64,000 nt of DNA from an uncultured Oscillospiraceae bacterium (GCA_958477305.1 CAUEFI010000004.1:114770-178769), one strand, 5' to 3'; shown: positions 1 through 64,000, counted from the first letter of the stretch. Notes: generated by a model from the letters alone, not told the origin. Translations and numbers: made by a program.

Positions 1-1
1 T

Positions 2-193
2 CGTGGCCGCGGCGGAAAGCTGACCACCGGCAAGGTCAAGGCAGGCAGTTCCATGGACACTAAGATCACGCTGACCACTCTTTACATTCTCATTGAGGTG
101 GACGGCAAGACCGTGGTGGAACTGGACAAGTTGAACGAGGTTTACAAGGTCAACGGCGTGGACGTTCTGGCCAAGATCAAGGAGATGTGCTGA
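2..193 (+). CDS. phage tail tube / major tail protein, C-terminal fragment (gene starts upstream of window)
   Basis: An open frame runs from the window edge to TGA at 191-193 and translates to ...GKVKAGSSMDTKITLTTLYILIEVDGKTVVELDKLNEVYKVNGVDVLAKIKEMC. It sits immediately before the chaperone and tape-measure genes, as a tube gene does. Confidence 0.4.
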   Translation, partial: RGRGGKLTTGKVKAGSSMDTKITLTTLYILIEVDGKTVVELDKLNEVYKVNGVDVLAKIKEMC

Positions 194-194
194 C

Positions 195-569
195 ATGAGC
201 GACGAAAAGAGAATGGACACCGCCTTGCTGGCGGAGAACGACGAAAACACCGCGGCGGAGGAAAACGCCCTGGTTATGAAGCTGGACAAGCCTTTCACCT
301 TTGAGGGGCAGACGTACACAGAGGTGGACCTGTCCGGCCTGGAGGACACCACGGCGGCAGACCTGCAGGCCGTGGGCCGTTTCGTGACGAAGAAGAACCC
401 GGCGGCGAACCCCGCAACCGTGGAAATGACGCTGGAATACGCCCAGTTCATGGCGGCCCGCGTCGCCCACCTGCCGCTGGAGTTTTTCGAGCGCCTCCCC
501 GCAAAGGAGGCAATCAAGCTGAAAGGCATTGTCGTGGGTTTTCTTTACGGCGGGGCTGGGGACAACTAA
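195..569 (+). CDS. phage tail assembly chaperone (gpG-like, XkdN-like)
   Basis: A 124-aa acidic protein lies between the tube and tape-measure genes, and its stop at 567-569 closes the frame. It ends just after an internal slippery heptamer. Confidence 0.6.
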   Translation: MSDEKRMDTALLAENDENTAAEENALVMKLDKPFTFEGQTYTEVDLSGLEDTTAADLQAVGRFVTKKNPAANPATVEMTLEYAQFMAARVAHLPLEFFERLPAKEAIKLKGIVVGFLYGGAGDN

Positions 570-727
570 CGCCCGCCGTCATAAACAGGGCCTGCGTCGG
601 GTTGTCCATACAACTGCGGACAGGGCTGGATTATCTTCTGGCCCTGTCCGTTTCGGACTTGAACGAACTGGCGGACACGGTGACGCAGTACGCGGAGGAG
701 GTGGCAAAACATGGCCGGCAAAAATAA
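195..727 (+). CDS. tail assembly chaperone frameshift-extended product (gpGT-like), -1 PRF at 536-542
   Basis: The -1 frame after the GGGTTTT site stays open to TAA at 725-727. It encodes a protein-like extension (...LDYLLALSVSDLNELADTVTQYAEEVAKHGRQK) that overlaps the tape-measure start. Confidence 0.5.
536..579 (+). promoter_or_regulatory. -1 programmed ribosomal frameshift site: slippery heptamer G_GGT_TTT plus downstream GC hairpin (547-554/572-579)
   Basis: An X_XXY_YYZ heptamer sits in the zero frame (gtG GGT TTT). An 8-bp GC stem (acggcggg/cccgccgt) starts 4 nt downstream. Confidence 0.5.
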
Positions 728-2918
728 AACGTATGAGTTAATGCTGAAAATCGGCGGCAAGGTGGACGGTTCCCTGAAAACCGCCTGCAGCACCGCAGAC
801 AAGAACCTGGCTGCGCTGGGGAAAACGGCAAAGACCGCGGGAAAGATCGCTGCCGGTGCCATGGTAGCAGCCGCCACCGCTGTGGCGACCCTGGGAACCG
901 CTGCGGTGAAATCCGCGGCGGAGTATGAGGCCCAGCTGGCCAACGTTTCCACGCTGCTGACCGGCACGGAGGCAGAGGTGGCCGCACGAACGGCGGAAAT
1001 CGGGGATCAGGTTCTGGAAATCTCCAACCGCACGGGCGTGGCCACGGCTGACCTGACGGACGGAATGTATCAGGTGGTTTCTGCTTTCGGTGACAGCGCA
1101 GACGCCGCGGCCATTCTGGAAACCGCGGCAAAATCCGCGGCGGCGGGAAACGCGACCACGACGGACAGTATCAACCTACTTTCTGCCGTAACCAAGGGTT
1201 ACGGCGATACCTCCGCGGAGGCGGTGCAGCAGGCGGCGGATCTGGCATTTGCCACCGTAAGACTGGGCCAGACCTCTTTCCCGGAACTGGCCGCAGGCAT
1301 GGGCAAGGTCATTCCCCTGGCCAGTACCCTGGGGCTGGAGCAAGAACAGCTATGGGGCGCCATGGCCACGCTGACCGGCGTTACAGGTTCCACGGCGGAA
1401 GTGGTTACGCAGATGAAAGCCACAATGCAGGCGTTCCTCTCCCCGTCCAAGAATATGCAGGCCGCCCTTAAAAACATGGGCTATGAAAGCGGCCAGGCGC
1501 TGCTTGAAAGCAAGGGCCTGCAGGGATCTCTGGACGCCCTAAAGGACGCTGTGGGAGGCAACGAACTGGCGTTTGCTGGCCTGTTCTCCTCTGTGGAGGC
1601 ACAAACCGCGGTGCTGGCTATGGCAGGCAACCAGGCCGAAAACCTGACCAGCAAGACGGCGGAAATGTACGAAGCCACCGGCGCGGCAAATACCGCCTTT
1701 GAGCGGCAGACCAACAACCTGAAATACGACATTCAGATGGTTAAAAACCTGGGCGCCAATTTCTTGACGCAGCTGGGCACCAACATTCTGCCGTATGTGC
1801 GGGAGTTCGCGGAGGCGGCCCTGCCGGTGGTTTCGGAGGCGCTGGAGAAGATCGGCAGCTACATGACCGGAACCATCATTCCGGCGGCGGAAACCGCGGT
1901 GAAATGGATTTCGGAACACCGTACCCTGATCCTGGCGCTGGCGGCGGGTATTGCCACCGCTGTGGCGGCCTACAAGGCGTATAAAGTGGCGATCACCGCC
2001 TACAACGCAGTTATGGCCGTGTATAAAGTGGTCACCGCAGCAAGCGCCACGGGCACCTTTACCCTGGCGGGCGCCATGACGGCGCTAAATCTTCCCGTGC
2101 TGGCAGTTGTGGCCGCCATCGGCCTGGCTGTGGCGGCGGGGATCCTGATTTATAAGAACTGGGACAAGATCAAGGCCAAGGCCGCGGAACTGGGCGCGAA
2201 GATCTCCGAGGTATGGGGAAACATCAAGACTGGCGTTTCCGAGGCCGTGGCGAACCTGGTTTCTGCGTTCCAGTCTAATTTCCCCCTGCTGTCCGCTTAT
2301 TTGAGCGGGTGGTGGGAAAGTGTTTCGGCGGCCTGGGAAAACGTCAAGGCCATTTTTGCCAATATCATTGACTTTGTGCAGAACGTATTTGCAGGCAACT
2401 GGAGCGCCGCCTGGGACAATATCGTGGCCATTTTCGGAAACGTGTTTGGCATGATCGTGAACCTGGCGAAAGCCCCCATAAACGGGGTTATTTCCGCAAT
2501 CAACTGGGTGCTGGAGAAGATCAACAGCATTTCCGTGACGATCCCGGACTGGGTTCCGGGCGTCGGCGGGAAAACCCTGGGCTTTAACATTCCGACGATC
2601 CCCGCCCTGGCTGCCGGTGGTATTGCCACGGCGCCCACGCTGGCGCAGATCGGTGAGGGCGGAGAGCCGGAGGCGGTGCTGCCGCTGTCCAAGCTGGCGG
2701 CCCTCCTGGACGAATGGACGAAGCCGAAGCCGACACCGGGCGGCGGAACGGGCGGCGGCGGTGAAACCGTCGTTTTCTCCCCGGTATTCAATTTCTACGG
2801 CGGGACGCCGAGCCGCGAGGAGGCCGAGGAGGCCGGGCGGATCAGTTTCGCGGAGTTCAAGAAACTGTATAGGCAGATGAAAGCCGAGGAGAAGCGCAAG
2901 CAATTCAGCCCGGCATAA
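711..2918 (+). CDS. phage tail tape measure protein
   Basis: 735 aa, Ala/Gly-rich and helical, with an internal hydrophobic segment. A strong RBS (GGAGGAGGTGG) precedes it, and it follows the chaperone frameshift pair in the usual position. Confidence 0.85.
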   Translation: MAGKNKTYELMLKIGGKVDGSLKTACSTADKNLAALGKTAKTAGKIAAGAMVAAATAVATLGTAAVKSAAEYEAQLANVSTLLTGTEAEVAARTAEIGDQVLEISNRTGVATADLTDGMYQVVSAFGDSADAAAILETAAKSAAAGNATTTDSINLLSAVTKGYGDTSAEAVQQAADLAFATVRLGQTSFPELAAGMGKVIPLASTLGLEQEQLWGAMATLTGVTGSTAEVVTQMKATMQAFLSPSKNMQAALKNMGYESGQALLESKGLQGSLDALKDAVGGNELAFAGLFSSVEAQTAVLAMAGNQAENLTSKTAEMYEATGAANTAFERQTNNLKYDIQMVKNLGANFLTQLGTNILPYVREFAEAALPVVSEALEKIGSYMTGTIIPAAETAVKWISEHRTLILALAAGIATAVAAYKAYKVAITAYNAVMAVYKVVTAASATGTFTLAGAMTALNLPVLAVVAAIGLAVAAGILIYKNWDKIKAKAAELGAKISEVWGNIKTGVSEAVANLVSAFQSNFPLLSAYLSGWWESVSAAWENVKAIFANIIDFVQNVFAGNWSAAWDNIVAIFGNVFGMIVNLAKAPINGVISAINWVLEKINSISVTIPDWVPGVGGKTLGFNIPTIPALAAGGIATAPTLAQIGEGGEPEAVLPLSKLAALLDEWTKPKPTPGGGTGGGGETVVFSPVFNFYGGTPSREEAEEAGRISFAEFKKLYRQMKAEEKRKQFSPA

Positions 2919-2933
2919 GAGGAGGACCACACC

Positions 2934-3146
2934 ATGGAAAGCACCTACACCACCAAGCAGGGGGACGTATGGGACAAAATCGCCTATGAGGTGTACGGCG
3001 ACGAAGAATACACCGGCTGGCTGATGGAAAACAATTTCCCGCTGCTGGACACGTTCGTGTTTGACGCCGGGGTGGTCCTCCAGACCCCGGCCCCGCCGGA
3101 GCAGACCGCGGCCAATGACCTGCCGATCTGGAGGAGCAAGGTATGA
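2934..3146 (+). CDS. small LysM-like phage tail protein (XkdP / gpX-like)
   Basis: A 70-aa protein directly after the tape measure. The GDVWDKIAYEVYGDEEYTGWLMENN segment is LysM-like, and the position matches PBSX XkdP and P2 gpX. Confidence 0.45.
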   Translation: MESTYTTKQGDVWDKIAYEVYGDEEYTGWLMENNFPLLDTFVFDAGVVLQTPAPPEQTAANDLPIWRSKV

Positions 3147-4141
3147 ATACACGGCGGGCGTATGTAGACCTGTTTTACAACGGAACCGCAGCCACGGCGG
3201 AAATTTCCGGTTTCGTGACGGATATTTCATACACGGATCCGGCAAGCGGAGAGGCGGACAGCCTGGACATTACGCTGCAAGACCGGGATCACCGGTGGAC
3301 GGGGGCGTGGATCCCCGTCGCCGGTGACACCCTGGCCGCGACAATCCGGGCGCTGAACTGCCAGTATTCCGGGGACAACCGGATCCTGCCGTGCGGTTTC
3401 TTTATCGTGGACAGTTTCAGTTTTTCCGGCTGGCCGGTTTCCGGGAGCATTTCCGCGATCTCCACGCCGCTGGACAGCAGTTTCACCACCACCCAGCGGA
3501 CAAAGACCTGGGAAAACGTGACCATAAAAGAGATCGGAACCGAGATCGCAGGCCGCGCCGGGATCGCGCTGGCCTGGGACGTGGAGGGCGACCCGTTCAC
3601 GATCAAGAGCGTGGAACAATCGGAACAAACCGACTGTGAATTTTACATGAACCTGTGCAACACCTACGGGCTGGCCATGAAAGTCTACGCCCAAAAGATC
3701 GTGGTGTATGACCGGGAGGCATACAAGAAAAAGGGCGCGGCGGCGGTGCTGTCCCCGTCCAATATGAAATCCTGGTCATGGCAGCAGGATCAGGCAGGCA
3801 CCTACACCGGCGGAGAGTTCACATACACCAGCCCGGCCACGGAAAAGGAAATCAAGGTGACCGTGGGCAAGGGCAGCCGGATCCTAAAGCAGAGCGGCAA
3901 GGCCGACAGCAAGGCCGACGCGGAACGGAAGATCAAGGCGGCGGTGGCCAAGGCAAACCACGGCAAGACAAAACTTTCCGCCACCATTGTGGGAAATGCC
4001 TCTCTGGTGGCCTCTCAATGCGTCCAGGTGGTGGGCCTGGGGAAGCTGTCCGGCAAGTATTACATTGACACCATTACCCACAACGTCAGCGGATCCGGCG
4101 GCTACACCATGGACCTGGAAATGTCGCTGGTGGAGGAATGA
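3143..4141 (+). CDS. phage tail hub protein (XkdQ / late-control-D-like)
   Basis: A 332-aa protein following the LysM gene in conserved PBSX-like order, overlapping the neighbouring genes by a few nt. Confidence 0.5.
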   Translation: MNTRRAYVDLFYNGTAATAEISGFVTDISYTDPASGEADSLDITLQDRDHRWTGAWIPVAGDTLAATIRALNCQYSGDNRILPCGFFIVDSFSFSGWPVSGSISAISTPLDSSFTTTQRTKTWENVTIKEIGTEIAGRAGIALAWDVEGDPFTIKSVEQSEQTDCEFYMNLCNTYGLAMKVYAQKIVVYDREAYKKKGAAAVLSPSNMKSWSWQQDQAGTYTGGEFTYTSPATEKEIKVTVGKGSRILKQSGKADSKADAERKIKAAVAKANHGKTKLSATIVGNASLVASQCVQVVGLGKLSGKYYIDTITHNVSGSGGYTMDLEMSLVEE

Positions 4142-4156
4142 CGCGAGGAGGAACGC

Positions 4157-4600
4157 ATGGAAAACAATATCCGGCTGGGTAAGATTTCAGCCATTGATTA
4201 CGCCGCGGGCACGGTCCGCGTGGTGTACCACGAAAAGGACGACGCCGTGACCGCCCCCATTCCCCTGATTTCATCGGAGTATTTCATGCCGGAGGTGGAC
4301 GACATGGTTATGGTGCTTCACCTTTCCAACGGCACGGAGGCGGGCGTGGTCCTGGGCCGACCGTGGAGTGAGAAGAACAAGCCCCCGGAGGGTTCCAAAG
4401 GGCTTTACCGCAAAGACCTGGCCCGTTCGCCGGGTGAGGCCATGATCCGCTATAAGGACGGCACCATGACCATCAAGGCCGCCAAGTTGGTGATTGACGG
4501 AACCGTGACCGTCAGCGGCGACGTGACCGCCGGCGGGGTTTCCCTGGACAACCACACCCACACGGACAGCATGGGCGGCGGAACCTCCGGGCCATCGTAA
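4157..4600 (+). CDS. baseplate spike / assembly protein (gpV-like or XkdR-like)
   Basis: 147 aa with a C-terminal Gly-rich LDNHTHTDSMGGGTSGP tail typical of gpV-family spike proteins. An RBS (GAGGAGGAA) precedes it. Confidence 0.45.
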   Translation: MENNIRLGKISAIDYAAGTVRVVYHEKDDAVTAPIPLISSEYFMPEVDDMVMVLHLSNGTEAGVVLGRPWSEKNKPPEGSKGLYRKDLARSPGEAMIRYKDGTMTIKAAKLVIDGTVTVSGDVTAGGVSLDNHTHTDSMGGGTSGPS

Positions 4601-4615
4601 GGAGGCGATTTACAC

Positions 4616-5008
4616 ATGATCGGAACGCTGGGGCGCAAAATCATTTTTGAGGTGAGCGACAACAGGGTTTTGACCTTTGAGAGCATGAGCCGCGAGGTTT
4701 CCGGGCGCTGGACCGAACACGAAGTTTTAGGCGTGAAGCCGAAAGCGGAGTTTTTAGGGCCTGGCCTCCAGACCATAAGCCTGACCATTCACCTGTCCGC
4801 TGCCCTGGGCGTGAAGCCGCGGCGGATCCTGGATATGGTGGAGCGCATGGTGGAAAGAGGCACGGCGGAGTACCTGGTGATCGGCGGCAGACTGGTGGGC
4901 CGCCGTCCGTTCCGCGTCACGGGATCGAGTGAAGCCTGGGACAAGGTTTACAGCCGCGGAGAACTGGCCAAGGCTACCCTGACCATTTCGCTGGAGGAAT
5001 ACGCATGA
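4616..5008 (+). CDS. phage baseplate-associated protein of unknown function
   Basis: A 130-aa ORF placed between the spike and the gp25-like gene. Confidence 0.35.
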   Translation: MIGTLGRKIIFEVSDNRVLTFESMSREVSGRWTEHEVLGVKPKAEFLGPGLQTISLTIHLSAALGVKPRRILDMVERMVERGTAEYLVIGGRLVGRRPFRVTGSSEAWDKVYSRGELAKATLTISLEEYA

Positions 5009-5310
5009 ACGAAAACGACCTTTTCAATTTCCAACTGGAATATACGTTCACGGCGGACTGGCTGGCAGAACTGGATCGGCAGCTGGCCCTCCTGCTGTCC
5101 ACACGGGAGGGCACCATGCCGTTGGATCGGGCTTTCGGCCTGAACATGGATTTTGTGGATATGCCGCCAGAGGCCGCAAAGAGCCTTTACACAGCGGAGG
5201 TCACCGAAAAGGTGTCCAAATTCATACCGGAGGTGCGGGTGCAGGAAGTGACCTGGACCGGCGGCAACACCGGAAAACTTTTTCCCAAGGTGGTGATAAC
5301 AAGTGCCTGA
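5005..5310 (+). CDS. baseplate wedge protein, GPW/gp25 lysozyme-like family
   Basis: 101 aa. The PLDRAFGLNMDFVDMP motif matches gp25/GPW family conservation, and its start overlaps the previous stop (ATGA). Confidence 0.55.
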   Translation: MNENDLFNFQLEYTFTADWLAELDRQLALLLSTREGTMPLDRAFGLNMDFVDMPPEAAKSLYTAEVTEKVSKFIPEVRVQEVTWTGGNTGKLFPKVVITSA

Positions 5311-6457
5311 TATTTCCGCAATTCAGAACACCCCGGACGTGTCTTTCATCGACAACAAGACCATTGACGACGTGCGCGGGGATATGGTGGCAGACTTTGA
5401 GGCGTTCATGCTCCAAGCGACGGGCAGCAAGGTGTCCCTGGGCCGCGCCTCTGTCCACCGCATGATCCTGTATTCGGCGGCGGCGCAGATTTACCAAGCC
5501 ATGCAGTACGTTGACCGAGCGGGCAAGCAAAGCCTTTTGAAATACTCCTATTCGGAGTTCCTGGACAATCTGGCGCTGCTGAAAGGCGTTACCAGAGAAC
5601 CGGCCAAGGCGGCCACGACCACGATCCGCTTTACCGCGTCGGCCACCAGGACGCTGGCCACACCGATCCCGGCGGGCACCAGGGTTTCCTCCAGCGGTTC
5701 CATTTATTTCAGCACGATGGAGTACGCAGAGATCCCGGCGGGCAGCCTGACGGTGGACGTGCTGGCGGAGTGTACCGCAACAGGCAACGCGGGCAACGGA
5801 CTGGCGCCTGGCGAGGTGTCCACCATCGTGGATCCCGTTCCCTACATTACCAGCGCCGTGAACCAGAACACCACGGAGGGCGGCGCAGACGTGGAGAACG
5901 ACGAAAGCCTGGCGGAGCGGGTTTACCTGGCCCCTGGCGCCTATTCTACGGCAGGCCCGGAGGACGGATACCTGTACCACGCCAAGAAGTACAACGCCGC
6001 CATTGGTGACGTGGTGGCCACCAGCGACCACGAAGCGGGCCAGGTGGATATTGTTTTCATCATGGCCGACGGTTCCAAGCCGGGCGCGGCCATGATCTCC
6101 GGCCTGCAGGCGTACCTCTCCGGCAAGACGATCCGCCCCATGACGGACAAGCTGACCGTGAAAGCCCCGGAGGAGGTCACATACAGCATTAACCTGACGT
6201 ATTACATCAACCGCAGCGACAGCGCCAGAGCGGTGGCAATCCAGGCGGCGGTGGCCCAGGCCGTGGAGGAATATAAAACCTGGCAGCGCACCATAGGCCG
6301 CGACGTGAACCCGTCGCAACTGGCCGCCATGGTCATGGAGGCAGGCGCCAAGCGTGTCACCGTGACCGCGCCGACGTTCGCGGCGGTGGCCGCCACCAAG
6401 GTGGCAGCATTGACCGGATCGGCCACCGTGACGTATGGAGGGCTGGAAGATGATTAA
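5303..6457 (+). CDS. baseplate J-like protein
   Basis: 384 aa, lying between the gp25-like and tail-protein-I-like genes. Confidence 0.65.
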   Translation: MPDISAIQNTPDVSFIDNKTIDDVRGDMVADFEAFMLQATGSKVSLGRASVHRMILYSAAAQIYQAMQYVDRAGKQSLLKYSYSEFLDNLALLKGVTREPAKAATTTIRFTASATRTLATPIPAGTRVSSSGSIYFSTMEYAEIPAGSLTVDVLAECTATGNAGNGLAPGEVSTIVDPVPYITSAVNQNTTEGGADVENDESLAERVYLAPGAYSTAGPEDGYLYHAKKYNAAIGDVVATSDHEAGQVDIVFIMADGSKPGAAMISGLQAYLSGKTIRPMTDKLTVKAPEEVTYSINLTYYINRSDSARAVAIQAAVAQAVEEYKTWQRTIGRDVNPSQLAAMVMEAGAKRVTVTAPTFAAVAATKVAALTGSATVTYGGLEDD

Positions 6458-7019
6458 ACTTTCCGGCAGCCGCTTCACGGACATTATGCCGGAGAACCTG
6501 GCAGAGCAGCCGGAGATCCAGGCGCTTGCCTACGCCGTGGGCAGGCAGGTGGAGAAGCTGCTGGCCTATGCCGACGGCGCCCGCACCTATGCGGCGATCT
6601 ATGCTGTGCCGGAAAAGGTGCTGGATCTGCTGGCCGTGGAACTGCGTACCCCGTCCTATGACGAAAACTTTTCTATTAAGGTCAAGCGAACCCTGATCGC
6701 GGAAAGCCTGCTGTTTTACGCACAGATGGGCACCCCGGCAGCGGTGAACCGGATCATTGAAACCATTTTCCAGGCCGGTCATATCAGCGAGTGGTGGGAA
6801 TACGGCGGGAAACCCTATCACTTTAAGGCATACACCACGAACCCGGCCATTACGTCGGACGACGTGGAGGAGTTCAAGCGGGTGCTGGGCACCGTCAAGC
6901 GCCTTTCCGCCTGGCTGGACGAAATCGTGTTGGACCTGTCCACACCTCCGGCGGAGGTATTCGTGGGCCATTGGATCCACACGGGCGACTTTATCACCCT
7001 GCAAAGGGCGACTATGTAA
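6435..7019 (+). CDS. phage tail protein I-like (XkdU / DUF2313-like)
   Basis: 194 aa, immediately upstream of the tail fibre gene. Confidence 0.5.
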   Translation: MEGWKMIKLSGSRFTDIMPENLAEQPEIQALAYAVGRQVEKLLAYADGARTYAAIYAVPEKVLDLLAVELRTPSYDENFSIKVKRTLIAESLLFYAQMGTPAAVNRIIETIFQAGHISEWWEYGGKPYHFKAYTTNPAITSDDVEEFKRVLGTVKRLSAWLDEIVLDLSTPPAEVFVGHWIHTGDFITLQRATM

Positions 7020-7035
7020 CAGGAGGTTATCAGCC

Positions 7036-9744
7036 ATGTTTCAGGCCCCGAAACTGACAGACGCCGGCAAAAACCTGTATTACAGGAATATGGCCGGTGA
7101 GGGGATCAAATTCACAACCATTCAGCTGGGCAACGGCACAATCAGCGGTCCGATCTCCGCTATGACGGCCCTTGTCAGCGCCGTGGTGACCATTGACGCC
7201 GAGGTGAAAAACAACGCGGAGCAGTACGCCGACGTGTCCGGCCATTTCTCCAACGCAGAACTGGAGGAGGGTTTTTACTGGCGCGAGATCGGCGTGTTTG
7301 CGGCGGATCCCGATTACCCCAATGACCGCAGCCACGACATTCTTTACTGCTACCAAAACGCCTATGACACGGCGGACTTTATCCCCGTGGCGTCGGTGGA
7401 AACGGTGGAAAAAAACATTACCGTGCCCATTATCGTGGGCGACGCCTCCACGGTGTCCTGCACCCTGTCCAGTTCGCAGGTGCTGGTGTCGGAGGCGGAC
7501 CTGGAGGCGCACGACAAGGACGCGAACGCCCATAATGCCCTGTTTGAGAAGATCAACAAAGAACTGGAAAAGAAACAGGACACGATCACCGCCAAGGGCA
7601 TTTTGAAAGGCGACCAAGACGCAAAGGGAAACCCCACCGTGACCAAGGCCACGCCGGGCGTGGACTACCAGCAGCCCACCCAAGTGCTGACGGAAAGCAA
7701 CGCCATGGCCCTGACGGACACGGTTCCGTTTTTCTCCGGTGCTGACGGGCAAAATCGTAAGGTCACGCTGAAAAAGCTAAAGGAGGCCCTGGGCGTCCAG
7801 TCTGCCAGTATCAACGTGACGACCTGCGCCGGTGCGGCGGTGGTTTGCACGGACGGAGAAACCACCCTGAACGGCGTGGGTTCCACCAAGTTCTCCCTGC
7901 CGGAGAACACCGGCACCTGGGAGGTAACCGCCACCCTGAACGGCCACACGGCCAGCGCCGTGGTGGAGGTCACCGGCGCCATGCAGTACAACGTGGATCT
8001 GGTGATTACCTCCAGCGTGGCAGTCACCCACGCACCCACGAAAACCACCTACAACGTGGGGGAAACATTCGACCCCACCGGCCTGGTGGTCACCGCCACC
8101 TATGCCGACGGCACCACGGAGGACGTAACGGACGGCTGCACGTTCAGCCCCACCGTTATGGCAGCCAGCACCGCGGCGGTGACGATCAAATACCAGCGGG
8201 CGGGCGTGACGGTCACGACCACCCAGGCGGTCACGGTCCTGGAAATGTCCAGCATTTCCGTGAAAACCGCACCAAACAAAACCGCATATTACATCGGTGA
8301 GAGTTTCGACGCCACCGGAATGGTGATTGAGGCCACCATGTCCAACGGCACCAAAAAGACCGTGACGGGCTGGACGTACACCCCCAGCGGCGCCCTTTCC
8401 AAGACGGACACGGCGGTGACGATCTCCTACACGGAAAACGGCGTCACAAAGACCTGCACCCAGGCAATCACGATCCGCACCCTGTCCAGCATTTCCGTGA
8501 CGACGGCACCCGCAAAAACCGCCTACAAGTACGGGGAAAAGTTCAGCAGCGCCGGAATGGTGATTACCGCCAAATATTCGGACAACGCCACCCGCGTGGT
8601 GAGCGGCTGGACCTATTCGCCCACCGGCGCCCTGGGGCTGGCCAATACAACGATCACGATTACCTACGCAGAGGGCGGCGTGAGTAAGACCTGCACCCAG
8701 GCCATTACCGTGAGCAACTACCTTTCCGGTATCGCGGTGACCCACGCACCCACGAAAACCTCCTATTTCACCGGTGAAACGTTCAACAGCGCGGGAATGG
8801 TGGTCACCGCTACCATGGCAGACGGCAGTAAAAAGACCGTCACCGGCTACACCTGCAGCCCCACCACCATGGCAGCCAACACCACGGCGGTCACCGTCAG
8901 CTATTCCGAGGGCGGCGTGACCAAGACGACCACCACCCCGGTGACGGTCACCAGCATTTCCAACACGCTGGCCTCCAACAGCTGGGCAACGATCCGCGCC
9001 GTGTCCGACGCCGGAAAGGGGTCCAATTACTGGAGCGTGGGTGACGCCAAGGGGATCACGATCAACGGCAAAGTGGGCGCCACGACGATCTCCAACCTGT
9101 CCATTTCCGTGTTTATCCTGGGTTTCAACCACAACGCCAGCCGCGAGGGCAGCAACCGGATCCATTTCCAGATCGGCAAGATCAACGGCACCCTGGTGGG
9201 CCTGGTAGACGGCAATTACGGAAGCAGTACCAGCACCACCGGCGCCTTTACCATGAACACGTCATACACGAACAGCGGCGGGTGGAATAACAGCCACATG
9301 AGAAAGACCGTGCTGGGCAGCAACAGCGCCAGCGCCACCAGCCCCGCGGCCAATACCCTGCTGGCAGCCCTGCCGGCGGACCTCCGGGCGGTTATGAAGC
9401 CGGCCACCAAGTACAGCGACAACACCGGCGGCGGAAGTGACACCGCCAGCTATGTCACCAGCACCACGGATCTGTTGCCGCTGCTTTCGGAGTTTGAATA
9501 CCACGGGGCCAGGTCCTACGCCAACAGCGCGGAGAAGAATTACCAGGCCCAGTATGACTATTACAAGGCTGGAAACAGCAAGGTGCATTATAAGCACAAC
9601 GCCACCGGCACGGCGGCCTTTGTGTGGTGCCGTTCCGTCAATTCGGGCATCAGCAGCACTTTCTGCCTTGTCGGCACCGACGGCAGCGCCAGCCGTAGCG
9701 GCGCCCACTATTCCTGGGCGCTGGCCCCCTGCTTTTTTGTCTAA
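7036..9744 (+). CDS. phage tail fibre protein with four tandem Ig-like repeats; its C-terminal domain carries the DGR variable repeat
   Basis: ATG at 7036 with AGGAGG at 7021-7026; the six-frame ORF continues upstream only because the frame stays open. 903 aa with four ~79-aa repeats and a C-terminus ...FVWCRSVNSGISSTFCLVGTDGSASRSGAHYSWALAPCFFV. Confidence 0.8.
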   Translation: MFQAPKLTDAGKNLYYRNMAGEGIKFTTIQLGNGTISGPISAMTALVSAVVTIDAEVKNNAEQYADVSGHFSNAELEEGFYWREIGVFAADPDYPNDRSHDILYCYQNAYDTADFIPVASVETVEKNITVPIIVGDASTVSCTLSSSQVLVSEADLEAHDKDANAHNALFEKINKELEKKQDTITAKGILKGDQDAKGNPTVTKATPGVDYQQPTQVLTESNAMALTDTVPFFSGADGQNRKVTLKKLKEALGVQSASINVTTCAGAAVVCTDGETTLNGVGSTKFSLPENTGTWEVTATLNGHTASAVVEVTGAMQYNVDLVITSSVAVTHAPTKTTYNVGETFDPTGLVVTATYADGTTEDVTDGCTFSPTVMAASTAAVTIKYQRAGVTVTTTQAVTVLEMSSISVKTAPNKTAYYIGESFDATGMVIEATMSNGTKKTVTGWTYTPSGALSKTDTAVTISYTENGVTKTCTQAITIRTLSSISVTTAPAKTAYKYGEKFSSAGMVITAKYSDNATRVVSGWTYSPTGALGLANTTITITYAEGGVSKTCTQAITVSNYLSGIAVTHAPTKTSYFTGETFNSAGMVVTATMADGSKKTVTGYTCSPTTMAANTTAVTVSYSEGGVTKTTTTPVTVTSISNTLASNSWATIRAVSDAGKGSNYWSVGDAKGITINGKVGATTISNLSISVFILGFNHNASREGSNRIHFQIGKINGTLVGLVDGNYGSSTSTTGAFTMNTSYTNSGGWNNSHMRKTVLGSNSASATSPAANTLLAALPADLRAVMKPATKYSDNTGGGSDTASYVTSTTDLLPLLSEFEYHGARSYANSAEKNYQAQYDYYKAGNSKVHYKHNATGTAAFVWCRSVNSGISSTFCLVGTDGSASRSGAHYSWALAPCFFV
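8011..8961 (+). repeat. four tandem ~237-240-nt coding repeats (bacterial Ig-like domains) inside the tail fibre gene
   Basis: The units start at 8011, 8248, 8485 and 8725. They share the motif xTxAPxKTxYxxGExFxxxGMVxTAxxxDG...VTxxYxExGVTKTxTxxVTV. Confidence 0.7.
9610..9737 (+). repeat. DGR variable repeat (VR) at the 3' end of the tail fibre gene
   Basis: About 127 nt nearly identical to 10348-10474. All 17 differences lie where the downstream copy has A. Confidence 0.85.
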
Positions 9745-9768
9745 TCGCCGCAGCATATCCGGCAAAAT

Positions 9769-9790
9769 CCCGCCCACGGAAGTGGGCGGG
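9769..9790 (+). promoter_or_regulatory. GC hairpin with GGAA tetraloop downstream of VR (candidate DGR target-recognition hairpin/cruciform)
   Basis: cccgcccac GGAA gtgggcggg forms a perfect 9-bp stem, located 32 nt after the VR end. Confidence 0.55.
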
Positions 9791-9828
9791 AAACCCGGAC
9801 AGAGAAAGAAAACCCGTGAGGTGAAAGA

Positions 9829-10287
9829 ATGTCAGTTCTGAAAGAAAAGCGGACCGTGAGCAAAGCGGAGTATGTGAACACCGCAAACCAGATTTATGTG
9901 GAAACGGTGGGATTTTTGACGCGGCTTTCCGCCCGTTATTCCCGGCTGATTGCAGAGGGCACCGCGCAGCTGGCCGGTGAGGTCATGGACCACACCGAAA
10001 AGGCCAACAAAATATACCCGTCGGACGAACAGCGCAAAGCCCAGCGCAAGGCGCATTTGCTGGAGGCGCTGGCCTCCCTCTCTGCGCTGGACGTGCGCCT
10101 GACCCACGCCTATCTGGTTATGTACCAGAACCCGCAAGGGTGCTTTACGGCGCCCAGCGGAAAGACGGTCCCGCCCAAGGAGGCCATGGACAAGCTGGAC
10201 CGCATGGCGCAAAGCCTGGGCGAACTGATAGACAGGGAGGACACCCTGCTGCGGAATATCCTGGAGAGCGACAGGAAGCGGAAATAA
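9829..10287 (+). CDS. avd: DGR accessory variability determinant (Avd-like), helical basic protein
   Basis: A 152-aa helical protein sitting exactly between VR and TR. It has an RBS (GAGGTG) and no other recognisable family. Confidence 0.5.
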   Translation: MSVLKEKRTVSKAEYVNTANQIYVETVGFLTRLSARYSRLIAEGTAQLAGEVMDHTEKANKIYPSDEQRKAQRKAHLLEALASLSALDVRLTHAYLVMYQNPQGCFTAPSGKTVPPKEAMDKLDRMAQSLGELIDREDTLLRNILESDRKRK

Positions 10288-10347
10288 GTCATTTTTATGG
10301 GTGTATCTTTGAAAATGCGCCGGGAGGCAGGGCGGCTTTCCCCTCTG

Positions 10348-10474
10348 ACGGCGGCCAATGTGTGGTGCCGTTCCGTCAATTCGAGCAACAGCAACAATTT
10401 CTGCCTTGTCAACACCGACGGCAGCGCCAACAATAACAACGCCAACAATTCCTGGGCGCTGGCCCCCTGATTTT
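10348..10474 (+). repeat. DGR template repeat (TR), AAC/AAT-codon rich
   Basis: In the fibre frame the template reads ...aat tcg agc aac agc aac aat ttc tgc ctt gtc aac acc gac ggc agc gcc aac aat aac aac gcc aac aat tcc tgg.... Every mismatch to VR falls on a TR adenine. Confidence 0.85.
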
Positions 10475-10688
10475 GCATAACTGGGTCAAATGCAGTAACG
10501 AACGTGAACCGGACCCATGTAAAAGGAAAGATACTTCCCTGGCGAAAGCCTGAAACTGCCCGCTGATGATCCCGCGCGGACGCTGCTTGCATGGCGGGGG
10601 TATTGTGCTAACCCCGTTTCATGCGCTGGATCGAAGCAGTTTAGACGCACACCAACACCACAACTGTACGGAGGGCGAATACTTTTCT

Positions 10689-11813
10689 ATGACAAGCGAA
10701 CAGCGCCGCGAGGCGCGTTACAGACGCCGCCAGACAAGGCGGCAGGCAAAGCGAAAGGCCCGCAGCGACGCCCTGGGGCCGATTGAGGAAGTTTTCAGTT
10801 ACCGCGCCATGTTTTTCTATGGCCGGAAATGCTGCAACGGCGTGAGGTGGAAAGCCAGCACACAGCGGTTTGAAATGCACCTGTTTTCCGGCACCGCCAA
10901 GCGCCGGCGCAAGATCCTGAATGGAACATGGAAGCCAGGCAAAACCGCCCATTTCACCCTGAAAGAACGGGGCAAGGTTCGACCAATAGACGCGCCGCAC
11001 ATTGAGGATCGGCAGGTTTATAAGGTTCTGACCAAAAAGGTACTGGTGCCGCTGTATGTGCCCAGTATGATCTACGACAACAAAGCCAGCCAGAAAGGCG
11101 GCGGCCTGCATTTCCATTACAGACGCCTGGCCAAGCACCTGCGGGACCATTACCGCAAGCATGGCCTGGAGGGTGCCCTGTTCCTGATGGATTTTCACCA
11201 CTTTTTCCCGGACGCGCCCCACGCGCTGCTGTATGAGCGGCACCGGGGCATAATCCTAAACCCGGACCTGCGGCAGTTGGCCGATCTGGTGGTGGCAGCT
11301 GTGCAGGGCGGCGTGGGTATGCCGCTGGGCGTGGAGCCAAGCCAGCAGGAAATGGTGGCGCTGCCGTCCTCCCTGGACAACCGGATCAAAGCCCAGCTTT
11401 CGATCCATGGCGCTGCCCATTACATGGACGACTATTACACCATTCTGCCGTCGAAGCGGGCGGCGGAGGTGACCGCGGCGGACGTGATCGGCCACGCGGA
11501 GGCCATGGGCCTGCAGGTCAACGCCGGAAAGTCAAAAGTGGTTCCGTTCTCCAGACCGTTCCGGTTCTGCAAAGCAAAGTTTCAGGTGACGGAAACCGGC
11601 GCCGTGAAGATCCACGGCTGCCGGGACGGAATGAAGCGGGCACGGCGGAAACTGCGGCTTTTCCAGGCGCGTGTGGCCAGCGGTGAAATGACGGTGGAGC
11701 AGGTGGCCCAATGGCTGCAAACACCGATTTCCTACTATGAGAACTTCAACGATCACGGCAGGGTGCTGAAACTGCGGCGGCTATTTTATGCGATTTTCAA
11801 AACGGAGGTGTAA
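10689..11813 (+). CDS. DGR reverse transcriptase
   Basis: It has a YMDD box (HYMDDYYT) and an upstream SQ motif (NKASQKGG), and lies immediately downstream of TR. ATG 10689 has a GGAGGG RBS. The six-frame ORF's 5' extension from 10566 is probably untranslated. Confidence 0.85.
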   Translation: MTSEQRREARYRRRQTRRQAKRKARSDALGPIEEVFSYRAMFFYGRKCCNGVRWKASTQRFEMHLFSGTAKRRRKILNGTWKPGKTAHFTLKERGKVRPIDAPHIEDRQVYKVLTKKVLVPLYVPSMIYDNKASQKGGGLHFHYRRLAKHLRDHYRKHGLEGALFLMDFHHFFPDAPHALLYERHRGIILNPDLRQLADLVVAAVQGGVGMPLGVEPSQQEMVALPSSLDNRIKAQLSIHGAAHYMDDYYTILPSKRAAEVTAADVIGHAEAMGLQVNAGKSKVVPFSRPFRFCKAKFQVTETGAVKIHGCRDGMKRARRKLRLFQARVASGEMTVEQVAQWLQTPISYYENFNDHGRVLKLRRLFYAIFKTEV

Positions 11814-11816
11814 ACC

Positions 11817-12428
11817 ATGTTCAAGATCACAAAAGACGGGGCGACCGTGGCCATGACCGAGGCCCCCAACTACATCAAGCAGGCGGAAAACGGCTGTTTC
11901 GTGCTGTGCCCGGAGGCGGAGGCCACGGGGATCGCATACAACGGCACCGTTTACCACCTCCTGGGACGCCCTGACATGGCGGGGGCAGAAATCACGGTCA
12001 TGCTGGAAGAAACGGACGCGGGAGTGGAGATCGCCAAGGCGGCAGACGCTACGGGGATCGTGTTCGTCACAATGGCGGAGGCCGGAAGCGTGGACGCCAC
12101 AACGGCGGCGGAACACGCGGACCTTTTCGCGCCGTGGGCGGTGCCGGTAGCCTATACCGTGGGCCAGATCCGCAGATATACGGACGGGAAGCTGTATAAA
12201 TGCGTTCAGGCCCATACGTCACAAGCGGACTGGACGCCGGACAAAACCGCAAGCCTTTGGACGCCGGTTTCCGATCCGGCGGAGGAATGGCCGGAATGGT
12301 CCCAGCCGGTCGGCGCACATGACGCATACAGCAAGGACGCCAAGGTGTCGCACAATGGCAAGCATTGGACCAGCACCGTGGACAGCAACGTGTGGGAGCC
12401 TGGCGTGTACGGGTGGACGGAGGTGTAA
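11817..12428 (+). CDS. phage protein with two C-terminal CBM5/12 carbohydrate-binding modules
   Basis: AYTVGQIRRYTDGKLYKCVQAHTSQADWTPDKTASLWTP matches the chitin-binding-domain type 3 consensus (AYxxGQxVxYNGKxYKCxQxHTSxxGWxP...ALW). A second, weaker copy follows. Confidence 0.6.
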   Translation: MFKITKDGATVAMTEAPNYIKQAENGCFVLCPEAEATGIAYNGTVYHLLGRPDMAGAEITVMLEETDAGVEIAKAADATGIVFVTMAEAGSVDATTAAEHADLFAPWAVPVAYTVGQIRRYTDGKLYKCVQAHTSQADWTPDKTASLWTPVSDPAEEWPEWSQPVGAHDAYSKDAKVSHNGKHWTSTVDSNVWEPGVYGWTEV

Positions 12429-12431
12429 GCC

Positions 12432-12833
12432 GTGGGCGCTGCCTACATCGTAAGAAAAAGAGCGCGGTTTGTGAGTATCAACGGCCCCGTAAACCTCCCG
12501 TATGGTACGCCTGTGGACGCTGTGGACGGGTTCCTGGTACATAAAGGCCGCCCACTATGCGCGGTCACCAGCGAAAGCGCACACCGCTATTTTGCACGAA
12601 ATGACGACGGAAACGGGAAAGCCCGCGGCGCCCTGATCGGCGCTATCACGGCCAAGCTGGAGCGGAAAGACGCCGGCCATCAAATGCGCTGGGATCTCCT
12701 GTGGAGCGACCCGGAGGCGCAGAAATTACGCCACCCGGATCATGCGGATTATTGGCTGTGGGGACACGCCTTTTTTGAGGCGGACATGGCAGACCTGGAA
12801 CACGTCGCCGGGCTGATCGGTGCGAGGAGGTGA
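12432..12833 (+). CDS. hypothetical phage protein (GTG start)
   Basis: A 133-aa ORF packed tightly against its neighbours. Confidence 0.35.
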   Translation: MGAAYIVRKRARFVSINGPVNLPYGTPVDAVDGFLVHKGRPLCAVTSESAHRYFARNDDGNGKARGALIGAITAKLERKDAGHQMRWDLLWSDPEAQKLRHPDHADYWLWGHAFFEADMADLEHVAGLIGARR

Positions 12834-12840
12834 CGCTGCC

Positions 12841-13020
12841 ATGGATTATATGAAGCTGGTGGCGGACCTCTGCCAGATCATTGACCGCCAGAACGAAATC
12901 ACCAAGGCCATGGTGGTGCAGCTGGGACAGCGCGACGCCCTCCGGTATGAGGAGGAAATGGCGGCAGTTCGGCGGGACTACGATACCGCCATGGGGGAGG
13001 TGGATCCGTGCAAAAACTAA
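12841..13020 (+). CDS. hypothetical small phage protein
   Basis: 59 aa. ATG 12841 follows a GAGGAGGTGA RBS. Confidence 0.35.
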   Translation: MDYMKLVADLCQIIDRQNEITKAMVVQLGQRDALRYEEEMAAVRRDYDTAMGEVDPCKN

Positions 13021-13460
13021 TTGAAACACTGTCCACCGTGAGCGTAGGCCAGGCGCTGACTGGCGGCGTCACCGTGGTGGCGCTGGTGTCCGTGTTTATC
13101 GAAATTACCCCGGTGAAGATCAACCCGGTTTCCAAGTTTCTGGCCTGGCTGGGGCGGAAGATCAACAGCGAAGTGATCGCCAAGGTGGACAGGCTGGAAA
13201 CCGAGATGCAGGCCATGAGGAAAGCGGACGGAGAGCAGGAGGCCATAAACTGCCGTTACCGGATCCTACGGTTCGGGGACGAAGTAAAACACGGCACCCG
13301 GCACAGTCAGGAACATTTTGAGCAGATCCTGGCCGATATTGACGCCTACGAAATCTATTGCAAGGATCACAAGGATTTCAAGAACAACAAAACCAAAGTG
13401 ACCACGGAGCGGATCCTGGACGTTTACCGCAAGTGCGTGGAAACGGACGATTTTTTGTAA
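13008..13460 (+). CDS. membrane-anchored phage protein (possible lysis accessory), N-terminal TM
   Basis: GTG start after GGGGGAGGTGG, a single N-terminal TM segment (GGVTVVALVSVFIEI) and a soluble helical remainder. Confidence 0.4.
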   Translation: MQKLIETLSTVSVGQALTGGVTVVALVSVFIEITPVKINPVSKFLAWLGRKINSEVIAKVDRLETEMQAMRKADGEQEAINCRYRILRFGDEVKHGTRHSQEHFEQILADIDAYEIYCKDHKDFKNNKTKVTTERILDVYRKCVETDDFL

Positions 13461-13472
13461 TGGGAGGAAGCC

Positions 13473-13886
13473 GTGAAAATCTTTATTGTGGCCGCGGCGG
13501 CGTGGGCTGCCGGTGCCCTCCTGGGCTATTTCGTGGCCCGGCTGGCGTATAAGCACCTGCGGAAGCGTCTGCGGACGCTGCGGCAGGAACGGAAGCCGCC
13601 TAAAAAGAAAATGGGCACCATGGACAGGATCCTGGTTCTGGAAGCGGTTTTCCTGGTGGCGTACACGGTGGCCGATCTGGTGGTTTTCTGGCACACCGGA
13701 TCCGAGCCTGCCACGCTGACCGGCTGCGTGTTCGGCGTGTGCGGCCTGGAAAACGGCGTCATGGGCTGGATCAAGACCAACAAGGACAAGGCGGCGGAGG
13801 CCGCCGGAACGAGCGGGAGCGGCACCCAGCCGCCCCCGGAGGAACCGCCCGCGGGCACCGGCGAACCACCGGACGCGGGCCTGTGA
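13473..13886 (+). CDS. putative holin (3 TM segments, Pro/Glu-rich C-tail)
   Basis: GTG start after GGGAGGAAG and three hydrophobic helices, placed directly upstream of the endolysin. Confidence 0.4.
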   Translation: MKIFIVAAAAWAAGALLGYFVARLAYKHLRKRLRTLRQERKPPKKKMGTMDRILVLEAVFLVAYTVADLVVFWHTGSEPATLTGCVFGVCGLENGVMGWIKTNKDKAAEAAGTSGSGTQPPPEEPPAGTGEPPDAGL

Positions 13887-13902
13887 GGAGGTATAAACAA
13901 AC

Positions 13903-14775
13903 ATGACTGGAAACGAACTGCGCCGAAAGGTGGCGGACATTATCAACGCATGGGACGGAGCAACCAGAGGCAGCGCCAAGCACCTGGAGATCCTGAACAT
14001 CTACAACAACCACAAGCCGCTGGCAAGAGGTTACCGCGTACAGGTGGGTGACGCCCATTGTGCCACCACGACCTCCGCGGCGTACATCAAGGCAGGGATC
14101 GCGGAGTACACCGGGACGGAGTGCGGCGTGGGAAAGTACGTCGAGATCGCCAAGAAAAAAGGGATCTGGACGGAGAACGACGCATACACCCCCAAGGTGG
14201 GCGACGCCTGCGTGTACGACTGGCAGGACGGGGCCAACTACGCCACCACCGACAACACCGGCGCACCGGATCACATTGGCATTGTCACCAAGGTGGGCGG
14301 CGGCACCTTTGTGGTCACAGAGGGAAACATGAACGGCGGCAAGGTGGGCAAGCGCACCATGAAAGTGAACGGGCGGTATATCCGCGGTTTCATTACCCCG
14401 GACTTTGACATGATCGCCCGGAAACTGGGCGGTACGTCCGGCGGGACGGCGGACAAGCCAACGAAACCGACGACCCAGGCGGCGGGTACATACACCGTAA
14501 AGAGCGGCGACACCCTTTCCCGTATCGCCGCGAAGTACGGCACCACCGTGGCCAAACTGGTAGAGATCAACGGCATTAAAAACCCGAACCTGATCCGTGT
14601 GGGCCAGGTCCTCCGCCTGCCCGGCGGAGCCGTCAAGTACACCGTTGTGGCCGGGGACACCCTTTCCCGTATCGCCGCGAAGTACGGCACCACCGTGGCC
14701 AAGCTGGCAGCAGACAACGGGATCAAAAATCCGAACCTGATCCATGTGGGCCAGGTTATCACCATCAACAAATAA
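13903..14775 (+). CDS. endolysin: N-terminal CHAP peptidase domain with two C-terminal LysM repeats
   Basis: CHAP Cys/His motifs ([13 protein letters not shown] ... [10 protein letters not shown]) are followed by two near-identical LysM units ([23 protein letters not shown]...). A strong RBS (GAGGAGG) precedes it. Confidence 0.85.
14491..14769 (+). repeat. tandem duplicated LysM-coding units within endolysin (14491-14622 and 14638-14769)
   Basis: The two copies share a 47-nt identical core (gacaccctttcccgtatcgccgcgaagtacggcaccaccgtggccaa). Confidence 0.7.
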
Positions 14776-14794
14776 TTTTGCCGGAGGTGCTGGA

Positions 14795-14965
14795 ATGGTT
14801 ATTATCAAGGCGCTGGCCTGGGCGCTTTCCCTGGCCGCTGTGGTCACCTGGCTGGTGGCCCTGGTACGCTGGGACGGTTCGATCCCCTGTGATCGGAGCC
14901 AATGCGAAAGCTGCCCATTTCCGCGGTGCCACGAAAATGGCCAGGACAGCACCGGGCAGGAATGA
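14795..14965 (+). CDS. small single-TM membrane protein (Cys-rich C-terminus)
   Basis: ATG 14795 after GGAGGTG encodes MVIIKALAWALSLAAVVTWLVALVRW.... Confidence 0.3.
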   Translation: MVIIKALAWALSLAAVVTWLVALVRWDGSIPCDRSQCESCPFPRCHENGQDSTGQE

Positions 14966-14974
14966 GAGGTAAAA

Positions 14975-15385
14975 ATGGAACAGACTATTATCCGCCTGGC
15001 CATTGGCCTGGTTCTTTTGGTGGCTGTCAACGTCGTGCTGGGCAGCCTGAACGCCCTTTTTGACGGGACTTTCGACCGTATCAAATGCCGGAACGGCGTC
15101 ATTAAGGGGATCATTATTGCCGCCTGTTTCGTCGCTTTCTATGTAGCGGGACGCCTGAACCCCGATATTGTGGCAATCGACATTGACGGCGAAACGGTCA
15201 ACGTGGCAACAGCCGCCAACCTGGCCATGGTGACGGCCTATGTGCTGTATGCGAAAGACGTTTTTTCCAAGCTGTCCAAGCTGGTTTTGAGCAAAACGAG
15301 CGGGACGCCGGAGCAGACCGGCGGAACCACGCCGCCCGCATTGGAGGAACCGGCGGACGCGGCGGAGGCCACCGCAGCAGAATAA
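14975..15385 (+). CDS. putative phage holin family membrane protein
   Basis: 136 aa with 2-3 TM segments and an acidic C-tail, preceded by an RBS (GAGAGGTAAAA). Confidence 0.45.
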   Translation: MEQTIIRLAIGLVLLVAVNVVLGSLNALFDGTFDRIKCRNGVIKGIIIAACFVAFYVAGRLNPDIVAIDIDGETVNVATAANLAMVTAYVLYAKDVFSKLSKLVLSKTSGTPEQTGGTTPPALEEPADAAEATAAE

Positions 15386-15388
15386 AAA

Positions 15389-15422
15389 AGGAACCCCGGC
15401 GCCGCCCTGGCGTCGGGGTTCT
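15389..15422. terminator. GC hairpin terminator after the lysis cassette
   Basis: aaccccggcgccgccctggcgtcggggtt forms a hairpin, followed by cttctg. Confidence 0.4.
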
Positions 15423-15430
15423 TCTGCGGG

Positions 15431-15577
15431 TCACATACTGGCAGGCATGGCCCGCATGACTGTTTTTCTGCTGTATTCATCGGTGAGGATCAACACCATA
15501 CCGCGCCGCCCATCGGCCAGCGGGACCGTGACCACCTCCAGCGTAACAGCCGGGGCCGCTTTTTCCATTTTCCCCAT
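15431..15577 (-). CDS. small ORF (48 aa) of unknown function, second gene of a two-ORF minus-strand unit
   Basis: GGGAGGAAATGAGA precedes an ATG encoding MGKMEKAAPAVTLEVVTVPLADGRRGMVLILTDEYSRKTVMRAMPASM. It is too short for the ORF track. Confidence 0.25.
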   Translation of the reverse strand: MGKMEKAAPAVTLEVVTVPLADGRRGMVLILTDEYSRKTVMRAMPASM

Positions 15578-15579
15578 TC

Positions 15580-15678
15580 TCATTTCCTCCCATTGAAAAG
15601 TTTACGAAGCAGCCGGATCCCGTAGCGAACCGGAATATAAACCGCCACGAATATGGCCACAAAAAGCAGGTATTTCAT
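15580..15678 (-). CDS. short hydrophobic peptide (32 aa, single TM)
   Basis: An AGGAGGG RBS lies 6 nt before an ATG encoding MKYLLFVAIFVAVYIPVRYGIRLLRKLFNGRK. Its stop sits two nt before the next start. Confidence 0.25.
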   Translation of the reverse strand: MKYLLFVAIFVAVYIPVRYGIRLLRKLFNGRK

Positions 15679-15681
15679 GCG

Positions 15682-15716
15682 CTGCCCTCCTATTGACATT
15701 TTAGTGGGTTTCGTTT
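15682..15716 (+). promoter_or_regulatory. near-consensus sigma-A-type promoter (TTGACA-N17-TATATT), followed by a 12-bp GC hairpin (15721-15752)
   Basis: ttgaca ttttagtgggtttcgtt tatatt reads as a promoter. It points toward the 3' end of the convergent small ORF at 15756-15891, with no plus-strand protein gene for ~330 nt. Confidence 0.35.
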
Positions 15717-15755
15717 ATATTGAGGGTGCGGGGGTTACCCCCCGCCCCTCTGTCT

Positions 15756-15891
15756 GTTACCAGTTCAGCAATTTGAGGATTGCCGCTGTAATCAGACCGG
15801 AGATTGTGCCCGCCAGGATTGTGTCCGCCAAGACCTGCAACCTGTTGGGCTGCGCCGTCGGCTTATGCCGTCGGCGTTTTTTCTTGCTCAT
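15756..15891 (-). CDS. tail-anchored small membrane peptide (44 aa; basic N-terminus, C-terminal TM)
   Basis: An AGGAAAGGGG RBS precedes an ATG encoding MSKKKRRRHKPTAQPNRLQVLADTILAGTISGLITAAILKLLNW. Confidence 0.3.
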
Positions 15892-15936
15892 TTTAACCAC
15901 CCCTTTCCTCTTGAACTGTCTATATTATAGTCTTTT

Positions 15937-16023
15937 TAGGGTGCATAATCAAGTGGCGATATGCACGAAAAAAGGTGCTGTAATTTGTCTAAAATATGCA
16001 CTTTACAGGGTGCATATAAAATG
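15937..16023 (+). promoter_or_regulatory. promoter of the XRE gene (-35 TTTACA, extended -10 TGaTACAAT) overlapping two operator-like palindromes GTGCATA...TATGCAC
   Basis: The palindromes are gggtGCATAatcaagtggcgaTATGCac and aTATGCActttacagggtGCATAt. Confidence 0.4.
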
Positions 16024-16054
16024 ATACAATGAAGCACAGAAAGGGGTGGATATT

Positions 16055-16255
16055 ATGGCAATCAGCTACCAGGGGGCATTTGACAAAATGCAGGAAAAGG
16101 GCGTCACGACATACCGGATCCGAAAGGAAAATATACTGTCACAAAGTACCCTGCAAAAAATGAGGGACGGGAAATATGTAACGACGGAAACAATAGAACG
16201 GCTTTGCCTGCTGCTGGATTGCACCCCAAACGATTTAATGAAAATCACGAAGTAA
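16055..16255 (+). CDS. XRE-family (Cro/CI-type) HTH transcriptional regulator
   Basis: A 66-aa HTH protein (...TYRIRKENILSQSTLQKMRDGKYVTTETIERLCLLLDCTPNDLM). ATG 16055 follows a GGGGTGG RBS. Confidence 0.75.
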   Translation: MAISYQGAFDKMQEKGVTTYRIRKENILSQSTLQKMRDGKYVTTETIERLCLLLDCTPNDLMKITK

Positions 16256-16413
16256 AGACACCCCCGACGCACACAGCGCCGGGGGCGTTTCGGCGTTTGC
16301 CCTCCAGAGTGTTCAATATTTTTCGGTGCTGATTATTAACACGGGTTCGTGGAAACCTATGTGTTAATATCAAGAAAACTGCTGAACATTACCACGCGCC
16401 TGGAGGGCTGCCC

Positions 16414-16656
16414 ATGAAAGCGTATGATTTCCACGGGAAAAGAAATATATGCGGTGACCGGATCCGGGAGGCCCGCCTGCGGGCGCGGCTGTCACAGTCT
16501 GATCTCTGCCGGCGTCTGCAACTGGCTGGTGTCATTGTGGAGCGGGACGTGATAAGCAGGATCGAAAACGGCGGCAGGTTTGTGGCTGACTTTGAGGTGG
16601 TGGTGATCGCGGACGTTCTGGAGGTTTCCGTGGACTGGCTGCTGGGCAAAGAATAG
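16414..16656 (+). CDS. XRE-family HTH transcriptional regulator
   Basis: An 80-aa HTH protein (RIREARLRARLSQSDLCRRLQLAGVIVERDVISRIENG). Inverted repeats ATTATTAACAC/GTGTTAATAT lie upstream. Confidence 0.75.
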   Translation: MKAYDFHGKRNICGDRIREARLRARLSQSDLCRRLQLAGVIVERDVISRIENGGRFVADFEVVVIADVLEVSVDWLLGKE

Positions 16657-16689
16657 GACGGCGTGGAGTGCTGTATGCACCGCGCCGTC

Positions 16690-17800
16690 CATATTTTTTT
16701 GAAAGTGAGGGCACGGGCATGAAAGGATATAAGCACCTGACGGAGTTTGACCGGAACAAGATCGCCAGAATGAGAAAAGAGGGCGCCACCATGCGCGAGA
16801 TCGGCGCGGCCCTGCACGTCAGCGCCGCCACCGTCTGCCGCGAGATCAAACGCGGGACATACACCTACATGAACGCGGATTATATCGAAGTGACCGAGTA
16901 CATACCGGAGCGGTCACAAGCCCGCTACCGGGCCAACATGGCGGCCAAGGGCGGCCCCCTGAAAATTGGAAGTGATCGCCGGTACGCCGAAACCCTGGAG
17001 GCGCTGATTGCTGACGACAATTACAGCCCGGAGGCAGCCCTGCATGAGATTGAGAACCACCCGGAAAAGTACGGCAGCTTTGAAACGCGGATCTGCCGCC
17101 AAACCCTTTATGCCTATATTGACAAGGGAGTTTTTCTCCGCCTGACCAATAAGGCGCTGCCGTTCAAGGGTTCCCGGCGGAAGAAGAAAACCAAGCACGT
17201 CCAGCGGGCGAAACAGCAGCCCAAGGGTGAGAGCATAGAAAAGCGCCCGCCGGAGATCGACGGGCGCCAGGAGTTCGGCCACTGGGAAATGGATCTGGTG
17301 GTTTCCTGCAGGGGCGGGCATAAGTGCCTCCTGGTGCTGACCGAGCGCGTCACCCGCATGGAGGTGATCCGCCTGATCCGCGATAAATCCGCGGCCAGCG
17401 TCGTCCGTGCGCTGGACACCATGGAACGGAAATGGGGCACCCGCTTCCCGCAGGTATTCCAATCTATTACCATGGACAACGGAAGCGAGTTTGCGGACTA
17501 TATCGGGATCGAACGGTCCGTATATAAACGCTGCGAGAGCAAGCGCACCCGGACATATTACTGTCACCCATACTGCAGTAGTGAGCGAGGAAGCAACGAA
17601 AAACAAAACCAGATGATCCGGCGGAAGTTCCCCAAGGGGACAAACTTTGATAAGGTTACCCAAAAAGACGTGGAGGCGGTGGAAAGCTGGCTGAACAGAT
17701 ACCCCCGCCAACTGCTGGGCTGGGCCTCTGCCGGGCAGCTGTTTGAGGGCTATTTGCAGACCGTCTAAAAATATTTTTTCGTTTTGTTACACTTTCCTAT
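16690..17800 (+). mobile_element. IS30-family insertion sequence (ends approximate; inverted repeats not resolved)
   Basis: A single transposase ORF. Only short A/T-rich near-palindromes (ATATTTTT) were found at both flanks. Confidence 0.35.
16718..17768 (+). CDS. IS30-family transposase
   Basis: An N-terminal HTH (TEFDRNKIARMRKEGATMREIGAALHVSAATVCREIKRG) and a DDE region (GHWEMDLVVS ... ITMDNGSEF). Start ATG 16718 follows GTGAGGG. Confidence 0.85.
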
Positions 17801-17930
17801 TGACATTTGCGCTGTAAAGGCGGGCCCCTAGAGTTTGGGCTTTAGGCGGCGGCATGAGACATACAATTAAGTGCACAAATACTTGAGACTATTCAGATCA
17901 GGAGTATGAGACGCATTTTCTGCTCCTGTG

Positions 17931-18716
17931 CTATGGCGCTACCGTGAGTCTGGCAGCCAGACAGGCGTTGGCGATCAGGGAATTGAACTGTATCCGGGAG
18001 GACAAGCCGTTTGTGAGCCTGTCAAAGGCTGCATTTGCTGCGGGGTGGTACTCCAGTCCTGCCTCCTCGGCCTGCTTTCCCGCAGCGATTCCTTGAATGA
18101 GGAGGGAACGGTTTGGGATCCGCAGCTTCTCCGGAATGGGCTGCAGCAGAAGTCGGCGGCTTGGATCCGCCGGAAGCCGTTTTCCGTCCCATATACCGGA
18201 GAGGGGGACGTCTGCGCTCTCGAAGATATAGCCGGTACACCGGGATGTACCGACCCCCAGCACCTGCACGCCCGCGTCCATCAGCCAACAGATGGTGGCC
18301 GGTATATCCAGCATATCCTTGGGGGAGGTGGAGAGCAGGGCCACAGGGATATCGCGGAGGGCGGGGAGATCCGGACAGAGGGCCTCGCTGCGGATGTCCC
18401 CGATGCCGCCCATACCGCAGGTCACTGCCAGGGACAGTCCCATCCTCTGACAGACGGCCATGGTGCCTGAGGCCGTCAGGGCCCCAGAGATGCCGCTGGC
18501 CAGAGACAGCTCCAGCGTGTCGCAGCTTATGCGGCACAGCTGGGCCGCCCGGTCCCGGAAGGAAAGGTAGTCCTCCATGGAACCTACGATGACTTTCCCG
18601 GCGTCCACCCAGACGATATTGTCCAGCTCCTCTGGCCAGCTGTCCAACAGAGTCTTGTTGCTCAGTGAGACCAAGCCGTGGGTAAACAGAGCCGACTCCA
18701 CCAGAAAGCCAGCCAT
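17931..18716 (-). CDS. psuG: pseudouridine-5'-phosphate glycosidase
   Basis: The sequence is collinear with YeiN/PsuG (IndA family). Its start overlaps the upstream stop (TAATG). Confidence 0.75.
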   Translation of the reverse strand: MAGFLVESALFTHGLVSLSNKTLLDSWPEELDNIVWVDAGKVIVGSMEDYLSFRDRAAQLCRISCDTLELSLASGISGALTASGTMAVCQRMGLSLAVTCGMGGIGDIRSEALCPDLPALRDIPVALLSTSPKDMLDIPATICWLMDAGVQVLGVGTSRCTGYIFESADVPLSGIWDGKRLPADPSRRLLLQPIPEKLRIPNRSLLIQGIAAGKQAEEAGLEYHPAANAAFDRLTNGLSSRIQFNSLIANACLAARLTVAP

Positions 18717-18718
18717 TA

Positions 18719-19843
18719 CTTCCAGCCTTCCAGATCGTTCACGTTATCCACAGTGACCAGGGTCAAAGGCAGATAGACGTTGCCGTCAAAGGTCTCCCCC
18801 TCATTGAGCATAACCGCCATCTGGAGGGCGGCCTTGGTGTAGCGCTCACTGGAGTAAGACATAGAGCCAGTCATAGTGCCGGCGGCAATGGCGGCCCTGG
18901 CGTCGTCAGTGAAGTCAACGCCGTATACCAGCACGCCCTCCTTGCCCTCGGCCGCCAGGGCCTCCACTACTGCCAGCGCCATAATGTCGTTGCAGCAGAA
19001 GATGCCCTTCAGGTCGGGGTATTCAGTGAGGAGAGCCTTAGCCGCGTCATAGGCTAGGGTGGCGTCCCAGTCGCAGTTCTGTACGGCCACCAGCTCGATG
19101 CCCTCGGCGGCTTCCAGCACAGCTTTGGCACCGGCGGTGCGGCCTTCGCTCTGACCGGCACCGGCCAAGCCGGCGATGATGGCTACCTGACCGCCGTCGG
19201 GCAGGCGGGAAATCATGTCGTTTGCCACCGTCTCGCCCTGCTCTTCAAATTTGACGGTGATAGTGGCATCCAGATGTCCGCCGGCCTCCTCCAGGGCGGC
19301 TACATCTACGCCGGGGCCCAGGTTAATGACTTTTACACCGTTTTCATTACATTTGACGATACCGGGAATCAGATTGGTACCGTCGATGGGCGAGACGATG
19401 ATGACATCGTAGTCCATATCGGCCATGGTCATGAGCACGTCCAGTTGGGAGGCGGTGTCCCCCTCGGTGGTACCAGTCTGGACATCCAGGTCGATGCCAT
19501 ACTCGGCGGCTGCGGCCTCATAGTAGTCCTTCATATTGGCCCAGAAGGGATTGGTGAGGGAGATGATCACCGCGCCTACTTTAATCGCGCCAAAGTCCTC
19601 GGGCATGCCGCCGATCTGCTCGGCCATAGCCGCATCGAACGCGGTATAGAGCTGTTGGACGATAGGCGACAGGTCGGAGGTCTCACCACCCTCGGGAGCG
19701 GGGGATTCGCTGGGCAGGACTTCGGTCTGCTGAGCAGGAGCAGTGCTTTCCGGAGCATCGTTGTTTCCGGTCGTTTCAGAGCCGCAGGCGGCCAGGCTGA
19801 GCACTATGATTACCGCGAGCAATAGGGAACACAATTTTTTCAT
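18719..19843 (-). CDS. ABC transporter substrate-binding lipoprotein (periplasmic-binding-protein type 1, sugar/nucleoside-like)
   Basis: A signal peptide with lipobox LSLAAC, and a ribose-binding-like PBP fold. Confidence 0.7.
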
Positions 19844-19911
19844 TTCATTTCATCCTTTTAAAAAAATTATATAAAGGAAAAAGATCCTCTATATCACATC
19901 AAAACATTGGC

Positions 19912-20868
19912 TCAACCGATGCGGCGACTGCGTTCACGCAGCTCCGCTATGACTACTGCACACAGCAGCATAGCTCCGGTAATGAACTGCTGATAGTAAG
20001 ACGAGACGCTCATGATGGTCAGCCCGTTGCGGATCAGCCCCATCAGGAATACAGCGATCACCGTCCCCAGGAGATTACCGCTGCCGCCATGAAGAGTGGT
20101 ACCTCCCATAATGACAGCGCAGATGGCATCCATCTCCATGTTCAGTCCCGCATTGGCCTCAGCGGAATTGAGTCGGGCAGTGACGACGATACCTGCCAGA
20201 GCGGAGAGCACTCCCATCAGAATAAAGACGGACACCCGGTAGCGCCCAGTGGGTACACCGCTGCGTTTGAGGGCCTCTGGGTTGCCTCCCAGCGCAGTGA
20301 GATAGGTTCCCCAGCGCATCCAGTAGAAGATGGGAATAAGCAGAAGAACCACTACAAAAGACATGGTTACCCCGGATTCCATGCCCAAGATATCGCCATA
20401 GCCGAAGGACCGAAAGCTCTGTGGCAGCTTGGTGATGGGAATGCCCTGGGTGACAATGAGGGACATACCACGGTAGAGAAAGGAGGTGGCCAGCGTGATA
20501 ATCAGGGCGTTGATGCGGGTGGCGTGGATTAAAAGGCCGTTTGCCGCGCCCATGGCTCCCCCCAGCCCGAGGGCTAGGAGAATACTTATCCAGACAGGGG
20601 CGCCAGCTTTCATTGCCGCAGCGGCACAGACAGCACTGAAGGAGAGAATGGAGCCCACGGAGAGGTCAATGGCACCGGCGGAGATAATGCACATCATTCC
20701 GCAGGCCAGAATCAGCCGGTAGGAGTTGGCCTCCAGAATATTGACCACGTTTTTCAGGGAAAAAAAGGACTGGGTTTGGATGGATAAAAACACCATTACA
20801 CCCAGACATACACCGATAAGCAGCAGAGGAGCGGACTGCCGAGCACACCATTTTTTCAGAGAGCTCAT
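19912..20868 (-). CDS. ABC transporter permease (RbsC/AraH-like)
   Basis: 318 aa and polytopic, resembling BPD_transp_2. Confidence 0.8.
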   Translation of the reverse strand: MSSLKKWCARQSAPLLLIGVCLGVMVFLSIQTQSFFSLKNVVNILEANSYRLILACGMMCIISAGAIDLSVGSILSFSAVCAAAAMKAGAPVWISILLALGLGGAMGAANGLLIHATRINALIITLATSFLYRGMSLIVTQGIPITKLPQSFRSFGYGDILGMESGVTMSFVVVLLLIPIFYWMRWGTYLTALGGNPEALKRSGVPTGRYRVSVFILMGVLSALAGIVVTARLNSAEANAGLNMEMDAICAVIMGGTTLHGGSGNLLGTVIAVFLMGLIRNGLTIMSVSSYYQQFITGAMLLCAVVIAELRERSRRIG

Positions 20869-21623
20869 GGTTCATCTCCCCCGCTTTCCCGGCGCAGGAT
20901 CAGGTCCTGGAGCGCGTCAATGGTGGTGTCCCGGGTAGCCGCTCCCGCGATGACACGACCGGAGCGCAGCACATAGATGTAATCGGCCAAGGCAAACACT
21001 TGGTGGAGATTGTGGCTGATGATCAGCTGAGTCATCCCCCGTTCTCGCAGCCTGGAAAGCATCTGCATGGTGCTGTGGCTTTCCTGGATGCCCATGGCAG
21101 CGGTAGGCTCGTCCAGCAGCAGCAGAGTCCCGGGGCGCCGGAGCGCCCGGGCAATAGCGATACCCTGACGCTGTCCGCCGGAGAGATTGCGCACAGGCTC
21201 CTCCAGATCGGGGATCTCCACATGGATGTCAGCCAGAAGTGACCGAGCCTCCTCCATCATGGCCCGTCGGGCGAGAAAAGGACCGTGCATCCGCTCGCTG
21301 CCGAGGAAAATGTTTTCTACACTGTTCTTAAAATTGTCCAGCGCAAGATCCTGGTAAACGGTGCGGATACCCAGCTCCATGGCCCGGGGAATAGTAAGGC
21401 TGCGGTAGTTATCCCCCCCAATGTTGATTTGGCCCCGATCGGGCTTAATGTTCCCGGATAAGATCTTGATGAGGGTGGATTTTCCGGATCCGTTATCTCC
21501 CACAATGGCGGTGATATCTCCCTGTATAACCTCCAGAGAGATATCCTGAAGCGCCAGTATATGGCCAAACCCTTTGGTAATTCCTGTTGTAGAAAGGATG
21601 CGCTCTCTCATGTCCTCACTCAA
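20865..21623 (-). CDS. ABC transporter ATP-binding protein
   Basis: Walker A GDNGSGKST, signature LSGGQRQ and Walker B LLLDEP. Confidence 0.85.
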   Translation of the reverse strand: MSEDMRERILSTTGITKGFGHILALQDISLEVIQGDITAIVGDNGSGKSTLIKILSGNIKPDRGQINIGGDNYRSLTIPRAMELGIRTVYQDLALDNFKNSVENIFLGSERMHGPFLARRAMMEEARSLLADIHVEIPDLEEPVRNLSGGQRQGIAIARALRRPGTLLLLDEPTAAMGIQESHSTMQMLSRLRERGMTQLIISHNLHQVFALADYIYVLRSGRVIAGAATRDTTIDALQDLILRRESGGDEP

Positions 21624-21852
21624 TCTGCATACTGCTTGAATGATATATTATAAAATCCATTATAGCAGTGGCTCTATAATAGGCCAAATTGTTTATCATA
21701 ATAATACGAGCTGCTGTATAAGAAAAACCTATAGGCTGATATGACACACGCGGCATCGGAAAGAGTAAAGCTCCGGAATTTTCTGCCATAAAAAAGTATA
21801 AGCGGTTTCACACATAAGATGACCCGCTATTTTAAATTAATTAGAAACAAAA

Positions 21853-21895
21853 GTATGAGGACCTACCCTTATGGGCAGGTCCTCATACGTATTTA
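21853..21895. terminator. long hairpin terminator after the PucR-type regulator gene
   Basis: gtatgaggacct...aggtcctcatac forms a 12-bp stem. T-rich sequence follows on the minus strand. Confidence 0.6.
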
Positions 21896-23170
21896 TTTCA
21901 AAAGTTCGCGGATTTGCAGCAGGGTACAGTGGAGATGAAGGCGGGAGGTGATCCCGCCGTCGTTGAAATCGGTGTCAAGGATCTGTTTCAGCTTCTCCAC
22001 CCGGTAGCGAATGGTGTTTTTGTGGGTGGCCAGACGCTCTGCCGTGTAGAGATAACTCTTTTGGCATTCGATAAAGACCAACAGAGTTTGGAGCAGATTG
22101 GCCCCGGTTTCACGGTCGTAGTCATAGAGTTTTCGGATGCCGCTGCCCACGAAATCCAGCAGGTCCAATCCGCACCGGAGAGAGATCTGGCTGATGAGGT
22201 CGACGGATTTCAGACGGTCGTACCGGTAAACCCGCGCCTCAAAAGATCGCATGGGATGGAAGAGCCGGGCCTCCGACGTGGCCTGCCGGTAGCGGCGGGC
22301 CAGCTCCAGAATGCGCCGGTTCTTCTCATAGTGCACGCCAAGTTCAGAGATGGAGGCAAACTCGTCGCTGATACACACCCACGCCTCCAAATCTCCGGCC
22401 AACCTGTCCAGTTCTCCCCACTCCCAGGCACTGATATGGTCCGCCCGGGCGGGACAGGGCAGCAGAGCGACCATCTGCTGCTGGTAGTAAAAGATCCGGC
22501 TGTAGGGGAAGATCTGCGTCAGCCGTTCTCTCAGTTCTCCATAATGGTGCTCTAAGCATAGATTGAGCACCAGAAAGCTGGAATAACTGCTCAGTCCGGT
22601 GGCCAGCGCCCGGTTTTCCAGCACAAGGGTGTCGTGTACATCGGTCTCGATCAGCTCGATGAGAATGCTCTCAAAGGGCTTTTCGCCCAGTTCCCGGCCG
22701 CGGGCGCCGAAGGAGAGATGTTTGGCGGCAAGATCGCTGAGCAGATCCATCAGATAGTAGTCCAGCTCAGTGGGCTGACCGTGGATACACAGGGCGCTGA
22801 GATGGCCCAGCAGCACTCCGTTGTGATAGAGATAATAGACCAGCATGGGGTAGGTGGACTGCTTGCTGGACCAGACAAAGCGGATGCGCTCGCCTGGGCG
22901 GACCGGCTTGTTGTTCCTGTGGTTGCGAACCACATTGGCAATGATGCCGCTGGAGAGGTAGCCCAGCTCGGCGGTGTCCCGCCAGACCATGTCCTCCTCC
23001 ACTGCAAAATCCAGATTGGCCTGGGTGAGAAGCTTGTAGCTGTGGTCGGTAATATGAAGCGGCATTCCGATGATCTCCGACGCGTGCTCGGTCAGCTGAG
23101 GCAGGGTTTCCGTGGTGCAGTAGGCATGAAACAGGGCTTCGGCCTTTTCCATACGGCTGTCCATATACAA
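21893..23170 (-). CDS. PucR/CdaR-family transcriptional regulator
   Basis: It carries the PucR C-terminal HTH (...KNTIRYRVEKLKQILDTDFND...). Confidence 0.7.
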   Translation of the reverse strand: MYMDSRMEKAEALFHAYCTTETLPQLTEHASEIIGMPLHITDHSYKLLTQANLDFAVEEDMVWRDTAELGYLSSGIIANVVRNHRNNKPVRPGERIRFVWSSKQSTYPMLVYYLYHNGVLLGHLSALCIHGQPTELDYYLMDLLSDLAAKHLSFGARGRELGEKPFESILIELIETDVHDTLVLENRALATGLSSYSSFLVLNLCLEHHYGELRERLTQIFPYSRIFYYQQQMVALLPCPARADHISAWEWGELDRLAGDLEAWVCISDEFASISELGVHYEKNRRILELARRYRQATSEARLFHPMRSFEARVYRYDRLKSVDLISQISLRCGLDLLDFVGSGIRKLYDYDRETGANLLQTLLVFIECQKSYLYTAERLATHKNTIRYRVEKLKQILDTDFNDGGITSRLHLHCTLLQIRELLK

Positions 23171-23229
23171 CCCCCTCCTTATTTAAAACAGCAGTATTGT
23201 ACGCTTTTTCTATCTGGAGATCAATGCCG

Positions 23230-23269
23230 GTTTGGCGCCATATCCGCGGACATGGCGCCAAACCGGCAG
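23230..23269. promoter_or_regulatory. perfect 15-bp inverted repeat CCGGTTTGGCGCCAT/ATGGCGCCAAACCGG with a palindromic loop (terminator or operator)
   Basis: The repeat lies between the transporter gene end and the regulator start. Confidence 0.4.
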
Positions 23270-23314
23270 GGTAAAATAGGGAGCTTGCCATACTAAAATG
23301 TGGGTGCCGGCGGC

Positions 23315-24622
23315 TCAGGCCGGAATAATGCCGTAAAATCCCACGAAGGCCAGCAGCATAGAGATTCCCAGGCCTACCAGGGCGACTAGGAGCTGCCCGC
23401 GGAACAGGAGGACCTGTTCCTCTTCGGGGGCGACGGACAGGATAGTGGCTCCCCCAGTGGAGAAGGGGGAAATTGTAGTCAGATTACCACCGATAGCGGT
23501 ACAGCAGAACAGTGTCGAGTCTGACAGGCCGGCCCCGGCCGCGATGGCGGGGACGATAGGCGCAATCATGGGGAAGACGGCTGTAATCCCGCCGGCAAAG
23601 AAGGACAGCACGCCGGTGATCAGGGCCAGGAAGGGCGGGATGAGGACTGGGCTTACGGAGTCGGACACCAAGCCGCCCAGCCAATCGGTTACACCGGCGG
23701 CTTGGGCAACCCCCAGCAGCACGGTGATACCGGTGATCATAATAATGGTATTCCATGGCACGCCCTTGGTGATGGCAGTGCGCTCGTCCCCCAGCTTCAG
23801 CAGGATGCAGGCCAGCGAACCCAACAGGCAGAGCATCTGGATGTCGCAATAGCCCTTGAAGGCGGTAACGGCAGAGGTTTTTACGAAGGAGCCGAGAATG
23901 TTGGATACGATAACCAACAGCACGATGACGAAGATGATGATCATACTCTTGACCTGGACAGGCGTAAGGGGCTCGGGTTTTTGCATGTTTTCAGGGGCTT
24001 TTGCCCGGTAACCCCTGAGAGCGAAGTAGAAGACCAGTGCGATGATAATAAAGGTAATGGCGCTGAGGGCAAAGTACTTCCAAGCGATGGCGTCGGCTGC
24101 GCTCTGCTCGTAGCCCAGTTCGGCGATGGTGTTGGAGATAATAGTACCGGACTGAGTCCACAGGACATTGGAGCCAAAGCCGTTCAGGGCGGCGGCGATG
24201 CAGATCAGCAGGGGGTGAATGTGGCACTTCTTATAGAGCTGGAAGCCCAGAACGCCGATGACGATACTGATCATAGGGTTGGGGGCGCCCATAATGCCCA
24301 GCACCGCGCCGATGAGGAGCAGGGCCAGAGGCAAGCTCCAGGCCGCCTTGCGGCAGCGGTAGAGAATGTGGTTGGCCAGCGCCTCCAGCGTCCCGTTTTG
24401 GTGTGGGAAGGAGAAGAACATGGTGATGGCTGCCAGCTGAAATACAATTTTGACGGGGGTCATGGCCACCACGGCGGAGGCCTTCATATTCATGATAATA
24501 CAGCCGATGATGTACGCGAAGACCACGCAGACGAGTCCCAAGTTGATTTTAAGACGCCAGTTCATCAGAATTGCGATGATGACAGCGGCAACGACAAGGC
24601 CGTAAATGACGGTGTTTTCCAA
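23315..24622 (-). CDS. polytopic membrane transporter (ion-transporter-superfamily-like)
   Basis: 435 aa with ~12 predicted TM helices; the exact family was not recognised. Confidence 0.45.
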   Translation of the reverse strand: MENTVIYGLVVAAVIIAILMNWRLKINLGLVCVVFAYIIGCIIMNMKASAVVAMTPVKIVFQLAAITMFFSFPHQNGTLEALANHILYRCRKAAWSLPLALLLIGAVLGIMGAPNPMISIVIGVLGFQLYKKCHIHPLLICIAAALNGFGSNVLWTQSGTIISNTIAELGYEQSAADAIAWKYFALSAITFIIIALVFYFALRGYRAKAPENMQKPEPLTPVQVKSMIIIFVIVLLVIVSNILGSFVKTSAVTAFKGYCDIQMLCLLGSLACILLKLGDERTAITKGVPWNTIIMITGITVLLGVAQAAGVTDWLGGLVSDSVSPVLIPPFLALITGVLSFFAGGITAVFPMIAPIVPAIAAGAGLSDSTLFCCTAIGGNLTTISPFSTGGATILSVAPEEEQVLLFRGQLLVALVGLGISMLLAFVGFYGIIPA

Positions 24623-24683
24623 TGGATACCCTCCTCAACGCACAGCCCTCTAAAACAGGGCCTTTATAAAACCGCCGAATTTT

Positions 24684-25298
24684 TTATTTCTTTTCCCCGG
24701 CGCCGGGCCCCACATAAGCGCCCAGCTCCGAGCGGCGGAAGGGATTGACATACTTGCCGTAGTCCCGTTCAAAGTCTTCCGGGTACTCCAGGGTCTTATC
24801 CAGATAGCGCTTTTCATCCCAGTTGTTGTGCTCTCCCGAGACCATAACCACAATCTCCAGAAAGGGCCGGTCCGCCCGGGTGTAAAAATTCGGATTATGC
24901 CAGACCCCGCCCGGGATATATACGACGGTGGGCTTGTCTATCACAAATAACTCCTCGTCATCCCCGCGGCCGAGCCAGAATTTGACTTCACCGCCCAGCT
25001 CGAAGGGGTGCTCGGGGTCGGTGCCGTGGAAGATAAAGATTTCGTCGGAGTCGTGTCTGTGACGGGAAGCCACATGTTTCTCCACACTGCCGTCGGGCAG
25101 ATTGCGCTCCCAGTAGTCGCCGGCGCCCATCCCTGCGCCGGGAGCGTGGACAATGCAGGTGTGCATCCAGACTTTCGTCTTTTCATAGCAGCGGGCGTCC
25201 CACTCCAGAACGGGTTCAGCCTTGCCCTGAAAAAACGGGCGCACAATGCCCGGGTCTCTGATTTCTACCACCAGATCCTGATACTTTTTTTCACGCAT
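24684..25298 (-). CDS. cupin-domain protein
   Basis: Cupin motifs HRHDSDEIFIFHG and PGGVWHNPN. ATG 25296-25298 follows a GGAGGGA RBS; the longer ORF-track start is probably spurious. Confidence 0.5.
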   Translation of the reverse strand: MREKKYQDLVVEIRDPGIVRPFFQGKAEPVLEWDARCYEKTKVWMHTCIVHAPGAGMGAGDYWERNLPDGSVEKHVASRHRHDSDEIFIFHGTDPEHPFELGGEVKFWLGRGDDEELFVIDKPTVVYIPGGVWHNPNFYTRADRPFLEIVVMVSGEHNNWDEKRYLDKTLEYPEDFERDYGKYVNPFRRSELGAYVGPGAGEKK

Positions 25299-25528
25299 AA
25301 AAATCCCTCCTCTTACGAAGCCGGCAGACTCTGGCCGTGCCGTACTCCTGTCTGTTACAGCATACCATCCCCCGGAAGCAAGGCACAACGGCCCCAGGAT
25401 ACGAAAAAGGGCTTGGGGGCGGAAATATATATGGCATCTGAGTACAAAGGCGCTGGCACAGGGCAAAAAATATTGTGCGAGTTATATAGTGGCGTGCGTG
25501 CAAAAAATGAAAGAGAACTGGAAACCTA

Positions 25529-25558
25529 TTTGACTGTTTTCCCCATATGGGATATAAT
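25529..25558 (+). promoter_or_regulatory. sigma-A-type promoter TTGACT-N18-TATAAT upstream of the alr-like gene
   Basis: tatttgactgttttccccatatgggatataat. Confidence 0.5.
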
Positions 25559-25595
25559 TCTAATAACTGCACATAGAGAGAAAGGGGGAGCGGTC

Positions 25596-26693
25596 ATGAA
25601 GACGCTGGTGCTCGACCGGCAGTCCCTGAAGAATAACATTTCGGTTATCCGGGAAAAGGCCGGACCGGCGGCTATCTATGCCGTGCTCACCGGGGACGGC
25701 TTTGGAACCGGAGCGGTGGAATTGGCCAGGATTCTCCGGGAGGAGGGCATCGGAAGGTTTGCTGTCTCCGAGGTCAGTGAGGCCGCAGCGCTGCGCAAGG
25801 CGGGATTTACCGACGAGGAAATTCTCATGCTCCGCTCTACGACCGATCGGGAGGAACTTGAAAAACTGATCGATCTGAACGTGGTATGCACCGTGGGATC
25901 GGCCGAGACCGGCATGGCGCTCAACGGCGTGGCGGAGGCCCGATCCACTGTGGCGGAAGCCCATATCCAGGTGGACACCGGGATGGGTTTCGGCGGCTTC
26001 CTCACTGGGGAGCCGGACAAGATTCTGTCCGTGTACCGGAACCTGCCTAATGTGGCCATTTCCGGAATTTACACCCAGATTCACTCGTCCCGGGCCGACG
26101 GGCGGGACGCCCAGGTGCAGATGGAGCAGTTTCACCAGGTTGTGGAGGCTGTCCGGGCCGCAGGATTTGAGACCGGTACTGTCCACGCCGCCGGATCCTA
26201 TGCTCTGATGCATTACGAGTTTGCCCGGCTGGACGCAGTGCGCGCCGGTTCCGCCCTTCTGGGCCGCTGCCGCCGCACACGGAACGACGGGCTTCAGAAG
26301 GTGGGCTACGGAGAGGCGGGCATTGAGGAGATCCGCTGGCTTCCCAAGGATCACACGGTGGGCAACGAAGTGCTGGTGACGCTGAAAAAGCCCACCCGGA
26401 TTGCCGTCCTTCCTGTGGGGTATCAAAATGGCTTTGGCGTCTCCCGCAGCCGGGAGGCCGGGCTGTGGGCCCTGATCCGCCGCTGGTGGAGGGGTAAACG
26501 GCTCTATGTCCGCATCGGCGGACAGAAGGCGCGTATTGTGGGACGTATCGGGGCCATTGAGACCCTGGTGGACGTGACCGATTTGAAGTGTACTGCCGGG
26601 GATACGGCAGTCTTTGACTTAGATCCCCTGTACGCCAGGGGCTTTGTTCGCGCTTACCGCGATCGCCCCGCCAGTGAGGAGGAATATCTTTGA
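25596..26693 (+). CDS. alanine racemase-family protein (PLP-lysine position occupied by Thr)
   Basis: The sequence is collinear with Alr (HIQVDTGMGFGGF, VRAG, VLPVGYQNGF, IVGRIGAIETLVDVTD). The AVVKANAYGHG block reads AVLTGDGFGTG. Start ATG 25596 follows GGGGGAG. Confidence 0.65.
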   Translation: MKTLVLDRQSLKNNISVIREKAGPAAIYAVLTGDGFGTGAVELARILREEGIGRFAVSEVSEAAALRKAGFTDEEILMLRSTTDREELEKLIDLNVVCTVGSAETGMALNGVAEARSTVAEAHIQVDTGMGFGGFLTGEPDKILSVYRNLPNVAISGIYTQIHSSRADGRDAQVQMEQFHQVVEAVRAAGFETGTVHAAGSYALMHYEFARLDAVRAGSALLGRCRRTRNDGLQKVGYGEAGIEEIRWLPKDHTVGNEVLVTLKKPTRIAVLPVGYQNGFGVSRSREAGLWALIRRWWRGKRLYVRIGGQKARIVGRIGAIETLVDVTDLKCTAGDTAVFDLDPLYARGFVRAYRDRPASEEEYL

Positions 26694-27133
26694 GAGCTGT
26701 CGTCACCAAGGTGAAGCAGGCTTCCGTGGAGATTGGAGGCAGGGTCAACGGGCAGATTGGCCGGGGATTCCTGGTGCTGCTGGGCGTGGGCTGCGGCGAT
26801 ACGGAGGCGCAGGCCGCAAAGATGGCGGATAAGGTCTGCGGCCTGCGGGTCTTTGAAGATGAGAATGAGAAAATGAACCTGAACCTGGAGGCTGTGGGCG
26901 GAAGCCTGCTGGTTGTCTCCCAGTTTACTCTCTATGCCGATACCAAAAGCAGACGGCCCGGATTTACCGGCGCTGCCAGACCCGATGTGGCCATTCCCCT
27001 CTACGAGGCGTTCATGGAGGCGTGCCGGAAGCGTGGCTTCCAGGTGGAGCACGGGGAGTTTGGGGCCGATATGCAGGTCTTCTCCCAGAACGACGGACCG
27101 GTGACCATTCTGCTGGATACAGACAGAATGTAG
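26690..27133 (+). CDS. dtd: D-aminoacyl-tRNA deacylase
   Basis: MRAVVTKV...LVLLGV...SQFTLYADTKSRRPGF is typical of Dtd. The TTG start overlaps the alr stop (TTGA) and has a GAGGAGG RBS. Confidence 0.85.
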   Translation: MRAVVTKVKQASVEIGGRVNGQIGRGFLVLLGVGCGDTEAQAAKMADKVCGLRVFEDENEKMNLNLEAVGGSLLVVSQFTLYADTKSRRPGFTGAARPDVAIPLYEAFMEACRKRGFQVEHGEFGADMQVFSQNDGPVTILLDTDRM

Positions 27134-27206
27134 ACGCCGTCCCGCAGCTGCGGATTAACCCGCCGCACGGCAAGGCACCCGGAGGGCGCAGCCCTCCCCC
27201 AAATAA

Positions 27207-27830
27207 ATGTACGAGGTAATGACGATGATCATCAAAACCCTGGAAGTCCCACCAATCGGGACAAACTGCTATATTCTGGAGGACAATGACACCAAGTCCG
27301 CCGCCATCATTGACCCCGGCGGAGCGCCCGAGGCCATTCTGGAGCGGGTGAAGGGAGACGGCGTGGAGGTCAAGATGATCCTGCTGACGCATGGACATTA
27401 CGACCATACCGGCGCGGTAAAGGCTCTGCGCACCCAGTTCCCGGGGATTCCCGTCTACCTCCACCCTGCCGACGCCGCTCTGATGGGGGAACAGATTATG
27501 CCGGACGTGGGGGGGACGCAGCCCTACCAGGAGGGGGATGTGATCCGGCTGGGCACACTGGAGATCTCTGTCCTGCATACACCCGGGCACACCCCCGGCG
27601 GGGTGTGCCTCAAGGTGGGGGACACGATTTTTACGGGCGACACCCTGTTTCAGGGATCCATGGGCCGCACCGACCTGCCCGGAGGCGACTATGAGCAGAT
27701 TATGGAGTCTCTGAAGCGCCTGGATGGCCTGAACGGTAACTTCCAGGTTCTTCCCGGCCATATGGGGGCCACCACGCTCAACCGGGAGCGGACGGGCAAC
27801 TACTATATGCGGGAAGCCGCCAACAGCTGA
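27207..27830 (+). CDS. MBL-fold metallo-hydrolase
   Basis: LLTHGHYDHTG motif. An alternative start at ATG 27225 is possible. Confidence 0.75.
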   Translation: MYEVMTMIIKTLEVPPIGTNCYILEDNDTKSAAIIDPGGAPEAILERVKGDGVEVKMILLTHGHYDHTGAVKALRTQFPGIPVYLHPADAALMGEQIMPDVGGTQPYQEGDVIRLGTLEISVLHTPGHTPGGVCLKVGDTIFTGDTLFQGSMGRTDLPGGDYEQIMESLKRLDGLNGNFQVLPGHMGATTLNRERTGNYYMREAANS

Positions 27831-27831
27831 C

Positions 27832-29313
27832 ATGCGGCTGATCTTCAAGGGACACGACTATAAGTACGCGGCGGAACAAATGCTGTTGACGCTGTTCCCG
27901 GGAGAGCGCCCGGTCTATGAAGGCGGGGACGGCAGTACGGTTACGCTGGCGATTTCCCGGGGAAAGACCTGGCTTACCGCGACGGCAGTGCTGGACTGGG
28001 CGGGGAAACGCTGCCGCGCCTCAGCCCGGGCTGAGGCCGCGCAGCTGAACGGAGAGCCCTTGAACGACGACCGGGTGAGGCAGAGGATTCTGAAGCTGGC
28101 GTTCTATCGGGCGGGTACTGCGGCGCTGGGCAGAGAACCTCCCTGGGGGGCCATGACCGGGGTGCGGCCTGTCAAGATCCCAGCCAAAGCGATGGTGCAT
28201 GGGGCAACTGAGGCGGAAGCGGAGGCCGTCCTGCGGGAGGTTTACCGGGTCTCTCCGTCGAGGAGGCGGCTGGCCATGGACTGTGCCAAGGCCAGCTTGG
28301 CGGCCCGGGCCAGTCTGAAGCGCAATGAGATCTCCCTCTATATCGGCATTCCTTTCTGTCCCACTCGCTGCGCCTACTGCTCTTTTGTGTCGGCCGACGT
28401 GGGGCGGAGCTTGAAGCTGGTGGAGCCCTTTTTGGAGCTGCTCTGCCGCGAGATTGCGGATGCCGGGATTGTCCTGCGGAGGCTGGGCCTCTCGGTGCGG
28501 ACGGTATATATAGGGGGTGGAACGCCCACTACGCTGACTGCCGCCCAGCTCTCCGACCTGCTGGAGCAGCTGGAGCGATATGTGGACCTCTCCCAGTGCT
28601 CCGAGTTTACGGTGGAGGCCGGACGTCCTGACACGATTACAGCCGAAAAGCTCTGCGCCCTGCGCGCCCACGGAGTGGACCGGGTGTCGGTGAACCCCCA
28701 GTCCATGAGCGACGCGGTTTTGGCCGCCATGGGCCGTGCCCACACGGCGGGGGACGTCCTGCGGGCATGGGAGTTGGTGTGTGCGGCGGGGTTTTCCTGC
28801 GTCAATATGGACCTCATTGCCGGCCTCCCCGCCGATACGGCGTCGGGCTTCCGTGCCTCCCTGGATCAGGTGATGTCCCTGGGCCCGGAGAATATTACCG
28901 TCCACACGCTGGCGCTCAAAAAGGGTTCCCGGCTGATGCTGGAAGGCGGCGCGCTCCCTGCCGGGGAGGAGGTCCATGCCATGCTGGACTATGCATGGGA
29001 GACACTGGGTGACGGCGGATATGTTCCCTACTACCTTTACCGGCAGAAGTATATGTCGGGCTCCTTTGAGAATGTAGGCTGGTCCCGCCCCGGCTTTGAG
29101 AACCTCTATAACCTGTGCATGATGGAAGAACTCCACTCTGTGCTCGCGCTGGGGGGCGGAGGCGTGACCAAGCTGGTGGATGCCCGGGGAGGACGGATTG
29201 TGCGCATCGCCAACCCCAAATATCCATACGAATATCTGAACAGCGGCGAAAAGCTGGATGCAAAGTGGGATAAAATGACGGCCTTTCAGGCCGAAGTCGG
29301 AAAGGAGCGCTGA
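27832..29313 (+). CDS. radical SAM protein, HemN/HemZ-like (coproporphyrinogen dehydrogenase family) with ~170-aa N-terminal extension
   Basis: CPTRCAYCSF radical-SAM cysteine motif, 493 aa. Confidence 0.65.
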   Translation: MRLIFKGHDYKYAAEQMLLTLFPGERPVYEGGDGSTVTLAISRGKTWLTATAVLDWAGKRCRASARAEAAQLNGEPLNDDRVRQRILKLAFYRAGTAALGREPPWGAMTGVRPVKIPAKAMVHGATEAEAEAVLREVYRVSPSRRRLAMDCAKASLAARASLKRNEISLYIGIPFCPTRCAYCSFVSADVGRSLKLVEPFLELLCREIADAGIVLRRLGLSVRTVYIGGGTPTTLTAAQLSDLLEQLERYVDLSQCSEFTVEAGRPDTITAEKLCALRAHGVDRVSVNPQSMSDAVLAAMGRAHTAGDVLRAWELVCAAGFSCVNMDLIAGLPADTASGFRASLDQVMSLGPENITVHTLALKKGSRLMLEGGALPAGEEVHAMLDYAWETLGDGGYVPYYLYRQKYMSGSFENVGWSRPGFENLYNLCMMEELHSVLALGGGGVTKLVDARGGRIVRIANPKYPYEYLNSGEKLDAKWDKMTAFQAEVGKER

Positions 29314-29314
29314 T

Positions 29315-30262
29315 ATGGCCTACCAGCTGCAGGAGATTAACGACCGGCTGAGAGCCGATGCCAAAGGCTTTGTGGAGGAGTGCGAACATAATTACCAGCG
29401 CCGTATTGAGGCGGCGGCCGACCGCATTGTGGCCAATATGGACAAGAGCCCCATCGTTCTGCTGTCCGGCCCCTCCGGGTCGGGCAAGACCACCACTGCG
29501 CTCAAGCTGGAGGAAGAGCTGGAGCGGAGGGGGATTAACTCCCACACCATCTCCATGGACAACTACTTTAAAACACTGAACCGGAGCACGGCTCCCCGCA
29601 CCCCGGAGGGAGATGTGGACTATGAGTCCCCCCTCCTGCTGGACATGGAGCTCCTGGATGAGACCTTTACCAAGCTCTCCAGGGGAGAGTGGGTGATCGT
29701 GCCCAAGTTCGAGTTTGCACGGCAGATGCGCAACGACAGCCAGGGCTCAACGCTGAAGCTGGAGAAAAATGAAATTGCCATCTTTGAAGGGATCCATGCG
29801 CTCAATGACGATATCGTCGGCCGCCACCCGGAGGCCGCCACCCTCTATATCTCGGCTCGGTCCGATGTGCTGGAGGGTGAGGCGGTCCGCTTCAAGGGCA
29901 CATGGATGCGCATTACCCGCCGGGCGGTACGGGATTACAACTTCAGGGGGACGGATCTGACCGATACCCTATGTATGTGGTATAACGTGCGCCGGGGTGA
30001 GAAACGCTATATTTCTCCCTTCAAAGGCAGGGCCAACATTGTCGTAGATTCCTCTCTGCGGTATGAGCCTGCGCTTTTCAAAAACTATGCCCTCCCCCTG
30101 CGGGAGGCACTGCGGGACGTGCCGGACGAGAATCCGCGCCGGGCCGAGCTGGAACGACTGACGGCCGCCTTTGACTGCTTCGAGCTGCTCGACCTCAATC
30201 TTGTGCCCTCCAACTCCCTGCTGCGGGAGTTTATCGGTGGAGGCTCATACCACTATAAATAA
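29315..30262 (+). CDS. P-loop nucleoside kinase-family protein (uridine kinase-like)
   Basis: Walker A LLSGPSGSGKTTTA. Confidence 0.55.
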   Translation: MAYQLQEINDRLRADAKGFVEECEHNYQRRIEAAADRIVANMDKSPIVLLSGPSGSGKTTTALKLEEELERRGINSHTISMDNYFKTLNRSTAPRTPEGDVDYESPLLLDMELLDETFTKLSRGEWVIVPKFEFARQMRNDSQGSTLKLEKNEIAIFEGIHALNDDIVGRHPEAATLYISARSDVLEGEAVRFKGTWMRITRRAVRDYNFRGTDLTDTLCMWYNVRRGEKRYISPFKGRANIVVDSSLRYEPALFKNYALPLREALRDVPDENPRRAELERLTAAFDCFELLDLNLVPSNSLLREFIGGGSYHYK

Positions 30263-30294
30263 GCTCAAACGGAGCGAAAAGGAGATCTTGCAAT

Positions 30295-31122
30295 ATGTCA
30301 GACTGCACCCATGAGTGCTCCTCCTGCGGAGAAAGCTGCGGGGAGCGCACGGAGCCCCAGGATCTGAGGGCCCCGCTGAATGAACTGTCCTCCATTAAAA
30401 AGGTCATCGCTGTTATGAGCGGCAAGGGGGGCGTGGGCAAGAGCTTGGTAACCGCATCTCTGGCCTGCGCGATGAAGGGTATGGGCAAGCGGGTCGGTGT
30501 TCTGGACGCCGACATCACTGGACCCTCTATCCCCCAGGCATTCGGTGTTCACACCAAGGCAGAGGGCTCGGAGCTTGGTATCTATCCCGCTAACTCCAAG
30601 GGCGGGGTGGAGATTATGAGCCTCAACCTCCTTACAGAGCATGAGACCGACCCGGTGGTCTGGCGGGGGCCCGTCATCGCTGGGGTCGTGAAGCAGTTTT
30701 GGACCGATGTGATATGGGGCGATCTGGACTACCTCTTCGTGGATATGCCGCCGGGAACCGGAGACGTACCCCTCACCGTTTTTCAGTCTCTGCCGGTGGA
30801 TGGCATTGTGGTGGTTACCTCCCCGCAGGATCTGGTGTCCATGATTGTCACCAAGGCGGTTAAAATGGCCGGGCTGCTGAATGTGCCCATCCTGGGCCTG
30901 GTAGAGAACTACAGCTATTTCAAGTGCCCTGACTGCGGGAAGGAGCACGCCATTTTTGGAGAGAGCCGCGTGGATCAGGTGGCCGGTGAACTGGGCCTGA
31001 AGGTCCTGGCCCGTCTGCCCATCGATCCCGCTGTTGCCGCCGCCTGCGATGCAGGAGAAATTGAAAGTCTGAAGCCCAACTATCTGGAGGGCGTAGCCCA
31101 TCTAATAATTGATGGGGAGTAA
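30295..31122 (+). CDS. Mrp/NBP35 family Fe-S cluster carrier ATPase (ApbC)
   Basis: An N-terminal Cys cluster with MSGKGGVGKS and CPDCG motifs. Confidence 0.85.
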   Translation: MSDCTHECSSCGESCGERTEPQDLRAPLNELSSIKKVIAVMSGKGGVGKSLVTASLACAMKGMGKRVGVLDADITGPSIPQAFGVHTKAEGSELGIYPANSKGGVEIMSLNLLTEHETDPVVWRGPVIAGVVKQFWTDVIWGDLDYLFVDMPPGTGDVPLTVFQSLPVDGIVVVTSPQDLVSMIVTKAVKMAGLLNVPILGLVENYSYFKCPDCGKEHAIFGESRVDQVAGELGLKVLARLPIDPAVAAACDAGEIESLKPNYLEGVAHLIIDGE

Positions 31123-31129
31123 AACCGGG

Positions 31130-31170
31130 AACGCCCGGGCCGAAATTGCCGGCCCGGGCGCTTTTTACAG
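31130..31170 (+). terminator. rho-independent terminator
   Basis: cgcccgggccg...cggcccgggcg followed by cttttt. Confidence 0.6.
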
Positions 31171-31250
31171 CAGGACAAATTTTAATGCCTTGTATGGTAA
31201 CTTTTCCGGCCGCTGGGGGGTCTAACCAATGGAGGGGGCAGTGGGGACCC

Positions 31251-31748
31251 ATGGAGAAAAAACAATTGTTTGAAACCTTTGAGCACTTCCTGGATCAGAA
31301 TCTTGATTACGCATACCGGTATGCTTTTACCTATATGAAGAACCAGCAGGACGCGGAGGATGTGGTGAGCGACAGTGTGGAAAAGGCGCTGCGGGCGTTG
31401 ACCTCCCTGCGAGATCCGGCGCTGATGAAGACTTGGTTTCTGCGCATTGTCATCAATACCGCAAAGAACCACCTGCAAAGGCGCGCCCGGGTACTTCCTG
31501 TGGAGGACGATCTGCTGGAGGAGCTGGCAGGTCCGGAGGAGCCCCCTCCAGATCTGGACCTGGATCAGATCCTCAGCGTACTGACCCCTGACGAGCGGGT
31601 TATCATCGTGCTCCGGTTTTATGAGGAGTATAAAATCCGGGAGATAGCCGAGATGCTCGGACTGCATGAGAGTACAGTGAAAAAGAGGCTCTACCGCGCC
31701 CTGCGCATATTAAAGACCAGATGGGAGGAGACCATATGCGACGACTAA
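31251..31748 (+). CDS. ECF-type RNA polymerase sigma factor
   Basis: Sigma-70 region 2 (DAEDVVSD) and region 4 (REIAEMLGLHESTVKKRLYRAL). Confidence 0.8.
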   Translation: MEKKQLFETFEHFLDQNLDYAYRYAFTYMKNQQDAEDVVSDSVEKALRALTSLRDPALMKTWFLRIVINTAKNHLQRRARVLPVEDDLLEELAGPEEPPPDLDLDQILSVLTPDERVIIVLRFYEEYKIREIAEMLGLHESTVKKRLYRALRILKTRWEETICDD

Positions 31749-32593
31749 AAACACAATTGGATGGAATCCATGCCAGCGATACATTGAGAGCACGGGTGCG
31801 CCGCATCGTCAAGAAGAGAAGGTACGGCGCCGTTTCCAGACGGCTGGGCTTTACAGCGGCGGCCGCCGCCGTGGTATGTGTAGTTTCGCTGAACTTTGCG
31901 CCCACAGTGGCGGCGGCCGCTTATGAGGTGCCGGTGCTTGGGGCCGTGGCCCGGGTGGTGACCCTGAACCGCTTTGCCTATCAGGACGGCGGATATGAGG
32001 TCAGCGTCAATGTCCCTAAGATTGAGGGGCTGCTGAGTCCTGAACTGGAGGCTGAGATCAATCAGGACTTTCAGGATCAGGCTGACGCAGTGATTGCGGC
32101 CTTTGAAACGGATATGAGGGAACTCAAGGCGGAGTTCGGCGAGGAGACGGTCCACTACGGCCTCCGATCCGACTACGAGGTCAAGACGGACACCCAAGAT
32201 ATTCTGGTTATTGACAATTACCTGTATTTCGCATCCGGATCATCCAGTACGGTCCACTCTTTTTACACCATTGACAAGCGCAGCGGCGCGCTTCTGACGC
32301 TCAAGGGGCTGTTTCAGGAGGATGCCGACTATGTAGGCGTTCTCAGCAGCTATATCCAACAGGAGATGGAGCGCCGCAACCGTGAGGAGGACGGCATGTT
32401 CTGGGTGGGACAGGATGAAGTGGAAAACTTTGAGCGGATAAGCGAGGACCAGAACTTTTATCTTAACAGCGACAATCAGTTGGTAATCTGCTTCGACAAA
32501 TACGAAGTAGCCGCAGGCGCTCAGGGCAGCCCTGAATTTGTTATTCCTACTGATGTGATTGCCGATATTGCGGCCTTTGATCTGCTGAAATAG
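31736..32593 (+). CDS. anti-sigma factor, single TM, RsiV-like extracellular domain
   Basis: The start overlaps the sigma-factor stop and follows a GGGAGGAG RBS. It has a TM segment (AAAAAVVCVVSLNF) and an extracytoplasmic domain. Confidence 0.5.
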   Translation: MRRLKTQLDGIHASDTLRARVRRIVKKRRYGAVSRRLGFTAAAAAVVCVVSLNFAPTVAAAAYEVPVLGAVARVVTLNRFAYQDGGYEVSVNVPKIEGLLSPELEAEINQDFQDQADAVIAAFETDMRELKAEFGEETVHYGLRSDYEVKTDTQDILVIDNYLYFASGSSSTVHSFYTIDKRSGALLTLKGLFQEDADYVGVLSSYIQQEMERRNREEDGMFWVGQDEVENFERISEDQNFYLNSDNQLVICFDKYEVAAGAQGSPEFVIPTDVIADIAAFDLLK

Positions 32594-32678
32594 GCACAAA
32601 AGGACGGCGAGGGAGCGGATGTTTCCGCCCCCTCGCCATTTATATTTTACCCTGCGACATAGGCCGAATGGAGTGTTT

Positions 32679-33035
32679 TTACACCTTGCGCAACAGTTCC
32701 TCTACCTGCACGCTGGCGGTTACTGCGAAAACTTCTGTGGAGCCATTCATCTCCTGCTTCAGCTCCTCGGCCTCCCTGTCATGCTTCTTGTTAATGAAGT
32801 AGACAAACACATTGATAGAAACGATGACAAGGTTAATGATGTATACGACCAGAACATAATTGATTCTATGGTTGAGAAGCTTGGCCGTAATCCCCGCCAC
32901 ATAACCAACAATAATCAAAAGGATGAATTGCAGGCTCATGGACTTGGCGGTCCGGGCCTTGATATTCTTATATACGTTCAGGGGCCAGGACAGGCCAAAA
33001 CAGATGAGCATTGCGGTCTCCAGGATCTCCGCCAT
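32679..33035 (-). CDS. small 3-TM membrane protein (PQ-loop/SemiSWEET-like?)
   Basis: 118 aa and hydrophobic, with an SWPLNVYKNIK segment. Confidence 0.3.
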   Translation of the reverse strand: MAEILETAMLICFGLSWPLNVYKNIKARTAKSMSLQFILLIIVGYVAGITAKLLNHRINYVLVVYIINLVIVSINVFVYFINKKHDREAEELKQEMNGSTEVFAVTASVQVEELLRKV

Positions 33036-33185
33036 AATTCAAATCATCTCCATCAATTTCGTTCTTTGTTCTTCCTAAGCGTAGCTTATTATACAATTGA
33101 CTTTTGATAATTTCTAATATATCATGATTATTGTTTCAATAACTTATACATTATTGGTTGGTGAATACTTGTGGAGATCACACAA

Positions 33186-34052
33186 ATGAAATACTTCCTG
33201 GAGGTGGCGGCCTCACAGCATGTAACAAGAAGTGCAGAGAAGCTGCATATAGCACAGCCGGCATTGACACAGGCCATTCACCGGCTGGAGAAGGAGCTGA
33301 ACGTCCCGCTGTTTGTCTCCAGGGGCAGAAATATTGTGCTGACAGAGTATGGGAAATTCCTTCAAAAGAAGCTGACACCGCTGTTGGAGGAGCTGGATGA
33401 GATTCCAGAGCAGCTCAAGATAATGGCCCGGCTGGAAACGGATACGATTCATCTCAACGTCTTGGCGGCCTCCACCCATGTTATTGACGCCATTATCGAA
33501 TATAAAAAGACGCACACAGACATCCACTTCCAGCTGCTCCAAAACGCGGAGAGTGAGCTCTTTGACATCGGGATTACAACCAGTATGGGTTACCAGCCGC
33601 CGGCAGACAGCCGCAATGAATTTGTGTGCACAGAGAAGATCTTTCTGGCGGTGCCGGAGGGCGGCAGATACGAGGGGCTGAAGTCTATCCGCCTCTCTGA
33701 CGTCACAGACGAGAGCTTTATCAGCCTGATGGGGTCCAAGCAGTTTCGATGGATTTGCGACAGATTCTGCCAGGAGGAGGGCTTTCAGCCCAAAGTTGTC
33801 TTTGAAAGCGACAGCCCCGCAGCGGTAAAGAACATGATTGCCAACAACATGGGGATCGGCTTCTGGCCGCGTTTTACCTGGGGCAGCGTGGACAGCAGGG
33901 GAATGAAGCTGCTGGAGATCGAAGGGGTGCGCTGCCAGCGGGATATCGTGTTTGTGATGCGGAAGAACAAGCAGGACAACCGGTATGTGGAGGAATTTTT
34001 TCAATTTCTCCACGACTATACCTGGCGGATTATAACGGCGGAGTGGACATAA
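33186..34052 (+). CDS. LysR-family transcriptional regulator
   Basis: N-terminal HTH MKYFLEVAASQHVTRSAEKLHIAQPALTQAIHRLEKEL. Confidence 0.8.
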   Translation: MKYFLEVAASQHVTRSAEKLHIAQPALTQAIHRLEKELNVPLFVSRGRNIVLTEYGKFLQKKLTPLLEELDEIPEQLKIMARLETDTIHLNVLAASTHVIDAIIEYKKTHTDIHFQLLQNAESELFDIGITTSMGYQPPADSRNEFVCTEKIFLAVPEGGRYEGLKSIRLSDVTDESFISLMGSKQFRWICDRFCQEEGFQPKVVFESDSPAAVKNMIANNMGIGFWPRFTWGSVDSRGMKLLEIEGVRCQRDIVFVMRKNKQDNRYVEEFFQFLHDYTWRIITAEWT

Positions 34053-34055
34053 GGG

Positions 34056-34090
34056 CAGGGCGGGCTGCATTTGCAGCCCGCCCTGAAGAG
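34056..34090. terminator. bidirectional hairpin terminator
   Basis: gggcgggctgca tttg cagcccgccc. Confidence 0.55.
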
Positions 34091-34173
34091 CGTACACTAT
34101 GCAATCGGCTCCTATAGCAGGGAACACGCCTGTCCCGACTCCGGATTGCGGAAACGACAGACCGGATACCGGC

Positions 34174-34506
34174 TTATACGAACACGGCCTGAACCAGGAC
34201 CATATATAAAATCGTTCCGCCGAAGATGGAGAGCAGGTTGTTTTTTTTCCACAGGTGGAGGAGCACCACGGCGCCCACAGCGATCAGCTGCGGGGCCCAA
34301 CCGGCGGGGGCTGCAAAGCTGATGTCCCGGAGGCAGTAGATAATCAACATGGCGATGATGGCCGGCGGCAGGACCCGGCCCAGATAGAGCACGAGCTTGG
34401 GGGGAGATTCCCCCCTGTCAAAGAGCAGGAAGGGCAGGGCCCGTGTAAGGAAGGTCACGCCGGCCATGACGGCGATGGCCGCGGCGGCCTGTCCGGTGGT
34501 CAGCAT
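34174..34506 (-). CDS. azlD: branched-chain amino acid transport protein AzlD-like
   Basis: A ~110-aa hydrophobic protein whose start overlaps the upstream permease gene. Confidence 0.6.
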   Translation of the reverse strand: MLTTGQAAAAIAVMAGVTFLTRALPFLLFDRGESPPKLVLYLGRVLPPAIIAMLIIYCLRDISFAAPAGWAPQLIAVGAVVLLHLWKKNNLLSIFGGTILYMVLVQAVFV

Positions 34507-35236
34507 ACAGAAGCCTCCTCTCCGGCGTGTCCCGCCTTTTCCTCCAGCTTCTCGCGAAAAGCCAGGAGCAGGAGTACGATGACGCCCAGGGATACCAGCA
34601 GCAGCTTTTGTTGAGCTGCAGAGCCCAGAATTCCACCTACAATCAACAGAAAGACGGCAGTGACGGCCGCCCCGGCCAGAGCGGGGATGTGATTCCGGTA
34701 GGCCTTCCACTGGTCGACGGCGATGACCACAAATAGGGCGGTCATCGCAAAGTCAATGCCGGTGATGTCGATGGGGAGCAGGGCCCCGGCCACGCCGCCG
34801 ATGATGGAGCCCAGAACCCAATAGCTCTGATCCAGCAGTGCAATGGCAAAATAGAACTGTTTTGGATTGACGCCGACCGGGGCCTTAGCTGAGGCCAACA
34901 GGGCATAGGTTTCGTCGGTCAGGGAGAAGATCATATAGAGCTTTCGCATCCCCATACCCCGGAACTTCTCCAGCATGGACAGTCCGTAGACCAAGTGGCG
35001 GAAGTTGATGAGCAGCGTCATCACCGCCACGGTGCCCAGGGCCGCCCCAGTGCCCAGCAGAGTGACGCCCAGATACTGGCCGGATCCGGCATAGATGGTC
35101 AGGCTCATAAAGAAAGCCCAGATAAAATTGTAGCCGATTTCCTGCAGCATCAGCCCAAAGGCGATGCCGATGGCCAGATAGCCCATCAGCACGGGGACTG
35201 TGACGGGAAAGGCGGCAGAGAGTGCTTTGCGATCCA
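34500..35236 (-). CDS. azlC: AzlC-family branched-chain amino acid permease
   Basis: Polytopic AzlC-like sequence, placed upstream of azlD. Confidence 0.65.
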
Positions 35237-35418
35237 TTGGGTGACTCACATCCTTGTGTATACGGCTGTAATTCCACATTTTAACCGCTTTACCGTGGAA
35301 AAGCAACCCTGGCCGCCTAAATTCGTTTACAAAAGAGTGGTTGTTTTTTGGAAAAAAGTCTGTATAATATTATGATCTACCAAGGAAGCCTTGAAAGTAC
35401 ACAGATTGGGAGACGCTT

Positions 35419-36315
35419 ATGGAAAAGCTGCTTTTTATTTACAATACTCATGCCGGTAAGGGCTTGGCCCGCCTTCGGTTGGCCGATATGCAGGAGGCCT
35501 TTGCGGCAGCGGGCTGGACCATTACCGCTCACCCCACTCAGGGGGTCGGAGATGCCACCGAAACGGCGCAGCGGCTGGGAACAGAATATGATCGTATTGT
35601 CTGCAGCGGAGGCGACGGTACCCTCCATGAGGTAGTGGAGGGCCTGCTGAATCTGCCTGCCGGACAGCGCCCCCCGGTGGGCTATATACCCACTGGTACC
35701 ACCAACGATTTTGCCAAGAATCTGCGGCTTCCCCGCGGGGTTGCCGCCATGGCAGCCGCTGCGGCTTTTGGGGTGCCCCGGCCGGTGGATATCGGCCGTT
35801 TCAACGATAAATGCTTTGTCTATGTGGCAGCCTTCGGAGCCTTTACCGATGTATCCTATAACACACCTCAACAGTTCAAGAATCTATTTGGCCACCTGGC
35901 GTATCTTCTGGAGGCGGGAGCCCGCCTGGGGACCATTCAGTCCTATCCCCTGACAGTGGAACACGACGGCGGTGTGATTCAGGGAGAGTTTGCCTACGGG
36001 ATGGTATCCAACACCGTCTCGGTGGGGGGCTTCAAAGGGGGGCCTGAGCAGGCGGTAAAGCTGGACGACGGCCTTTTTGAGGTGGCTTTGGTCCGTCAGC
36101 CCAAGAACCCGATTCAGCTTCAGGCCATGCTGCGTGCCCTGCTTCAGGGGATCTCCGATCAGGAGGGCGGGGTTCTGTGGTTCCAGACCAGGCGGCTCAA
36201 GGTATCCTGTGAAGCCGAGCTGCCCTGGACGCTGGACGGGGAGTACGGGGGCTCCCCCAAAGACGCCGAGATTGTCAATGATACCCGGGCGGTGACCATT
36301 ATCTATGGCAAGTAA
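35419..36315 (+). CDS. DagK/YegS-family lipid kinase
   Basis: GGDGT motif in the diacylglycerol-kinase catalytic domain. Confidence 0.8.
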   Translation: MEKLLFIYNTHAGKGLARLRLADMQEAFAAAGWTITAHPTQGVGDATETAQRLGTEYDRIVCSGGDGTLHEVVEGLLNLPAGQRPPVGYIPTGTTNDFAKNLRLPRGVAAMAAAAAFGVPRPVDIGRFNDKCFVYVAAFGAFTDVSYNTPQQFKNLFGHLAYLLEAGARLGTIQSYPLTVEHDGGVIQGEFAYGMVSNTVSVGGFKGGPEQAVKLDDGLFEVALVRQPKNPIQLQAMLRALLQGISDQEGGVLWFQTRRLKVSCEAELPWTLDGEYGGSPKDAEIVNDTRAVTIIYGK

Positions 36316-37162
36316 GCGTACCCGCCGGGGCCGCCGGATTCTCCTGGCGGTCCTGCTTCTGTCTCTGGCTGGGGCTCTTTTCCTGTACGATCAGCAAAAC
36401 CGCATCCAGCCAGAGACGGTCGAAGCCTGTTCTCCGCGGCTTCCCGCGGCCTTTGACGGCTTCCGGGTGGTACAGATCTCCGACCTTCACGGAAAGATGT
36501 TTGGAGCGGACAACGAGCGGCTGTTGAACGCGGTGGCCGGGCTGGAGCCCGATCTCATCGCCATCACCGGAGATCTGGTTGACGATCCTGCCCAGCTTTC
36601 CATGATCCCCGCCCTGGCCCGGGCCCTGTCCGGCATCGCCCCCACCTATTATGTCACCGGCAACCACGAGTGGGCCATCCGGGAGGCCAGGACAGTCAAG
36701 GGCTTGCTGGAGCAGAACGGTGTGATCCCGCTTACCAACGAGTACACCCTGCTGGAGCGGGAGGGCGAGACCTTGGTCCTGGCCGGCATCGACGACCCCA
36801 ATGGTCCCTATGACCAGAAGTCTCCCCAGGAGCTGATGGAGGAGATCCGGGCTGAACAGGGGGATCCCTACATTCTCCTGCTGGCCCACCGGAATGAGTA
36901 TGTGGAGACCTATGCTGCCTGTGGAGCCGACCTCATCCTCTGCGGACACGTGCACGGCGGAATAATCCGCCTTCCTTTTACCGATGGACTGATTGACAAC
37001 ACAAGAAGACGGCTTTTTCCCTCCTACACGGCCGGACTCTATCCTCTGGACAGCGGCGGGGTACTGATGGTCTCGCGGGGGTTGGGCAACGGCACCGGCG
37101 TGCCCCGCCTTTTCAACCGCCCCCATCTGCCGGTCATTGTACTGCGCACTTCCCTCCAATAG
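36305..37162 (+). CDS. membrane-anchored metallophosphoesterase
   Basis: N-terminal TM helix, then DLHG, GDLVDD and GNHE motifs. Confidence 0.75.
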
Positions 37163-37214
37163 GGACTGCCCGCCACCGGGGGGCCCGAACCCTCAGATTC
37201 TAGGAGCATCCGCT

Positions 37215-39023
37215 ATGGACTATTTTGCTGGACAATACGATATTGCCGTCATTGGCGCAGGCCACGCCGGTATTGAAGCGGCGCTGGCCGCCGCTCGGAT
37301 GGGAATGAAAACCCTGTGTTTTACCGTAAACCTGGACGCGGTGGGCAACATGCCCTGCAACCCGGCTATCGGGGGTACCGGTAAGGGCCACCTGGTGCGG
37401 GAACTGGACGCCCTTGGGGGGGAGATGGCCCGTGCGGCCGATGCAGCCTGTATTCAGTACCGGGTGCTCAACCGGGGAAAGGGCCCCGCTGTCTGGTCCC
37501 TCCGGGCCCAGGCCGACCGCCGCCGGTATCAGGAGATTATGAAACATACCCTGGAGCGTCAGGAGAACCTGTGGATCAAACAGGCCGAGGTGGTGGAGAT
37601 CCGCACAGAGGGAGGCGCTGTCTCAGCCGTTCGGACGGCGGCCGGCGCTCTCTATGCCGTGCGGGCTGCCATCGTGGCAACAGGAACCTATCTGGGCGGA
37701 CGCACCATTGTAGGAGACGTTACGCGCCAGAGCGGGCCGGACGGCCTCTCGGCCGCCTTGCCCCTCACCGAAAGCCTGACCGCCCTGGGGCTCAGCATCC
37801 GCCGTTTCAAGACGGGCACTCCCCCGCGGGTCAACGCCCGCAGCGTGGACTTTTCCAAGATGGAGATCCAGGAGGGGGATGCGGATGCGCTTCCCTTTTC
37901 CTTTGAGACCGAACGGGTCCCTGAAAACCGGGCGGTGTGCTGGCTCACCTACACCAACGCCGCCACCCACGACATCATCCGTAAAAACCTCCATCGCTCC
38001 CCCCTCTTTTCCGGAGTCATTGAGGGGATAGGGCCCCGGTACTGCCCCTCCATCGAGGACAAGGTGGTCCGGTTCGCCGACAAGGAACGGCACCAGCTAT
38101 TTGTAGAGCCCATGGGGCTGAATACCGAGGAGCTCTATATCCAGGGCTTTTCCTCCTCTCTCCCTGAGGACGTGCAGGTGGAAATGCTTCACACGATTCC
38201 CGGCTTGGAGCAGGCCGAGATGACCCGCTGCGCCTATGCGATCGAATACGACTGCGCCGACCCCACACAGCTTCTCCCCACGCTGGAGTGCAAAGCCGTC
38301 CCCGGCCTCTACGGAGCCGGGCAGTTCAACGGATCCTCAGGCTATGAGGAGGCTGCCGTCCAGGGCTTTGTGGCCGGCGTGAACGCGGCTTTGAAGCTCC
38401 AGGGCAGGGCGCCCCTGATCCTGAGACGGGATCAGGGATATATCGGGGTTCTCATTGACGATCTGGTGACCAAGGGTACCAATGAACCCTACCGCATGAT
38501 GACTTCCCGCACGGAATACCGGCTTCTCTGCCGCCAGGACAACGCCGACCGGCGGCTGTGCCCTGTGGGACACGAGATCGGGCTGGTCAGCGGCGAGCGG
38601 TATGTCCGGGTACAGGAGAAATACGCCGCTGTGGATCGGGAAATCCGCCGCCTGGAGCACACGGGCACGGCGGAGGGAAGGCTGGTCGATCTGCTGCGCC
38701 GTCCGGAGAACACCTACGAAAGTCTGGCCGGGGTGGATCCGGGGCGGCCGGCGTTGTCCCGCGCGGTCACCGAGGCGGTGGAGATTGCCGTCAAATACCA
38801 GGGGTACATCGACCGGCAGCTCCGGCAGGTGGAGGAGATGCGCAAGCTGGAGCGCCATCCCCTTCCCGCCGATATGAACTACGCCGCGCTGCAGGGGCTG
38901 CGCCTGGAGGCCAGGCAGAAGCTGGAGCAGATCCGTCCGCTCAACCTGGGACAGGCCAGCCGGATCTCGGGTGTGAGCCCCGCCGACGTGGCCGCGTTGA
39001 TGATCTATCTGGAGCGGGGATAA
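37215..39023 (+). CDS. mnmG: tRNA uridine-5-carboxymethylaminomethyl modification enzyme MnmG (GidA)
   Basis: FAD-binding [19 protein letters not shown] at the N-terminus, collinear with MnmG. ATG 37215 follows an AGGAG RBS. Confidence 0.9.
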
Positions 39024-39090
39024 AGGCTTCGCTGGGGGAAGAGTTGAGGATGCGCGGGGACGTTACCCTACTCTGAAAGGAGATACACGG

Positions 39091-40092
39091 ATGAAAAAGG
39101 TTGTCCTCGGCCTCTCCGGCGGAGTGGATTCCGCCGTGGCTGCCCGCCTCTTGATGCGGGACTATGAGGTCCACTGTCTATACTTGGACATTGGCCTGGG
39201 CGGGAGCGGGGCGGCGGACGCCGCCGCGGTGGCGGGGTCGCTGGGGCTGCCCTTTGCAATCGCGGATATCCGTACCCAGCTGGAGAAGCAGGTCTGCGCC
39301 CATTTTGCGGCCGAATATCTGGCTGGACGGACACCGCTGCCCTGCGCCAGGTGCAACCGGCTGGTAAAATTTCCTGCCCTGCTGGAGGCGGCCGACCGCC
39401 TTGGAGCGGAGTATGTGGCAACAGGACACTATGCCCGGGCAGAGGGCGGCGTTCTCAAAAAGGGGATGTCCCACAATGATCAGTCCTATATGCTGGCACG
39501 GCTGACCAAGTTACAATTACAGCGCGTTATTTTTCCGCTGGGAGATTACGAAAAGCCCCAGATCCGGGCGTTGGCGGAGGACTTTGGAATCCCGGTGGCC
39601 CACAAGCCGGACAGCATGGAGATCTGCTTTATTCCCGATGGAGACTACACCGCCTGGCTCGCCCGCCGGGGAGAGGTCCCGCCGCCCGGCGACTTTGTGT
39701 CCCCTGACGGCGCTGTGCTGGGGCGCCACCGGGGCTATCACTGCTATACGCTTGGCCAGGGGCGGGGGCTGGGAGTGTCCGGCCCCCACCGCTACTTTGT
39801 CTCTGCCATCAGGCCTGAGACAAACCAGGTGGTACTCTCCGACGGGGCCGATCTGGGCCGTACTGTCGTACGCTGTACCAATCCTAATTGGATTGGGGTG
39901 AGCAGCCTTGCAGCCCCTATGGAGGTCACGGTCCGGCTTCGGCATTCCCGCACGGAGGCACCGGCAGTTATTGTCCCGTACGGAGCCGGGGCGGAGATTC
40001 AGATGAGGGAGCCCGCCCGGGCCCCTACGCCGGGCCAGCTGGCCGTCTTTTATGACGGAGATGTGGTGGTAGGAAGCGGTTGGATTTTGTAA
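39091..40092 (+). CDS. mnmA: tRNA-specific 2-thiouridylase MnmA
   Basis: PP-loop SGGVDSAV. Confidence 0.9.
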   Translation: MKKVVLGLSGGVDSAVAARLLMRDYEVHCLYLDIGLGGSGAADAAAVAGSLGLPFAIADIRTQLEKQVCAHFAAEYLAGRTPLPCARCNRLVKFPALLEAADRLGAEYVATGHYARAEGGVLKKGMSHNDQSYMLARLTKLQLQRVIFPLGDYEKPQIRALAEDFGIPVAHKPDSMEICFIPDGDYTAWLARRGEVPPPGDFVSPDGAVLGRHRGYHCYTLGQGRGLGVSGPHRYFVSAIRPETNQVVLSDGADLGRTVVRCTNPNWIGVSSLAAPMEVTVRLRHSRTEAPAVIVPYGAGAEIQMREPARAPTPGQLAVFYDGDVVVGSGWIL

Positions 40093-40096
40093 AAAT

Positions 40097-40139
40097 AACG
40101 GAATGTATTTTACTGTAGGTAAAATACATTCCGTTTTTG
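40097..40139. terminator. bidirectional terminator (16-bp stem ACGGAATGTATTTTAC/GTAAAATACATTCCGT)
   Basis: A perfect hairpin followed by ttttgc. Confidence 0.7.
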
Positions 40140-40158
40140 CTTGCCGGACAGGCGAATT

Positions 40159-41409
40159 TTACGCCACTGGAAGACCGGTAAGATAACGTCGAACCATATC
40201 AAGTGCATAGCTGGAGGCCGCAGTGCGCACACGCTCCCGGTCGCTGCCCAGCTTGAGTGTTCGAACCCAGACCCCGTCGGAGGCGGCCAGGGACACATAG
40301 ACCAGCCCCACTGGGTTGCCCCGATCGTCGGGGTCGGGCCCCGCCACGCCAGTGGCGGCGACGGCAATGTCGCAGCCCAAAACCCGGAGAGCCCCTTCGG
40401 CCATCGCTCGGGCTACCTCCGGAGAGACTGCGCCGAACTGGTCCAGCATTTCCTGGGAAACACCCAGGACGCGCCGCTTTACCTCGTTGGTATAGCTGAC
40501 CACACCGCCCCGGAACACGGCCGAGGCTCCCGGCAGATCGGTGAGACGCTTGGCAATGAGGCCGCCGGTACAGCTCTCGGCGGTGCCCAGGGTAAGGGAG
40601 CGCTCCTTCAGCAGGGGGAGGACCACCTCCTCCAGAGAGGTGACGTCGGCCCCGTAGACGAGGGGGCCGAGATCGGCGCGCAGTTCGTCCTCCACAGGTG
40701 CGATGAGAGCGCGGGCGGCAGTCTCGTCGGCGGCCTTGGCGGTGATGCGTAGCTCAACCTCTCCCTCTTTGGCGTAGGGGGCCAGGGTGGGATTCTCCAT
40801 GGCGTTCATAGCGTCGCGGAGCCTGGATTCCAGGGCGGACTCTCCGATGCCGAAGATGCGCAGGGTGCGGGAGAGGATGTACCCCTCGGACAGCCGCTTC
40901 AGATAGGGGACGGCCCGGTGCTCAAACATGGCCCGGCACTCCCTGGGGGGGCCGGGGAGCATGACGACATGGATGCCGCCGGCCTCGAAAGCCACGCCGG
41001 GGGCGGTGCCCCAGTCGTTGTCCAGGACGGTACAGCCCTCGGGCAGCATGGCCTGCTGGAGGTTGTTGCCGGTCATCTCGCGGCCCAGACGCTGAAAATA
41101 GCTCCGGATCCGCCGGGCTGAGGGTTCGTGGAAGACCAGCTGTTTACCAAAGGCCTCGGCCAGGACATTTTTGGTCAGATCGTCACAGGTGGGGCCCAGA
41201 CCGCCTGTGGTGATGAGGATGTCGGCTCTGCTTTTTGCCAGCTCCACCGCCGTGCGAAGCCGCTGGGGGTTGTCTCCCACCACCGTGTGGTAGTAGACGT
41301 TGATGCCCAGGGCGGAGAGCCCTTTGGAGAGCATCTGGGCGTCCGTGTTGGCGATGTTGCCCAATAGCAGTTCGGTGCCGACTGCAATCAGTTCCGCTGT
41401 GTGGGACAT
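40159..41409 (-). CDS. cinA: competence/damage-inducible protein CinA (MoCF-binding plus PncC-like domains)
   Basis: IAVGTELLLG ... TTGGLGPTCDDLT. Confidence 0.85.
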   Translation of the reverse strand: MSHTAELIAVGTELLLGNIANTDAQMLSKGLSALGINVYYHTVVGDNPQRLRTAVELAKSRADILITTGGLGPTCDDLTKNVLAEAFGKQLVFHEPSARRIRSYFQRLGREMTGNNLQQAMLPEGCTVLDNDWGTAPGVAFEAGGIHVVMLPGPPRECRAMFEHRAVPYLKRLSEGYILSRTLRIFGIGESALESRLRDAMNAMENPTLAPYAKEGEVELRITAKAADETAARALIAPVEDELRADLGPLVYGADVTSLEEVVLPLLKERSLTLGTAESCTGGLIAKRLTDLPGASAVFRGGVVSYTNEVKRRVLGVSQEMLDQFGAVSPEVARAMAEGALRVLGCDIAVAATGVAGPDPDDRGNPVGLVYVSLAASDGVWVRTLKLGSDRERVRTAASSYALDMVRRYLTGLPVA

Positions 41410-41462
41410 GGGTGATGCACTTCCCTTGTTGAAATGGCGGCGCCCGCCGCAGGGGGATGGGA

Positions 41463-42629
41463 TTATACCCGGATGCGCTCGATGCCGTCCACGGCGGCCT
41501 GAACCATGGCGTCGATATCCAGGGCGGCTTCTGCGTGCTCCAGCTCGCCCAGGACGGGCCGCAGCCGGGGGTGCTTGGGGGTAAAGACGGTGCAGCAGTC
41601 CTCGTAGGGCAGGATAGAGGTCTCGAAGGTACCGATTTTCCGGGCAATCTGGACGATCTCCTCCTTATCCATCCCCACCACGGGCCGGAGAATGGGCAGG
41701 CTGCACACTGCGCCGGTGCAGCGCATGGCCTCCATGGTCTGGCTGGCCACCTGGCCCAGGCACTCGCCGGTGACGATGGCCCCGGCGCCCGTGCGCCCGG
41801 CCACCTGTTCAGCAATGCGCATCATAAAGCGCCGCATGAGGATGGTGAAGAGCTCCTCAGGGCACTTGCGGCGCAGCTCCTCCTGGATAGCGGTAAAGGG
41901 GACCACGTGGACTACCAGCCTGCCGCACCAGGGGGTCAGAAGACCGGCCAGATCCAGCACCTTCTGCTTGGCCTCCTCCGAGGTATAGGGGTAGGAGAAA
42001 AAGTGGACCATCTCCAGGGCCAGGCCCCGCTTGGCCATCATCCAGGAGGCTACTGGAGAGTCGATGCCGCCGGAGAGCAGGCTCACCGCACGGCCGTTGA
42101 CGCCTACGGGGAGGCCGCCCGCGCCGGGTTCCGGATCCGCGTGGACATAGGCGGCATTCTCTCGTACCTCCAGATGGACGGTGAGCTCGGGGTGGTGGAC
42201 GTCCACCTTCAGATTGGGATATAGGTCGTCCAGCTCGCCGCCCACATATTGGGAGAGCTGAATGGAAGTCATGGGGAAGGCCTTGTCGGCCCGCTTGGAC
42301 TCCACTTTAAAGGTCCGGGCGGCGCGCAGCCTGTCGCCGAGATACGCGGTTACAGTCTCCAGCATGGCGTCCTTGTCCTTGGCGCAGGCCCTGGCCCGGG
42401 ACAGCCCCACCACGCCGAAGAGGCGCTTCATGGCCGCGTAGGCCCCGTCCATGTCACAGCCGCCGTCTTTCGGCTCCACGTACATGGTGGACTGCCTGCA
42501 GTATACCCTGAAGTCGCCATGGGACTTCAGGCGGCGCTGGGCATTGCTGACGAGCCGATCTTCAAAGGTCCGCCGGTTGAGCCCTTTGAGCACCAGCTCG
42601 CCCAGCTTCAAGAGAATTATTTCTTCCAT
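41463..42629 (-). CDS. thiI: tRNA 4-thiouridine synthase ThiI (THUMP plus PP-loop)
   Basis: SGGIDSPVA PP-loop. Confidence 0.85.
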   Translation of the reverse strand: MEEIILLKLGELVLKGLNRRTFEDRLVSNAQRRLKSHGDFRVYCRQSTMYVEPKDGGCDMDGAYAAMKRLFGVVGLSRARACAKDKDAMLETVTAYLGDRLRAARTFKVESKRADKAFPMTSIQLSQYVGGELDDLYPNLKVDVHHPELTVHLEVRENAAYVHADPEPGAGGLPVGVNGRAVSLLSGGIDSPVASWMMAKRGLALEMVHFFSYPYTSEEAKQKVLDLAGLLTPWCGRLVVHVVPFTAIQEELRRKCPEELFTILMRRFMMRIAEQVAGRTGAGAIVTGECLGQVASQTMEAMRCTGAVCSLPILRPVVGMDKEEIVQIARKIGTFETSILPYEDCCTVFTPKHPRLRPVLGELEHAEAALDIDAMVQAAVDGIERIRV

Positions 42630-42711
42630 ATCGTTCTATCATTCCTTCCCGCGCAGAAATCATGCGCGCTGTTGTCGGCAGATGGAAGCAGGAGATTCGC
42701 TGTCTCTGGGC

Positions 42712-44256
42712 TCAGCGCCTCAGATACTTACTGGCGCGGTATTGGATGGCCTCGGCCAGGTGGGGGATTTCGATACGCTCGGATCCCTCCAGGTCGGCGA
42801 TGGTGCGCGCCACCCGCAGGATGCGGTCGTAGCTGCGGGCGGTGAGTCCCATGCGCTCGTAGGCCCCTTTCATCACGGCCTGACAGCCCTCGTCCAGAGT
42901 GCAGCAGCGCTGGAGCTCAGCGGGGCCCATATGGGCGTTGCAGTCCGGTCCGTCCGGGCCGAAGCGGCGGAGCTGGAGCGCCCGGGCGGCATTCACCCGG
43001 CGCTTGATGTCGGCAGAGGATTCGGCGGCCTCCGGCTTTCGGGAGAGCTCCTCAAATTCCAGCGGCGGAACTTCTGTATAGAGGTCAATCCGGTCCAGCA
43101 GGGGGCCGGAGAGTTTCCCCAGGTACCTCTCAACCTCGCCGGGAGAACAGCGGCACCGGCCGGAGGGGTGGCCGTACCAGCCGCATTTGCAGGGATTCAT
43201 GGCGCACACCAGCATAAAGCGGGCCGGAAAAGTCTCGCTCCCCGCCGAGCGGGTGATGCGGACCTGTCTCTCCTCCAGAGGCTGACGCAGGGCCTCCAGC
43301 ACATCCTTGTGAAACTCAGGGAGCTCGTCCAGAAAGAGAACGCCGTTGTGGGCCAGGGAGATCTCGCCGGGCCGGGGAAACGGAGCGCCGCCGCCGGAGA
43401 GGCCGGCGGCCGAGATGCTGTGGTGGGGGGAGCGGAAGGGCCGCTCTGTCAGCAGCGGGCGGTCCTTGGAGGTGAGGCCCATCACAGAGTGGACCTCGGT
43501 ACACTCCAGAGCTTCGCGCCGCGTCATATCGGGGAGGATGGAGGGGAGACGCCGTGCCAGCATGGATTTGCCTGACCCCGGGGGCCCCACCATCGCGATG
43601 TTGTGTCCCCCTGCCGCAGCGATTTCCAGGGCCCGCTTGACGGACTCCTGGCCCTTTACATCGGCAAAATCGGGGGCAGGCCCGGCCGGCTGCCCGCCCA
43701 TCCAGGGGGACGCGGGATGGATAGGACACTCACCCCGCAGGTGAGCGGCGAGCTGCGCTACGCTCTCCACAGGGTATATCTCCACGCCGCCGGCCAGGGT
43801 GGCCTCTGCCGCCGAGTCGGCGGGCACATACAGAGAGTGGATACCGGCCCTCTGAGCAGCCAGAGCCATGGGGAGCATACCGGCCACGGGCCGGAGCTGC
43901 CCCGACAGAGAGAGCTCTCCGACAAAGGCCGCGTTAGGGGGCGGGGCGCTGAGCTGTCCCCCGGCCGCCAGGATACCGACCAAAATGGGGAGATCGTACA
44001 CCGTGCCCCCTTTTTTTCGGTCGGCGGGAGCCAGATTTACTGTAATGCGGGAGACTGGAAAGGTGAAGCCGCAGTTTTTCACTGCGGCCCGAACCCGATC
44101 CCGCGCCTCCTTGACCGCCGCATCAGGCAGTCCCACAATATCAAAGTTGGGCAGGCCTCCCGACAAGTCGCACTCGGCGGTGACCTCATACCCAGTAACC
44201 CCGCGGATCCCCAGAGAGCGTATCTTGCAGAACAAGTCCGCCCCTCCTCTCATCAC
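42712..44256 (-). CDS. comM: YifB/ComM-family Mg-chelatase-like AAA+ ATPase
   Basis: IVGLPDAAVKE at the N-terminus, GPPGSGKS Walker A, and a C-terminal ChlI-like region. Confidence 0.85.
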   Translation of the reverse strand: MMRGGADLFCKIRSLGIRGVTGYEVTAECDLSGGLPNFDIVGLPDAAVKEARDRVRAAVKNCGFTFPVSRITVNLAPADRKKGGTVYDLPILVGILAAGGQLSAPPPNAAFVGELSLSGQLRPVAGMLPMALAAQRAGIHSLYVPADSAAEATLAGGVEIYPVESVAQLAAHLRGECPIHPASPWMGGQPAGPAPDFADVKGQESVKRALEIAAAGGHNIAMVGPPGSGKSMLARRLPSILPDMTRREALECTEVHSVMGLTSKDRPLLTERPFRSPHHSISAAGLSGGGAPFPRPGEISLAHNGVLFLDELPEFHKDVLEALRQPLEERQVRITRSAGSETFPARFMLVCAMNPCKCGWYGHPSGRCRCSPGEVERYLGKLSGPLLDRIDLYTEVPPLEFEELSRKPEAAESSADIKRRVNAARALQLRRFGPDGPDCNAHMGPAELQRCCTLDEGCQAVMKGAYERMGLTARSYDRILRVARTIADLEGSERIEIPHLAEAIQYRASKYLRR

Positions 44257-44473
44257 ATCAGATGTGCCGTCTGATTTTATTTATTATAACATAAAAGGAA
44301 ACCGGTGGAAACCATTTTCCAAAGGCTTAATCTATACGAATTGTTATCGACAGATGTTGGATTGACAAATAGTAAACTCGTCATTATAAACGGGCAATTT
44401 TCTTCTTTTGGTAGGGCAGTTCGCCTGGAATTTATGCCTTTTTGCCAAATTTTCCTTTGGTAGTAAGATTTGA

Positions 44474-44502
44474 TTTACAAACAAAAAGGCAAGTGATAGA
44501 AT
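44474..44502 (+). promoter_or_regulatory. promoter of PFOR gene (-35 TTTACA, N17, extended -10 TGaTAGAAT)
   Basis: tttacaaacaaaaaggcaagtgatagaat. Confidence 0.45.
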
Positions 44503-44632
44503 GTAGAAACCACAAAAGGTATGCCCTTTCGCAACAGCCTGTGGAGGCCTGGCGGGTGCTTGGCGCGGGAGAGAGTGAGCTTGCCGCCGTCACCCCCCAG
44601 CGTTCACGGTATTATAACAAGGAGGAATCATA

Positions 44633-47600
44633 ATGGCGCGAAAGTTTAAATCCATGGATGGAAATACCGCCGCCGCCCACGTGTCCTATGCGTTCACCGA
44701 GGTAGCCGGTATTTATCCCATCACGCCCTCCAGCCCCATGGCGGACTACGTGGATCAGTGGTCGGCTGCGGGCCGGAAAAACATCTTTGGAAGCACCGTC
44801 AAGGTCATCGAGATGCAGTCCGAAGCCGGCGCCGCCGGCACGGTGCACGGCTCTTTGGCCGCCGGCGCCCTGACCACCACTTACACTGCCTCTCAGGGCC
44901 TGCTGCTGATGATCCCCAACATGTACAAGCTCTCCGGCGAGCTGCTGCCCGCCGTCTTCCACGTGTCCGCCCGCACGGTGGCCACCCACGCCCTGAACAT
45001 CTTCGGAGACCACTCCGACGTCATGGCCTGCCGCCAGACCGGCTTCGCCATGCTGGCCGAGTCCAACCCCCAGGAGGTCATGGATCTGGGCGCCGTGGCC
45101 CATCTGGCCGCCATCAAAGGGCGGGTTCCCTTCCTGAACTTCTTCGACGGCTTCCGTACCTCCCACGAGATTCAGAAGGTCGCCATCTGGGACTACGACG
45201 ATCTGAAGGACATGGTGGACATGGACGCGGTGGACGCGTTCCGCAAGCGTGCGCTCAACCCGGAGCGGCCTGTGATGCGCGGCTCCCATGAGAACGGCGA
45301 CATCTTCTTCCAGCACCGGGAGGCGGCCAACCGCTACTATGACGCCATCCCTGCCATTGTAGAGGAGTACATGGGCAAGGTCAACGCCAAGCTGGGCACC
45401 GACTACCAGCTCTTCAACTACTATGGCGCGCCCGACGCAGATCGGGTTATCGTGGCCATGGGCTCCATCTGCGATGTGACCGAGGAGGTCATTGACTACC
45501 TGAACGCCCACGGCGAGAAGGTGGGCCTTGTAAAGGTCCGCCTGTACCGGCCCTTCTGTCCCGACAAGCTGCTCGCCGCCATTCCCGAGACCGCCAAGCA
45601 CATCGCCGTGCTGGACCGGACGAAGGAGCCCGGCGCGCAGGGCGATCCCCTGTACCTGGATGTCGTCACCGCCTTCGCCAACGCCGGCCGCCAGGCCGTT
45701 ATCATCGGCGGCCGCTACGGCCTGGGCTCCAAGGACACGCCGCCCTCCAGCGTCTTTGCCGTGTATGAGGAGCTGACCAAGTCCGCCCCCAAGCGCCAGT
45801 TTACCATCGGCATTGTGGACGACGTGACCCACACCTCTCTGGAGGAGAAGCCCTCCCCCAATACTGCCGCGCCCGGCACCATCGAGTGCAAGTTCTGGGG
45901 CCTGGGCGGCGACGGAACGGTGGGCGCCAACAAGAATTCCATCAAGATCATCGGCGATTACACCGACAAATACGTCCAGGCGTACTTCCAGTATGACTCC
46001 AAGAAGACGGGCGGCGTTACCATCAGCCACCTGCGCTTCGGCGATCAGCCCATCCGTGCGCCCTACTACATCAACAAGGCCGACTTTGTGGCCTGCCACA
46101 ACCCCTCGTATATCATCAAGGGCTTCCCCATGGTCCGCGACGTCAAAGACGGCGGCGTGTTCCTCATCAACTGCCAGTGGAGCGACGAGGAGCTGGACAG
46201 GCACATGCCCGCCGTGGCCAAGCGCTATATCGCCCAGCATAACGTTCAGGTCTATACCATCAACGCCATCGACCTGGCCATTGAGATCGGCATGGGCAAG
46301 CGCACCAATACCATCCTCCAGTCCGCTTTCTTTGCTCTGGCCAAGGTCATGCCCATTGAGGAGGCCGTGGGCCACATGAAGGACGCGGCCACCCACTCCT
46401 ACTTGAAGAAGGGCCAGGACGTGGTGGATCTGAACCACAAGGCCATCGATCTGGGCGCCACCGCGTTTAAGAAGTTCGAGGTGCCCGCCTCCTGGGCAAC
46501 CGCTGAGGATCAGCCCAAGGCTGAGAGCCTGGCCGGCAGCCCCGCCACCGTGAAGATGGTGGAGGAGATTATGGAGCCCGTGGGCCGCATGGACGGCGAT
46601 TCCCTGCCTGTCTCCGCCTTTGCCTACGGCCATGAGGACGGCACCTTCCAGCAGGGCGCCGCCGCCTATGAGAAACGCGGCGTAGCTGTCACCGTTCCCA
46701 CCTGGGATCAGACCAAGTGTATTCAGTGCAACCAGTGCTCCTATGTCTGCCCCCACGCCACCATCCGTCCCTTTGCCCTCACCGGGGAGGAGGCCCAGAA
46801 TGCCCCTGAGGCGGCCAAGATCGTGGATATCAAGGCCGGCAAGGGTAAGGGCGTGTATCAGTTTGCCATCGCCGTCTCCCCTCTGGACTGCATGGGCTGC
46901 GGCGTCTGCGTCAAGACCTGCCCTGTGAAGGCCCTGGAGATGGTGTCCCAGGAGAGCCAGGCGGCACAGCAGGACGTCTTCGACTACATGGTGGCCAAGG
47001 TGTCCCCCAAGAAGGATGTAGAGGACATTACCTCCGTCAAGGGCAGCCAGTTCAGGCAGCCCCTGCTGGAGTTCTCCGGCTCCTGCGCCGGCTGTGCCGA
47101 GACCGCCTATGCCCGCCTGGTCACCCAGGTCTGCGGCGACCGGATGTATATTTCCAACGCCACCGGCTGCTCCTCCATCTGGGGCGGTCCCGCCGCCACC
47201 TCTCCCTACACCATCAACAAGGAGGGAAAGGGTCCCGCTTGGGCCAACTCCCTGTTTGAGGACAACGCCGAGCACGGCCTGGGCCTATACCTGGGCCAGA
47301 AGGTCATCCGCGAGCGGCTGGCCGAGAAGACCCGCCAGCTTCTCTCCGGCCACGTGTACGCCCCCCTGGGCGAGGCCGCTCAGAAGTGGCTGGACACTAT
47401 GGACGACGGCGTTGCCAACGCCGAGGCCACCAAGGAGTACATCACCCAGCTGGGTGAGGGCCTGATGACCGCCGACGAGCTGGAGGCCTTTGCCGCCAGC
47501 GATGCCGGCAAGCAGGTTTTCGGCGACAAGCAGGGCGAGGTCGTTGCCCACGCCCAAGCCCTCAAGGCCGCGGGCAAGAAGTACTGCGACTGCCCCGCCT

Positions 47601-48301
47601 GCACCCTGGCCGCTGAGATCCTCAGCCTGAAGGAGTACCTGGTGAAGAAATCCGTGTGGATCTTCGGCGGCGACGGCTGGGCCTACGACATCGGCTACGG
47701 CGGTTTGGACCACGTCATCGCCTCCGGCGAGGACGTCAACATCTTCGTCTTTGACACCGAGGTCTACTCCAACACCGGCGGCCAGGCCTCCAAGTCCTCC
47801 AACATCGGCCAGGTGGCCCAGTTTGCCGCCGCGGGCAAAACGGTGGCCAAGAAGAGCCTGGCGGAGATCGCCATGCAGTACGGCTACGTCTACGTGGCCC
47901 AGGTGGCCATGGGCGCCAACCCCAACCAGACCCTCACCGCCATCCGCGAGGCCGAGCAGTATCACGGTCCCTCCCTGGTTATCGGCTACGCTCCCTGCGA
48001 GATGCACTCCATCAAGGGCGGCATGACCAACTGCCAGAGCGAGATGAAGAAGGCCGTGGAGTGCGGCTACTGGAACCTGTTCCGCTTCAACCCCGCCAAT
48101 AAGGCGGAGGGCAAGAACCCCTTCACGCTGGATTCCAAGGCCCCCGCAGGCGGCTACCAGGAATTCCTGATGAACGAGGCCCGCTACGCCTCCCTCACCA
48201 CCGCCTTCCCCGAGCGCGCCAAGGAGCTCTTCGCTGAGAACGAGCAGGCCGCCAAGGATCGGTATGAACATCTGCTGAAGCTGGTGGAGCTGTACAAGTA
48301 A
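44633..48301 (+). CDS. nifJ: pyruvate:ferredoxin (flavodoxin) oxidoreductase
   Basis: A 1222-aa single-chain PFOR with ferredoxin-like CxxCxxCxxxCP motifs and a TPP domain. Confidence 0.9.
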   Translation: MARKFKSMDGNTAAAHVSYAFTEVAGIYPITPSSPMADYVDQWSAAGRKNIFGSTVKVIEMQSEAGAAGTVHGSLAAGALTTTYTASQGLLLMIPNMYKLSGELLPAVFHVSARTVATHALNIFGDHSDVMACRQTGFAMLAESNPQEVMDLGAVAHLAAIKGRVPFLNFFDGFRTSHEIQKVAIWDYDDLKDMVDMDAVDAFRKRALNPERPVMRGSHENGDIFFQHREAANRYYDAIPAIVEEYMGKVNAKLGTDYQLFNYYGAPDADRVIVAMGSICDVTEEVIDYLNAHGEKVGLVKVRLYRPFCPDKLLAAIPETAKHIAVLDRTKEPGAQGDPLYLDVVTAFANAGRQAVIIGGRYGLGSKDTPPSSVFAVYEELTKSAPKRQFTIGIVDDVTHTSLEEKPSPNTAAPGTIECKFWGLGGDGTVGANKNSIKIIGDYTDKYVQAYFQYDSKKTGGVTISHLRFGDQPIRAPYYINKADFVACHNPSYIIKGFPMVRDVKDGGVFLINCQWSDEELDRHMPAVAKRYIAQHNVQVYTINAIDLAIEIGMGKRTNTILQSAFFALAKVMPIEEAVGHMKDAATHSYLKKGQDVVDLNHKAIDLGATAFKKFEVPASWATAEDQPKAESLAGSPATVKMVEEIMEPVGRMDGDSLPVSAFAYGHEDGTFQQGAAAYEKRGVAVTVPTWDQTKCIQCNQCSYVCPHATIRPFALTGEEAQNAPEAAKIVDIKAGKGKGVYQFAIAVSPLDCMGCGVCVKTCPVKALEMVSQESQAAQQDVFDYMVAKVSPKKDVEDITSVKGSQFRQPLLEFSGSCAGCAETAYARLVTQVCGDRMYISNATGCSSIWGGPAATSPYTINKEGKGPAWANSLFEDNAEHGLGLYLGQKVIRERLAEKTRQLLSGHVYAPLGEAAQKWLDTMDDGVANAEATKEYITQLGEGLMTADELEAFAASDAGKQVFGDKQGEVVAHAQALKAAGKKYCDCPACTLAAEILSLKEYLVKKSVWIFGGDGWAYDIGYGGLDHVIASGEDVNIFVFDTEVYSNTGGQASKSSNIGQVAQFAAAGKTVAKKSLAEIAMQYGYVYVAQVAMGANPNQTLTAIREAEQYHGPSLVIGYAPCEMHSIKGGMTNCQSEMKKAVECGYWNLFRFNPANKAEGKNPFTLDSKAPAGGYQEFLMNEARYASLTTAFPERAKELFAENEQAAKDRYEHLLKLVELYK

Positions 48302-48314
48302 GCGAGAAGCACAA

Positions 48315-48347
48315 GTCCCCCGGACGCGATGCGTCCGGGGGACGTTT
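48315..48347 (+). terminator. rho-independent terminator of nifJ
   Basis: tcccccggacgc gat gcgtccggggga followed by cgttttat. Confidence 0.7.
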
Positions 48348-48508
48348 TATCGGCGGCCTGCTCGTGGGGCCCCATCGCAGATGGGGCGGCGCGGAGCGCC
48401 GTACAAGTGTTTTGCCGGAGGCGAAACCTTGGCGCAGGGCGGATTGAGTCCGCCCGAGCATGAGCAAGGATCAGTGGGTCCCCGGCGGGCCCTCGGGCCC
48501 GTTGGGGC

Positions 48509-48616
48509 GCAGGCCGCCAAGGAACGATATGAGCACCTGCTCAAGTTGGTGGAGCTGTACAAGTAAGCGAGAAGCACAAGTCCCCCGGACGCAATGCGTC
48601 CGGGGGACGTTTTTTT
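48509..48616 (+). repeat. second, diverged copy of the nifJ 3' end (last ~16 codons) plus terminator; direct repeat of 48244-48347
   Basis: It encodes AKERYEHLLKLVELYK-stop with synonymous changes, followed by a near-identical hairpin and a T-run. Confidence 0.7.
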
Positions 48617-49553
48617 GGAGGGCGGAGCCCGCCGAAGGGCGCACGCACGGGAGCACGGCCTCCCGGCGGCCGTCTAACCGCTTGCGGATATTTGCCCTTG
48701 CCGTTCGCTCTGCGCTTTGCCATGAGCATCGCCTCCATTCAGCGACGCAACATACCACAGCTTGAACGAAATGGCTACCTGTTCAGGACAGACTTATAAA
48801 AAATTTATCAATTTTCCGCTGCCTGAAAATTTCTCTTGTTTACTGTGTATCAAAATTTGAATATCATCCCTCTGCGTGTTCTCTTTGTATACGCTGGTGC
48901 AATCCGCAAATTGGTTTCCCCTGTTTTTCATTGCTACTGACGTTGCTCACGGCGCGCTAACAGGAGTATTTCCTGGGGAGGTGGTTACCTCCTCTCCGCA
49001 TAAAACCGCACACAGCGGTCCACAGGCCGAAACACGAGGATATTCATCGTACCGGCTTCTCGCCATTGTAAATTCCTCACTATTTTGCGATAACGTCAGC
49101 CCAAAACCGTTAACTGCGGCATTTCTTCTCTGTATTTCATATAACAGCGTCAATCCACTTTTCCGGCTGTCATAAAAGCGTCATCTCCCGTCCCTCAAAC
49201 CGCCCGCACTACGGGCGGTTGTGACCGCACCGGCGCAGCAAAAGCGCCAGTGCTTTCTCCTGCTCATCCTTCGTCCCCCAACCGCCCTTACAGCGGGCCA
49301 ACGAGGCGCAGTATTCCACTTCAGGTCCAGGAGATACTGTCCTACTGCGGAAAAGGGTACACAGGGCACACATAGGCGGAAGAAGACGACAGCGGTGCCT
49401 GGAGTTGCCCCAGAAACCCCAGTACAGGGACTCGGGATCGGAACGAACATTCGTCCAGAATGCTGCTCTGGCCCCGAGTACTTGAAGTAGAGCATCCGCG
49501 GTAAGATGTAAAGGGACAACCGGCATAGCGCCATCTATTATTGGTCGGCTGCT

Positions 49554-50810
49554 TCACTCCTTTTTTGGCGTCATGTTGATACAGCCAAACAGGATCATAG
49601 CGATCACGGATCCGATCAGGAATACCATGTAAGCGGCCACATAGTTTCCACCGGTGGCACCGAGCACCACACCCAGCACCACGGAGGCCGCCGCCCGGAA
49701 GATACAGCTTACCGGGAACACGAAGTTAAACGCCCGCTGGAAATTTTTGCGTCCAAACAAGCTGGCGCACATAGAGGTGGAGAAATTGGTATTGCCACCC
49801 AGCGCGCACCCTAGGAAAACCGCAGAGACCACAAAGGTGGCCTGACCGGGCAGGATGTTAAGCAGAATGGCAATTGCGAACCAGAGGGCCAGCAGGATGG
49901 AAGCAAATTTCGTGCCCATTTTCGTATCCAGCACACCCCATATGTAGCTCGCTACAATACCGATGACCGCCGCGATGCTCAAAAGCGCGGTGCCCGTGGT
50001 CTGCGAGAACCCGACGGCCTGGGCGCGGCCCACGAACTGGGCCACCAGCCCCACAGTTGCCATGAACAGCAGCCCATAGCCCAGTCCCGCACACCAGACG
50101 TCCTTATCCTTCAAAATTCTTCCGATAGTCCAAGGACTTTTGTATGCCGCCATCTCTGCTTTCATGGCTTTGACTGTTTCCACGGAGGCGGGGTCGTTAT
50201 CAGGCAGCAGCCCGAAATCTTCCGGGTTGTTGCGGACAATGAGGAATGCCAGGACAACCATAACCACCATAAAAATGAAGTATCCATAGAAGGGCATATT
50301 GATGCCGGAGCCCAAGAGAATCGAAAAAATCGGAATAAAGATGGCGGAGGCCATGTTGTTGCCCATGGTTGCCCAGCCCATAGCCATTCCCTTCTTGGTG
50401 GGGAACCAGCTGGCGATCAGGGCGGAGCCGCCGCAGAAACTCATGCCGTTGGCGAACACGTTGATTAAAATGGTGCATACGGCCCAGCCCGCCATATTGG
50501 TGATAAAGGCCAGTGCCAGAAAGCTGGCAGCTACGATGACCAGCGAGCCGATGATTACCTTCTTTGCACCCAGCTTCTGGACCAGCGCTGACAGCACAAA
50601 GGCCCCCACCACGCCAATCCAGCCGCCGATTCCGTTGAGGCTGAGCATCTGCGCCGAGTCAAGTCCCAGCTTGCCTGCCAGCGTTGGGATGATAATATTC
50701 ATGCCGTCGGCCGTCAGTGAAGAGTTCAAAAACAGCATAACGCCGAAAAAGATGATAATCAACCACCCGTGCAGGCCAAAATTGTTGCTTACTTTCTGCT
50801 TTGTGTTCAT
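49554..50810 (-). CDS. MFS transporter (oxalate/formate antiporter-like family)
   Basis: 418 aa with 12 TM helices. Confidence 0.65.
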   Translation of the reverse strand: MNTKQKVSNNFGLHGWLIIIFFGVMLFLNSSLTADGMNIIIPTLAGKLGLDSAQMLSLNGIGGWIGVVGAFVLSALVQKLGAKKVIIGSLVIVAASFLALAFITNMAGWAVCTILINVFANGMSFCGGSALIASWFPTKKGMAMGWATMGNNMASAIFIPIFSILLGSGINMPFYGYFIFMVVMVVLAFLIVRNNPEDFGLLPDNDPASVETVKAMKAEMAAYKSPWTIGRILKDKDVWCAGLGYGLLFMATVGLVAQFVGRAQAVGFSQTTGTALLSIAAVIGIVASYIWGVLDTKMGTKFASILLALWFAIAILLNILPGQATFVVSAVFLGCALGGNTNFSTSMCASLFGRKNFQRAFNFVFPVSCIFRAAASVVLGVVLGATGGNYVAAYMVFLIGSVIAMILFGCINMTPKKE

Positions 50811-50921
50811 AAAAGCCTCCCTAACTCACTCTGATGCCGTACCGGCATCGTTCGGGCGGATTACTCCGCTTGAAATGCTGATATTCCCAGTAATTGTGGA
50901 TCTTGAGCCTGCCTGCCTTTT

Positions 50922-52292
50922 TTAAATCCGCTCCAGTTCCCCGTTGACGGCTTTCGCCGCGTTATAGCCGGAGTTAATGGCGCTCTCATAGGAGCCGGTA
51001 TACATATAATCGCCGGCGAAGAAAAGACCCTCGATATCCCGATAGTGGTGGTCGCGCATCTCCTTAATGGCGGTAGGACAGCCGTTGCGCATGGTGTAGT
51101 TGGCCATTGGGGCCTTGACTACATGGCCGCCTAGGTAGTGATCAGGCAGTTGGGTAAAATACTTTTTTAAAATTCGGAAGGTCTCCTCCAGAATCTGTTC
51201 CTCGGACATATCCCAGTATTGGGGCAATTTGTCATCCCCAAAGTAAAAGACCGACATGGCATCCGAGTTTTCGTTGGGGAGTGCCGCCGGATTACGGGAG
51301 GACTGGAACAGGCATGTACAGAAGGGCTCGCCCAGACAGCGGGGCAACAGGCCGCCTACGGGCTTTGCGCCGTCGGTTATCCGCTTGTCAAAAAAAAGGG
51401 TGGCGTGGATGGTGCGGCAATAGGTTACCCGCTCAATGGGCTTGCGCATGGCATCGGGCAGGCCGGGGATGATCTTCAGGGCGATGGCGGCGGGGGTGGC
51501 GCAGACCACCTTATCGCAGGGTAAAAATTCGCCGCCCGTCGTGAGGACGCCCTTCACCTTGCCGTCCTCGATTACGATCTCCCTGGCGGGAGTGCTGCAA
51601 CGGAGCCCCTTGCCCAGATAGTCCGCGATGACATTGGCCAGACGGCCCAGACCGCCCACCAGCACCGCCGCGCCACCCATCAGCACGGTCCACACGATTT
51701 GCAGGCCGAAAGCCACGCCGCACTTCTCAGGGTACTCAAGCCCCAGCGATGCCACCACAGGTTGCACAAAGTATTCCAGCACCCGCTCGCCGAAGTTCTC
51801 TTTTACAAATTCGCCGAAATTGGAGCCGTCGTCCTGGTCTGCGTCCATCATCCAGTCGGTAGAGCCCTCATAGAACTTGTCCTTACAGTACTTCTCACAA
51901 TAGGCTACGAAATTGCCGAAATTTTCGGTGCCCATGTAGTCCACCCACTCCTGGTTGGCGGCCATGGCCTCCGGGTCATTGGGAGCGGGGAAAGCGGAAA
52001 CCCAGCGGTTGTTAAACCAGATACTCATACCTGCGCCCAACTCAAAGAGCTGGAGATCCTGAATGAGGTTCAGCTCGGTCATCAGCTCTTTAGCCCGTTT
52101 ATAGCTGGGGTGGACAAACTGGGCATATTCATCAATCAGGAAGCCTTGATCGTTTTTGTAGATGCTCATGCGTCCGCCTACATGGTCCTGGCTCTCCAGG
52201 ACAGTCACATTCCAACCCGTTTTTTTCAGGTTATACGCCGCTGCCAGACCTGCGCAGCCGCCGCCTACGACAATTACCTTTTTCTCTTCCAT
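50922..52292 (-). CDS. FAD-dependent oxidoreductase (amine oxidase/protoporphyrinogen oxidase-like fold)
   Basis: VVGGGCAGLAAA dinucleotide-binding motif. Start at 52290-52292 follows an AAGGAGG RBS. Confidence 0.6.
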   Translation of the reverse strand: MEEKKVIVVGGGCAGLAAAYNLKKTGWNVTVLESQDHVGGRMSIYKNDQGFLIDEYAQFVHPSYKRAKELMTELNLIQDLQLFELGAGMSIWFNNRWVSAFPAPNDPEAMAANQEWVDYMGTENFGNFVAYCEKYCKDKFYEGSTDWMMDADQDDGSNFGEFVKENFGERVLEYFVQPVVASLGLEYPEKCGVAFGLQIVWTVLMGGAAVLVGGLGRLANVIADYLGKGLRCSTPAREIVIEDGKVKGVLTTGGEFLPCDKVVCATPAAIALKIIPGLPDAMRKPIERVTYCRTIHATLFFDKRITDGAKPVGGLLPRCLGEPFCTCLFQSSRNPAALPNENSDAMSVFYFGDDKLPQYWDMSEEQILEETFRILKKYFTQLPDHYLGGHVVKAPMANYTMRNGCPTAIKEMRDHHYRDIEGLFFAGDYMYTGSYESAINSGYNAAKAVNGELERI

Positions 52293-52305
52293 GTCTTCCG
52301 CCTCC

Positions 52306-53856
52306 TTATACAAATACCATGTTAGCCAGATTGTCCGGGTCCAACAGTTCCTTGATGCGGACGGTGTGCTGATAGTAGTTGCTGGCCGCCGAATCGAACA
52401 TCATTACCTGCTCCGGCCCGCCGAAAGCGGCGAAGCCGATGCCGCCCAGATGCTTTTCATAGAGCACCTTGGCGCACTCCGAGGAATAGCGGCCCATGGA
52501 GTTCCCTGCCACCGGGTCCCTGGGGTCAAAGATCATGGTTGCCTCGTTGTGGCCCTTGGAGCTCTGGTCATAGATGCCAATCCACGCGCCATCGCCCAGA
52601 TCGTCCGCCGTAACCCCCTCGGCGATCATGTGCTCCTTGATCTCCTGGGCATATTGGGCCTGTTTGATGGTAACCGACAGGGCCTCATCCGCGCCCATGG
52701 CTACGTGGAAGGTGCCCGGACCGTTGAACAGGGAGGCGTAGCCGTCCGCCTTGGACAGAGAGCAGAGGTGGGCCTTTCGATAGGGAGTATTGGCGTGTCC
52801 GCCAAACAGGAGAGCGTTGGTGTTTTTGGCGATCTCTTTTACACAGTCCACTTTATAGGCCAGATCCCGCGGGCTGTTGCCCACAATCACCATTACCGTG
52901 CGATGGCGGCCTATTTTCAGGGCTTCCCGCAGGTGGGGCAGCTTGACGGCCTGCTCAAAGAACTCCGGCATATAGCCCCAGCCTGTGACGCCGATAGAGA
53001 ATTTGTTCATATAGGTACAGACCTCGGTTTCGGCAAGCTGGTAATATGCCTCGCCCAGTTCCTCCCAGGTCTCGTGGACCATGGTGTAGAGGTGCATATT
53101 CTCCGGAACCTTCACGTCGGCTTCATAGAGGTTGCCGTCGTTGGAGATCTCATAATCCTGCATTCCGGCCCAGTGGTAGAGCTTTACAGCGGCCTTGGTA
53201 AAGATTCCCATAGCCCCATCGAAGCCGAAGTACCCACGGATCATGGCCTTGAAGGAGGGGCCGGGGCCATCGGCGGAAAACCAGTCGCCCAGCTCGGCGG
53301 AGCCGATGCGGATGATCTCGCCCACCGGAGAGACCCACTCGCAGGCCAGCAGATTACGGCCGTTGTAGCCCATGGAGCAGCCTGCACAGGATCCGCCCTG
53401 GTGGGAGGTAATACTGGCCAGCACGGAGGACTGCGGCCCGGCGGTGGTAATGCAGAGGGTCAGGCCCTTTTCCCACGCCTTTTTCTGAATCTCGCCGCCG
53501 CTGGTGTAGGGCTCGATGACGGCGATCATGTTTTTCTCGTCTACCTCTACCACATGATTCATGCGGCGCAGATCCACCAGCACACAGTCGGGAGCTGTGG
53601 CTCCGTTATGGGCGCCGTAGCCAGTAGAGGTAGCCTTATATTTGATTTTGTATTTGTTGCAGACCTTGACGAAAGCGGCGGCCTCCTCGGTGGTGGCAGG
53701 CAGGACTACCGCCGCAGGCCGGAGCACCCAGAGTTCCGGATCAGGCCGGTGAAAGAGGTGCTGGGCATAGCTGTCGCAGATCTGTTCATCGGCTGTAATA
53801 TTTTCGGGGCCGACAATGGCCTCAATTTCGTGATAGGCTTCCTCGGGAATCAACAT
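52306..53856 (-). CDS. FAD-linked oxidase (FAD_binding_4 / GlcD-like)
   Basis: 516 aa with a PCMH-type FAD-binding domain arrangement. Confidence 0.65.
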   Translation of the reverse strand: MLIPEEAYHEIEAIVGPENITADEQICDSYAQHLFHRPDPELWVLRPAAVVLPATTEEAAAFVKVCNKYKIKYKATSTGYGAHNGATAPDCVLVDLRRMNHVVEVDEKNMIAVIEPYTSGGEIQKKAWEKGLTLCITTAGPQSSVLASITSHQGGSCAGCSMGYNGRNLLACEWVSPVGEIIRIGSAELGDWFSADGPGPSFKAMIRGYFGFDGAMGIFTKAAVKLYHWAGMQDYEISNDGNLYEADVKVPENMHLYTMVHETWEELGEAYYQLAETEVCTYMNKFSIGVTGWGYMPEFFEQAVKLPHLREALKIGRHRTVMVIVGNSPRDLAYKVDCVKEIAKNTNALLFGGHANTPYRKAHLCSLSKADGYASLFNGPGTFHVAMGADEALSVTIKQAQYAQEIKEHMIAEGVTADDLGDGAWIGIYDQSSKGHNEATMIFDPRDPVAGNSMGRYSSECAKVLYEKHLGGIGFAAFGGPEQVMMFDSAASNYYQHTVRIKELLDPDNLANMVFV

Positions 53857-53868
53857 GGTACCGCCTCC

Positions 53869-55122
53869 TTATTTCATGTGATCCAGCACAAGATCCACCA
53901 GATCCAGCACCTTCATGCCGCCTGCGGCCGTCAGGGCCCCTTCGCACAGCGGGCAGGCCGTTACCAGGGCGTCCGCTCCGGTCAGCTTGGCCTCTGTCAT
54001 CCGATTCTGGCTGGCGTCCGCCAGCAGTTCCTGGTTGACCTCTGCCACCCCGGCCCCGTTGCCACAGCAGAAGGACCAGCCCTTGATACGATCCATTTCG
54101 ACGAGAGTCAGTCCGGGAATGGCAGCCAGCAGGGTCCGGGGGGCGTCATAGACCCCCAGATCACCGGTGCGGGTCAGCGCCATGGGGCGACGGCGCTTGT
54201 CGCCGGTATAGTTCCCCTTATAGGGCTCGCTCCGGCGCCCCAGGGAGCAGGGATCGTGGTAGGTGACGGTCATGGCGGCCTCCTTCACCGGTTGGAGCAG
54301 GCCGTCCTGATAGAGCCGGGCCAGCAGATCGGCGATATGGAGCACCTCCACCCCCAGCTCCACCCCGCAGCGGGGATAGTGCCACCGGAACGCGGTAAAT
54401 GCGTGGGCGTCCAGTGTGACCAGTATCTGTGCGCCGGAGCGTTTTACCTCAGCCGTTAACTTTTCCGCCGCCACCCGGCCCTCCTCCACAAAGCCCAGAT
54501 CGAAGGCCTTATCTGCCGCGGAGGGCTCTGCCGTACCGGAGGTAACCAGATCCAGGCCCTTGTCCAGCAGCAGCTTGGCGGTGCGGGCCGCCCGACTGGC
54601 AAGCGTCCGGTCAAAGGCGTGCAGATCACCCACATGGAAATAGATGCGCCCGGTCTCATTCTTTGTGGTCCGCTTGATATCCAGCTCCGCCGTCCAGTCG
54701 ATGCGGTCCCCCGCCGGCCGGCCGAGCTGGTTTCCGTTCAGGGCGATGGAGTCTACAATGGCCCGGTGCTCCGGGTAGACAAATCCCTCCGCCACGCAGG
54801 CACGGCGCAGTTCTTCGATGTTCTCCGCCACGTCGATATCTTTGCGGAACACTTTGCAGGCATAGTCGCAGGCCCCGCACAGGGCACACTTATAGGCAAT
54901 GTTCTGTGTGGACGCGCACACCTTGCTATGCCCGTCGTTGATGGAATAGCCCACTTCCAGCTTGCCGCAGCCGCTGAACGCATTAAAATTGTACTTGGTA
55001 ATAGCAGGGCAAATGTACATGGTCTCGGTTTTCTGAATGCGATAGGACGGAATCCATTTGCAGTTGCTGCACCGGTTACACCAGCCCTGGTCCACTTTAT
55101 AATCCATCAATGCCATGGTCAC
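53869..55122 (-). CDS. (Fe-S)-binding oxidoreductase subunit with two CCG domains (GlcF/HdrD-like)
   Basis: CxxCxxCxxxC clusters (CNRCSNCKW, CALCGACDYAC) and CCG motifs. Confidence 0.7.
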   Translation of the reverse strand: MTMALMDYKVDQGWCNRCSNCKWIPSYRIQKTETMYICPAITKYNFNAFSGCGKLEVGYSINDGHSKVCASTQNIAYKCALCGACDYACKVFRKDIDVAENIEELRRACVAEGFVYPEHRAIVDSIALNGNQLGRPAGDRIDWTAELDIKRTTKNETGRIYFHVGDLHAFDRTLASRAARTAKLLLDKGLDLVTSGTAEPSAADKAFDLGFVEEGRVAAEKLTAEVKRSGAQILVTLDAHAFTAFRWHYPRCGVELGVEVLHIADLLARLYQDGLLQPVKEAAMTVTYHDPCSLGRRSEPYKGNYTGDKRRRPMALTRTGDLGVYDAPRTLLAAIPGLTLVEMDRIKGWSFCCGNGAGVAEVNQELLADASQNRMTEAKLTGADALVTACPLCEGALTAAGGMKVLDLVDLVLDHMK

Positions 55123-56591
55123 TGCCTCCCCCCGTCATAAACCAGCCTGCCGGGATTCATCACGTTGTTTTCGTCAAAGAAGCGCTTGATCACCGGCATC
55201 ACTGTCTTTTGATCGGTACAGCGGTTGTAGATTTTTTCTACAAGGCTCCCGTAAGGGCGGCTAAAAAATGCCTTGTTGTCCAGCAGGACGATACCAAGGA
55301 GCTTTTCCAATTTAGCCGCTGTTTCCCGGTCCGCTTGGATGATAAATTCGATGTGACAGTTCCGGCCCATCTGGGAGGGCTGGGCGTATACACACAGATC
55401 CTCCCGCCTCAGTCCACACTTTTCCGCCGCCGCCTCAGCCAAACCGCTGTAAAAACCGATTTTGTCCATGGTACTCAAGAAGAAGAGGTCCAAGATCTCC
55501 TTCCCGTTCCGCTGTCGCCAATACGCGCCCTTGTCGGAGGAACCGCACAGGACCGCGGCGATCCGCTCGTTGGAGAGGCCCAGCAGGCTGTCCTGCACGG
55601 CCAGGCCAAAGCCCCCGGCGATATCCGCCATATCGGCCAGCTGGTTGTCCCGGTACCGCTCCGGGAAGAAGCGGAAACCCCGTACCGTGGTCAGGTAGGT
55701 CCACTGGGGCATATTGGCTGTGGCGGCCGGATCCACGCCCAGAAGCTGCGCCAAGCCCTTCCGGTTGAGCAGGACGGACTCCTCCCCCAGTCTCCGCCGG
55801 ATTATCTGGGATACACAGTCTGCCAGGGTGTTGATATCGTCGGACTGGAGATAGGCTGGAGTACTAACGGTCCCGATTGGACGCACCTTGACGGAGGCCC
55901 AGGTGACGATGGCCAGTGTGCCCTGGGATCCGGTGATCACCCGGCCTAGGTCCAGCCACACAGGCCCCTGCGCCTGATTGATGCCGCAGCCCGATTCAAT
56001 CATTTCCTCCAGCGTGCCGGGACCGGCGGCAGAGCCAGTGCGGAACAGCGCGCCGTTTCCCATGATCATCTCCACACAGCACAGGGGATCGGGCACATCC
56101 CACAGGTGCTTGGCGGTCAGCACGGGATCGCGGTCCAGTAGGCTGGCTATCACCGACTTTTCCGCCCGGGGAGCCAGGGGATGCTCACAGTAGAGACCGT
56201 AAGGCTTCAGAGCCTGGTTGAGCTGATCGTAGGTGACGCCCGCCTCAAGGATTGCCATATTGTTCTTGGGGTCGATATGCATAATTTTGTTCATCCGGGA
56301 CAGGTTGACTGCTACACATTCCGCGCCCACCGCGGGCAGTGAGGCTCCGCTGGTGCTCTCCAAGCCCTGACTGGAGCGGACCGCCAGGGAGATATGGTGC
56401 TCATTGGCCAGACGTACAATCTCCTGCACCTGTTCGGAACAGGTGGGGAAGAGAACGGCCAGCGGGGGTTCCGCAGGGACCCGGCTGCGGTTGTCCGCCG
56501 TGCAGGCCGCGCAGATGTGGGGTTCTGTACGGATCTCCGGAGGATTTTGGACGGCGAAAAGGGATTTGATGTACGATTCCATGTTGCTCAT
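55119..56591 (-). CDS. FAD-linked oxidase (GlcD/GlcE-like), second paralogue
   Basis: FAD_binding_4-like. The likely start MSNMESY overlaps the upstream stop. Confidence 0.65.
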   Translation of the reverse strand: MSNMESYIKSLFAVQNPPEIRTEPHICAACTADNRSRVPAEPPLAVLFPTCSEQVQEIVRLANEHHISLAVRSSQGLESTSGASLPAVGAECVAVNLSRMNKIMHIDPKNNMAILEAGVTYDQLNQALKPYGLYCEHPLAPRAEKSVIASLLDRDPVLTAKHLWDVPDPLCCVEMIMGNGALFRTGSAAGPGTLEEMIESGCGINQAQGPVWLDLGRVITGSQGTLAIVTWASVKVRPIGTVSTPAYLQSDDINTLADCVSQIIRRRLGEESVLLNRKGLAQLLGVDPAATANMPQWTYLTTVRGFRFFPERYRDNQLADMADIAGGFGLAVQDSLLGLSNERIAAVLCGSSDKGAYWRQRNGKEILDLFFLSTMDKIGFYSGLAEAAAEKCGLRREDLCVYAQPSQMGRNCHIEFIIQADRETAAKLEKLLGIVLLDNKAFFSRPYGSLVEKIYNRCTDQKTVMPVIKRFFDENNVMNPGRLVYDGGRQ

Positions 56592-57082
56592 GTGCAAGGT
56601 TTCCCCCCTACTTTTGTTTTGACCTGGACCATCGCCGCATCGGTAGCTAGGAATTTGATGCACTGCCCCAGTGTGTACAGCAGGCGGTCCAGTGCAGCTG
56701 TACCGATCCGCGCTACCAGGATTGCCTGATAGCGCTCGAAATAGCGATCTCCGCTGCCGGGAAGAGGCAGACAGCCCCTCCAGACCGCAAAGACGCCCAT
56801 TTCCTGGAGATTCCGCACCGCCCGGAATAATTCCCCGCTGGTGAACGCCGCGGGCTCCCAGTGCTGCTCATCCGCCATATAGCGAAACACGGGAGCCAAA
56901 CTGTACAGCACTTCGTCCAGCCGCTCCAGATCCACATATTCCAGCAGCGCGCTCTGGATGGACTCAAAGAAGCGCTCTCCCGGCGCGATGCGCCCATGCA
57001 TCAGCGGCAGCAGCTCCAATACGCCCGCTTTCTGCGCATTCCACGCAGTGCGAAAGATATCACCTGCATCCAGCTTGATCAA
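56588..57082 (-). CDS. hypothetical protein, first gene of the oxidase operon
   Basis: 164-aa ORF whose stop overlaps the next start (ATGA). Confidence 0.4.
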   Translation of the reverse strand: MIKLDAGDIFRTAWNAQKAGVLELLPLMHGRIAPGERFFESIQSALLEYVDLERLDEVLYSLAPVFRYMADEQHWEPAAFTSGELFRAVRNLQEMGVFAVWRGCLPLPGSGDRYFERYQAILVARIGTAALDRLLYTLGQCIKFLATDAAMVQVKTKVGGKPCT

Positions 57083-57273
57083 TCCTGCTCACTCCTTTGC
57101 CTTCTTTTTGGCGGGGATATGCTCCCCGCACGTCCGGCAAGTTCAGCATACCCCATCACAGGTATGTTTGTGAAATAGCGAAGTGGAAAACCTTTATGCT
57201 GTTTCTGACTAACGGCTTTACAACTGCGCGCTAGGTGGTGTACACTATGTACAAAGAAAAGGAGGGACGCGGC

Positions 57274-58182
57274 ATGAACCTGGCGATGCTCCGAGAGCTG
57301 GTGGACTTGGCCTATACGCTCAATTTCAGTGAAACTGCCAGCCGTCTGTACATCTCCCAGCCCACGCTCTCCAAGCATATCAGCGCCATCGAAAACGAGC
57401 TCGGCGTACAGCTCTTTATCCGCACCAAGCAGCATGTGCGCATTACCGAGGCGGGCACCCGGTTCTGTGAAAAGATGCGCCGGATGGTGGCGCTCTATGA
57501 TGAGGCCGCCTATGAGCTGCGCAATACGCTGGAGCATATGGAGGGCACCCTACGGGTGGGGTTTCTGGACGCGGCGGTGCGCGGCATCCTCAGCCCGTGC
57601 CTCCAGCAGTTCCGGGCGCAGTATCCCAATATCAATCTGGTGCTCCAGTCCGGTGAATTGGGGGACATCGACCGGGCAGTCAAGCGGGACGAGCTGGATC
57701 TGTGCCTGACCATCCTGTTTTCCAACTCCACCCTGCCCCCGGAGTGGCATTTTGAGCCCCTCTATGATGACGGCTTGGCAGCGGTGATCCCGCTAGACAA
57801 TCCGCTGTCCGGCCGGGATCGGGTGCGGTTTTCTGAGCTGATGGATTATCCCCTGGGCCTGCCCGATCCCCACCAGTACCCCGACTATGCCCGTCTGCTG
57901 ATGGAGATGGAGGCGGCCTCAGGACGGAAAGCGCAGGTAGTATGCGAGTTCTCCCATGTGGATACAGCCGCAATTCTCTCGGAATCGGGCAGCGCTATTA
58001 CTGTCCTCCCCGCCCATCTCTGTCTCTATCCGCACTATGCCCATTTTATCCCGCTGGACGAGCCGTCGGCTGTGCTCCGCATTGGCGCCCTCTGGCGGGT
58101 GGCTAACCATACGCCGGGTCTGCTCCAGCTTGTGGATCTGCTGTGCGCCGCCGTGCAGGAAGTAGAAATGCCGCCGAGGTAA
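57274..58182 (+). CDS. LysR-family transcriptional regulator (divergent from the oxidase operon)
   Basis: MNLAMLRELVDLAYTLNFSETASRLYISQPTLSKHISAIENEL after an AAGGAGGG RBS. Confidence 0.8.
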   Translation: MNLAMLRELVDLAYTLNFSETASRLYISQPTLSKHISAIENELGVQLFIRTKQHVRITEAGTRFCEKMRRMVALYDEAAYELRNTLEHMEGTLRVGFLDAAVRGILSPCLQQFRAQYPNINLVLQSGELGDIDRAVKRDELDLCLTILFSNSTLPPEWHFEPLYDDGLAAVIPLDNPLSGRDRVRFSELMDYPLGLPDPHQYPDYARLLMEMEAASGRKAQVVCEFSHVDTAAILSESGSAITVLPAHLCLYPHYAHFIPLDEPSAVLRIGALWRVANHTPGLLQLVDLLCAAVQEVEMPPR

Positions 58183-58187
58183 AGAAA

Positions 58188-58214
58188 AAAGCGCGGAAAA
58201 CCGCGCTTTTCAAG
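58188..58214. terminator. bidirectional rho-independent terminator
   Basis: aaaaaagcgcggaaaaccgcgctttt. Confidence 0.7.
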
Positions 58215-58521
58215 CCTCTCTCTTGCCTTCTGTATTCTTCTTTGTTTTCTGCATGGCAGTTTTTGAGTCGCCTGATCGCTCTTGACCCATCACTTGACCC
58301 AGAATGGGAAAAAGAGAGTGGGAGCAACGGAGGAAAGAGGGATGGAAAGTATTTGACTCCGGGTGAACCAACTCCGGAAAGCGTTGGAAAGATCCAAACT
58401 GCACTTCGGAGCGCAGTTCATAACCCGAATAAGTCCGGCGATTCACCGAAATTTGGCTGGCAACATACTCTTGGCTCCAGTCCCGATCTTCGCGGAGTGT
58501 CCGAATGTTAGGATGAACCAT
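58210..58521 (-). pseudogene. XRE-family HTH regulator, apparently degenerate after ~40 aa
   Basis: The N-terminus MVHPNIRTLREDRDWSQEYVASQISVNRRTYSGYE is a typical HTH. The rest of the frame is not protein-like and suggests a frameshift. Confidence 0.3.
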
Positions 58522-58556
58522 ATCAATTAGTCGAGCTGTCTACTCGACTGATTAAA

Positions 58557-58748
58557 ATGAAGATAAAAGTTCCCCCGGAAAACTGCTGTGAAACCTGCCG
58601 CCATTTTTTTCGCCATTACACGAAGGGCAAGGGCAAATATTATGCTACAGGCTTCGGCCACTGCAGCAAGCCCCGGATCAAGGTCCGCCGCCTGTGGGAT
58701 GGCTGTCCCCGCTGGGCGACGGAGCAAGAAGAGAGCGCCGGACGCTGA
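58557..58748 (+). CDS. small Cys-rich protein (possible zinc ribbon), weak translation signals
   Basis: MKIKVPPENCCETCRHFF...GHCSKPRIKVRRLWDGCPRW. It has no clear RBS and a hairpin at 58531-58557 abuts its start. Confidence 0.2.
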   Translation: MKIKVPPENCCETCRHFFRHYTKGKGKYYATGFGHCSKPRIKVRRLWDGCPRWATEQEESAGR

Positions 58749-58779
58749 CGCATCCGGCGCTTCTCTGCAAATCTGGCGG

Positions 58780-60213
58780 TTACTTCTCTGCTTCCGCGGA
58801 GGTGTTCTGGGGAGCCTCCCCCGGCGCGGGAATTGGGGCGGCCGCCTCCTGCTTTTTGCCCAGGAACTCAGGCAGGTTCATCCCGGCCATGTCAAACATT
58901 TCGCTCATGGGGGGAATGGTCTTCATCAGGCCGGAGACAAAGCCGGCGGTGGCGGTCTTGCCGTCCCTGCCCTCTCCGCCGTCCCAGACGGTGACCTTGT
59001 CAATCTTCACGTTCTTGACGGCGTCCACCTGGATGCGCATGAGCTCCTCCATCTTGTCGGCCAGCATCAGGCGCAGGGCGTCGTTGGCGTCCCCGCCGGC
59101 GGCGGCCACGATCTCCTTCAGGCCCTCGGCCTGCTTGAGGAGGATGGCCTGGGCGCCGCTGGCCTCGGCCTCCATCTTGAGGCGGATGGCGTCGGCCTCA
59201 CCCTTGGCCTTCCGGCGGATCTGCTCGGCCTCGGCCTCAGCCTCCAGTTCCTTCTTGCGCTTTTCAATCTCGGTCTTGACGATGACGTCGGCCTCGGCGG
59301 TGGCCTTTTCACGGGCGGCGCGGGCGGCCTCGGCCTTCTGTTCGGCGGCATAGGCCTCCTCCAGGGCCTGGGCCGCGGCGATTTTCTCGGCGGCGGTGGC
59401 GATGCGGGTGGCCTCGGCCTCCTTCTCGCGGCGCTGGGCGTTGGACATGGCCACCTCCACCTTGGCGGCGTTCTCGCCCTGGATGGCGGTGGCGTCGGCC
59501 TGGGCCACCTGGACGCGCTGGTCCTTGCGGGCATTGGCCTCGCCGATGGAGCCGTCGCGGTCTTTCTCAGCCACATTTTTCTTGGCGTCGTTGATGGCCT
59601 TGGCGGCGGCCTCCTTGCCCAGCGCGTCGATGTAGCCGCTCTCGTCTGAGATATCGGTGACATTCACGTTGATGAGCCGCAGGCCGATCTTCTTGAGCTC
59701 GCCCTCCACGTTGCGGGAGACGGCCTCCAGGAACTTGTCCCGGTCGGTGTTGATCTCCTCGATGTCCATGGTGGCGATGACCAGACGCAGCTGTCCGAAG
59801 ATAATATCCTTGGCCAGCTCCTGGATCTCCTGGAGGCGCAGGCCCAGCAGGCGCTCGGCGGCATTCTGCATAACCCCGGGCTCAGTGGAGATGCCTACGG
59901 TAAAACGGCTGGGGACATTGATGCGGATGTTCTGACGGGACAGGGCGTTTTCCAGGTCTACCGAAATGGACAGTGGGGTCAGATCCAGGAACTCGTAGGC
60001 CTGGATGACAGGCCAGATAAAGGCCGCGCCGCCATGAATACACTTGGCGGATTTGGTGGTGCCGTCCTTGTTGCTGCCTACTTTACCATAGATGACCATG
60101 ACCTTGTCCGAAGGGCACTTCTTATAGCGCTTGATGAGGAAAACCAGCAGAGAGAAGATGATTACGACGATGACACAGGTGAGTACAATTCCAAAAATTC
60201 CGTCAAAGGGCAT
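58780..60213 (-). CDS. floT: flotillin-family SPFH/band-7 protein
   Basis: An N-terminal TM segment, an SPFH domain and a long Ala/Glu-rich coiled coil. Confidence 0.85.
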   Translation of the reverse strand: MPFDGIFGIVLTCVIVVIIFSLLVFLIKRYKKCPSDKVMVIYGKVGSNKDGTTKSAKCIHGGAAFIWPVIQAYEFLDLTPLSISVDLENALSRQNIRINVPSRFTVGISTEPGVMQNAAERLLGLRLQEIQELAKDIIFGQLRLVIATMDIEEINTDRDKFLEAVSRNVEGELKKIGLRLINVNVTDISDESGYIDALGKEAAAKAINDAKKNVAEKDRDGSIGEANARKDQRVQVAQADATAIQGENAAKVEVAMSNAQRREKEAEATRIATAAEKIAAAQALEEAYAAEQKAEAARAAREKATAEADVIVKTEIEKRKKELEAEAEAEQIRRKAKGEADAIRLKMEAEASGAQAILLKQAEGLKEIVAAAGGDANDALRLMLADKMEELMRIQVDAVKNVKIDKVTVWDGGEGRDGKTATAGFVSGLMKTIPPMSEMFDMAGMNLPEFLGKKQEAAAPIPAPGEAPQNTSAEAEK

Positions 60214-60235
60214 GTTTACCTCTCTTTCTTTTTTG

Positions 60236-60925
60236 TCAGGTTGATTGGGACGTCAATTCTTGTACGAGCAGTGTTTCTTCGAGAAGACCAACGACCAGGA
60301 TGGGGGCGCCTGTAGGGATGGAGCGATGGCTGTCGGTCTGGGCCTCAAATTCCCGCAGCTGTTCCTGAACCAGGACGGTGACCTTACCGGTTCCGGAACG
60401 GGCGGCAGGCACGGTCAGATAGACCTCGCCGGTCCGGCCCAGAGCGTTGCGCGGGTCCAGGGTACCGTCGTACTGGAGGCGCAGGGCCTCGCGGACGATG
60501 AGAGCGATGGCAACCATGCCCGCAAAGCCGATGGGGACGGCCAGGAATACTGCCGCAAAGCCGGGCAGACCCAACTGACACAGCCACAGCGCGCCCCAGC
60601 TGAACAGGGTCAGGAAGGCGATAATGCCGCGGATGGTAAAGAGGTGGAGAGAGCCGGATGCATGCACCGGATGCTCGCCTTCGCTGCCGTCCATACCTTC
60701 AAAGGAGCCGCTTTCCGCGGCGGTGTCGGTACCGGCGTCCGGATCTCCGGCGCCGTCCAAATCGCCGCCCAGATCGGTATCCGGGCTGTCTCCGCAATCT
60801 TCGCCGCCCAGGCCGCCGCCCACAAAGAGAAGAATGGTTTGAATGACCAGGATCAGGGTTGCGGGAATGGCGATGTAGAGCAGTGCGTGTTCTAAAGTGG
60901 TGAGCGACTGCCACCATGCGGTCAT
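60236..60925 (-). CDS. NfeD-family membrane protein (flotillin partner, YuaF-like)
   Basis: TM helices plus a C-terminal OB-fold-like segment, immediately upstream of the flotillin gene. Confidence 0.7.
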   Translation of the reverse strand: MTAWWQSLTTLEHALLYIAIPATLILVIQTILLFVGGGLGGEDCGDSPDTDLGGDLDGAGDPDAGTDTAAESGSFEGMDGSEGEHPVHASGSLHLFTIRGIIAFLTLFSWGALWLCQLGLPGFAAVFLAVPIGFAGMVAIALIVREALRLQYDGTLDPRNALGRTGEVYLTVPAARSGTGKVTVLVQEQLREFEAQTDSHRSIPTGAPILVVGLLEETLLVQELTSQST

Positions 60926-61012
60926 AGGGGATCCCTCCTTTCAGGTGATGCATATATATGGAAACAGCGGCTTCGCTCTGTAAACGTGGCAGGCCGCTGT
61001 TTTCTGACACGT

Positions 61013-61579
61013 TCAGGCTAGATTTTCCAGGAGATGTTCGGCCTCACGCTTGAGCCGGGCGGCCAGATAGGCCGTCAGGATGACGTGGAGGACCCGCGCC
61101 ACTCTGTCCCGGGCGCCCGGAACAGGTTCGCTATAGTCGGATACCGCCGCCTCACACCACTTCCGGGCCTCCTCAGGACCGGAAGGAGGGCGCTGCTCTG
61201 TACGGGCGGTAAGGCGTATCAAATAGAGGTAGAGCCGGAAGTCGTCGATGAGGTCGTCTCCCTCGTCGTCCAGACGTCCGTTGACATAGGCAAGGAGTGT
61301 ACAAATTTTATCCAGCTGCATGGAGTCCTTGAGCATATTGATGATGACAATGCGGGAAAACTGGCGGCGGGTGTACCGCTTGCGTTCCGGCGGAGCGAGA
61401 AAGCCCCGGCGGACCCAATTTTGAATCATATAGGGCTCCAGCCCTGTCAGGCCGGAGACTTGGGAGAGCGTCAGCCCTCCTGCCAGAAAGAGAGAAGATA
61501 AGGTCTTCTCAGCTTCTTCCAGACGGCTCCAATCGAATTCAAGCGTGGTTCCCGGCAATGTCTTCAGCATGGGGTTCAC
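61013..61579 (-). CDS. DUF1836-like protein
   Basis: GLTLSQVSGLTGLEPYMIQNWVRRGFLAPPERKRY segment. Confidence 0.4.
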   Translation of the reverse strand: MNPMLKTLPGTTLEFDWSRLEEAEKTLSSLFLAGGLTLSQVSGLTGLEPYMIQNWVRRGFLAPPERKRYTRRQFSRIVIINMLKDSMQLDKICTLLAYVNGRLDDEGDDLIDDFRLYLYLIRLTARTEQRPPSGPEEARKWCEAAVSDYSEPVPGARDRVARVLHVILTAYLAARLKREAEHLLENLA

Positions 61580-61881
61580 TCCTTTGCTCTGCTGTCAGCA
61601 TGAGTATATAATACAATCAAATGATTGTCAATAGGAATCTTGAGATTTTTATAAACTGTGCTATCCGCGAAACTAGGTCTTGTTTGAAACATGTCAACAT
61701 GCCCAACCGGCAGGCCTTTTGACCGCTGGACGGCGCAATTTTTCCTTGAAATCCGTCAGGATTCCGGCGAAAAAATTGCTTGCCAGCGGACCAAAATCCC
61801 TCGCCGCTGGGCACATCGCCAATTTTCAAACAAGCCCTAGAGACATGGAAAAAAGAATCCCATATTTTCGTAATTTTTTTC

Positions 61882-61910
61882 TTTACAGCCGGGAAAAACT
61901 ATGGTATAGT
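61882..61910 (+). promoter_or_regulatory. rpsO promoter (-35 TTTACA, N17, extended -10 TGgTATAGT)
   Basis: tttacagccgggaaaaactatggtatagt. Confidence 0.5.
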
Positions 61911-62038
61911 GCTAGAGCATGTAAAGATGCCGAGATTGCCCCGCGACTTAGTTTCGGGAGATAAGCCCGTGTTCCGGCGGGTATTCACCCGCCCGCTACT
62001 CAGTCCGAGGGTATGAAAAACGAAAGGTGGAAAGAACC

Positions 62039-62307
62039 ATGATTCGCAAGGACGAGAAGACGGCCGTCATTGAGGCCAACCGCACCCACCCCACCGATAC
62101 CGGTTCTCCGGAGGTGCAGATTGCCATTCTGACTGCCCGTATCAACGAGCTGACCGAGCATTTGAAGGTCCACAAGCATGACAACCACAGCCGCCGCGGC
62201 CTGTACAAGATGATTGGTAAGCGCCGCAAGATGCTGGACTATCTGATGGACAAGGATGTGGAGCGCTACCGCGCCACCATCGCCAAGCTGGGCATTCGCA
62301 AGTAAAA
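62039..62307 (+). CDS. rpsO: 30S ribosomal protein S15
   Basis: [12 protein letters not shown]...[26 protein letters not shown] 62039 follows an AAAGGTGG RBS. Confidence 0.9.
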
Positions 62308-62320
62308 AACAAATAGGGGC

Positions 62321-62397
62321 GGCGTGGTTTTCCGCGCCGCCCTTTCGGCTGTTGTATGCATCAGACTGTGTGCGGCAGAGCCAGCCGCTTTTTTAGC
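62321..62397 (+). terminator. two tandem rho-independent terminators after rpsO
   Basis: ggggcggcg...cgccgccc followed by tttcgg, then gcggc agagcca gccgc followed by tttttt. Confidence 0.6.
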
Positions 62398-62486
62398 AGT
62401 TGAACATGGGCCCGGGGGCCGGACGTATGTTCAAGTGCTAAAAAGCCGTGGGGCTCTGTCCGTACCGACAAAAAGGAGGACAAGCC

Positions 62487-64000
62487 ATGTCAACCATTAT
62501 CACCCACAAGGAATTCAAGAATCACAAGGTCTATAAAATGGATCTGTGCGGCCGGCCGCTCTCCATTGAGGTAGGCAAAATGGCCGAGCTGGCAAACGCC
62601 GCCTGTATGGTCACCTACGGAGAGACCTCAGTGCTGGTGGCCGTCTGCGTCAGCCCCCGCCCCAGGGACGGGGTGGACTTCTTCCCTCTGAGCGTGGATT
62701 TTGAGGAGAAGCTGTACGCCGTAGGCCGTATCCCCGGCTCTTTTATGAGACGCGAGGGCCAGCCCTCCCTCCCCGCCGTGTTGGCCAGCCGCCTCATTGA
62801 CCGGCCCATCCGGCCCCTCTTTCCCTACGACTTCCGCAACGACGTGGTAGTGACCTGCACTGTTATGAGTGTGGACTACGACTGTTCCCCCGAGGTGGCC
62901 GCCATGATCGGCGTGTCCGCCTGCCTGAGCTACTCCGAGATCCCCTGGGCGGGCCCCATCGGCTGCCTGGAGGTGGGCTATGTGGACGGCGAGATCGTCC
63001 TCAACCCCAACCAGGAGCAGAAACACGCCTCCCAGATGGACGTGACTGTGGCCGCCACCCAGGGCAAGGTGGTCATGATTGAGGCTGGCGCCAAGGAGAT
63101 CCCCGACGATATTATGTACGAGGGGATTGTGAAGGCCCACGAGGAGATCAAAAAGCAGGTGGCCTTTATCAACGGCATTGTGGCCGAGATCGGCAAGCCC
63201 AAGATGGAGTATGAGCACGCCGACTTCAATCAGGAGCTCTTCGACGACATTGTGGCCAACTTTATGGACGAGGCCAAGGCCGCCATGGACACCGACGACA
63301 AGAACGTCCGGGAGACCCGGTGGAACGCCATGATCGACAAGTGGCATGAGAAGTATCTGGAGCAGTACCCCGACATGGACAAGTACCTGGAGGAGTTCAC
63401 CTATAAATTCCAGAAGAAAATTGTCAAGGCATGGCTGCTGGAGGGCCACCGGGTAGACGGCCGTAAGAAAAACGAGATTCGTCCCCTGGCCGCCGAGGTG
63501 GGGGTTCTGCCCAGGGTCCACGGCTCGGGCATGTTTACCCGCGGCCAGACCCAGGTTCTCAGCGTGTGTACCCTGAATACGCTCTCCGCCTGCCAGAAAC
63601 TGGACACTATCTGGGAGGAGGACGAGAAGCGGTATATGCACCACTACAACTTCCCCTCCTACTCGGTAGGCGAGGCCCGGGGCGCACGGTCCACCAACCG
63701 CCGGGAGAAGGGGCACGGCGCTCTGGCTGAGCGGGCCCTGGAACCTGTCCTCCCCTCTGCTGAGGAGTTCCCCTATGCGATTCGCGTGGTCTCCGAGGTG
63801 CTCAGTTCCAATGGCTCCACCTCCCAGGGATCCATCTGTGGCTCTACTCTGGCTCTGATGGACGCCGGTGTTCCCATCAAGGCCCCTGTGGCCGGTATCT
63901 CCTCCGGCCTCATCCAAGATGACGACGGGTCCTTCCAGACCTTCATCGACATCCAGGGCGTGGAGGACTTCCACGGCGAGATGGACTTTAAGGTGGCCGG
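62487..64000 (+). CDS. pnp: polynucleotide phosphorylase (partial, continues beyond window)
   Basis: AAGGAGGA RBS. The N-terminal RNase PH domains are collinear with PNPase. Confidence 0.9.
   Translation, partial: MSTIITHKEFKNHKVYKMDLCGRPLSIEVGKMAELANAACMVTYGETSVLVAVCVSPRPRDGVDFFPLSVDFEEKLYAVGRIPGSFMRREGQPSLPAVLASRLIDRPIRPLFPYDFRNDVVVTCTVMSVDYDCSPEVAAMIGVSACLSYSEIPWAGPIGCLEVGYVDGEIVLNPNQEQKHASQMDVTVAATQGKVVMIEAGAKEIPDDIMYEGIVKAHEEIKKQVAFINGIVAEIGKPKMEYEHADFNQELFDDIVANFMDEAKAAMDTDDKNVRETRWNAMIDKWHEKYLEQYPDMDKYLEEFTYKFQKKIVKAWLLEGHRVDGRKKNEIRPLAAEVGVLPRVHGSGMFTRGQTQVLSVCTLNTLSACQKLDTIWEEDEKRYMHHYNFPSYSVGEARGARSTNRREKGHGALAERALEPVLPSAEEFPYAIRVVSEVLSSNGSTSQGSICGSTLALMDAGVPIKAPVAGISSGLIQDDDGSFQTFIDIQGVEDFHGEMDFKVA

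Follow-up and report, generated by a model that had tools for sequence, protein, structure and literature searches.

A probable diversity-generating retroelement with an RT-2 structured RNA among the tail genes of a P2-like prophage from an Oscillospiraceae gut bacterium

Introduction

The prototype diversity-generating retroelement (DGR), of the order mtd-avd-TR-brt, is carried by Bordetella phage BPP-1, a short-tailed phage (and not one of siphovirus type, as the preliminary description of the locus studied here had assumed). Sequence is transferred in an adenine-specific manner from a template repeat (TR) to a second copy (VR), which lies at the 3' end of the gene of the receptor-binding protein Mtd. 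The VR has a GC-rich end and an associated hairpin with a GRNA loop, and the accessory protein, Avd, is a basic four-helix protein. The ribonucleoprotein of this system, determined by cryo-EM, contains a 7-bp helix between TR and spacer, a 2-nt linker, and an 11-bp 'stop' helix between upstream sequence and spacer. The BPP-1 spacer RNA belongs to the RT-10 motif (PMC5737381); for the remaining RT motifs, a function in DGRs was no more than a speculation of Weinberg et al. 2017 (PMC5737381).

Much closer to the locus described here are the published DGRs of Faecalibacterium phages (PMC5883640, PMC11792537). The homologous cassettes of Taranis (NC_047914), Roos and Pioen share with it the order target C-terminal domain with VR, accessory gene, TR, RT-2 RNA and reverse transcriptase (RT). 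In the case of Taranis the overall nucleotide identity is approximately 67%, over half of the cassette; A-only mismatches, a GGAA-loop hairpin and a myovirus-type tail are also shared. Another group of relevant targets are DUF6273 proteins of gut phages, including the tentaclins, in which a VR likewise stands at the C-terminal end of a DUF6273-type domain combined with Ig-like domains, although in the tentaclins the DUF6273 domain is N-terminal (PMC10743442; bioRxiv 10.1101/2024.10.15.618418).

Here we analyse a 64,000-nt stretch of DNA from an uncultured Oscillospiraceae bacterium (GCA_958477305.1, CAUEFI010000004.1:114770-178769; hereafter the window). Its segment 7036-11813 very probably (approximately 93%) constitutes a complete DGR, placed in the tail module of a prophage that is P2-like, has a contractile tail and belongs to a gut bacterium of the Oscillospiraceae. 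Sources naming the protein give Oscillospiraceae as the host, and not Faecalibacterium as for Taranis. The same DGR is present in MT835543.1, an unannotated 43-kb genome of an uncultured human-gut phage that is 98.7% identical over window positions 1-17810, and a cassette of the same architecture (76% identical) occurs in Dulem virus 34 (PP511788). The VRs of both differ from the VR of the window at TR-adenine positions, and neither record has a DGR annotated. The kind of DGR is known from close relatives, and what is new here is some of the detail on its RNA. All DGR features given below are on the plus strand, apart from a DNA hairpin, to which no strand is assigned.

Results

Phage context and target gene

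The target of the DGR is a 902-aa tail fibre (7036-9744), delimited as an open reading frame and read from its translation, which is located directly after homologues of gpJ (Pfam Baseplate_J, 5303-6457) and gpI (Tail_P2_I, 6435-7019), i.e. in the position of P2 gpH; no other fibre gene was found between the baseplate and lysis genes. The preliminary description proposed a contractile tail of PBSX/P2 type, and this agrees with the Baseplate_J, Tail_P2_I and Phage_P2_GpU domains, the tape measure protein and the gpE-type chaperone encoded in the window, which also yields weak matches to GPW_gp25 and Phage_base_V. As marks of a P2-like tail we considered gpJ, gpI, gpW, gpV, gpU, gpD, the tail tube and the sheath, and on this basis we regard the tail as P2-like, with a putative sheath gene: the 486-aa ORF at the sheath position had no match in a Pfam search. 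The 98.7%-identical phage encodes the tube protein FII immediately upstream of the point corresponding to the start of the window.

Three parts can be distinguished in the fibre. Its N-terminal domain matches phrog_7037, 'tail fiber protein', over residues 7-265 (3.7e-30). It is followed by four tandem 237-nt repeats (8011-8950; repeat families D1 and D2), which correspond to Big_3 Ig-like domains (Pfam, 3.1e-24, four stretches). The C-terminal part (8941-9741), a DUF6273-like domain of receptor-binding type, carries the VR at its end, and residues 584-901 match phrog_37900 (6e-116). The score for DUF6273 (PF19789) lies just below the gathering cut-off of 23.5 bits, both for the full target (20.1 bits) and for its C-terminal 264 aa (23.0 bits), but the domain is matched in all 26 of 26 aligned homologues of the target (best 4.1e-9). 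In Taranis, gp68 is annotated as 'DGR target' and DUF6273, and its last 270 aa are 65% identical to this domain. This Taranis target has 546 aa and is a protein of its own, whose gene comes two genes after that of the annotated fibre, in the downstream direction; here, a single protein encoded right after gpI unites the diversified domain with the fibre N-terminus and the four Big_3 domains. BPP-1 differs in having Mtd as its target in place of a DUF6273-like protein of a contractile-tail phage. The tentaclins, with their N-terminal DUF6273 domain, differ from the window's protein, in which the DUF6273-like domain is C-terminal and sits on a fibre.

A C-type-lectin fold is typical, though not obligatory, for the variable domains of DGR targets. 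A profile search of the C-terminal domain against the PDB gave no match, and AF2 yielded only a poor model for residues 639-902 (pLDDT 50.7, below 35 over the VR). A C-lec-like fold has been assigned to the DUF6273 domains of other proteins (PMC10743442; bioRxiv 10.1101/2024.10.15.618418).

The VR/TR pair and its variation

A repeat search and an ungapped comparison revealed a single 127-nt direct repeat, comprising the VR (9610-9736, diversified codons 9619-9711) and the TR (10348-10474), at an offset of 738 and without gaps; the repeat reported earlier is therefore real, while its upstream copy stops at 9736 and not at 9737. Realignment also bore out the claim of 17 mismatches confined to adenines of the downstream copy (17 of 17). 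Within the 122-nt core, substitutions affect 16 of the 30 TR adenines and none of the non-A positions, a pattern with a chance probability of approximately 3.5e-12 (hypergeometric, 16 mismatches all on A). The A-only pattern recurs in three relatives. The VR spans, in frame, the final 45 codons of the fibre ORF (902 aa), and the richness of the downstream copy in AAC/AAT codons was likewise seen: in the fibre frame the TR has 12 AAY and 6 single-A codons, from which A-to-N changes cannot produce a stop codon.

The seventeenth mismatch (C9732 in the VR, A10470 in the TR) is probably of another nature. The same C/A pair is found in every relative examined and is fixed in four divergent phages. 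It probably marks a constant difference between VR and TR where homing ends, at the boundary, and did not arise by mutagenesis. It lies within the VR 3' end (9712-9736), composed of the G/C-rich block GGGCGCTGGCCCCC, the fixed C9732 and TTTT, which is invariant in all VR alleles and, by analogy with the IMH of BPP-1, may work as an IMH. At a distance of 31 nt past the VR, a hairpin or cruciform may be formed by the DNA at 9768-9791 (folding z -2.5), its loop being GGAA and its GC-rich stem 10 bp long. These values fall within the rule established for DGR target-site hairpins, i.e. a stem of 7-10 bp, a 4-nt GRNA loop and a distance of 4-34 bp (PMC3240598), and both components of a DGR target site, a GC-rich IMH and a GRNA hairpin, are thus represented at 9712-9736 and 9768-9791. 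The hairpin is kept in loci L001, L002 (GAAA loop) and L003 (6 bp, GGAA), and it was not called as a terminator.

The variation among related phages follows the same pattern. Among eight VR alleles of near-identical phages, 28 of the 30 variable positions are TR adenines and the other 2 are non-A positions, and the mean pairwise difference is 17.6 for the VR against 1.3 for the TR (11 TR copies from related phages). VR variation at TR adenines over a near-constant TR had been named beforehand as a test, and this is what the alleles display. When the segment is compared with the 98%-identical MT835543.1, the VR is the peak of divergence, with 16 differences in its 127 nt, against 73 in the remaining 4651 nt. 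The sole non-A VR difference between the two, at 9653, matches a TR polymorphism at 10391, which is what a flow of information from TR to VR would lead one to expect. Such different VRs in phages that are 98-99% identical elsewhere point to recent activity in the lineage, and for the homologous cassettes of Roos and Pioen VR variation has been documented at the read level (PMC11792537).

Reverse transcriptase and accessory protein

The RT (374 aa, 10689-11813) matches Pfam RVT_1 (4e-8, 33.6 bits) and phrog_1423 (3e-64), and is 56% identical to the RT of Taranis. Its sole PDB match is the DGR RT of BPP-1 (8ub7_A; E 1.2e-6), although at 31 bits this similarity is weak. The aligned motifs comprise GVGMPLGVEPSQ with GVGIPIGSLTSQ, YMDD with YMDD, and DF..FF; the LGxxxSQ motif, LGVEPSQ in the window, is aligned with IGSLTSQ. 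The enzyme thereby has both marks looked for in an RT of the DGR clade, [I/L]GxxxSQ and YxDD. The start at 10689 agrees with those of Taranis and Dulem virus 34, and a GGAGGG sequence is located 11 nt upstream. The YMDD and SQ motifs recognised in the preliminary description are thus present, but the gene does not directly follow the template copy, since 214 nt of structured RNA intervene.

Between VR and TR lies the gene of the accessory protein (9829-10287; 152 aa, pI 9.2), which is 72% identical to Taranis gp70; in Taranis an additional gene of an Arc-like repressor separates it from the target. An Avd-like helical protein had been proposed at this site. The ORF is there, and its product may be of Avd type, a basic four-helix bundle: the predicted fold is Avd-like, while no sequence similarity to Avd was detected. 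The gene order is shared with BPP-1.

Structured RNA

The stretch that separates the TR from the start codon of the RT is occupied by the structured RNA RT-2 of Rfam (RF03077; 10481-10696), matched over its full length (positions 1-222 of the 222 of the model) at 170 bits, with a gathering score of 40. This component had been missed in the preliminary description. In Taranis it scores 175 bits, and RT-2 is placed between TR and RT gene in five DGR loci (L001, L002, L003, L011 and L015), whereas BPP-1 has RT-10.

Two helices connect RT-2 with sequences outside the motif. The first, a long-range helix of 11 bp, is formed by a 5' arm just past the stop codon of the accessory gene (10299-10310, GGG-U-GUAUCUUU; in BPP-1 this arm is inside avd) and a 3' arm (10527-10539, AAAGAUAC-UU-CCC) in a conserved stretch that Rfam draws as unpaired. 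In 39 distinct sequences all 429 of 429 cells pair (100%), with compensatory changes at 7 of the 11 pairs. The second helix (7 bp) joins UUUUGCA at the 3' end of the TR (10471-10477) to UGUAAAA of RT-2 (10518-10524); 97.8% of its cells pair and compensatory changes affect 4 of its 7 pairs. The shuffle control for covariation ignores relatedness among the sequences, and a slid-register control also backs both helices. Their RT-2 strands are separated by a 2-nt linker, GG (10525-10526), and AAAGGA (10522-10527) is invariant (alignment A4). Helices and linker are of the same sizes as in the BPP-1 ribonucleoprotein.

Discussion

The preliminary description regarded the locus as a complete DGR acting on a tail fibre, and the A-only VR/TR mismatches, the RT, the position of the target and the VR variation in related genomes agree with this view. 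The DGR presumably works as follows. A transcript containing the end of the accessory gene, the TR and the RT-2 RNA would fold so that the TR is looped out between the two helices, and the RT, together with the Avd-like protein, would copy the TR into cDNA with misincorporation at adenines. Replacement of the VR by the cDNA would then be guided by the GC-rich end of the VR and by the hairpin with the GGAA loop. In the DUF6273-like domain of the fibre, the 12 AAY codons and as many as 6 single-A codons would be rewritten in this way.

Could the RT instead be that of a retron, group II intron or defence system situated beside a chance repeat? Its match to the group II intron RT of NCBIfam is weak, at 44 bits where the cut-off is 300, and the RT and DRT matches obtained with PADLOC are weak and generic. 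A chance of about 1e-12 for the A-only pattern speaks strongly against this, as do the DGR RT as the only structural match and the presence of SQ where other RT classes typically have SP; the Rfam scan returned RT-2 only, with no intron RNA domains or retron RNA. The A-only pattern, the variation of VR alleles and the match to the BPP-1 RT effectively refute these candidates, and their probability is negligible. A DGR complete in its parts may also be a relic: homing would have ceased in this genome, and the VR would differ from the TR as a fossil of former activity. Faecalibacterium prophage DGRs without a signal of VR variation are known (Lelie, Lagaffe_CP and CP11; PMC11792537). Against this stand the intact ORFs of RT, accessory protein and target, the catalytic motifs, the intact RNA helices and hairpin, and the contrasting VRs of otherwise nearly identical phages. 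We consider a relic improbable, and the DGR is presumably active in this particular genome.

A real DGR could also diversify an adhesin that binds mucus or some other material of the gut, as has been proposed for Ig-domain DGR targets such as the Hoc-like proteins of Mushu, and not a fibre recognising a host receptor. The four Big_3 domains fit such a role, and the literature on DUF6273 targets allows for host surface or intestinal cells. This explanation is unlikely as well, if slightly less so than a relic, given the gpH position of the gene directly after the gpJ and gpI homologues, the match of its N-terminus to tail-fibre PHROGs, and its being the only fibre gene in the baseplate-to-lysis interval. 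A receptor-binding role of the fibre appears the better interpretation.

As regards the RNA, we think it reasonably probable, with some doubt remaining, that the orphan motif RT-2 supplies just the 3' half of a DGR RNA scaffold made of two parts, and together with the arm at 10299-10310 builds the two-helix core seen by cryo-EM in BPP-1, in a DGR clade with a distantly related RT and an accessory protein lacking detectable sequence similarity to Avd. By analogy, the 7-bp helix is predicted to correspond to the template:primer duplex of BPP-1, and A10524 could be the priming nucleotide. If true, the two-part scaffold predicts cis-priming from A10524, and A10470 or a base adjoining it would be the first to be templated, so that copying may start near this point. 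The TTTT past A10470 would then stay uncopied, and with integration of the cDNA inside the GC-rich block this would explain the unchanging C9732 of the VR.

The 12 AAY and up to 6 single-A codons set an upper bound of approximately 5e17 protein variants, and with the rewriting of the fibre domain the host receptor bound by the phage would change.

A template-directed variable repeat in a tail-fibre gene

A long direct repeat in the segment 6900-12100 (family D3, 87% identity) is formed by the variable repeat (VR, 9610-9736) and the template repeat (TR, 10348-10474) of a diversity-generating retroelement (DGR). Aligned without gaps at an offset of 738, the two copies differ at 17 positions, and the TR carries adenine at all 17, which confirms the adenine-restricted divergence claimed in the preliminary description. 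Within a 122-nt core, 16 of the 30 TR adenines are substituted in the VR and there are no non-A differences; the hypergeometric probability that all 16 core mismatches hit A by chance is 3.5e-12. The VR constitutes the final 45 codons of a 902-aa ORF (7036-9744). In the reading frame of this fibre gene the TR contains 12 AAY codons and 6 single-A codons, from none of which can a stop codon be reached by A-to-N change, and its diversification could yield at most about 5e17 protein variants. Neither strand of the window, when scanned, contained a second VR for this TR.

The last mismatch of the pair (C9732 in the VR, A10470 in the TR) is identical in four divergent phages, in 8/8 VR alleles and in 11/11 TR copies, and synonymous T occurs at position 9732 in none of the alleles examined. 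Rather than being a product of mutagenesis, it probably represents a fixed boundary marker adjoining a G/C-rich block, analogous to IMH/IMH* of Bordetella phage BPP-1, which carries the prototype DGR. A DNA hairpin with a 10-bp GC-rich stem and a GGAA loop (9768-9791) lies 31 nt past the VR and is kept in three relatives; these features agree with the rule described for DGR target sites, i.e. a stem of 7-10 bp and a 4-nt GRNA loop, located 4-34 bp from the VR (PMC3240598). The hairpin was not called in a terminator scan. Like the RT-2 RNA and its helices described below, it is absent from the preliminary description.

Variation among related phages

An exact-word scan of viral contigs provided, for phages that share the flanking sequences, 8 VR alleles and 11 copies of the TR. 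Of the 30 variable VR positions, 28 face TR adenines, and the mean pairwise difference is 17.6 for the VR versus 1.3 for the TR. Invariance of the VR among relatives had been named in advance as grounds for abandoning the DGR reading; since it varies at template adenines and diverges far more than the TR, this comparison does not refute it. A near-identical relative, the uncultured human-gut phage MT835543.1, is 98.7% identical to the window across 17.8 kb, and 16 of the 89 differences within the cassette (4778 nt) are located in the VR, where the lone non-A difference mirrors a TR polymorphism. The compared sequences provide evidence of DGR activity in this lineage. Overall, the observation is correct and the interpretation of the locus as a DGR is supported. 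An 18-mer scan of genome contigs yielded mostly chance matches in unrelated phyla, the VR/TR pair being found in two loci alone (L032 and L033).

At repeat position 59 (window 9668), a non-adenine TR site, a recurrent T-to-G change converts CTT (Leu) into CGT (Arg) in the related loci L005 and L011 and in the L004 group, and one additional non-A change was found among the alleles at position 12. Such changes could have arisen by ordinary mutation or through rare errors of the reverse transcriptase (RT) at non-A sites. A second group of VR-like sequences, with the VWCRSV...ALAPCF frame, is present in IMG/VR contigs that measure 8 kb and 66-69 kb (L004, L009, L010 and L020); its members are nearly identical and have a different downstream flank (TGTATAAGGAGG). 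Neither a TR nor RT-2 RNA was found in the contig DNA examined for these sequences, which may be targets devoid of a DGR or served by a remote TR.

The target protein and its phage

The target gene follows homologues of P2 gpJ (Baseplate_J, 3.9e-59) and gpI (Tail_P2_I, 4.7e-20), and upstream of it are genes encoding a tape measure protein, gpD-like, gpV-like, gpU and gpW-like proteins and a gpE-type chaperone. Residues 7-265 of the product resemble tail-fibre PHROGs (3.7e-30), the middle is composed of four Big_3 Ig-like repeats, and the last 320 residues match phrog_37900 (6e-116). The match of this terminal region to Pfam DUF6273 is borderline (20-23 bits; cut-off 23.5), and DUF6273 is matched by all 26 aligned target homologues; homologues of this region number in the thousands. 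DUF6273 has been reported to resemble a C-type lectin (PMC10743442; bioRxiv 10.1101/2024.10.15.618418). The AlphaFold2 model of residues 639-902 (26-sequence alignment) was poor (pLDDT 50.7); a profile of the domain gave a chance match alone against the PDB.

The phage-like region extends from the window start to approx. 17810, where similarity to MT835543.1 ends, and is followed by chromosomal transport genes. Downstream of the RT gene it encodes a CBM_5_12 protein, small ORFs, an endolysin with CHAP and LysM domains and an IS30-family transposase. The CBM_5_12 protein (11817-12428, + strand, 203 aa, 1.5e-13), placed directly after the RT gene and ahead of the lysis genes, could be a tail accessory or lysis-related protein. 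The transposase (16668-17768, + strand; HTH_38 and rve domains) occupies the extreme end of the phage-like region, and an identical position in the 98.7%-identical phage scaffold; it could belong to an insertion sequence carried by the phage or could be the enzyme with which the phage itself integrates. The prophage portion within the window showed no integrase of the tyrosine or serine type. In a near-identical phage (L022), just upstream of the equivalent of the window start, a 486-aa ORF (31954-33411, - strand) occupies the tail-sheath position and adjoins the FII tube gene. This ORF has no Pfam match at E <= 0.001, and therefore this phage group may have a divergent sheath. Cumulative GC skew climbs steadily to approx. 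44 kb of the window and then drops, a turn that may reflect a change of gene orientation alone.

The reverse transcriptase and the RT-2 RNA

The lone relative of the RT (10689-11813) among solved structures is the DGR RT of BPP-1 (8ub7_A). The two align at the LGxxxSQ motif of DGR type, at YMDD and at the block holding the first catalytic aspartate; NCBIfam and PADLOC gave weak, generic RT matches. A longer ORF starting at 10566 was rejected because it overlaps the RT-2 RNA and because the relatives begin at the equivalent of 10689.

The gap that separates the TR from the RT start codon is filled by RT-2 (RF03077; 10481-10696; Rfam 170 bits, gathering score 40). The same placement is observed in Faecalibacterium phage FP_Taranis (NC_047914), in Dulem virus 34 (PP511788; 76% identical over the cassette) and in three near-identical phages. 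In the paper defining the RT motifs, RT-10 alone was tied to a DGR (that of BPP-1), while a link for the others was speculated (PMC5737381).

Two helices that involve RT-2 were spotted by eye from aligned motifs and evaluated in an alignment of 41 loci, comprising 39 distinct rows, with RTs that share 59-99% identity with that of the window. The first, of 11 bp, joins the sequence upstream of the TR (10299-10301 and 10303-10310) with RT-2 (10527-10534 and 10537-10539). It is paired in 100% of 429 cells, with compensatory changes in 7/11 pairs (e.g. GUAUCUUU/AAAGAUAC, GUGCAACU/AGUUGCAC and GCAUUUCU/AGAAAUGC), versus 42-81% pairing and 0-3 compensatory pairs in slid-register controls. The second, of 7 bp, joins the 3' end of the TR (10471-10477) with 10518-10524; 97.8% of cells are paired and compensatory changes occur in 4/7 pairs, as compared with 44-72% and 0-2 in the controls. 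The correct register of this helix was indicated by the slid control, a register one nucleotide off being 47% paired. RNAduplex, applied to the upstream versus downstream sequence, produced long, loop-ridden and uninformative structures.

Two nucleotides (GG, 10525-10526) separate the RT-2 strands of both helices. In the cryo-EM structure of the BPP-1 complex, a TR:spacer helix of 7 canonical pairs ends at the priming adenosine, and two unpaired nucleotides precede an 11-bp avd:spacer helix that halts cDNA synthesis (bioRxiv 10.1101/2023.10.23.563531). The layout of the two RNAs is the same (7-bp helix, 2-nt linker, 11-bp helix). By analogy, priming would occur from A10524, copying would begin at A10470 or a neighbour as the first templated base, and cDNA synthesis would terminate just 3' of 10310. 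In BPP-1, re-forming the stop helix through compensatory mutations failed to rescue activity. In two related loci (L075 and L076), an insertion of approx. 58 nt, GC-rich and hairpin-capable, interrupts the last (3') hairpin of RT-2, which suggests that its loop tolerates insertions.

The accessory protein

The 152-aa protein encoded between the VR and TR (9829-10287) is Avd-like in predicted fold and in position. No Avd sequence match was obtained in Pfam, NCBIfam, PADLOC, or phmmer and profile searches of the PDB, in agreement with Cornuault et al., who reported no Avd homologue in FP_Taranis (PMC5883640). An AlphaFold2 model (25 homologues; pLDDT 86) predicts a four-helix bundle, and ranks 2-5 of its matches in a viral structure library are named 'Avd-like', although helical bundles score high against unrelated proteins as well; for this reason we refer to the protein as Avd-like rather than as a proven Avd. 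Database records place its exact sequence on at least 1000 contigs, the named sources being labelled Oscillospiraceae, and 6563 members make up the RT cluster; this phage/DGR lineage is common.

Relationship to known DGRs

Tail-fibre DGRs of gut prophages are a main source of rapid shifts in host range within the human gut virome. The DGR of FP_Taranis, whose target is annotated 'DGR target', is homologous to the cassette described here (accessory protein 72%, target C-terminal domain 65% and RT 56% identical). Read-level VR variation, with the VR at the DUF6273 C-terminus, has been described in its relatives Roos and Pioen (PMC11792537), and DGRs have been reported for 10 out of a set of 18 Faecalibacterium phages (PMC5883640). 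In contrast to the FP_Taranis target, a single fusion protein here combines a fibre N-terminus, four Ig-like repeats and the diversified domain, and its gene is placed right after gpI.

This DGR belongs to a well-described kind, and, since its relatives are already published, the element itself adds little. Three modest points are new and could be of use: (i) the link between RT-2 and a DGR provides an Rfam RNA that had been an orphan with a function, (ii) covariation shows that the BPP-1 RNA core has been retained in a distant DGR clade, and (iii) a protein earlier called 'not Avd' has a predicted Avd-like fold, which suggests that Taranis-type DGRs do possess their 'missing Avd', in a diverged form, and not a different protein in its place.
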